From an uncultured virus (IMG/VR IMGVR_UViG_2687453726_000008) (taxonomy: Duplodnaviria > Heunggongvirae > Uroviricota > Caudoviricetes): a DNA stretch of 22,869 nucleotides. The stretch is taken from IMG/VR virus record IMGVR_UViG_2687453726_000008; one strand, given 5' to 3'. The position numbers and the translations under genes were made by a program. The notes under the pieces were generated by a model. The model worked only from the letters and a program-made list of their open reading frames with translations, did no database searches and had not been told where the DNA came from. Below, piece by piece: positions 1 through 22,869 of the stretch. How positions within the stretch are numbered: the stretch's first letter is position 1; each line of letters begins with the position of its first letter.

Positions 1-41
1 TAAATTAGCAAAGAAATTCATCACAATTGTATTAAAACGAT

Positions 42-1085
42 TCATTTTTTTATATATTCCTCGTAAGGGAACGGAACTATAATTTCTCCATCAACAACAT
101 TATAGTTTGTATTTTCAGTAGGACTTAAATTGTTAACTAAATTCATTCCAACATTATAGAATACTTCTGCTAAAACTTTAGGGTCTTGAATAACAGTACC
201 AGTCATAAATCCTTTATCAATTAGAGATTTTGCTTCAGGAATTCCATCAATTCCAACAACAGCTATATTTTTTGATTTTTCACCCTTATTATAGCCGTAT
301 TTTTGAAGTGCCTCAACTGCCCCTATTGCCATATCATCATTATTTGAAATTATTGCCTCAATTTTACCATCATATCTAAGAAATAAGGATTCAATAGAAT
401 CTTTAGATAAGGTCTTAAGCCAATTAGCATTTACTAATGCTAATTGTTCTATATTTATCCCTGAATTACTAATTGTTGAAATAGCATATTTTGTTCTGTC
501 GATTGTGACTGGATCTTTAGCTTGACCATGTAATAGAACATATTGTAGAATGTTATCATTATTTTTATCTAGTGCACTCTTATCAGCATTCCATAGATTA
601 ACTAGGATATTACCTTGAACAGTGCCAGCTAAATCAGAATTTGCCAGTATAAAAGCAGCTTTATCATAATATTTAGAAACTTTAGACACTACTTCCGGAT
701 CTACATCTAAAAAAACTATTGGAAGATTTTTTGATTTAACTTTAAAAATAATATCTTCAACAAAGTTTTCACTTGTATCAGCTAGGTTTGCCAAAATTAA
801 ATCGAAATCATTTTGAGAAACGTAATCTATTGTTTCATTTTGTAGCGCTATATTGTTTTTTCCATCAAAAAAAGTAAATTTGATTTTATCAGAATTATCC
901 TTTTGGATATTTTCTAAACTTTGTTTAAGTGATGACATAAATGGATCGAATGTATATAGTAATACGGCAACATTTGTTATATTTTTATTGTTTAAATTTA
1001 GGTCGTAAAATGTACTAATTTTAATAAATTTTACTGTAATATTCATTAATAGTACTATAACTAATACTTTTTTTAATATCCACAT
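42..1085 (-). CDS. MglB-like galactose/sugar ABC transporter substrate-binding protein (periplasmic binding protein type 1)
   Basis: 347-aa ORF with GGAGG RBS. Motifs include FDGKNN..Q, ANW, IEAIISNNDDMAIGA, VVGIDG and GTVIQDP, typical of MglB-like proteins. No permease or ATPase in the window. Confidence 0.85.
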   Translation of the reverse strand: MWILKKVLVIVLLMNITVKFIKISTFYDLNLNNKNITNVAVLLYTFDPFMSSLKQSLENIQKDNSDKIKFTFFDGKNNIALQNETIDYVSQNDFDLILANLADTSENFVEDIIFKVKSKNLPIVFLDVDPEVVSKVSKYYDKAAFILANSDLAGTVQGNILVNLWNADKSALDKNNDNILQYVLLHGQAKDPVTIDRTKYAISTISNSGINIEQLALVNANWLKTLSKDSIESLFLRYDGKIEAIISNNDDMAIGAVEALQKYGYNKGEKSKNIAVVGIDGIPEAKSLIDKGFMTGTVIQDPKVLAEVFYNVGMNLVNNLSPTENTNYNVVDGEIIVPFPYEEYIKK

Positions 1086-1137
1086 TATAATCCTCCATTT
1101 AGGGTATTAGATTTAATGATATGATTTTCTTCTATTT

Positions 1138-1458
1138 TTATGAAATGTATACATCACCATCACCAACGATTACAATTCTGTAATCAGCTTTAAATGGAAT
1201 TAAATTATATTTTTGTGAGTTAGGAGATAAATATAAAGCTTGAACCGCAAGAAAATTTTTATCGAATATAACTATATAAGCATTTTTATCAGTTGAAACA
1301 TTTTGAACATTATATGTATTAGTGTTTATAGCGAAGTTTTTTAAATCGTCTGGGGTATATACGCCTTGCTTGTATATATTGCTTGGAGTAGGATCAGCTA
1401 AAGCTAGAGCAGGAAAAACACATAATAAAATTAATAATACAGCTATAATTTTTTTCAT
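1138..1458 (-). CDS. Secreted hypothetical protein
   Basis: Start moved to ATG 1458 (AAAGGTGG RBS). Signal peptide MKKIIAVLLILLCVFPALALA. Confidence 0.75.
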   Translation of the reverse strand: MKKIIAVLLILLCVFPALALADPTPSNIYKQGVYTPDDLKNFAINTNTYNVQNVSTDKNAYIVIFDKNFLAVQALYLSPNSQKYNLIPFKADYRIVIVGDGDVYIS

Positions 1459-1534
1459 TTCAAAGCCACCTTTCATACTTAGTATGGCATCAAATTTAAA
1501 TAACATTCCTTAAATATCATTGTATGAAAAAAGT

Positions 1535-1571
1535 AAAAGCAGCAACTAGAAGGAATCTAATTACCGCTTTT
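1535..1571 (-). terminator. Hairpin of a putative minus-strand small RNA
   Basis: 16-bp stem whose three mismatches are all A.C on + (G.U on -). Loop UUCCU, followed by a U-rich tract on the minus strand. Confidence 0.6.
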
Positions 1572-1702
1572 TGTGAATTAATATTATGCCAGTACTGTTG
1601 AGACTACTAGTTTTTTAGGAAATACTATTATATAACTAATATATCACAAATAAAGGAAAGTGTGTAAATTAAATAGAAAGTAGTTTGACTTTTGTTAAAA
1701 TA

Positions 1703-1852
1703 TGTTATGATGTAATTGAGAGAGTTAAGAGAATATGTTGGGTGCTCATTTAAGCATTTCGAAATAAAGGGAGTAGGGAGAAATCTTTATTCCCTTTATT
1801 CATTACTGTATTAATAGCAGTAGTTAGGAGAGCTTTAACTGCTGCTTTTTTA
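1703..1852 (+). ncRNA. Putative small RNA: extended -10 promoter followed by two tandem hairpins
   Basis: TGnTATGAT at 1703-1711. Hairpins at 1763-1800 and ~1816-1846 have G.U pairs that favour the + strand and end in a T-tract. No credible ORF. Confidence 0.45.
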
Positions 1853-1937
1853 TTAAAACCCAAAAGTAAAAAAAATAATTACATAGTGTTATAGATTACT
1901 ATAATTTTTAATAAAGAAAGGGACCGTACATATAAAA

Positions 1938-3387
<1,450 letters not shown>

Positions 3388-3619
3388 GATTAATAAAGTA
3401 CAACCCCTTTTAAGTATATATACATATACGGACCAAGAATACCCAACCACTATTATTATATTGGAAATTCTAAGAAAAAGAACAAAGTATATTAATTTTA
3501 TATAGCGAAATCTTACATTTTAGTTATTAATTAATATTTCTCATAGCAAATAAAATTTTAGTAATAAAATAGGATGAAATTTGATAAACTATTAGGATGG
3601 TAAAAGGAGAAATATAGAA

Positions 3620-3823
3620 ATGTATAACTTATATGTAAGAAAAATAATTACGGCTATTATAGAAAGTGATTATAAAACTATAATGGTTTATAAGAGTAGA
3701 TTAGCAGATGAAGAAATAAATTTAATAAATGAAATTGCATGTGAATACAGAAAAACAATTATTTTTGCATTTGTGAAAGATATCATTTTTAATACTGATG
3801 AAACTATATTGATTATAGAATAA
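3620..3823 (+). CDS. Hypothetical protein
   Basis: 67-aa ORF with AAAGGAG RBS. Confidence 0.7.
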   Translation: MYNLYVRKIITAIIESDYKTIMVYKSRLADEEINLINEIACEYRKTIIFAFVKDIIFNTDETILIIE

Positions 3824-4044
3824 TAGTTTTATCATCATTAAAAGGGTAATATATATGATAAAAAATTTATTATATGGAACAAAAGACAGCAAACTATTAA
3901 TTAATTTACTGTCTTTTGGCAACCTGCCAAGCTATAAAAGATTAGCAATTATAGTATTAGTAAATTACCAATATTTATACTATGGATTATTTGGGATTTA
4001 TGTAATATAATATCTCATAATAACATCAAGGTGGTGATTTTATT

Positions 4045-4194
4045 ATGAAAGATGTAACTATAGATACAATCAAAGATACAATAAGAGATCTTCCAGAAGG
4101 GGAACAAGAAGTAATATTATACTTAACAGAAATATTTAAAGGTGAAGAAGAGACTATTAATGAGTATATTAAGAATGAATTAATAGATAGATAA
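4045..4194 (+). CDS. Small acidic hypothetical protein (49 aa, not in ORF track)
   Basis: AAGGTGGTGA RBS. Sequence MKDVTIDTIKDTIRDLPEGEQEVILYLTEIFKGEEETINEYIKNELIDR. Hairpin at 4264-4292 downstream. Confidence 0.7.
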   Translation: MKDVTIDTIKDTIRDLPEGEQEVILYLTEIFKGEEETINEYIKNELIDR

Positions 4195-4249
4195 TATGGA
4201 ACTTTTTATATTAGTATGATAAAATGATAGAGATCCATTGAAAAAAACA

Positions 4250-4985
4250 AAAGTACATACAAGAAATGCAGCCTTTGAGTTGGCTGTATTTTCATTTATA
4301 TCATAATATAGAAGAAGGTTTAATTAATATAGATTATTCTATAATGGTATGTTATTATGATTATATCCACTCTATTGTCAACAAACACCAATAAAGGGTA
4401 GATTAAGTAAAAATACTTAGTCTACCCTTTATTTTACACCAAAATAGAGATAGCGAAAGAATCAGGTGCATGACAGTAAAGCTATCTCTTTTTTATGTTT
4501 AAATCCATAGATTGGAGCAGTTATATTATTAGCATAACATTAAGATTATATACATTGATTATAAGAAAACAAAAAAGCAGTAGTATTATTAATGAGGATA
4601 AATTAAAAAACTGACTATACTGGAAAAGTTGAATGGTGACATTAAATAGAGTAATAGTCACTTATTTTCATGATAATATGCTTATATACCATAAACCCTA
4701 AAGCATACATATAAAAATGCAGCCATTGATTCGACCGCATTTTTTGTCACTATTTACTTTATTGAAATATAATGGTAAAATGTGAATGTAAGTATTTTAA
4801 TATATCTATATGTCAATAGCAGCAGGCAAGTTTTTTGTTTGTTGCTATTTGATTTTGAAGAATTGTTCAGTTAAAAGATATTTAATTCAGAAGAAAAAAA
4901 TATAAAAATAGATATCAGAGGAAACGGAGAACTGCTATCTATTTTTACATATTTAAATTTGGACATTTATATTATTTCTAAATAA
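4250..4985. repeat. Degenerate tandem duplication (~450-bp period) of a non-coding promoter/hairpin cassette
   Basis: Paired landmarks: AAATGCAGCC 4264/4715, TATAATGGTA 4340/4768, GCTATCT 4481/4934, TTATATTATT 4521/4967. Confidence 0.7.
4390..4433 (+). terminator. 20-bp stem hairpin, end of a putative small RNA
   Basis: AATAAAGGGTAGATTAAGTA paired with TACTTAGTCTACCCTTTATT; one U.G pair on the + strand. Confidence 0.7.
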
Positions 4986-5155
4986 TTAAAAAATATCCAC
5001 TAAAATTAATACATACTAACAATAAAATTACTACTCAATTTATTCTAATATGACTTTCTTTTATAATACAGCTAATAATTTAAATCTTATTATATTTGAC
5101 AAAGTTACCAAATAATATACAATTATATTTAGAAGAACATTTAGGGGGAATAATA

Positions 5156-5569
5156 ATGAAAAAAATACTTAATATTTTATTATGCAGCTTATTACTATTT
5201 ACTATAGTAGGTTGTGGGAGCTCAGCAAAGAAATATACAGCTGAAGAATATGGAAATAAGCTAAAAGATGCTGGAGTTACTATTGAGAATATGGAAGTCA
5301 CAACTACCGAAAATGATAAAAATCAGTTGTTGGGTAGACCAAATCAATATACATCTAAAGTAACTTTTACCAATGGTAGTATAGAGGTATTTGCTAATAA
5401 GGAAGACGCCACTAATAGAAAAGAATACATTGATAATATTGGTAAGAAAATGCCTTTAGTAGCTGAATATAACTACGCAAATGATACAGGAGCATTATTA
5501 AGACTTGATAAAAAATTAAATCCAGATGAGGCTAAAAAATATGAAGATGCATTTATGAAAATTAAATAA
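5156..5569 (+). CDS. Lipoprotein of unknown function
   Basis: Start moved to ATG 5156 (AGGGGG RBS). Lipobox IVGC. Terminator hairpin at 5580-5600. Confidence 0.8.
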   Translation: MKKILNILLCSLLLFTIVGCGSSAKKYTAEEYGNKLKDAGVTIENMEVTTTENDKNQLLGRPNQYTSKVTFTNGSIEVFANKEDATNRKEYIDNIGKKMPLVAEYNYANDTGALLRLDKKLNPDEAKKYEDAFMKIK

Positions 5570-5759
5570 TATTCTATATGCTAGGATTAATTTCCTAGCT
5601 TTATTTTTATGTATAAAAATATTTTAAAATAATTAAAAAAGCGGCAGCCATAGCTGCCACCAGTCCATTTTGCATAATTAGTATAACTCAAATTTATTAA
5701 TAAGGTCAAGAAGAGATATGTAGTTGTTTTATTAATATTACTTATATTAAAGGAGTGAA

Positions 5760-6023
5760 ATGTTTATGTCTAATTTTAGTATTAATGATAATCCATTTGG
5801 AATGATATTAATTATCTTTCCACTACTTACATTTATAATATCTCTAATTTTACAACTTTTAATTAAGAAAAAAGTAATTATTTTAAGTATTATTTTTATA
5901 GGGTATTTAATTGCTACATTTACTTTATTTAATTCAACTTTCCTAATATGGTGTTTTGTTTATACGGGTATATCATTAATCGGAACATTTAGTGCAGATT
6001 TAATTCTTAAACATAAGAGATAG
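5760..6023 (+). CDS. Small membrane protein with three hydrophobic segments (possibly DUF2651-like)
   Basis: AAGGAG RBS; start could be ATG 5760 or 5766. Three hydrophobic stretches. Confidence 0.7.
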   Translation: MFMSNFSINDNPFGMILIIFPLLTFIISLILQLLIKKKVIILSIIFIGYLIATFTLFNSTFLIWCFVYTGISLIGTFSADLILKHKR

Positions 6024-6199
6024 CTTACTTTATAATTTCTTTATAAATAGTAGATATATTACAATCGGTAATACTTATATTTATTAATTCTCATTAAACA
6101 CCATAATTTACTTGATATTATCAATCTCTATATTAAAGGAATTTAGAAGAAAATGTAGAAATTAAAGTATTGAAAGTAAAATTTAAGGGGGATGTTTTA

Positions 6200-6637
6200 A
6201 TGAAGAACTTTAAGAGATTGATAGCTAGTTTTGTTACATTAATAACAATATTAGCAGCAACACCGTTAGCAGCACATGCAGAATGGAAAAATAATTCTAA
6301 CGGATGGTGGTATACAGAAGGAAACTCATGGGCTACTGGATGGAGATACATAGATGGGAACTGGTATTATTTCTATTCTAATGGTTACATGGCTAAAGAT
6401 TGTTATATTGGAGATTATTATTTACGTGGAGATGGAGCGTGGACAACTCCTCCTTCAAAGAGTAGTAGTGGAAGTACGGCAAGCAATACTAATAATGATC
6501 AAAGTCAAACAGTGTATGTATCAAAGAATGGTATATATCATTCAAGTCCAACTGCACATGGTATGAAATATTATACTACTATGTCTTTAGCTGATGCTCA
6601 AAAGGCAGGGTATAGAGCTTGTGAAAAATGTTATTAA
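6200..6637 (+). CDS. Secreted cell-wall (choline-binding-type) repeat protein with C-terminal Ada-like metal-binding domain
   Basis: Signal peptide ending AHA. Repeats GWWY, TGWRYIDGNWYYFYSNGYM. Ser/Thr/Asn linker. C-terminus VYVSKNGIYH...GYRACEKC. Confidence 0.82.
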   Translation: MKNFKRLIASFVTLITILAATPLAAHAEWKNNSNGWWYTEGNSWATGWRYIDGNWYYFYSNGYMAKDCYIGDYYLRGDGAWTTPPSKSSSGSTASNTNNDQSQTVYVSKNGIYHSSPTAHGMKYYTTMSLADAQKAGYRACEKCY

Positions 6638-6660
6638 TATAATAAAGGATAATATATAAA

Positions 6661-6708
6661 AAAATAGAGGTAGTACTAAATGTTTTTTTAGTACTATCCT
6701 CTATTTTT
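6661..6708 (+). terminator. Rho-independent terminator
   Basis: AAAATAGAGGTAGTACTAAA...TTTAGTACTATCCTCTATTTT. Confidence 0.8.
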
Positions 6709-6747
6709 ATTAGATGGAATAATTATGATTTCTTCAATAAATAATTA

Positions 6748-6775
6748 TTGACACAATATAGAAAGAATATACAAT
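6748..6775 (+). promoter_or_regulatory. Sigma-A-type promoter for the MBL-fold gene
   Basis: TTGACA-16-TACAAT. Confidence 0.6.
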
Positions 6776-6799
6776 AATAGTAGACAAAGGGGGATTAAA

Positions 6800-7759
6800 A
6801 TGACAAAAACTAAAAAAGTTATTAGCTTATTACTAACTTTATTATTTTCATTGTTTCTAATATCATGTGGGAAAAGTTCTCAAGTTAATAATGTTAATAA
6901 TACTAATAGTACAACAGCAGCTACTACAGAAACAAAAATAGAAACTCAAAAAACTTTAGAAGATTTAAAGATACATTATATAGATGTTGGACAAGGCGAT
7001 AGTGAATTAATTCAAATAGGAGATAAAAATATATTAATCGACGCAGGAACTAGTGATAAAAAGGCTTTAGATTATCTTAAATCAATTGGAATCACTACAA
7101 TAGATTATGCAATTGCAACTCATCCACATGAAGATCATATAGGTAGCATGGATGATGTTATCAATAATTTAAAAGTTGGAACTTTTTATGCACCTAAAGC
7201 AACAACAACAACTAAGACATTTGAGAATATGGTAGATGCTTTAAAAAACAAAAACTTGAAAATGAATGTACCAAAAGTAGGAGATCAAATTACGGTAGGA
7301 GACGCAACATTAACATTTTTAGCTCCTAATAGTGCTAAGTATGAAGATTTAAATAATTATTCTATTGTCTGCAAATTAAAATACGGTAATAATTCATTTA
7401 TATTTATGGGAGATGCGGAAGATGTAAGTGAGGGGGAGATACTACAAAAACAATTAGATATACAGGCTGATGTTCTAAAGGTTGGGCATCACGGAAGTCA
7501 TTCGTATACAACTCAAGCATTTTTAGATAAAGTAAACCCTAAATATGCAGTTATAAGTTGTGAAAAAGGTAATGATTATGGACACCCACACGAAGAAACT
7601 TTAGATAAACTAAATGCTAAAAATATTAATGTATTTAGAACAGATTTAGAGGGAACAGTAATAGCAACAAGTGATGGAACAAATATAACATTCAATGTTA
7701 AGCCAGTTGATAAGGCTAATGACATAGCTCCTAAAAAAACTAATAAAAAAGATAATTAA
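6800..7759 (+). CDS. ComEC/Rec2-like metallo-beta-lactamase-fold lipoprotein (probable nuclease/hydrolase)
   Basis: Lipobox LISC. Motifs IDVGQGD, THPHEDHIG (HxHxDH), MGDAE, KVGHHGS, YGHPH, RTDLEG. No transmembrane competence domain. Confidence 0.9.
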   Translation: MTKTKKVISLLLTLLFSLFLISCGKSSQVNNVNNTNSTTAATTETKIETQKTLEDLKIHYIDVGQGDSELIQIGDKNILIDAGTSDKKALDYLKSIGITTIDYAIATHPHEDHIGSMDDVINNLKVGTFYAPKATTTTKTFENMVDALKNKNLKMNVPKVGDQITVGDATLTFLAPNSAKYEDLNNYSIVCKLKYGNNSFIFMGDAEDVSEGEILQKQLDIQADVLKVGHHGSHSYTTQAFLDKVNPKYAVISCEKGNDYGHPHEETLDKLNAKNINVFRTDLEGTVIATSDGTNITFNVKPVDKANDIAPKKTNKKDN

Positions 7760-7765
7760 ATTTAT

Positions 7766-7797
7766 AAATCAGTAGTCATTATGTCTGCTGATTTTTT
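7766..7797 (+). terminator. Rho-independent terminator
   Basis: AAATCAGTAG...CTGCTGATTTTTT. Confidence 0.75.
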
Positions 7798-7973
7798 ATA
7801 TCCATATATTAATATTCTATAAAATAAATACAAATATAATTATGGGAAAATCATTAAGTTTCTATCATTTCATTTCGATAATTTGCATTATGTAATAATA
7901 TATTTTCTGGATAAAAACATATGAATTTAAAGAAAATAAATGATTATATGGAAAAAGTAAGAGGAAAATTTTC

Positions 7974-8024
7974 TTTACAAGATAACGAAGGTTAAATATA
8001 ATATATTTATGAGAACGTATGTTT
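7974..8024 (+). promoter_or_regulatory. Sigma-A promoter with LexA (SOS/Cheo) box
   Basis: TTTACA-17-TATAAT (7974-8002), then GAACgtatGTTT (8013-8024), one mismatch to GAAC-N4-GTTC. Confidence 0.65.
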
Positions 8025-8160
8025 GCATAAGACGTGGATTTTATTAAAGGAATCGAGAAAATATTGAACTTAAGTATGGTAGAAGGATGTAAGTGGATAC
8101 TATTTAAAATATGGTAAAGTTTATTTTTCTAATAATGTTGTGATAAAAGGAATGATAGCT

Positions 8161-8343
8161 ATGGTAATAAAAGATAAAGAATTAGATATAAATTTAGTAA
8201 GTGCTGTGGAGAAATATTTAAAACTAAATTACAGTGATCTATATAATAAGAATAATTTAGGAATAGTATTTGAAGAAGCTAAGGAAGATGATGAACTTAA
8301 GTTAAAAATATTTAATTCAATAAGAAGATTTATAATGAATTAA
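8161..8343 (+). CDS. Small hypothetical protein
   Basis: AAAGGA RBS favours ATG 8161. Confidence 0.65.
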   Translation: MVIKDKELDINLVSAVEKYLKLNYSDLYNKNNLGIVFEEAKEDDELKLKIFNSIRRFIMN

Positions 8344-8432
8344 CGTAAAAAGATATTTAATAACAAATTATCATTAGAAATTATATATTATGTTAAAATC
8401 AAATTGAAGATTTAGAGTTTTCTTAGAAATCA

Positions 8433-8477
8433 CCCAATAACGTAATGTGATATTTTATATCAGTATTCGTTATTGGG
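8433..8477. promoter_or_regulatory. Inverted repeat, candidate operator of the downstream XRE gene
   Basis: CCCAATAACG (8433-8442) and CGTTATTGGG (8468-8477), a perfect 10-bp IR. Confidence 0.5.
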
Positions 8478-8540
8478 ATAAGTATATAGAAATTTTTATA
8501 GTAAATAAATTTATAATTCCTGGTATAGGAGATGACACAT

Positions 8541-8759
8541 ATGATAAGAATTTGTTTATCTAGAGTATTAGGGGAAAAAAGATGGACTCAAGCTTATTTG
8601 GCTAAAAAAACTGAAATAAGGCCTAATACTATTTCGGAACTTTATCATGAATTAAATAATAGGGTGAATTTAGATCATATTGATAAAATATGTGAAGTGG
8701 TAGGATGTGATCTTACAGATATATTAAAATACGAACCTAATAAAAAGAAAACCGATTAA
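8541..8759 (+). CDS. XRE/Cro-C1-type HTH regulator (YozG-like)
   Basis: AGGAG RBS 9 nt before ATG 8541. Motif TQAYLAKKTEIRPNTISELY...LDHIDKICEVVGCDLTDILKY. Confidence 0.88.
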   Translation: MIRICLSRVLGEKRWTQAYLAKKTEIRPNTISELYHELNNRVNLDHIDKICEVVGCDLTDILKYEPNKKKTD

Positions 8760-8787
8760 TTCGTATTGCGAAAGTATTGGTTAATTA

Positions 8788-9874
8788 ACGTGAGTTCGAT
8801 GGAAAAATTTAAGGGATAAAAAATCCCATCAAAATGTTTTATTATATAAGTGCGACCAAATAAATAAAACAAAGGATGGGATTTTATGCAAAACTTATTA
8901 GTGGAAATATTTTATGATGTAGACAATTTTTGTATTGGATTTGAAAATTACTGTAAAAGTCATTTCCTAACGGAAAATAGCGACCGCAAATTTGCAATGA
9001 TTAAAAGTAAAACTTTATCATTAAGCGAAGTTATGACAATAACTATCTACTTTCATTTGTCAAATTACAGAACTTTTAAATCATACTATATTGAGCATGT
9101 GTCTACTGTTCTCAAACCGTATTTTCCTAAGCTTGTGAGCTACAATAGGTTTGTTGAATTAATGCAACAATCATTAGTTGCACTACTATTATACATGATG
9201 AAATTTAGAACTGGCAAGTGCACAGGAATTTCTTTTATCGATTCTACAACTTTGAATGTATGCCATAATAGAAGAATACACTCTCATAAGGTTTTTAAAG
9301 GAATTGCAGAACGTGGTAAAAGTTCAACGGGCTGGTTTTATGGTTTTAAGCTTCATCTTGTTGTTAACGATAAAGGGGATATTCTCTCTTTTTATCTAAC
9401 TCCGGGAAATGTAGATGATAGAGAAATTAAGACTATAGAAATATTAGCAAAAGATTTATTTGGAAAACTTTTTGGTGACAAAGGTTATTTATCTAAAAAG
9501 ATCTCCGATATTTTGTATTCCAAAGGCATTCAGCTTATAACAAAGATAAAGAAAAACATGAAAAATAAATTAATGTTAATGGAGGATAAAATTCTTCTTA
9601 GGAAAAGAGCTATCATTGAAACAATAAATGACCAACTAAAAAATATATGTCAGATAGAGCATAATCGACATAGAAGTTTTACTAATTTTGCGGTTAATAT
9701 AGTTTCAGGATTGATTTCATATAGTTTTCTTCCTAAGAAACCTTCTCTTAAGTTGGACAAATATCTAACTATGGAATAATTGGAATATCGAACCACAAGA
9801 TTACAAGGATACTTTTTTGCTTTTTTTCATAACCATATTTACCCATAAAATATTCTAGCTTTTCGAACTCACGT
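8788..9874 (+). mobile_element. IS982-family insertion sequence (1087 bp)
   Basis: Perfect terminal IR ACGTGAGTTCGA/TCGAACTCACGT. 6-bp target duplication TAATTA at 8782-8787 and 9875-9880. Confidence 0.93.
8886..9779 (+). CDS. IS982-family DDE transposase
   Basis: Motifs SYNRFVEL, FIDST, GWFYGFKLH, FGDKGY, RAIIETINDQLKN. Confidence 0.95.
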   Translation: MQNLLVEIFYDVDNFCIGFENYCKSHFLTENSDRKFAMIKSKTLSLSEVMTITIYFHLSNYRTFKSYYIEHVSTVLKPYFPKLVSYNRFVELMQQSLVALLLYMMKFRTGKCTGISFIDSTTLNVCHNRRIHSHKVFKGIAERGKSSTGWFYGFKLHLVVNDKGDILSFYLTPGNVDDREIKTIEILAKDLFGKLFGDKGYLSKKISDILYSKGIQLITKIKKNMKNKLMLMEDKILLRKRAIIETINDQLKNICQIEHNRHRSFTNFAVNIVSGLISYSFLPKKPSLKLDKYLTME

Positions 9875-9882
9875 TAATTAGT

Positions 9883-9918
9883 AAATCTCTTGTATTTAGA
9901 TAATACGAGAGATTTTTT
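9883..9918 (+). terminator. Terminator, probably the original terminator of the XRE gene displaced by IS982
   Basis: AAATCTCTTGTATT...AATACGAGAGATTTTTT immediately after the target duplication. Confidence 0.65.
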
Positions 9919-10101
9919 AGTTTGAATTTATAACGTTAGATTTGTATTTTGAAATTCGTAAAATTTGTACAACACGAACATTAATTCTAATATGCATCAT
10001 ATGAAGATTGAATAATGAGGTCCATAAAATAGTAGTTAGATACAAAATATGGTATAATATCCTAATATAGCAGAGGTAATAGGATGGAAGGAGTATAAAA
10101 T

Positions 10102-10779
10102 ATGAATGAACTATATTTAATGCAATTAGATTATTTATTAAGGCTCTTTATTGCTGCAATATGTGGGATGGCTATTGGATATGAAAGAAAGAATCGAATG
10201 AAAGAGGCTGGAATTAGAACACATTTTATTGTAGCTATAGGGGCAGCACTTATAATGATTATATCGAAATATGGATTTCAAGATCAGATAGGATGGCTCA
10301 ATATGTCTCTTGATCCATCACGTATAGCAGCTCAGGTTGTCACAGGAGTTGGATTCCTTGGTGCAGGGATAATTTTTATGCAAAAACAAACAATAGTAGG
10401 ATTAACAACGGCAGCAGGAGTTTGGGCTACAGCTGCTATAGGTTTAGCTATAGGTTCTGGACTTTATTTTGTTGGGATAGCAGCTACTGCTATTACTATA
10501 TTGGGACAAATACTTTTGCATGGTAAAATTAAATTTTTATCATCTCCAAGGACAGAGTCATTAGCGTTGCAGATTGTGGATGAGCCAGATGCTATTAAAT
10601 TTCTTCAAGAAATATTTGAAGATAATGAGATAACTATAATTAATTTAAAGAGCAAAAGAGATGAAAAATCCTTATTAATTGATTTGAAAATAGTGATAAG
10701 AATATATGAATCATTTAATATAATTAAATTCTTGAATATATTGCAAAGTAAAGATTTTGTAAAGTCTTTAGAATTTTAA
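10102..10779 (+). CDS. MgtC/SapB family membrane protein
   Basis: Motifs IGYER..AGIRTH, DPSRIAAQVVTGVGFLGAG, GLTTAAGVW. C-terminal ACT-like domain. AAGGAG RBS; TGGTATAAT promoter near 10050. Confidence 0.93.
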   Translation: MNELYLMQLDYLLRLFIAAICGMAIGYERKNRMKEAGIRTHFIVAIGAALIMIISKYGFQDQIGWLNMSLDPSRIAAQVVTGVGFLGAGIIFMQKQTIVGLTTAAGVWATAAIGLAIGSGLYFVGIAATAITILGQILLHGKIKFLSSPRTESLALQIVDEPDAIKFLQEIFEDNEITIINLKSKRDEKSLLIDLKIVIRIYESFNIIKFLNILQSKDFVKSLEF

Positions 10780-10830
10780 GGGAAAATAAATTGTGCTAAT
10801 AAAGAATAAATTTAATGAAAATAATGGATA

Positions 10831-10874
10831 TAAAAATACCGTAGTATTCAAAAATGAATTTGCGGTATTTTTTA
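10831..10874 (+). terminator. Rho-independent terminator
   Basis: TAAAAATACCGTA...TGCGGTATTTTTTA. Confidence 0.75.
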
Positions 10875-11126
10875 TAGTTTAAATATTATTTAACACTATG
10901 AACGTATGCAAATTTGTGTTCAGTGTATATTTAAAAATTTCTAAAATTACATATTTAGAAAAACTTTATATTTTTATACGCTTAAAATTAATAATAAAAT
11001 GTTATAGTATTTCTTATTTTGTTACTCTTCCACATAATATTAAGTGTTCATTAATGAATTATTAAACACTTAGACAATAAAGAGCATAATATAATCATAA
11101 GTTAATTTATGAACGGGGGAATATTA

Positions 11127-11528
11127 ATGGAGAATTCGACCATTGAAGAATTACAAGAACGAATTAGTTTATATAAAGATAAAATAGAGTTACTAACCAA
11201 AGATAATGTTAGACTATATAACGAAATAGAAGAAATAAAAGTTGATACAAATGTTATTAGCTCCAAGGAATATGATATTCTATTAGATAATATGGAATTA
11301 TTAAAATCGGAACTTGAAAAGTATAAGAATTTATATTTTCGCGAAAAACAGAAAAGTAAAGTTCATATAGTAAAGAAGTCAAAAATTGTTGGAAGAAAAC
11401 CTGTATCGGATGAATTAAGAAATAAAGTATTAGATTTAAAAAAGCAAGGATCAAATATAAGGAGCATTGCTAAGGAATTGAATATTGCGCTTGGTATTGT
11501 TCACAAAATAATTAATGAACAAAAATGA
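11127..11528 (+). CDS. Coiled-coil protein with C-terminal resolvase-type HTH
   Basis: GGGGGA RBS before ATG 11127. Motif GRKP...QGSNIRSIAKELNIALGIVHKII. Confidence 0.75.
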   Translation: MENSTIEELQERISLYKDKIELLTKDNVRLYNEIEEIKVDTNVISSKEYDILLDNMELLKSELEKYKNLYFREKQKSKVHIVKKSKIVGRKPVSDELRNKVLDLKKQGSNIRSIAKELNIALGIVHKIINEQK

Positions 11529-11567
11529 TAAGTGAAATATCTATACAATGCTAAAATAGAATGTATG

Positions 11568-11618
11568 AAAAGGAGCATATCAGGATAATTAAAAATTATC
11601 TTAATATACTCCCTTTTG
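11568..11618. terminator. Bidirectional terminator between convergent HTH genes
   Basis: AAAAGGAG...GATAATT-AAA-AATTATC...CTCCCTTTT imperfect stem. Confidence 0.55.
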
Positions 11619-11688
11619 TTTTATTTTTCTAAATTAAATTACCATAAAAGTCTAAATATAAATTTTCCTACATTATAATATAAGAAAT

Positions 11689-11970
11689 TTAATCAAGATA
11701 ATTTTTAGGAAGATTGAATGCTTTAATTATTTTCTTCTTTGATGGCAAACTTGGATTAAAAATTCCTCTTTCCCATTGACCAATAGTGACTACTTTTCTA
11801 TTGATCTTTTTACCGAATTCAATCTGGGAAAGTCCGCTAAGATATCTAAGCTTACGAATTCTATTTGTTATATTATCTTCAAGGTCATTAAAAATAGCAT
11901 TAGCTAAAAATTCCCTATAATTAACAGTAAATAGCTCGAATACACTTTTAAATGTTGCACTTTTATACAG
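11689..11970 (-). pseudogene. Start-less XRE-family HTH gene, interrupted at an att junction (not in ORF track)
   Basis: Manual translation: LYKSATFKSVFELFTVNYREFLANAIFNDLEDNITNRIRKLRYLSGLSQIEFGKKINRKVVTIGQWERGIFNPSLPSKKKIIKAFNLPKNYLD*. No in-frame ATG/GTG/TTG before the HTH; upstream in-frame TAA at 12037-12039. Confidence 0.8.
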
Positions 11971-11978
11971 GTTGCAAC
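11954..11978. other. Putative attR-like junction of the left element
   Basis: Abrupt switch into pilus-ATPase coding sequence. Local IR GTTGCA...TGCAAC. The arm at 11956-11970 is a 10/15 inverted match to 12066-12080. Confidence 0.55.
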
Positions 11979-12063
11979 CGGTTCTGGCAAAACTACTACA
12001 ATCTATACAATATTGAAAGAAATAGATTCCAAAGCTTTAAATATAACGACGTTGGAAGATCCA
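11971..12063 (+). pseudogene. Internal 31-codon fragment of a PilB/GspE/ComGA-family secretion/pilus ATPase gene
   Basis: Translates to VATGSGKTTTIYTILKEIDSKALNITTLEDP: Walker A (TGSGKTTT) plus Asp box (NITTLEDP) at family-typical spacing. Confidence 0.88.
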
Positions 12064-12081
12064 GAAAGTTTTAAATTGCAC
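12050..12081. other. Putative attL of the right-hand prophage
   Basis: ATPase homology stops right after EDP (12063-12064), about 20 bp beyond the integrase stop codon. Confidence 0.7.
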
Positions 12082-12084
12082 TAA

Positions 12085-13521
12085 CTAATAAATCAAGAGA
12101 TTATCACCATCCCATACTAATTTATCGAAAATTATGTTTATCAAATTTTGTTTATCCTCTAAATTTATTTTATTAAAATGTTTTACAAATTCATTTTTAG
12201 CTAGTTCTTTGTTTTTAAGCATTTCATCCTTTTTGCTTTTGTTATTTAGAACTATTTGATATTTGGTGTATTGCACATTTAGTTCTTCGATTTCGAGTGA
12301 GAGCTGTTCTGCTTTGTCTAACATAGATTTTGCAACAGCAGTTGAAGCAAGAGCAGACTTTTCCAAAAAACCATCATACATCTTTTTCTTTTTCTTAAGT
12401 TGTTTTTCTATATTTTCAGCAATATTAAATTCAATATTTTCATCATTTTTATTTAAGATTTTTTCAAGATTTCCGTTTTTTAAAGTAGAAAAAATTTTAT
12501 CTTCTATTTCATCAACTCTTATTCCTGAAAAACAATTTTTCTTGCATCTAAAATACATAGGCCTAGTTCCGTCTTTTCTTATGCTTCCATAGTTTATGCT
12601 CATTATTTTATTACATTGTTTACATATGATTTTATGTGCTAGCCAACTTTTAGTAGATATTCTAGGTGGTACATGTTCCAATGCCCTTAGCCTTTCTCTA
12701 ACTTTTATCCAAAGAGTAGAGTTTATTATTCCTTTATTTTGTGTTATTACCGCCAAATTAACCATTTTATCTTTTATAAACTTGTTGTATTTATAAGTCA
12801 TATAGCCATTACCATTAGGTTCTCCAATTACTTTATATCCAATAGTGGACAGGTATTTGTTGGAAATTTCATCTGATATTAAATAAATAGGATTTCTCAA
12901 AACAGTTCCTAAATTTCTAGGTGTTATTCCAGTTTCCTTAGAAATCGTCCACATAGAGTTACCAATAGAAAATTGGTTAAAAATATATAGGATTTCTTCT
13001 TTTTTCTCGATTTCCAAATACTTACCTCCAATTCCTTCAGAAGCAACACAACCATAAGGAGGAGTTCCTCCGCTCCAGCGACCTTGTTTAGCTAAACTAT
13101 ACATACCATCAATAGCACGTCTTTTAATATTTTCTCTTTCCATTTCAGCTAAAGAAGCTAATAACGTCATCATCATTTTTCCAGCAGGAGTTCTGGGATC
13201 ATAATTATCCTGAACACAAACCAAATCGACTCCAATTTTTTTTAACTCCTCAAATGTATTAAGGAAATCTAGAGTATTTCTAGCCATCCTATCAAGCTTA
13301 TAACAAGCAACAACATCAAATTCATTATTATGAGCATTAGCTATCATTTGTTTAAATGCCGGTCTGTTTATGCTTCCGCCGCTAAACCCATCATCAGTAT
13401 ATACAACAAACTTGCAGTTTTCTTTATTGAAATAATTTTTTATTATTTCAAGTTGCGCATCTATTGAAATACTATTTTCATCCCCTTTTACAGACTTTCT
13501 TAAATATGCTGCGATTTTCAT
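12085..13521 (-). CDS. Large serine recombinase (phage integrase)
   Basis: Motifs YLRKS (catalytic Ser), DDGFSG, KLDRMARN, LRNPIY, zinc ribbon CKQC...YFRCKKNC, coiled coil. AAAGGGTG RBS favours ATG 13521. Confidence 0.96.
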   Translation of the reverse strand: MKIAAYLRKSVKGDENSISIDAQLEIIKNYFNKENCKFVVYTDDGFSGGSINRPAFKQMIANAHNNEFDVVACYKLDRMARNTLDFLNTFEELKKIGVDLVCVQDNYDPRTPAGKMMMTLLASLAEMERENIKRRAIDGMYSLAKQGRWSGGTPPYGCVASEGIGGKYLEIEKKEEILYIFNQFSIGNSMWTISKETGITPRNLGTVLRNPIYLISDEISNKYLSTIGYKVIGEPNGNGYMTYKYNKFIKDKMVNLAVITQNKGIINSTLWIKVRERLRALEHVPPRISTKSWLAHKIICKQCNKIMSINYGSIRKDGTRPMYFRCKKNCFSGIRVDEIEDKIFSTLKNGNLEKILNKNDENIEFNIAENIEKQLKKKKKMYDGFLEKSALASTAVAKSMLDKAEQLSLEIEELNVQYTKYQIVLNNKSKKDEMLKNKELAKNEFVKHFNKINLEDKQNLINIIFDKLVWDGDNLLIY

Positions 13522-13536
13522 AAAATTCACCCTTTC

Positions 13537-13548
13537 GAATGTATGTTC
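13537..13548 (-). promoter_or_regulatory. LexA (SOS) box upstream of the integrase
   Basis: GAACatacATTC on the minus strand, abutting the integrase RBS. Confidence 0.6.
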
Positions 13549-13589
13549 TTTTTTGCGTATAGAAAATTCAGTCTAACCTAAACTTGTGA

Positions 13590-13892
13590 TTAGATTACAT
13601 TAGTTGCAAATTGGATTAAGCGTTGCAAAGCTATTGGGTTATTTTCAAATTCAATAGCTTCGCTTTCACATTCAGGAGTTTCTAAGTCGCTATTAAAATG
13701 TCTTAAGTGAATTAATTCATGTAGTAATTTCTTTATATTATATTCATAAGTCAAATTCGAATTTAGAATAATAACTTTTTGCCCGTTGTTGTCAATTGTT
13801 GCCCCTGTGAAAGTACATTCTAAATTAGTAAAAACAACTCTCAATTCTCCACAATCAATCATCTTTTTTGCATTTTTCATTATGTTAACCAT
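13590..13892 (-). CDS. ImmA/IrrE-family metallopeptidase (anti-repressor)
   Basis: IILNSNL...LLHELIH (HExxH)...CESEA. Located between repressor and integrase. Confidence 0.85.
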   Translation of the reverse strand: MVNIMKNAKKMIDCGELRVVFTNLECTFTGATIDNNGQKVIILNSNLTYEYNIKKLLHELIHLRHFNSDLETPECESEAIEFENNPIALQRLIQFATNVI

Positions 13893-13906
13893 AGTAATAC
13901 CACCCT

Positions 13907-14257
13907 TTAGCTTTCTGTTTCTTCCTCAAACATCTCAATCATTTTTATTATTTTATTTTTATCTTTTTCAGTTAATTTTTCAAATTTGGAGAAGAATATC
14001 TTATTTTTTTCTATGTATTCATCAAGCTTATTAGTTTTAGATATGTCTTCTGAATCAGAAATATCACTTTCAAAAAATTCATTTACAGAAACATTAAAAG
14101 CTTTTGCAAGAAGTTCAAGAGAATCAGTTTCTATTTTTCTTTTTCCGTTCTCCATTTTACTTATAGTAGACTGAGGGATTCCTGTTAATTCGGATACATC
14201 ATAGGTTGTCAAATTTCTATTTAATCTTAAAAGTTTTAGCTTCTCATGAGGTTTCAT
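13907..14257 (-). CDS. Phage repressor, XRE-family HTH (ImmR/CI-like)
   Basis: LKLLRLNRNLT..VSELTGIPQSTISKMENG. Divergent from cro. AAAGGTG RBS before ATG 14257. Confidence 0.9.
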   Translation of the reverse strand: MKPHEKLKLLRLNRNLTTYDVSELTGIPQSTISKMENGKRKIETDSLELLAKAFNVSVNEFFESDISDSEDISKTNKLDEYIEKNKIFFSKFEKLTEKDKNKIIKMIEMFEEETES

Positions 14258-14284
14258 TAAAATCACCTTTCTATTTTCCTGTTT

Positions 14285-14437
14285 AATTCTATTTTAGAAT
14301 AATTCAAAAATAGAATTATGTCAAGCATTTTGAAGAAAAACGGAGCAATAGCGAGCTAGTTTAAGTATTTAATTCTAAAATGGAATTGTAAACGAAAAGA
14401 TTTAATTCTATAATGTAATTAATTCGAAAATGGAATT
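14285..14437. promoter_or_regulatory. Lysis/lysogeny switch: five 17-bp operators and divergent promoters
   Basis: AATTC-N7-GAATT-like sites at 14285, 14301, 14371, 14404 and 14421. Leftward TTGACA-17-TATTCT (14324-14296). Rightward TTGTAA-17-TATAAT (14386-14414). Confidence 0.88.
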
Positions 14438-14448
14438 GAGGTGAGAAA

Positions 14449-14643
14449 ATGGAAGTAGGAAATAGAATTAAAGAACTAAGAAAACAAAAAAATATGTCAC
14501 AAAACAGCCTAGCAAAAAAAATAAAGAATTTAAACCAGTCTCAAATATGCAAAATCGAAAATGGAGATAGATCTATTAAAGCAGACGAGCTTAAAGAAAT
14601 TGCACACGCTTTGAATATTCCAGTTTCAGAATTATTAAATTAA
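14449..14643 (+). CDS. Cro-like XRE HTH protein
   Basis: 64-aa HTH; GAGGTG RBS; first gene of the early operon. Confidence 0.9.
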   Translation: MEVGNRIKELRKQKNMSQNSLAKKIKNLNQSQICKIENGDRSIKADELKEIAHALNIPVSELLN

Positions 14644-14661
14644 ATAGGGAGCTGAGTATTT

Positions 14662-14787
14662 ATGAATAAAAAAAAGAAGGAAATAAATTTAATATGGATG
14701 ATTACAAAGGAAGAGTTCGATAAAAGGTTTACCTTAGCAGTACAAGAATATTTCAAGAACTATACAGCTGAGGAGACTCAAAACTGA
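14662..14787 (+). CDS. Small phage protein (41 aa, not in ORF track)
   Basis: AGGGAG RBS. Sequence MNKKKKEINLIWMITKEEFDKRFTLAVQEYFKNYTAEETQN. Confidence 0.6.
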   Translation: MNKKKKEINLIWMITKEEFDKRFTLAVQEYFKNYTAEETQN

Positions 14788-14983
14788 AATTGTGATTTCC
14801 AGATCACCCGAAAAGTCTTACTAAACTACGCAACATAATTTTCAAATAGTTAAGCAAGAAATTTAATTAATATAACAAATCTTATTTATCATATCTCACA
14901 ACTCGAAGCAATTACATTCAGTAATTTTCAGCTAAGAGTAAATATTAAATTTAAGTATAGAAGGAAGTGAGGAAATTATAAAA

Positions 14984-16063
14984 ATGAATGATTTAACTAT
15001 TGACAATGAGTTTAAAGACTTACTACCTCCATTATCAGAGGAACAAAAGGAAGAGCTCGAAAAAGACATAATTAAAAATGGTTGCATAAATTCACTAACT
15101 GTATGGAAGAACATTTTGATAGATGGCCATCACAGGCATGAGATATGCACAAGGAATAATATTCAATTCGATATAGTTGAAATGGAATTTAAGGACAGGC
15201 TCGAGGCTATGGAATGGATTTGGATGAATCAAAAAAATAGAAGAAATTTAACTAAGTATGAGTTAGCACAAATAGCACTGAAGTTTAAGCCAGTAATAGA
15301 AGCTAAAGCTAAAGAAAATCAATTATCAACACTTAAACAAAATACCGTTTTGACGAAATCATCAAAACGGGAAGATGAAAGAAAAGAGTCTGTTGAAGAA
15401 AACACCAACCTAGTTGATTCTGATGGAAATCAACCGATAGATGGACAAATTGATTTTACAGAAATAAATGAAGAAAAAGTGAAAAAGGTAGAGCCTATAA
15501 ACACTAGAAAGGAGATAGCAAAAATAGCAGGAGTTTCAGAGGATACAATCCATAAGGTTGAAGTTATCGAAGAAAAAGCTCCAGAAGAAATTAAGCAGCA
15601 AGTGAAGAAGGGAGACATAACAATTAATAGTGCTTATGTTCTTACTAAATCAGCTATAGAGGCAGACAAAAAGAACGCTGAATATGAAAAAGAGTACCAG
15701 GAGCAGTTGGAAAAAGAACAGCAAGAGAATGAAGAAAAGAAGAAGTTAGAAGAAATTCAAAAGAACCTTCCAGAAAATGCAGTTGTATTAGATAAATTCA
15801 GGAAACCAAAAGAAGCTCATATTTTTGGAATTGAAGACTTCAATAACCTAACAATGGATCAATTTAATGATTGTATAAAGCATTCTAAAAAATATCGTGA
15901 TGCAATTAGTAAAGTTGCATTATTAAGTACAGATATAGAGGCATTAATGGCATGGGGAGCAATAGCCAATACTCCAGATATTGTAGAAATAGAGCTACAA
16001 GATATTAATTCAGCTATCCAAAATTTAATTAAGATACAGAACTATTTTAAAGGAGGCAAGTAA
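14984..16063 (+). CDS. Phage ParB/Srx N-terminal-domain protein with HTH and coiled-coil C-terminus
   Basis: Motifs LPPLSEEQ..LEKDIIKNG, LIDGHHR, NQKNRRNLT, HTH TRKEIAKIAGVSEDTIHK. Confidence 0.82.
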   Translation: MNDLTIDNEFKDLLPPLSEEQKEELEKDIIKNGCINSLTVWKNILIDGHHRHEICTRNNIQFDIVEMEFKDRLEAMEWIWMNQKNRRNLTKYELAQIALKFKPVIEAKAKENQLSTLKQNTVLTKSSKREDERKESVEENTNLVDSDGNQPIDGQIDFTEINEEKVKKVEPINTRKEIAKIAGVSEDTIHKVEVIEEKAPEEIKQQVKKGDITINSAYVLTKSAIEADKKNAEYEKEYQEQLEKEQQENEEKKKLEEIQKNLPENAVVLDKFRKPKEAHIFGIEDFNNLTMDQFNDCIKHSKKYRDAISKVALLSTDIEALMAWGAIANTPDIVEIELQDINSAIQNLIKIQNYFKGGK

Positions 16064-16064
16064 T

Positions 16065-16466
16065 ATGAGTGAAGCATTAGAAAAAAAGGCCAAAGAAAAG
16101 ATACTAGAACAGATGGACGAGCTTGGCGGAGAAATAACTACAGATGACGTTGTAGAGCTATTAAGACCACACTATATATTTAATATCCGTAAGCTTAGGG
16201 AACAAGCGTTAAGAAGGACAGCCAATAACTTAATGGCAACATACCGTGATAATAAAGGTGTTAGAACTTGTTTTAGCTGTAAGGATGATAGCGGAAATTC
16301 AAAATATTTTAATATCGAAACTACAACTGATTTAAAAGCATTAAAAAACATTGAAATCCAGTTAAATAAAAAATATAAAGGTCTTAATATTTCTAAGAAA
16401 AAAGTTCAAAGAAGAAGAGACGAGCTTTCAGGACAAGTATCATTTAAAGAAGTTGAAAATTCATAG
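16065..16466 (+). CDS. Hypothetical phage protein
   Basis: AGGAGG RBS; adjacent to the ParB-like gene stop. Confidence 0.8.
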   Translation: MSEALEKKAKEKILEQMDELGGEITTDDVVELLRPHYIFNIRKLREQALRRTANNLMATYRDNKGVRTCFSCKDDSGNSKYFNIETTTDLKALKNIEIQLNKKYKGLNISKKKVQRRRDELSGQVSFKEVENS

Positions 16467-16485
16467 ATTGAGGAGGAATTATAAG

Positions 16486-16926
16486 ATGCAAAAATACAGA
16501 TTACACGTTGATGAGACAATAAACAGATTAAACTTCATTGATATTGAAACAGAGCTAAATGAAAAAGAAGTTGATGCATTACTTACTAAAATTGAAAAAG
16601 AGGATATTACAAGTGCATTAGATTTAAAGCGAAGATTAGAGACACAAGGTGTGCAAGTAAAATCAATAAGAGTAGATAATGGACCTTATTACAGAAGAGC
16701 TGAAACATTGGAAATTGAGGAGCTAGAAGATGTCAAAAGGAAAGGAATTATGGTTAAGTTCAAAGCTTGTGATTTAAGCAAATCAATAATTGAACAAGCT
16801 ATCGATGAACTAAGGGAAAGGATGCATATTAGTATTTCAGTAAATGGGCCACAGTCTGACACAACTATTAAAATAAGTCAGCAACTGGATGAATTGATTG
16901 TTGTAGAAATGAGGTCTAGGATATGA
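16486..16926 (+). CDS. Phage protein with C-terminal Spo0E-like domain
   Basis: GAGGAGG RBS favours ATG 16486. C-terminus IDELRERMH...TIKISQQLDELI matches the Spo0E SQxLD signature. Confidence 0.72.
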   Translation: MQKYRLHVDETINRLNFIDIETELNEKEVDALLTKIEKEDITSALDLKRRLETQGVQVKSIRVDNGPYYRRAETLEIEELEDVKRKGIMVKFKACDLSKSIIEQAIDELRERMHISISVNGPQSDTTIKISQQLDELIVVEMRSRI

Positions 16927-17111
16927 AAAAATGTGAAGATTGTGATGAATGCACATATATAGGCGAAGGTGATTATGTCTGCATTAAGGATGAACCTAAA
17001 ATTGTTATTACTGAATTTATTATTGCAACAGATGATTATGGACAATGTGGAAATAAAAAAGCTACCAAGAACCCCGACCAAAGCGTTCAAAGTAGCTACA
17101 ATAAGTTTTGA
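16923..17111 (+). CDS. Small Cys-rich phage protein
   Basis: CEDCDEC..GEGDYVC; ATGA overlap with the upstream gene. Confidence 0.7.
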   Translation: MKKCEDCDECTYIGEGDYVCIKDEPKIVITEFIIATDDYGQCGNKKATKNPDQSVQSSYNKF

Positions 17112-17154
17112 AAATATTTCAAGAACATTATAACACATGAGAGGAGGAATTCAA
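17052..17154 (-). ncRNA. Putative antisense RNA in the early operon (with its promoter)
   Basis: Minus-strand TTGAAT-16-TATAAT with extended TG (17154-17127), then stem AGCUAC...GUAGCU plus U-tract, loop CUUUGGUCGG. Confidence 0.6.
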
Positions 17155-17376
17155 GTGTTAGTTAGATGTCAGTGGAAAACTTGCATTAATTACAAGGATG
17201 GAATGTGTAAAGCTCCTGCAATAGAACTTAAGAGCTTTGACTATGAAGAAGATAATGAGGAACTTGAGGGATTAAAATGCGACAGTTATAAATATGATTC
17301 CTTTTGGATGTGTAAAGAAGGTAGAGAAGTTGACTCTAAAGATTTTAATAAGGAGGCTGATGTAGTTGGCAAATAA
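17155..17376 (+). CDS. Small Cys-rich phage protein (DUF1540-like)
   Basis: GTG 17155 after GAGGAGG. Motif VRCQWKTCINYKDGMCKAPAI. Confidence 0.7.
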   Translation: MLVRCQWKTCINYKDGMCKAPAIELKSFDYEEDNEELEGLKCDSYKYDSFWMCKEGREVDSKDFNKEADVVGK

Positions 17377-18199
17377 TCAGATACAAGCATATGTGATAGG
17401 TGCATTAAATGAGAAATTAACTAGTATGTTAGAAATAGAAAAGAAGGCACTCCCAGAAGGTTTTAATGGACTTAGGTTTAAGCAAAATGTTCTAAGGGTT
17501 TTAAATACTGTTAACTTAGAAAATATGAAAGGGCAGGAGTTTAACCTTGCTAAATGTATAATGCGTGGAGCATATCTGGACTTAGATTTTGCTAACAATG
17601 AATGCTATGTAATTACCTACAAGGGCAAACCGGAATTTATGACAGATTACAAAGGCGAAACCAAGCTTGTTAGGAAGTTTAGTTCTAAAAAAATTAAAGA
17701 TATTTATGCAAAGCTAGTTCGTTATGGTGATGAGTTTGAAGAAGGTGTTGACCATGGTAAGCCATATGTAAACTTTAAGCCAAAGCCATTTAATAATGAT
17801 GATATTACGGGAGTTTTTGCAGTTGTTTATTACGAAGATGGTGCGATGGAATACGAAACAATGTCTAAGGAAGAGGTTGAGTATATTCGAGACAATTGGA
17901 GCAAAAAGGATAAGTATGGGAAGTTTTCTGCTGCATGGGTAAAGAGCTTTGGTGAAATGGCAAAAAAGACTGTTTTGAGAAGACTTTGCAAACATATAAA
18001 TATTGATTTTGATAACATTAAGCAGCTTGAAGCATGGGAAGAAGGTTCGGATATGGAATTTGAAAATGAAAAACCCAAAGAAGCTGCTACAGAAAAAAGT
18101 GATCTTGAAAAAGAATTAGAGGAGAATGAGGACATTGTTAAACAAACTGATTTTGTAGATACTCCATTTGAGGAGGTTAATGAATATGGTGATAACTAA
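17366..18199 (+). CDS. recT: RecT-family single-strand annealing protein
   Basis: Motifs ECYVITY, DYKGE, MSKEEVEYIR, W...FGEMAKKTVLRRLCK; acidic tail. Confidence 0.92.
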   Translation: MANNQIQAYVIGALNEKLTSMLEIEKKALPEGFNGLRFKQNVLRVLNTVNLENMKGQEFNLAKCIMRGAYLDLDFANNECYVITYKGKPEFMTDYKGETKLVRKFSSKKIKDIYAKLVRYGDEFEEGVDHGKPYVNFKPKPFNNDDITGVFAVVYYEDGAMEYETMSKEEVEYIRDNWSKKDKYGKFSAAWVKSFGEMAKKTVLRRLCKHINIDFDNIKQLEAWEEGSDMEFENEKPKEAATEKSDLEKELEENEDIVKQTDFVDTPFEEVNEYGDN

Positions 18200-18953
18200 A
18201 GAGAATTATTACAGCATAGAAGCCGATTTAAGCACTATGTCAGTATCACAGTACAAACTATTTAAGCAATGTGAATTAATGGCTATGGCAAAGCTAAAAG
18301 GGGAATATAAACAGAGTGAAAGTGATGCATTCCTATTAGGCAAATATATTCATTCATGGAGTGAAGGAACTTTAGATGATTTTAAAAAAGAAAATCCAAG
18401 CTTATATTCAACTCAAGGCAAAACTAAAGGGGAATTAAAATCAACTTTTAAAGTAGCTGAAACAATGGTTAAGTCCTTAGCAGATGATTCGAATTGTATG
18501 AAATTTTTGCAAGGCAAAAAAGAAGTAATCATTCAAGGCGAATTATTTGGTATTAAGTGGCGTGGAATGGTTGATGTATTGAACTTAGAAAAAGGATTCT
18601 TTACAGATTTAAAGACAACCCAAGGAATCCATAAAAAATATTGTGGATTGACCTTTATTGAGCATTACGGGTATATAGAACAAATGGCAATTTATAGAGA
18701 GTTAATTAAACAACAATTTGGCAAAGACTTAATTCCATACATTGTTGCAATAGAAAAGAATGATAATCCGCTTAAAGCAATAATTAAAGTAGATGAAAGG
18801 TACACCACACCAAAGCTTGAGGAAATTGAGTACAACATCGGGCGCATTATAAAAGTTAAAAGTGGAGAAGAAAATCCAATTGCGTGTGGTTTATGTGATT
18901 ATTGCAGAGCTAATAATAAGGTAACTCAAATTTTAACAATAGAAGAATTGTAG
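18186..18953 (+). CDS. PD-(D/E)XK exonuclease (RecE/DUF3799-like), RecT partner
   Basis: Motifs ENYYS, MSVSQYK, G.VD, DLKTT, Y..QMAIY, CGLCDYC. GAGGAGG RBS favours ATG 18186. Confidence 0.88.
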   Translation: MVITKENYYSIEADLSTMSVSQYKLFKQCELMAMAKLKGEYKQSESDAFLLGKYIHSWSEGTLDDFKKENPSLYSTQGKTKGELKSTFKVAETMVKSLADDSNCMKFLQGKKEVIIQGELFGIKWRGMVDVLNLEKGFFTDLKTTQGIHKKYCGLTFIEHYGYIEQMAIYRELIKQQFGKDLIPYIVAIEKNDNPLKAIIKVDERYTTPKLEEIEYNIGRIIKVKSGEENPIACGLCDYCRANNKVTQILTIEEL

Positions 18954-18961
18954 GTGATTGA

Positions 18962-19756
18962 ATGGCTAAAGTGTACTATTGGCTTAAATTAAATAAGGAT
19001 TTTTTCAAAGGTAAAGAAATTAAGAAACTAAGGAAAATAGCTGGTGGAGATACTTACACAATAATATATTTGAAGCTTCAATTACTTAGTCTTAAGGATG
19101 AAGGAAAGCTGTATTTTGATGGAATAGAAGAAACATTTGCGGAAGAATTAGCCTTAGAACTAGATGAAGATTCAGACAATGTAAGTTTTGTATTAATGTA
19201 TCTAAAAAAGTGCGGATTACTGAAAGAAATTTCAGATTCAGAGTTACTTTTGAATGAGGTTCCAACGTCAATAGGAAAAGAGACAGATAAGGCTCAACTA
19301 ATGAGAAATAAACGCTTTAAGAATAAAAAATTAATAGAAAGTGGTAACAATGTTACCGAAGAGTTACCACCTGTTACTTTTTGTTACACAGAGATAGAGA
19401 TAGAGAAAGAGATAGAGAAAGATATAGATATAAATAAAAAAACTAAAAAAAGAAAAATAACTTCGATTGATTCTTTAATTAACAACTATACCAGTAATGA
19501 AGAATTGAGAAATACTTTAGTTGATTTTATAAAAATGAGAAAGTCAATTAAAAAACCTATGACGGATAGAGCTTTACAGATAATGCTTAAGAAGCTAAAG
19601 GGCTTATCGGAAAATGAAGAAATACAAATTAAAATTTTAGAAAATAGCATAGAGCATTGTTGGCAAGGCATATTCGAACTTAAAGAAGACCATAAGAACC
19701 AGACAACTATATCTAACAATAAAAAACAATATGATGCATTTCAATTTGATGAATAG
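18962..19756 (+). CDS. Phage replisome organizer / replication initiator
   Basis: N-terminus YYWLKLNKDFF...IKKLRKIAGGDTYTIIYLKL; EIEIEKEIEKDID linker. Confidence 0.9.
   Translation: MAKVYYWLKLNKDFFKGKEIKKLRKIAGGDTYTIIYLKLQLLSLKDEGKLYFDGIEETFAEELALELDEDSDNVSFVLMYLKKCGLLKEISDSELLLNEVPTSIGKETDKAQLMRNKRFKNKKLIESGNNVTEELPPVTFCYTEIEIEKEIEKDIDINKKTKKRKITSIDSLINNYTSNEELRNTLVDFIKMRKSIKKPMTDRALQIMLKKLKGLSENEEIQIKILENSIEHCWQGIFELKEDHKNQTTISNNKKQYDAFQFDE
19343..19431. repeat. Putative phage replication origin (iterons within rep)
   Basis: GGTAAC plus GTTAC at 19352, 19363, 19373 and 19383, followed by GAGATA/GAGAAA repeats and an A-rich tract. Confidence 0.7.
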
Positions 19757-19774
19757 CTAAATAGAGGTGATTAG

Positions 19775-21088
19775 ATGGATACAGAACAGTTACAAATACT
19801 ACCGCAAAATATAAGAGCTGAACAAGAACTCTTATCAGGTATATTTTATAACCCTAAGATAATAGTACAAGCAGTAAATGAGTTGAAAACAAATGATTTT
19901 TATAGATCAAGCCATCAATTAATATTTAACGCAATGTGTGCATTATTTGCAGACGGGAAAGAAATAGGAATAACGCCCATTATAGAGGTTTTAGGAAAAG
20001 ACAGTCTAGTATACGTCGGAGGGGTTTCATACCTCACAGAACTAATGACAGGTGGGTTTAAATTAAATGTAAAACAATACGTGGACATTATAAAAGATAA
20101 GTCCTTCAGAAGAAAGGCGATAAAATCATTAAATTCAGCTATGAATGCATTGTATGACGATAAAATTAAACCAGATGTTTCAATTAGTAAAATGTCAAAT
20201 GAATTAAGCCAAACAGAAGACAAAAGCCAAATACTAAATGATACGCAGTTACTTAATGCCACAATATCAAAGATAGAAGAAAGATATGCTAATGGTGGAG
20301 ATATTCCAGGCATGAAAACAGGATTTCATGACTTTGATAGAGCAACAAATGGAATGAATAAAGGAGACTTATTTGTAATCGGTGCTCGTCCATCAATGGG
20401 GAAAACAGTTACTGCTTTAAACATAGCTGACGGACTAGCGAAAAACGGTAATAATGTGCTTGTATTTGAAATGGAAATGGTAGAAACAGCATTGGGAAAT
20501 AGGAGATTGGCTTTCAATTCAAATGTTGAAGCACAGAAATTAAAAACAGGAAAACTTAATGCAGAAGAGTTTGAAAGAATACTTATGGCAGCTAACAAAT
20601 TATCTAAGAGAAATGGAATATTTACAGATTGCAGCAGCTACCAAAACACATTAACTATAAAAGCTAAGACTAAAGCAGTAAAACAAACTCATGGTTTAGA
20701 TGTGGTAATTGTAGATCACTTAACGTTAATGGACATACCTAACACTGGAAATAGATCGTCAGATATTGGTGAAGTTACAAGACAATTAAAGATGATGGCT
20801 AAAGAATTAGAAGTAACAGTAATCGTATTATCACAATTATCTAGAAAAGTTGAAGAGAGGGCAGATAAGAGACCAACATTGGCGGATTTAAGAGAATCTG
20901 GGAATATTGAACAAGATGCAGACTTGATAATGTTCTTGTATCGTGATGAATATTACAACAAAGAAACAGAAGACAGAAATATTATTGAATGGATAATAGC
21001 GAAGCAAAGAGATGGAGCAGTTGGAACACTTAAATTCTATTACTTGGATAAGCTCCAAAAGATCGCAAATATAGATTGTTTAAGGTAA
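19775..21088 (+). CDS. dnaB: DnaB-family replicative helicase (phage)
   Basis: Motifs GARPSMGKT, IVDHL, LSQLSR, DLRESGNIEQDAD, AKQRDG. Confidence 0.95.
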   Translation: MDTEQLQILPQNIRAEQELLSGIFYNPKIIVQAVNELKTNDFYRSSHQLIFNAMCALFADGKEIGITPIIEVLGKDSLVYVGGVSYLTELMTGGFKLNVKQYVDIIKDKSFRRKAIKSLNSAMNALYDDKIKPDVSISKMSNELSQTEDKSQILNDTQLLNATISKIEERYANGGDIPGMKTGFHDFDRATNGMNKGDLFVIGARPSMGKTVTALNIADGLAKNGNNVLVFEMEMVETALGNRRLAFNSNVEAQKLKTGKLNAEEFERILMAANKLSKRNGIFTDCSSYQNTLTIKAKTKAVKQTHGLDVVIVDHLTLMDIPNTGNRSSDIGEVTRQLKMMAKELEVTVIVLSQLSRKVEERADKRPTLADLRESGNIEQDADLIMFLYRDEYYNKETEDRNIIEWIIAKQRDGAVGTLKFYYLDKLQKIANIDCLR

Positions 21089-21099
21089 AGGAGAAATAA

Positions 21100-21495
21100 A
21101 TGGTAGTAGTTGAAGGAACAATAAAAGGTAAAGGACGGCCTAGATTTTTTAATGGACATGCAACAACTCCTGGAGATACAGTGACTTATGAAAATTGGGT
21201 AAGAATTTGTTATCAGCAGCAGGATAGAAGGTATTTAGAAGGTTCTATAAAGGCAACAATTATAGCTTACTACAAAATACCTAAGAGTTATTCAAAGAAA
21301 AGGTTAGAAGCGATAAGGGCGGGGATAGAGCGTCCACAGAAGAAACCTGATATTGATAATGTAGCTAAGGTTATTTTGGATAGTTTAAATAAAATTGCCT
21401 ATAAGGACGATAGCCAGATCACAGAATTGATTGTTAAGAAAGTATTTACTGAAGAATTAGAAAGAGTCGAATTTGAATTGGAGGTAATAAGATAA
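21100..21495 (+). CDS. rusA: RusA-family Holliday junction resolvase
   Basis: Motifs GKGRPRF, KKPDIDNVAKVILDSLNKIAYKDDSQI. Confidence 0.93.
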   Translation: MVVVEGTIKGKGRPRFFNGHATTPGDTVTYENWVRICYQQQDRRYLEGSIKATIIAYYKIPKSYSKKRLEAIRAGIERPQKKPDIDNVAKVILDSLNKIAYKDDSQITELIVKKVFTEELERVEFELEVIR

Positions 21496-21920
21496 TGGGT
21501 AAAACAAGTGAATTAGTGGATTTAAGTAAGAGAGTATTAAGTATAGATATTGATAGTCCTGTATTTAATGCAATGTTAACTGATTTAAATGAGGAAATAC
21601 AAAGAGTTATAAAAAGTGTATATAATGGTGAATTTGCAAGTGGGGAAATATCTTTAAAATTGGATTTAAAAATAAGAGATGCTTATAAGGAAATACCTGC
21701 AACAGATGATTACGGGAATATAATAAATGATAAATATGAATATAAAAAACCTACTTTTGAACACAAGATAACATCAACTTTAAAGAAGCAATATAATTCA
21801 AAAGGTTGCTATGACGAGAATAAAGAAGTTGTATGGGATGATATAAATGGAAAATATGTAGTGCAACCACTAATAAATCCTCAAATGAATTTCATGGATA
21901 TAAATAAGAACAGAGGGTAA
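21495..21920 (+). CDS. Hypothetical phage protein
   Basis: GGAGGT RBS; TAATG coupling with rusA. Confidence 0.8.
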   Translation: MGKTSELVDLSKRVLSIDIDSPVFNAMLTDLNEEIQRVIKSVYNGEFASGEISLKLDLKIRDAYKEIPATDDYGNIINDKYEYKKPTFEHKITSTLKKQYNSKGCYDENKEVVWDDINGKYVVQPLINPQMNFMDINKNRG

Positions 21921-22027
21921 GTGAGTTCTTGCAGGACTAGGAGTGTTAGCAGCAGGGATTACAATTGCTAATGTTAAGGTTACTGCAAATTAAGAGGGGA
22001 TTATTCCCCTCAACATAATAAATTGAG

Positions 22028-22683
22028 GTGAGAATATTGGAAAAACCAATTTTATTTAATACAGATATGGTTAAGGCAATTCTTGAAGGAAGAAAAACAA
22101 CCACGAGAAGAATTATAAAGAATGTTGGGAATAGAGAACTACTAGAACATGAAGGCGAATATTACAAATTTGGATATAGATCTAATGCAGTTGCTGGAAC
22201 AATATACAGTGCTATTAATTGGTGCAAACCCAAGTTTGAAATTGGAGACATACTTTATGTTAGAGAAACATGGTTGGCGCATTCAGAGGAGTTAATACAC
22301 TAGCTTTTAAATATAAGGCAGATAGTGAGGTTAATGATTGTATATCTTTTACAAAAGAGAGATTTAATAAATTCTATAAATTTGCAGATCAAGAAAAGTG
22401 GCAGCCGTCATTATTTATGCCGAAAGAAGCAGCAAGGATATTTCTAAAAATAAAAAAGATTTATCCTGAAAGATTAAAAATGATTGAAGCAGGTGAATGT
22501 AAAAAGGAAGGAATAAAGCTAGATTTTGAAATTACTGACTCATTTACTGCAAGTGAATATATATCAGCTTTTGAAGATTTATGGAATAGCACTCTAAATA
22601 AATCTCAAGTCAAATATATGTGGCATGAAAATCCTTGGGTATGGGTAATTGAATTTGAAAGGGTGGGGAAATATGAAATTTAA
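22028..22683 (+). pseudogene. ASCH/PUA-like phage protein split by a frameshift
   Basis: N-half KPILFNTDMVKAILEGRKTTTRR...LYVRETW and C-half KWQPSLFMPKEAARI...NPWVWVIEFE belong to one protein family but lie in different frames (shift ~22271-22300). Confidence 0.8.
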
Positions 22684-22869
22684 ATCGAATTAGAAGAAAA
22701 AGTAGTTTACAGACATACTTTAACAGTTGAAGCTGACTCAGATGTTGAAGTAGAGTATGCGTTAGATGTTTTGGAAAGAGACGGTATGCATCCAGATGAT
22801 ATTGAGGGATATTTAAGCGATAACAATGTGAAAATACTTGAATTTGATAAGGACGAAAGTGGAGAAGTT
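22673..22869 (+). pseudogene. Partial phage gene with an apparent 1-bp deletion near its start
   Basis: GGGTGGGG RBS then ATG AAA TTT AAA hits a stop. The adjacent frame is open from 22684 to the window end (IELEEKVVYRHTLTVEAD...). Confidence 0.6.

What the first reader, a model, noticed from the sequence alone, without database searches (positions are those of the whole stretch)
11689..12087. XRE-HTH gene that appears to be assembled only across attP, directly behind the integrase
Seen: a clean XRE HTH frame (11970-11689, minus strand) has no start codon. Three nt after the integrase TAG (12087-12085), in the same frame, is a GTG (12081-12079) reading VQFKTF. It is also in frame with the HTH but hits TAA (12039-12037) inside the ATPase fragment. 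Removing exactly 11971-12063 gives a 99-aa protein MQFKTFLYKSATFKSVFELF...NYLD. Known precedent: attP lies inside the repressor gene of mycobacteriophage BPs. Inference: a regulator or directionality factor made only from the excised circle and translationally coupled to the integrase (the GTG lacks its own SD), or fused to it by readthrough, so recombination state controls gene existence.
Basis: partly seen in the sequence, partly recalled or inferred. Interest (0 to 1): 0.8.

Follow-up and report, generated by a model that had tools for sequence, protein, structure and literature searches.

The report
Split regulator gene between two prophages
The start-less DNA-binding gene belongs to a second mobile element next door, not to the neighbouring integrase, and its missing front end returns only when that element cuts itself out.

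Summary
A 93-codon XRE-HTH frame (11970-11692, minus) has no ATG/GTG/TTG. It is separated from the stop of a large serine recombinase (LSR, 12085-13530) by a short piece of a GspE/PilB-type ATPase gene.

Two independent elements sit in one ATPase gene. Prophage A, with the visible integrase, is inserted after 12064. An older element B lies to the left; its last gene is the HTH, inserted at the Walker-A codons (about 11977). Each element occurs alone elsewhere: A-type only in G004; B-type only in G024, G079, G089, L141 and DNA runs X14 and X16.

The half-site behind that LSR's stop supplies an open frame with two TTG codons that matches the HTH frame. RNA reads of a sister strain (X22) cross from the HTH into that half-site, which is an attP junction.

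In relatives the HTH is fused in frame to the LSR (phage CP51, 655 aa). In others it lies in the -1 frame behind a conserved A9 run. I found no paper describing this.

Interest 0.72. I rate it a new variant of a known kind.

The parts
11689..11970 (-). Start-less XRE-HTH ORF (93 codons plus stop). It is the att-proximal terminal gene of integrated element B. Its first ~9 codons are encoded by B's P' half-site.
   Evidence: HTH_3. Homologues. dN/dS. The same junction occurs in G024, G079, G089 and L141.
11940..11976 (.). Phage-side (P') half-site of element B's attR. It holds the distal motif AAAGTGCAACAT, the inverted partner of the P-arm motif found next to LSR_B in other genomes.
   Evidence: aligned junctions of 4 genomes; the inverted repeat is intact in attP-form locus L110.
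11977..12064 (+). About 88 nt of a GspE/PilB-type ATPase gene (Walker A to ..TLEDP), left between two independent insertion sites. It holds the host-side half-sites of attR(B) and attL(A).
   Evidence: PF00437, E 2.3e-8. (tblastn 11977-12063 and 11938-12063). (GspE/PilB, with a GspF/PilC gene next to it in G024). (an intact continuation follows 12064 in X14 and X16).
12065..12084 (.). Phage-side (P) half-site of prophage A's attL, directly behind the integrase stop.
   Evidence: it aligns with the P arm of L010 and with the complete attP inverted repeat of L004.
12085..13530 (-). Large serine recombinase of prophage A (481 codons from the GTG; ATG at the 4th codon).
   Evidence: Resolvase PF00239, E 1.5e-38. 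(95-96% identical in L002 and L003). (61% identical in L010, at the same ATPase site).
13590..14266 (-). Lysogeny module of prophage A: an ImmA/IrrE-like protease (13590-13892) and a cI-like XRE repressor (13907-14266). The early genes run rightwards from 14449.
10102..11688 (.). Right-hand end of element B as far as can be judged: MgtC (10102-10779) and a 139-aa coiled-coil + HTH ORF (11109-11528). Both are contiguous with the HTH in every strain seen. B's far end lies outside the window.
   Evidence: same order in L002 and L141. (no LSR_B and no ATPase N-terminus in the window). (RNA depth).

Best explanation
Two serine-recombinase elements are inserted 88 bp apart in one pilB/gspE-like ATPase gene. 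Prophage A starts at its integrase (12085-13530) and runs to the right. Element B lies to the left and ends with the HTH ORF.

In B's family (CP51-like LSRs), attP lies between the 3' end of the LSR gene and the HTH ORF. Integration therefore sends the LSR to one end of the element and the HTH to the other; they are 62.5 kb apart in G024. The integrated HTH ORF begins at the crossover itself and has no start codon, no Shine-Dalgarno sequence and no promoter of its own.

Excision rejoins it to the half-site behind the LSR stop. That half-site supplies an open frame with two TTG codons. Further upstream, an A9 run in the last codons of the LSR opens the same (-1) frame.

The HTH is thus made only from the excised or circular form. 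It is made either as a small protein, or, as I think more likely for part of the product, as a C-terminal domain added to the LSR by -1 slippage. In relatives without the A-run it is simply in frame (CP51 integrase, 655 aa).

What is shown:
- the two elements are independent;
- the junction anatomy;
- the frame relations in three species;
- the in-frame fusions;
- attP-type reads in RNA.

What is inferred:
- slippage occurs;
- the window's own B element is still active;
- the HTH acts as a marker of the excised state, tuning LSR directionality or att binding, or early gene expression.
For: Independence of A and B.
- G004 has an A-type LSR (61% identity) at the same ..TLEEP site. Its ATPase 5' part is intact through the Walker A.
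- G024, G079 and G089 have the HTH at the Walker A, with the ATPase intact through A's site. L141 shows the same.
- DNA contigs X14 and X16 match the window to 12064 and then continue as ATPase.

B's anatomy.
- In the complete chromosome G024 the ATPase halves lie at 3307013 and 3369550. The HTH sits at one end and a CP51-like LSR at the other.
- Without joining any DNA, one search shows the HTH frame is the -1 frame of the LSR in 3 of 3 species. That frame is open for 25-26 codons from an A9 run to the core and holds TTG codons 22 and 19 nt before the core.
- Gene calls P0037 and P0085 start MLHF at that place.

Fusions.
- LSR and HTH form one ORF in L067 (= CP51), L078, L088 and L116. Loci L066 and L110 are in attP form, with the -1 frame open for 177 and 173 codons from A9 into the HTH.
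- Six further proteins have a CP51-like C-terminus: five of 655-656 aa and one of 600 aa, all with Resolvase and Recombinase domains. HTH_3 is precomputed for 3 of them.
- Integrated CP51 relatives (L065, L069, L070) end one codon after the crossover.

A-run statistics.
- 41 of 80 LSR loci carry A>=8 in the last 60 nt. The background is 31 such runs in 112,065 nt of LSR bodies.
- All 41 are short ORFs. Of the 37 untruncated loci without a run, 24 read through the half-site in frame.

Selection. dN/dS is 0.22-0.44 at dS 0.7-1.2, with no stops in 5 lineages.

RNA.
- In X22, 9 reads leave the window at 11984 and continue into a sequence whose 24-nt core matches only the site behind the LSR_B stop of G079 (1 of 136 loci).
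- No reads continue into the ATPase.
- All 12 variant places of X22 in the HTH equal those of L141, where B is integrated.
Against: - B's LSR and the ATPase 5' part are not in the window, and the window's genome is not held. That this copy of B is complete or active is not shown.
- The attP-type reads are few (9). The library looks unstranded, they come from a sister strain, and carried-over DNA of circles or a tandem B-B junction would look the same.
- G079 has TTG at the homologue-start codon. Many family members inserted in another host gene have an ATG at or near the junction. Silence in the integrated state is therefore not universal.
- The A9 run may be a plain Lys-Lys-Lys tract in AT-rich DNA.
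- Six A-run loci have the +1 frame open, not the -1 frame. Thirteen short LSR ORFs have no run at all.
- Many of the 80 loci are close relatives, so the counts are not independent events.
- No protein evidence exists for either product.
Confidence: 0.8

Rival explanations
1. The HTH is the partner of the adjacent integrase (prophage A). Excision of A, or removal of 11971-12063, joins GTG 12081 to the HTH and yields a 99-aa regulator or directionality factor.
For: GTG 12081-12079, the integrase and the HTH share one frame. A's half-site (TTAGTGCAATTT) resembles B's (TTGTTGCACTTT), with the GTG at the place of B's second TTG.
Against: - Excision of A would join 12065 and beyond to A's far end, not to 11970.
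- Strains without A keep the HTH-ATPase junction.
- A-type relatives carry no HTH across attP.
- An 88-93-bp deletion would need two sites closer together than DNA can loop and would destroy both sites. This rests on established knowledge of LSR synapsis, not on a test here.
- No read or contig joint skips this interval in 4 runs (table 5: none).
Confidence: 0.03
2. The HTH ORF is a dying remnant: the terminal gene of a defunct element that lost its start codon. It has no present function.
For: There is no start codon, and the scan found no promoter above chance upstream. RNA depth is low, 1-4 against 30-190 for neighbouring genes. IS elements lie in the flanking DNA. B's other end is not visible.
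Against: - The frame is intact in 5 lineages at dS about 1, with dN/dS 0.22-0.44.
- The lack of a canonical start is itself conserved in 4 of 5 lineages.
- attP-type reads exist.
- The same ORF is fused to LSRs in phage genomes.
Confidence: 0.08
3. The HTH is translated from the integrated copy, from a non-canonical start (CTG 11970 or an ATT/ATA) or by read-in, and acts as an ordinary prophage regulator whatever the att state.
For: G079 has TTG at this codon. P0004, P0048 and P0083 are called with a start there. Family members inserted in the other host gene have an ATG near the junction.
Against: There is no Shine-Dalgarno-like sequence before CTG (read). In X22 all junction-crossing reads are of the attP type and none enters the antisense ATPase. 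ATT, ATA and CTG are very poor starts (established knowledge).
Confidence: 0.09

Closest known systems
Integration-dependent immunity of mycobacteriophages BPs, Brujita and cluster P (attP inside the repressor gene)
   Same: The attachment site lies inside or at the edge of a regulator ORF, so integrated and excised genomes encode different products. I saw only the search listing and the start of the abstract of PMC4557955 and the listings. The rest is recalled.
   Different: In those phages a tyrosine integrase is used and integration truncates the immunity repressor into its active form. Here a serine recombinase is used, and integration removes the front, not the back, of an HTH ORF. In many relatives the ORF is part of the recombinase gene itself. 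The separate cI/ImmA-type module seen beside the CP51 integrase suggests that the HTH is not the immunity repressor.
Integrase of Clostridium phage vB_CpeS-CP51 (YP_008058952.1, 655 aa)
   Same: It is an LSR of B's clade: 46% identical to LSR_B of G024 in alignment A2. Its last ~60 residues are 38% identical to the window's HTH.
   Different: It is annotated only as 'integrase'. In CP51 the HTH is in frame. The window holds only the HTH half, separated from its LSR by integration.
-1 programmed frameshift or transcriptional slippage on A-runs (IS3/IS1 OrfAB transposases, dnaX) - recalled, not read here
   Same: A run A_AAA_AAA sits at the end of an upstream ORF, with the downstream domain in the -1 frame. 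This would give a short and a long product.
   Different: It has not been demonstrated here. The downstream domain is present only in one recombination state. A sub-group has the +1 frame open instead.
Tn4451/Tn4453 (TnpX), where the joint of the circular form creates a promoter - recalled, not read here
   Same: It is a clostridial LSR element in which expression depends on the excised circle.
   Different: There a promoter is assembled for the recombinase gene. Here a coding frame is assembled for a DNA-binding domain.
Gene-intervening prophage-like elements (skin, SPbeta, gin)
   Same: LSR elements split a host gene that is restored by excision. I saw only the listings and abstract starts of PMC5499854 and PMC5595907.
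   Different: Those systems use separate directionality factors (SprB, for example). No att-spanning HTH is described in what I saw. The target here is a pilus or secretion ATPase gene, and it carries two elements at once.

Membership tests
XRE / HTH_3 (PF01381) | Match to the Pfam model above its gathering score | tested here: met
   32.9 bits against 23, E 6.6e-8, profile positions 1-55 of 55.
Large serine recombinase (integrase A, 12085-13530) | N-terminal resolvase catalytic domain | tested here: met
   PF00239, E 1.5e-38, positions 1-145 of 145; weak CcrB/CcrA/XisF-type matches, all below their cut-offs.
Large serine recombinase (integrase A, 12085-13530) | Zinc-ribbon or recombinase C-terminal domains above the cut-off | tested here: inconclusive
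   Zn_ribbon_recom scores 19.7 bits against a cut-off of 25.3. PF07508 is not listed.
Large serine recombinase (integrase A, 12085-13530) | Short att site with an inverted repeat directly behind the gene | tested here: met
   the half-site at 12065-12084 aligns with L010 and with the full inverted repeat of L004.
CP51-like LSR element with an att-spanning HTH (element B) | HTH ORF abutting the crossover at one end of the element | tested here: met
   the same junction occurs in the window, L141, G024, G079 and G089.
CP51-like LSR element with an att-spanning HTH (element B) | CP51-like LSR at the other end, reading towards the same split host gene | not testable with these tools
   It is met in G024, G079 and G089. 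For the window, the genome is not held and there is no LSR_B in the window.
CP51-like LSR element with an att-spanning HTH (element B) | An open frame links the LSR 3' end to the HTH in the attP form | tested here: met
   (3 of 3 species, -1 frame). (4 loci in frame, 2 in the -1 frame). For the window's lineage only 30 nt of the half-site are known, from reads.
Integration-dependent immunity (BPs type) | attP core inside the immunity repressor gene, a tyrosine integrase, and a truncated repressor that is the active form | tested here: not met
   The recombinase is of the serine type. The ORF loses its 5' end, not its 3' end. The CP51 locus has a separate cI/ImmA-type module. It works like this system in one respect only: the att site lies in a regulator ORF.
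Recombination directionality factor for an LSR | Binds the LSR and switches it to excision | not testable with these tools
-1 programmed frameshift / slippage site | Slippery run X_XXY_YYZ in the zero frame, with the -1 frame open downstream | tested here: met
   A9 read as AAA AAA AAA, with the -1 frame open for 22 or more codons in 12 of 18 loci that have flanking sequence.
-1 programmed frameshift / slippage site | Two protein products or heterogeneous transcripts | not testable with these tools
   No reads over an LSR_B A-run were available.

The most novel reading that the evidence does not exclude
In a whole clade of clostridial large serine recombinases the enzyme carries an XRE-HTH C-terminal domain only while the element is excised. 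attP lies inside the gene, either in frame or bridged by -1 slippage on a conserved A9 run. The recombinase thus senses its own recombination state, and this domain swap contributes to directionality or to the decision taken after excision. The window's HTH is the detached domain of such an enzyme, waiting at the far end of element B.
Probability: 0.4. Interest if true: 0.85.

Novelty: new variant of a known kind. Interest (0 to 1): 0.72.

Why it matters
Large serine recombinases are studied as one-way switches and are used as genome-writing tools. Their directionality is thought to rest on a separate accessory protein.

A family in which the recombinase gene itself, or a tightly coupled HTH ORF, is cut and re-formed by the reaction it catalyses would be a built-in record of state: one protein form from the circle and another from the prophage.

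It also has practical consequences.
- Annotation: such HTH ORFs look like start-less pseudogenes.
- Finding att sites: the site lies in a coding frame.
- Reading tandem insertions: a neighbouring integrase is not necessarily the partner.

For this window the practical result is simpler. The locus is two elements in one pilus or secretion ATPase gene, not one element with an odd tail.

Tried and rejected
- Whole genome of the window: not held.
- blastn of 11500-12400 against phages: no match.
- Word-based search for longer proteins holding the HTH: none of 43 candidates scored.
- Long HMMER hits with a C-terminal HTH match (11 proteins checked): multi-HTH repeat proteins, not recombinase fusions.
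- Alignment A1 was too divergent for a locus scan.
- G001, the 'nearest record', shares only prophage A's early genes (14860-22869, 97%) and nothing at the junction.
- P-arm motif in viral contigs: 0 matches.
- P-arm motif in 130 genomes of the genus: 4 matches. The only new one (G039) is an orphan half-site without an LSR.
- The record behind L141 is not held, so B's far end in that strain could not be fetched.
- Earlier findings of this scan: nothing by place, words or sequence.
- Promoter and terminator scan of 11500-12200: 5 promoter-like sites against 5.4 expected and no terminator, so it is uninformative.
- Paper searches found nothing on an LSR-HTH fusion across attP or on slippage in a serine recombinase gene (one malformed query). 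The library lacks most subscription journals, so this is weak evidence that it is not in print.
- Rejected idea: the ATPase piece is carried by the phage as a replacement or decoy. The piece is continuous with the rest of the gene in strains that lack A.
Full report
1. What is in the sequence

On the minus strand the integrase ORF ends with TAG at 12087-12085. The same frame then reads L-V(GTG 12081)-QFKTFWIFQRRYI, stops at TAA 12039-12037, and reopens for 115 codons to the stop at 11691-11689. The last 55 residues are an HTH_3 domain. No ATG, GTG or TTG in this frame leaves 40 residues or more.

On the plus strand, 11935-12084 contains ..VATGSGKTTTIYTILKEIDSKALNITTLEDPE... This matches the type II/IV secretion ATPase family PF00437 over profile positions 147-180 (E 2.3e-8).

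The window as a whole is a low-GC chromosome (26-33% GC).
- To the right of 12085 lies a prophage with ImmA-like, cI-like and Cro-like genes, RecT, a PD-(D/E)XK nuclease, a replisome organiser, DnaB and RusA.
- To the left lie MgtC, two IS transposases, an MBL-fold protein and a solute-binding protein.

2. The integrase belongs to prophage A, which is an independent insertion

Close copies of the integrase (95-96% identical) with the same order of integrase, ATPase piece and HTH occur in two IMG/VR records (L002 and L003).

A 61%-identical integrase in a named Clostridium sp. genome (L010, handle G004) is followed at once by the N-terminal 261 codons of the same kind of ATPase. That ATPase reads towards the integrase and breaks at ..INITTLEEP; the window breaks at ..LNITTLEDP. 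In G004 the ATPase 3' part starts a different contig (L018). The phage gene inside that end is a small secreted protein, not an HTH.

A 45%-identical integrase in a 41-kb viral contig (L004) is followed by a perfect inverted repeat and then by genes on the other strand. Again there is no HTH. The 20 nt behind the window's integrase stop align with these half-sites.

DNA contigs of two other runs (X14 and X16) follow the window from 10000 or 10775 up to 12064 and then continue with letters that read DPVEIVMPNINQ, the intact ATPase. A 294-kb contig (L141) shows the same. So the HTH-ATPase junction exists without prophage A, and A entered later at 12064/12065.

3. The HTH belongs to a second element, B

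A full HMMER search of 1.84 billion representatives with the 93-residue frame gave 575 hits at E <= 0.001. Most are generic or multi-HTH proteins. A handful of 78-107-residue proteins align from the first residue: P0004 (59% identical), P0037, P0048, P0083 and P0085.

In 123 scored genomes of G004's genus, 18 hold a homologue (19 places). The three closest, at 59-61% identity (G089, G024 and G079), all have the antisense of the same ATPase gene in front of the HTH, broken at the Walker-A codons exactly as in the window.

In the complete chromosome G024 the ATPase 3' part ends at 3307013 beside the HTH. The 5' part begins at 3369550 beside a large serine recombinase that reads towards it. The element between them is 62.5 kb. 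That recombinase (LSR_B) is:
- 46% identical to the integrase of Clostridium phage CP51 (alignment A2);
- 28% identical to the window's integrase;
- 88% identical to one at the end of a 59.6-kb provirus record.

The window holds no ATPase N-terminus and no second recombinase. B's other end is therefore outside the window or lost. The split gene is of the GspE/PilB type, with a GspF/PilC gene next to it.

4. Why the HTH has no start

The junctions of G024, G079, G089 and the window align. On the HTH side, host letters are followed by a conserved half-site whose outer motif (AAAGTGCAACAT) encodes the conserved K-S-A-T-F. On the recombinase side, the LSR_B stop is followed after about 25 nt by the inverted partner of that motif (TTGTTGCACTTT) and then by host letters.

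The codon where the called homologues begin is CTG in the window and L141, ATT in G024, ATA in G089 and TTG in G079.

One search worked out the frames from the position of the shared core on each side, without joining DNA. In 3 of 3 species:
- the HTH frame equals the -1 frame of LSR_B;
- that frame is open for 25-26 codons from an A9 run, which lies 5-6 codons before the LSR stop, down to the core;
- it contains two TTG codons, 22 and 19 nt before the core.

P0037 and P0085 carry the N-terminal extension MLHF.., which is what this half-site encodes. I read them as genes called on attP-form DNA.

The ORF is under purifying selection. dN/dS is 0.22-0.44 at dS 0.7-1.2 between the window and the three species, with no stop or frameshift in any lineage. 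L141 is also intact.

5. Relatives show the joined state directly

The CP51 integrase is annotated as 655 aa. Its last ~60 residues are 38% identical to the window's HTH.

A scan of IMG/VR with an alignment of this LSR clade returned 80 loci. Thirteen have an HTH homologue downstream on the same strand.
- In four (L067 = CP51, L078, L088, L116) recombinase and HTH form one ORF. In L088 the half-site peptide (..MLQF..) lies inside the ORF.
- In two (L066, L110) the recombinase stops at or just after an A9 run, and the -1 frame runs on from that run through an intact inverted repeat into the HTH, for 177 and 173 codons.
- The other seven have host-like DNA between recombinase and HTH. These are tandem arrays like the window's. 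L094 and L096, for example, lie on one 56-kb record, with an HTH at one end of the inner element and an LSR at the other.

Six further proteins in the large protein collection have a CP51-like C-terminus: five of 655-656 aa and one of 600 aa, all with Resolvase and Recombinase domains. HTH_3 is precomputed for three of them. Integrated relatives of CP51 (L065, L069, L070) end ..SFYSHSMSSI*, one codon past the point where CP51 continues into the HTH. Integration therefore truncates this enzyme.

6. The A-run

All counts are unless stated.
- 41 of the 80 loci have A>=8, mostly A9 read as K-K-K, within the last 60 nt of the recombinase ORF. The background is 31 such runs in 112,065 nt of the same genes' bodies, or about 0.017 per 60 nt.
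- All 41 ORFs are short, at most 486 codons from the start of the match.
- Of the 39 loci without a run, 2 are truncated, 24 are long (497 or more codons, reading through the half-site in frame) and 13 are short.
- Of 18 run-bearing loci with at least 75 nt of flank, 12 have the -1 frame open for 22-177 codons past the run. Six closely related ones (L111, L112, L130, L131, L134, L136) have -1 closed after 7 codons and +1 open for 40-112 codons.

The run A_AAA_AAA is the classical -1 slippery pattern (recalled knowledge). I propose that slippage fuses part of the recombinase to the HTH when the two are contiguous. This is inference. The loci are not independent, AAA is the common Lys codon in this DNA, and the +1 sub-group does not fit a simple -1 model.

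7. RNA

Two raw RNA runs with the same species label (X22, X23) were laid on 10000-14500.
- Neither has a single read on 12114-14500, so their strain lacks prophage A.
- MgtC and the 139-aa ORF are well covered (depth 30-190). The HTH is barely covered (depth 1-4).
- In X22, 9 reads that begin in the HTH leave the window at 11984 and continue with 30 letters. A 24-letter core of these matches, among the 136 loci held, only the site directly behind the LSR_B stop of G079. It recurs as an orphan half-site in G039.
- No listed reads continue into the ATPase.
- All 12 places where X22 reads differ from the window in the HTH are the letters of L141, a strain whose assembly has B integrated.

The simplest reading is that a fraction of cells carries excised (or tandem) B, and that the HTH RNA seen comes from that form, transcribed across attP. 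The caveats are the small number of reads, a library that looks unstranded, and the possibility of carried-over circular DNA.

8. Verdict on the interpretation

The particular reconstruction is not. The integrase next door belongs to another element. The 93-nt 'removal' is not a recombination event: the host piece is about 88 nt, and it carries the host halves of two different sites. No read or contig in four runs skips it. The shared frame of GTG and HTH is a 1-in-3 coincidence. The resemblance of A's half-site to B's, with GTG where B has TTG, explains why the model looked so neat.

9. What the HTH does is not known

My best guess (about 0.4) is that it marks the excised state, either as an extra DNA-binding domain of the recombinase or as a small partner made only from the circle. 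It would then affect directionality, att-site choice or early transcription.

It is unlikely to be the immunity repressor. Prophage A in the window, which is of another LSR clade, and the CP51 locus, which is of B's clade, both carry a separate cI/ImmA-type module.

10. Literature

I found no paper describing a serine recombinase with an att-spanning HTH or with slippage at its 3' end (listings and abstract starts only). The Tn4451 promoter-at-the-joint and the IS3-type frameshifts are recalled, not read here.

Noticed in passing
window 2018-3352 and 8886-9779: There are two IS transposase genes: an IS3-family gene (rve plus HTH domains) and a DDE_Tnp_1_3 gene. The second is absent from the otherwise collinear L002 and L141, where MgtC is followed by a small HTH_26-like ORF.
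   Followed up: partly
window 10102-10779 and 11109-11528: MgtC and a 139-aa coiled-coil + C-terminal HTH ORF (no NCBIfam match) are the well-expressed genes of this stretch in RNA runs X22 and X23 (depth 30-190). Many molecule ends fall at 10079-10087, 10796 and 11117-11129.
   Followed up: no
window 16453-16926 and 17137-17376: Prophage A carries a Spo0E-like domain ORF and a DUF1540 ORF among its early genes. These are possible sporulation-modulating cargo.
   Followed up: no
window 14860-22869 vs G001:34692-42713: An 85-kb provirus record shares prophage A's early region at 97% identity but has no match to its integrase/ImmA/cI module or to the junction. This indicates module exchange of the integration cassette.
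   Followed up: partly
L016, L030-L044, L094, L117-L119: A second host gene (..NLFCAGEKSGLFVGHTEA.., FAD-enzyme-like) is hit by CP51-like LSR elements at three or more sites and in both orientations. Tandem arrays there leave 100-700-nt host pieces between an LSR and the next element's HTH.
   Followed up: partly
L111, L112, L130, L131, L134, L136: A sub-group of A9-bearing LSRs has the +1 frame, not the -1 frame, open behind the run. A GC-rich hairpin (GGCGCT..AGCGCC) follows the run directly.
   Followed up: partly
L138 (G039 C40) 1380-1640: An orphan copy of B's recombinase-side half-site, identical to the one in the X22 reads, lies with no LSR beside it next to an IS91-like tyrosine-recombinase gene.
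   Followed up: partly
L032 (G023 C33): An A9 run, both half-sites and the HTH are contiguous in a chromosome. The ORF ending in ..CKKK* upstream looks like a host gene that continues in L034, not like an LSR.
   Followed up: no
L007, L013: More distant LSRs (35% identical to integrase A) are inserted in a GH18 (YaaH/YdhD-like) gene. This is another gene-splitting target.
   Followed up: no

Follow-up and report, generated by a model that had tools for sequence, protein, structure and literature searches.

A pilus ATPase gene remnant between two serine-recombinase elements points to repeated targeted integration in the Clostridium beijerinckii group

The DNA considered here, called the window throughout, is a stretch of 22,869 nucleotides from the record of an uncultured tailed virus (IMG/VR IMGVR_UViG_2687453726_000008). 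Near its middle, between two blocks of mobile DNA, it carries less than 100 bp of the catalytic core of a bacterial pilus ATPase. How did such a short piece of a host gene come to stand between two phage-like elements, and is the gene from which it derives a victim of these elements or is it regulated by their excision?

The gene remnant and its intact counterpart

The host-derived remnant of the pilus ATPase gene lies on the plus strand at 11975..12064 and covers codons ~228-256, from the Walker A motif GSGKTTT through LEDP. Translated from 11971 to 12063 the window reads VATGSGKTTTIYTILKEIDSKALNITTLEDP, and Pfam T2SSE (PF00437) matched the corresponding 49-aa stop-to-stop frame with 33.5 bits (cut-off 24.9, E 2.3e-8) over profile positions 147-180 of 370, the P-loop GSGKTTT included. 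The last 29 residues of this frame are identical (29/29) to residues 228-256 of P0002, a 454-aa 'GspE/PulE family protein [Clostridium beijerinckii]' and the best of three hits in a search of longer proteins with 69 candidates. At the DNA level, 11975-12064 agrees with the intact gene at L016:10680-10769 in 89 of 90 bases (98.9%, E 1e-39), and a DNA comparison of the rest of the window with the L016 gene and 10 kb on either side of it gave no further match. Because of this nucleotide match and the identity at the protein level, the 90-bp piece is real host DNA, and the original prediction, according to which the fragment is the Walker A core of a PilB/GspE/ComGA ATPase, is borne out by the T2SSE score above cut-off, the 29 identical residues and the 89 identical bases.

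The alignment to an intact relative, which had been suggested as a check, showed L016 to be collinear with the fragment and allowed both of its limits to be mapped. The translation proposed for 11971-12063 was correct and the proposed limits were not: the host-derived piece is 11975-12064, since GTT GCA (11971-11976), the apparent first two codons, is mostly the attachment arm of the left element. Homology ends at 12064, and the stop codon of the adjacent recombinase is at 12085-12087, in agreement with the predicted distance of about 20 bp. The 49-aa frame, which runs between the stops 11932-11934 and 12082-12084, lacks a start codon; the window copy of the T2SSE ATPase is a remnant and contains no complete translatable gene.

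The same double junction is found in an independent isolate record (L009/G002), at 96.9% identity over 3.7 kb, and in the public run X1 a single 5,088-base Logan contig spans the fragment and extends 2.1 and 2.9 kb beyond it. Between the window and G002 there are three silent changes within the fragment and one in the 131 bases flanking it; we considered independent insertions in the two lineages and dropped this idea, as the difference has an estimated p of about 0.19 and matches the regional divergence of 3%.

In L016 the intact gene encodes a 454-aa ATPase of the GspE/PilB/ComGA family and is the first of an operon whose frames overlap or abut, in the order T2SSE ATPase, T2SSF platform, N-methyl pilin and small ComGD/ComGE/ComGF-like proteins, followed by efp and spoIIIAA; the content upstream of the latter two is the ATPase, a GspF/ComGB-like platform protein and three pilin-like genes. 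The intact ATPase relative scored 372 bits on T2SSE and 288.4 bits on NCBIfam ComGA (NF041000), which is below the cut-off of 300 and nearer to the cut-off for ComGA than its scores are for GspE or PilB; the ComGB score was 113.5 (cut-off 240) and the ComGD/E/F-like pilins were all below their NCBIfam cut-offs. On these profile scores we read the operon as a Com-like type IV pilus operon of the Clostridium beijerinckii group, and we make no claim that it belongs to a competence system. The neighbourhood of efp and spoIIIAA offered no evidence of a sporulation function.

The orthologue survey covered 130 searched genomes, 122 of which were scored, eight genomes of the genus falling outside the score. 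An orthologue at 72% identity or more was present in 17 of them, in one piece in 13 (one of these with an internal stop) and interrupted in four, namely G004, G029 and G093 at the position of the left junction (site 1) and G045 at a position further downstream (site 3).

The junctions, their recombinases and a third site

At the left end of the fragment lies attR of a serine-recombinase element (L), at 11954..11984, composed of the phage arm GTTGCACTTTTATACAGGTTG and the overlap CAACCGGTTC that it has in common with attB. G004 and G029 have kept this arm at their attR; TGTAT(A/G)AAAGTGCAAC, its inverted counterpart, is present at attL in G004, G029 and G093. Left of 11975 stand the motif GTTGCACTTTTATACA and, on the minus strand, a small HTH_3 (XRE-type) frame (11689..11940, Pfam HTH_3 E 6.6e-8), which lies at the right end of the L element and is homologous to and collinear with the attR-proximal ORF of the same three genomes; the window copy of this frame has no ATG, GTG or TTG start upstream of the HTH, and no ORF of at least 50 aa with a common start is listed for the region.

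In G004, ATPase residues 2-233 adjoin a 552-aa L-type recombinase in which Resolvase, Recombinase and Zn_ribbon_recom were all detected, and residues 224-454 adjoin the HTH_3 end, on two contigs. In the closed chromosome of G029 both halves of the gene stand 62.5 kb apart with the prophage between them; its recombinase, 72% identical to that of G004, is at attL, the HTH end is opposite, and the interior contains endolysin and Ig-like tail-fibre genes. In G093 the 5' piece of the ATPase gene likewise adjoins an L-type recombinase. It had been predicted that the 5' part of the gene would be found beyond the far end of the left element, beside the element's own recombinase, and this is seen directly in all three genomes.

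When attL and attR of G004 and G029 are joined on paper, one product is an uninterrupted Walker A sequence (attB) and the other is an attP with arms GTTGCACTTT(T/C)ATA...TAT(A/G)AAAGTGCAAC, inverted over 15-16 bp. Because these inverted arms could be rebuilt from attL and attR, the GTTGCAC repeat is explained without the deletion of a base: the single T at 11972-11973 that was once proposed as a deletion, together with a GTTGCAC/GTTGCAAC repeat, needs no special explanation, GTTGCAC being the outer arm of the L attP with its true inverted partner, GTGCAAC, at the opposite end of the L element.

The left junction is also present on the 293-kb contig L120, with ATPase codons 223-454 continuous and no right junction, so that L insertion without R exists in the same species; L120 is 98.3-98.9% identical to the window over 6893-12064, and against genome G013 it shows a synonymous divergence of 0.024. 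A profile of L-type recombinases recovered 57 loci from the viral collection, with no C. beijerinckii copy among them.

The window's copy of L has no phage body and has been truncated or rearranged. What is left is an accessory (moron-like) region at 6130..11688 that is collinear with the right end of the L prophage (G029:C1:3306910-3312859 and G093:C58) and encodes a choline-binding protein (6170-6637), an MBL-fold protein (6800-7759), an HTH_26 protein (8532-8759), MgtC (10102-10779) and a 139-aa HTH protein (11109-11528); the choline-binding protein, the MBL-fold protein, HTH_26 and HTH_3 are the elements of the collinearity of G029 and G093 with window 6130-11970. The genes next inward from this region in G029 and G004 are endolysin, holin and tail-fibre-like genes. 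Left of it in the window, Pfam and ORF comparison found no lysis or structural genes, and this part is made up of small ORFs, an IS3-family transposase and a periplasmic binding protein gene. Inside the accessory region sits an insertion sequence (8788..9872, plus strand) whose DDE_Tnp_1_3 transposase (ORF 8886-9779) was identified with a Pfam E of 1.1e-75; it is missing from L009 and L120, in which 8787 is joined to 9873, and copies at 99% identity occur three times in G013 and once in G127.

Window 41-10927 is collinear, with gaps, with a region of G006, and parts of it are collinear with G013, two genomes in which the ATPase is intact elsewhere. In the closed genome of G013 the region of the periplasmic binding protein orthologue is 1.70 Mb from the ATPase and in opposite relative orientation, and this placement, compared with that in the window, suggests rearrangement. 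Judging from gene order, the L prophage of the window lineage may have recombined with a related remnant, for example by inversion, and its two att ends might have ceased to form a simple excisable pair.

At the right end of the fragment, identity to the intact gene ends at 12064, between P256 and V257 and 20 bp away from the recombinase stop. The attL of the right prophage (R) occupies 12061..12090, with the crossover at CCAG, codon 256/257 (between EDP and V), and then the phage arm AAAGTTTTAAATTGCACTAAC. The R large serine recombinase (481 aa; 12085..13530, minus strand) matched Pfam Resolvase (E 1.5e-38) and Zn_ribbon_recom (E 1.1e-3), and Pfam did not detect the Recombinase domain PF07508 in it. 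It and the L recombinase of G004 both have an N-terminal Resolvase domain, a C-terminal recombinase/zinc-ribbon part and a length of about 450-600 aa, as is typical of large serine recombinases; they are only about 31% identical to each other, and their att sites differ. The prediction that two different serine-recombinase elements had entered one pilus ATPase gene some 95 bp apart was therefore right in substance, with distinct recombinases and att sites 90 bp apart.

The R recombinase is 95-96% identical in L009 and L010, and its closest relative in a genus-wide search (126 of 130 genomes scored) is in G064, at 60-61% identity. There the R-type recombinase abuts ATPase residues ~3-257, residues 250-450 stand on another contig behind the other phage arm, and the junction is at the same ATPase codon as in the window. 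The R att pair was rebuilt from G064, attL alone being available in the window's own lineage; attL and attR of G064 yield an attB with the crossover between LE(E/D)P and VE, and attP arms AATAATTG(C/T)TATTTA that form a clear dyad. The ATPases of G064 and of the species group of the window fragment are only about 50% identical, and because G064 has the orthologous junction and recombinase all the same, site 2 and its recombinase travel together across species.

Next to the recombinase, Pfam identified an R lysogeny module (13590..14643) with an M78/ImmA-like protein (13590-13892, minus strand), a cI-like HTH (13907-14266, minus strand) and a Cro-like HTH (14449-14643, plus strand), and then the early and replication genes on the plus strand (14860..22869; Spo0E-like, RecT, PD-(D/E)XK, replisome organiser, DnaB, RusA); the prophage continues past the window end. 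Window 14860..22869 is 97% identical to G001:34692-42713, part of a prophage that has a tyrosine integrase instead. G001, in which two tyrosine-integrase prophages lie end to end, has only the R replication module and 41 bases at the window start in common with the window, and contains no serine recombinase and no ATPase piece. A megablast of the whole window against the phage collection gave no match.

A third site of interruption is evident in L100/G010, in which ATPase residues 1 to ~303 are followed by a Phage_integrase (tyrosine) protein and a prophage related to R, and in G045, in which residues 4-307 are followed by an integrase at 62.5% identity. This site also concerns the probable source of the window. 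Among the public runs listed for window 11500-12600, 20 of the 24 rows hold part of it and three were flagged as possible sources; contigs of X1, X2, X3 and X10 were aligned to L016:7000-14000, only aligned runs and shares of one half or more being taken as evidence, and X1 is the probable source strain. Its 9.6-kb contig has the native upstream flank and the 5' half of the gene to L016:10689, overlapping the fragment start at 10680, and then 7.9 kb of other DNA; with the 5' half and native flank running into at least 7.9 kb of other DNA, X1 is consistent with the predicted position of the 5' part. The 5' halves in X3 and X10 likewise end at 10689. The 5.1-kb contig of X1 holds the fragment (10680-10769), its flanks ending at the window's insertion sequence and near 14935, and the downstream operon is on a 33-kb contig together with the gene from L016:10904 on, with 127 unaligned bases beyond.

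The pieces aligned from X1 correspond to residues 1 to ~229, 228-256 and ~302 onward, and over 3.1 kb the 3' piece aligns without gaps and with 66 differences. Since L016:10904 is the left edge of the 12-bp core where the L100 junction departs from the intact gene, the probable source strain has a site-3-type junction too. The far ends of L and R in this strain are seen through this one contig-level comparison. A 3' part starting at V/I-E, beyond the right prophage, had been predicted: it is present in X1 and begins about 45 codons further on. L016:10770-10903 (codons 257-301) has no cover among the listed X1 pieces, a lack of cover that is no proof of absence, and the depth tally of X1 leaves no room for these codons beyond one contig that joins two conserved motifs and is paralogous-PilB-like. 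Beyond site 2, X1 could hold either a recombined R/T hybrid prophage (T denoting the tyrosine-integrase elements) or three separate prophages. In the viral collection a pattern for the 3' part had 0 hits; L102, which was hit by the 5' pattern, proved to be a chance match without ATPase.

Repeated integration and the alternative readings

We consider it probable that the 90-bp piece is the leftover between two independent site-specific insertions, and that the locus records repeated targeted integration by which the gene was knocked out. The ATPase gene would carry at least three attachment sites, each in DNA encoding a conserved ATPase motif: site 1, at Walker A codons P227-S230, would be used by a ~60-kb prophage with the 552-aa large serine recombinase (L), site 2, at the P256/V257 boundary in the LEDPVE box, by the prophage with the 481-aa large serine recombinase (R), and site 3, at about E301-S304 just after Walker B, by tyrosine-integrase prophages (T). 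On this reading the window would preserve the right attachment junction of L (attR), then the 90 bp separating sites 1 and 2, and then the left junction of R (attL).

The identities, the junctions, the structure of the att sites and their distribution among genomes are direct observations. Site 1 is occupied in G004, G029, G093, L120 and the window, site 2 in the window, G002 and G064, and site 3 in G010, G045 and X1. Orthologous integrases thus occur at one intragenic site in several species and unrelated integrases converge on the gene, and occupancy varies between strains of one species (G013 intact, L120 with L only, G010 with T only, the window with L and R). As to the order of events, R may have entered an allele already split by L, L-only strains being in existence, or the two may have arrived in either order.

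From this arrangement we infer a loss of function: the ATPase gene would be inactivated and the pilus operon severed from its promoter. Once the gene had been broken by one phage, later insertions would be costless to the host, and elements may pile up because further insertions into a broken gene cost it nothing. The selective rationale may include a benefit to the phages from disabling a competence-type pilus, an argument by analogy only, because the ComGA and ComGB scores are below the NCBIfam cut-offs.

The state of the gene halves bears on this reading and on its main alternative. In G004, G029 and the X1 pieces they are still open and little changed; the 3' half of G093 has a frame change at residues ~296-301, and in G045 there is no ATPase 3' part at E<=1e-15. 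Values of dN/dS were 0.05-0.09 for split against intact relatives and 0.04-0.08 between intact genes, and since all comparisons fell within 0.04-0.13 without separation, we rejected dN/dS as a discriminator of split and intact copies. Open, little-changed halves fit recent insertion, and they also fit genes that are kept usable.

The alternative is a programmed multi-input switch, in which precise, signalled excision would turn the operon on only when all elements are out. Intact halves in G004, G029 and X1 and a dN/dS that is not raised are compatible with such a switch, as is the position of each element beside its own recombinase at conserved att sites, and gene reconstitution by serine-recombinase prophages has described precedents (PMC4191935, PMC5499854), as have genes interrupted by several elements that are all excised (10 of 87 genes, nifD by four; PMC4874684). 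However, the target heads a pilus operon and is no known terminal-cell gene, occupancy is polymorphic between strains of one species, the G093 copy has lost its frame in the 3' half, and the search of G045 recovered no 3' part. The window's L element is without its phage body, the distant and inverted placement of the periplasmic binding protein orthologue in G013 suggests rearrangement, and the 3' part of X1 begins at the tyrosine-integrase site, which implies a third event or a hybrid prophage. With the phage body of L missing from the window and the X1 3' part starting at site 3, a clean two-step restoration is unlikely; the two-input AND switch originally envisaged finds no support in a locus with a third junction type, a truncated or rearranged L and decayed interrupted copies, and we regard the full switch as improbable. 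For single, complete elements the intact halves and the unremarkable dN/dS would still allow one: in G029 and G004, which have L alone, both gene halves are kept and excision of L would restore the frame on paper.

In its most far-reaching form, the idea would make the nested prophages a multi-input recombinase logic gate, with the pilus regained only once every element has been excised, for example after survived SOS-type induction. We think this a distinctly improbable arrangement; if true, it would couple prophage escape to a burst of horizontal gene transfer via the pilus (DNA uptake or motility).

It was also proposed that there is only one attachment site and that the 93 bp were trapped between related prophages lying in tandem, or picked up by a phage genome that was excised aberrantly. 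Tandem related prophages do occur in the group, as the end-to-end pair of G001 illustrates, and R is 97% identical over 8 kb to one of them. The two junctions of the window differ nevertheless in arm sequence and in recombinase, the fragment follows the intact gene collinearly and fills exactly the interval from one mapped crossover to the other, and each junction is found alone elsewhere, the left one in L120, G004 and G029 and the right one in G064. Because the two recombinases and att sites are distinct and left-only (L120) and right-only (G064) junctions exist, the two-element anatomy holds and the single-site proposal, which we judge very improbable, is rejected.

That unrelated contigs were joined via a short common sequence, in an assembly or circularisation artefact, is extremely improbable, for while the window's own assembly is not open to inspection, an isolate record of independent origin has the double junction too (96.9% identity, three silent differences in the fragment), the fragment and its flanks are in one 5,088-base contig of X1, and the left junction is found again in L120.

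Comparison with known systems and significance

Repeated targeted integration, our preferred reading, has its closest parallels in elements that enter competence genes. Prophages and other mobile genetic elements (MGEs) are described as integrating into comYC, comFA (two sites, two integrases), comK and comM (PMC4774983, Croucher et al. 2016), and comGA is a target in Staphylococcus pseudintermedius (cited in PMC12378983); such integration has been read as elements disabling the transformation that could delete them (PMC4774983, PMC12378983). Like these, the elements studied here are temperate and have inserted within the coding region of a Com-type pilus gene, at sites that are conserved across species and track orthologous integrases, and unrelated integrases converge on the gene. 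By contrast, two serine integrases and a tyrosine integrase, each with a site of its own, share about 230 bp of one gene in a single species group, two or three of these sites are occupied simultaneously, and the host is a solventogenic Clostridium for whose pilus DNA uptake is not established.

A prophage also lies inside a competence-related gene in Listeria monocytogenes, where the comK prophage phi10403S (cited in PMC12378983) undergoes 'active lysogeny', a reversible excision that has been shown experimentally. That case involves a single element, unlike the several elements found here, and reversible excision is demonstrated there only. To our knowledge, active lysogeny of this kind is the only known model that lets a non-terminal cell regain its gene.

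Among the gene-intervening elements, skin in sigK, SP-beta in spsM (SprA/SprB) and gin in gerE are described (PMC4191935, PMC5499854, PMC5595907). They resemble the present case in that a host gene is split by a prophage, or by what remains of one, with a large serine recombinase at one of its ends, and in that the gene halves are preserved where the L element is complete (G029, G004). Their targets are mother-cell genes and their excision is tied to sporulation, whereas the target here is a pilus operon and the L element of the window is truncated.

In heterocyst-forming cyanobacteria, 10 of 87 interrupted genes are reported to hold several elements, nifD up to four (PMC4874684), and a further multiply interrupted case is described for Calothrix NIES-4101 (PMC11249958). 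Since cyanobacterial genes hold several elements (PMC4874684), short gene pieces left between elements have a precedent, and as in nifD several independent elements with their own recombinases lie in one gene. The cyanobacterial elements are all excised in terminal differentiation, the gene being essential in that cell type; here, by contrast, occupancy varies from strain to strain and there is no sign of co-ordinated excision.

Targeted integration into pilus and competence genes is already known, and it is the stacked, three-site form in one gene that is unusual; the present arrangement was not found in the literature on prophages, serine recombinases and comGA/pilB attachment sites in Clostridium (beijerinckii). 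The locus offers a compact natural case in which unrelated integrases converge on one gene, at three sites within ~230 bp that each overlie DNA for a conserved ATPase motif, namely Walker A, the EDP box and Walker B. It extends the reported disabling of Com-type pilus genes by mobile elements to the solventogenic clostridia, and it suggests a rule by which other prophages can land without cost in a gene that a first one has already broken. The two serine recombinases, with their attB and attP as deduced from the junctions, would be new sets with natural occupied and empty sites and may serve as raw material for genome engineering. The finding also cautions that strains of an industrial Clostridium would differ in whether the pilus operon is able to function.

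The ATPase locus and the left element in related genomes

In G093, a genome in which the GspE/ComGA-like pilus ATPase gene is split by an element of the left serine-recombinase type, the 3' half of the gene (G093:C58:89572-90158) carries a frame change at residues ~296-301, which coincides with site 3, the tyrosine-integrase site at about codon 302 of the ATPase; this change may reflect either simple decay or the scar left by an earlier event at site 3. The intact ATPase gene of another relative is preceded by an ~85-bp sequence (L016:8922-9013) on which many contigs end in X1, a public sequencing run of the probable source strain, and which reaches there a summed contig depth of 4439 against ~60; this sequence is therefore an intergenic repeat, dispersed in tens of copies. 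Next to the attR of the left element, the HTH_3 frame (11689-11940, minus strand) lacks an ATG, GTG or TTG ahead of its helix-turn-helix in the window; its homologue in G004, where the ATPase is also split by such an element, is an ORF of 90 aa that starts with TTG.

The binding-protein region at the left edge

Positions 1-41 of the window are identical, in reverse complement, to G001:1-41, the first bases of an 85-kb record that holds two tandem tyrosine-integrase prophages, and the adjoining periplasmic binding protein gene (42-1085) borders this prophage pair in some related genome. The orthologue of this region in the closed genome G013 (C1:3576388-3577807) is a deletion derivative that holds only window positions 41-826, 1445-1513, 7732-7800 and 7864-8344; it and the intact ATPase gene are 1.70 Mb apart and in the opposite relative orientation, an arrangement that hints that the lineage of the window has undergone a large inversion or translocation. 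An IS3-family element occupies 1933-3392, its HTH and rve domains joined in one frame of 444 aa (2018-3352). The syntenic region of G006 lacks this element and has 1941 joined to 3393.

Modules and cargo of the right prophage

The early and replication module of the right prophage (14860-22869), whose own recombinase is a large serine recombinase, is 97% identical to G001:34692-42713, within a prophage that has a tyrosine integrase adjoining a tRNA-like fragment; integration modules have therefore been swapped between near-identical phage bodies. The right prophage, its G001 counterpart and the site-3 prophage of G010 are mosaics with segments of 75-97% identity in common. The right prophage also carries genes for a protein that has a sporulation-regulator domain of the Spo0E-like kind (16453-16926) and for a DUF1540 protein (17137-17376); a Spo0E-like phosphatase encoded by a phage could modulate sporulation of the host.
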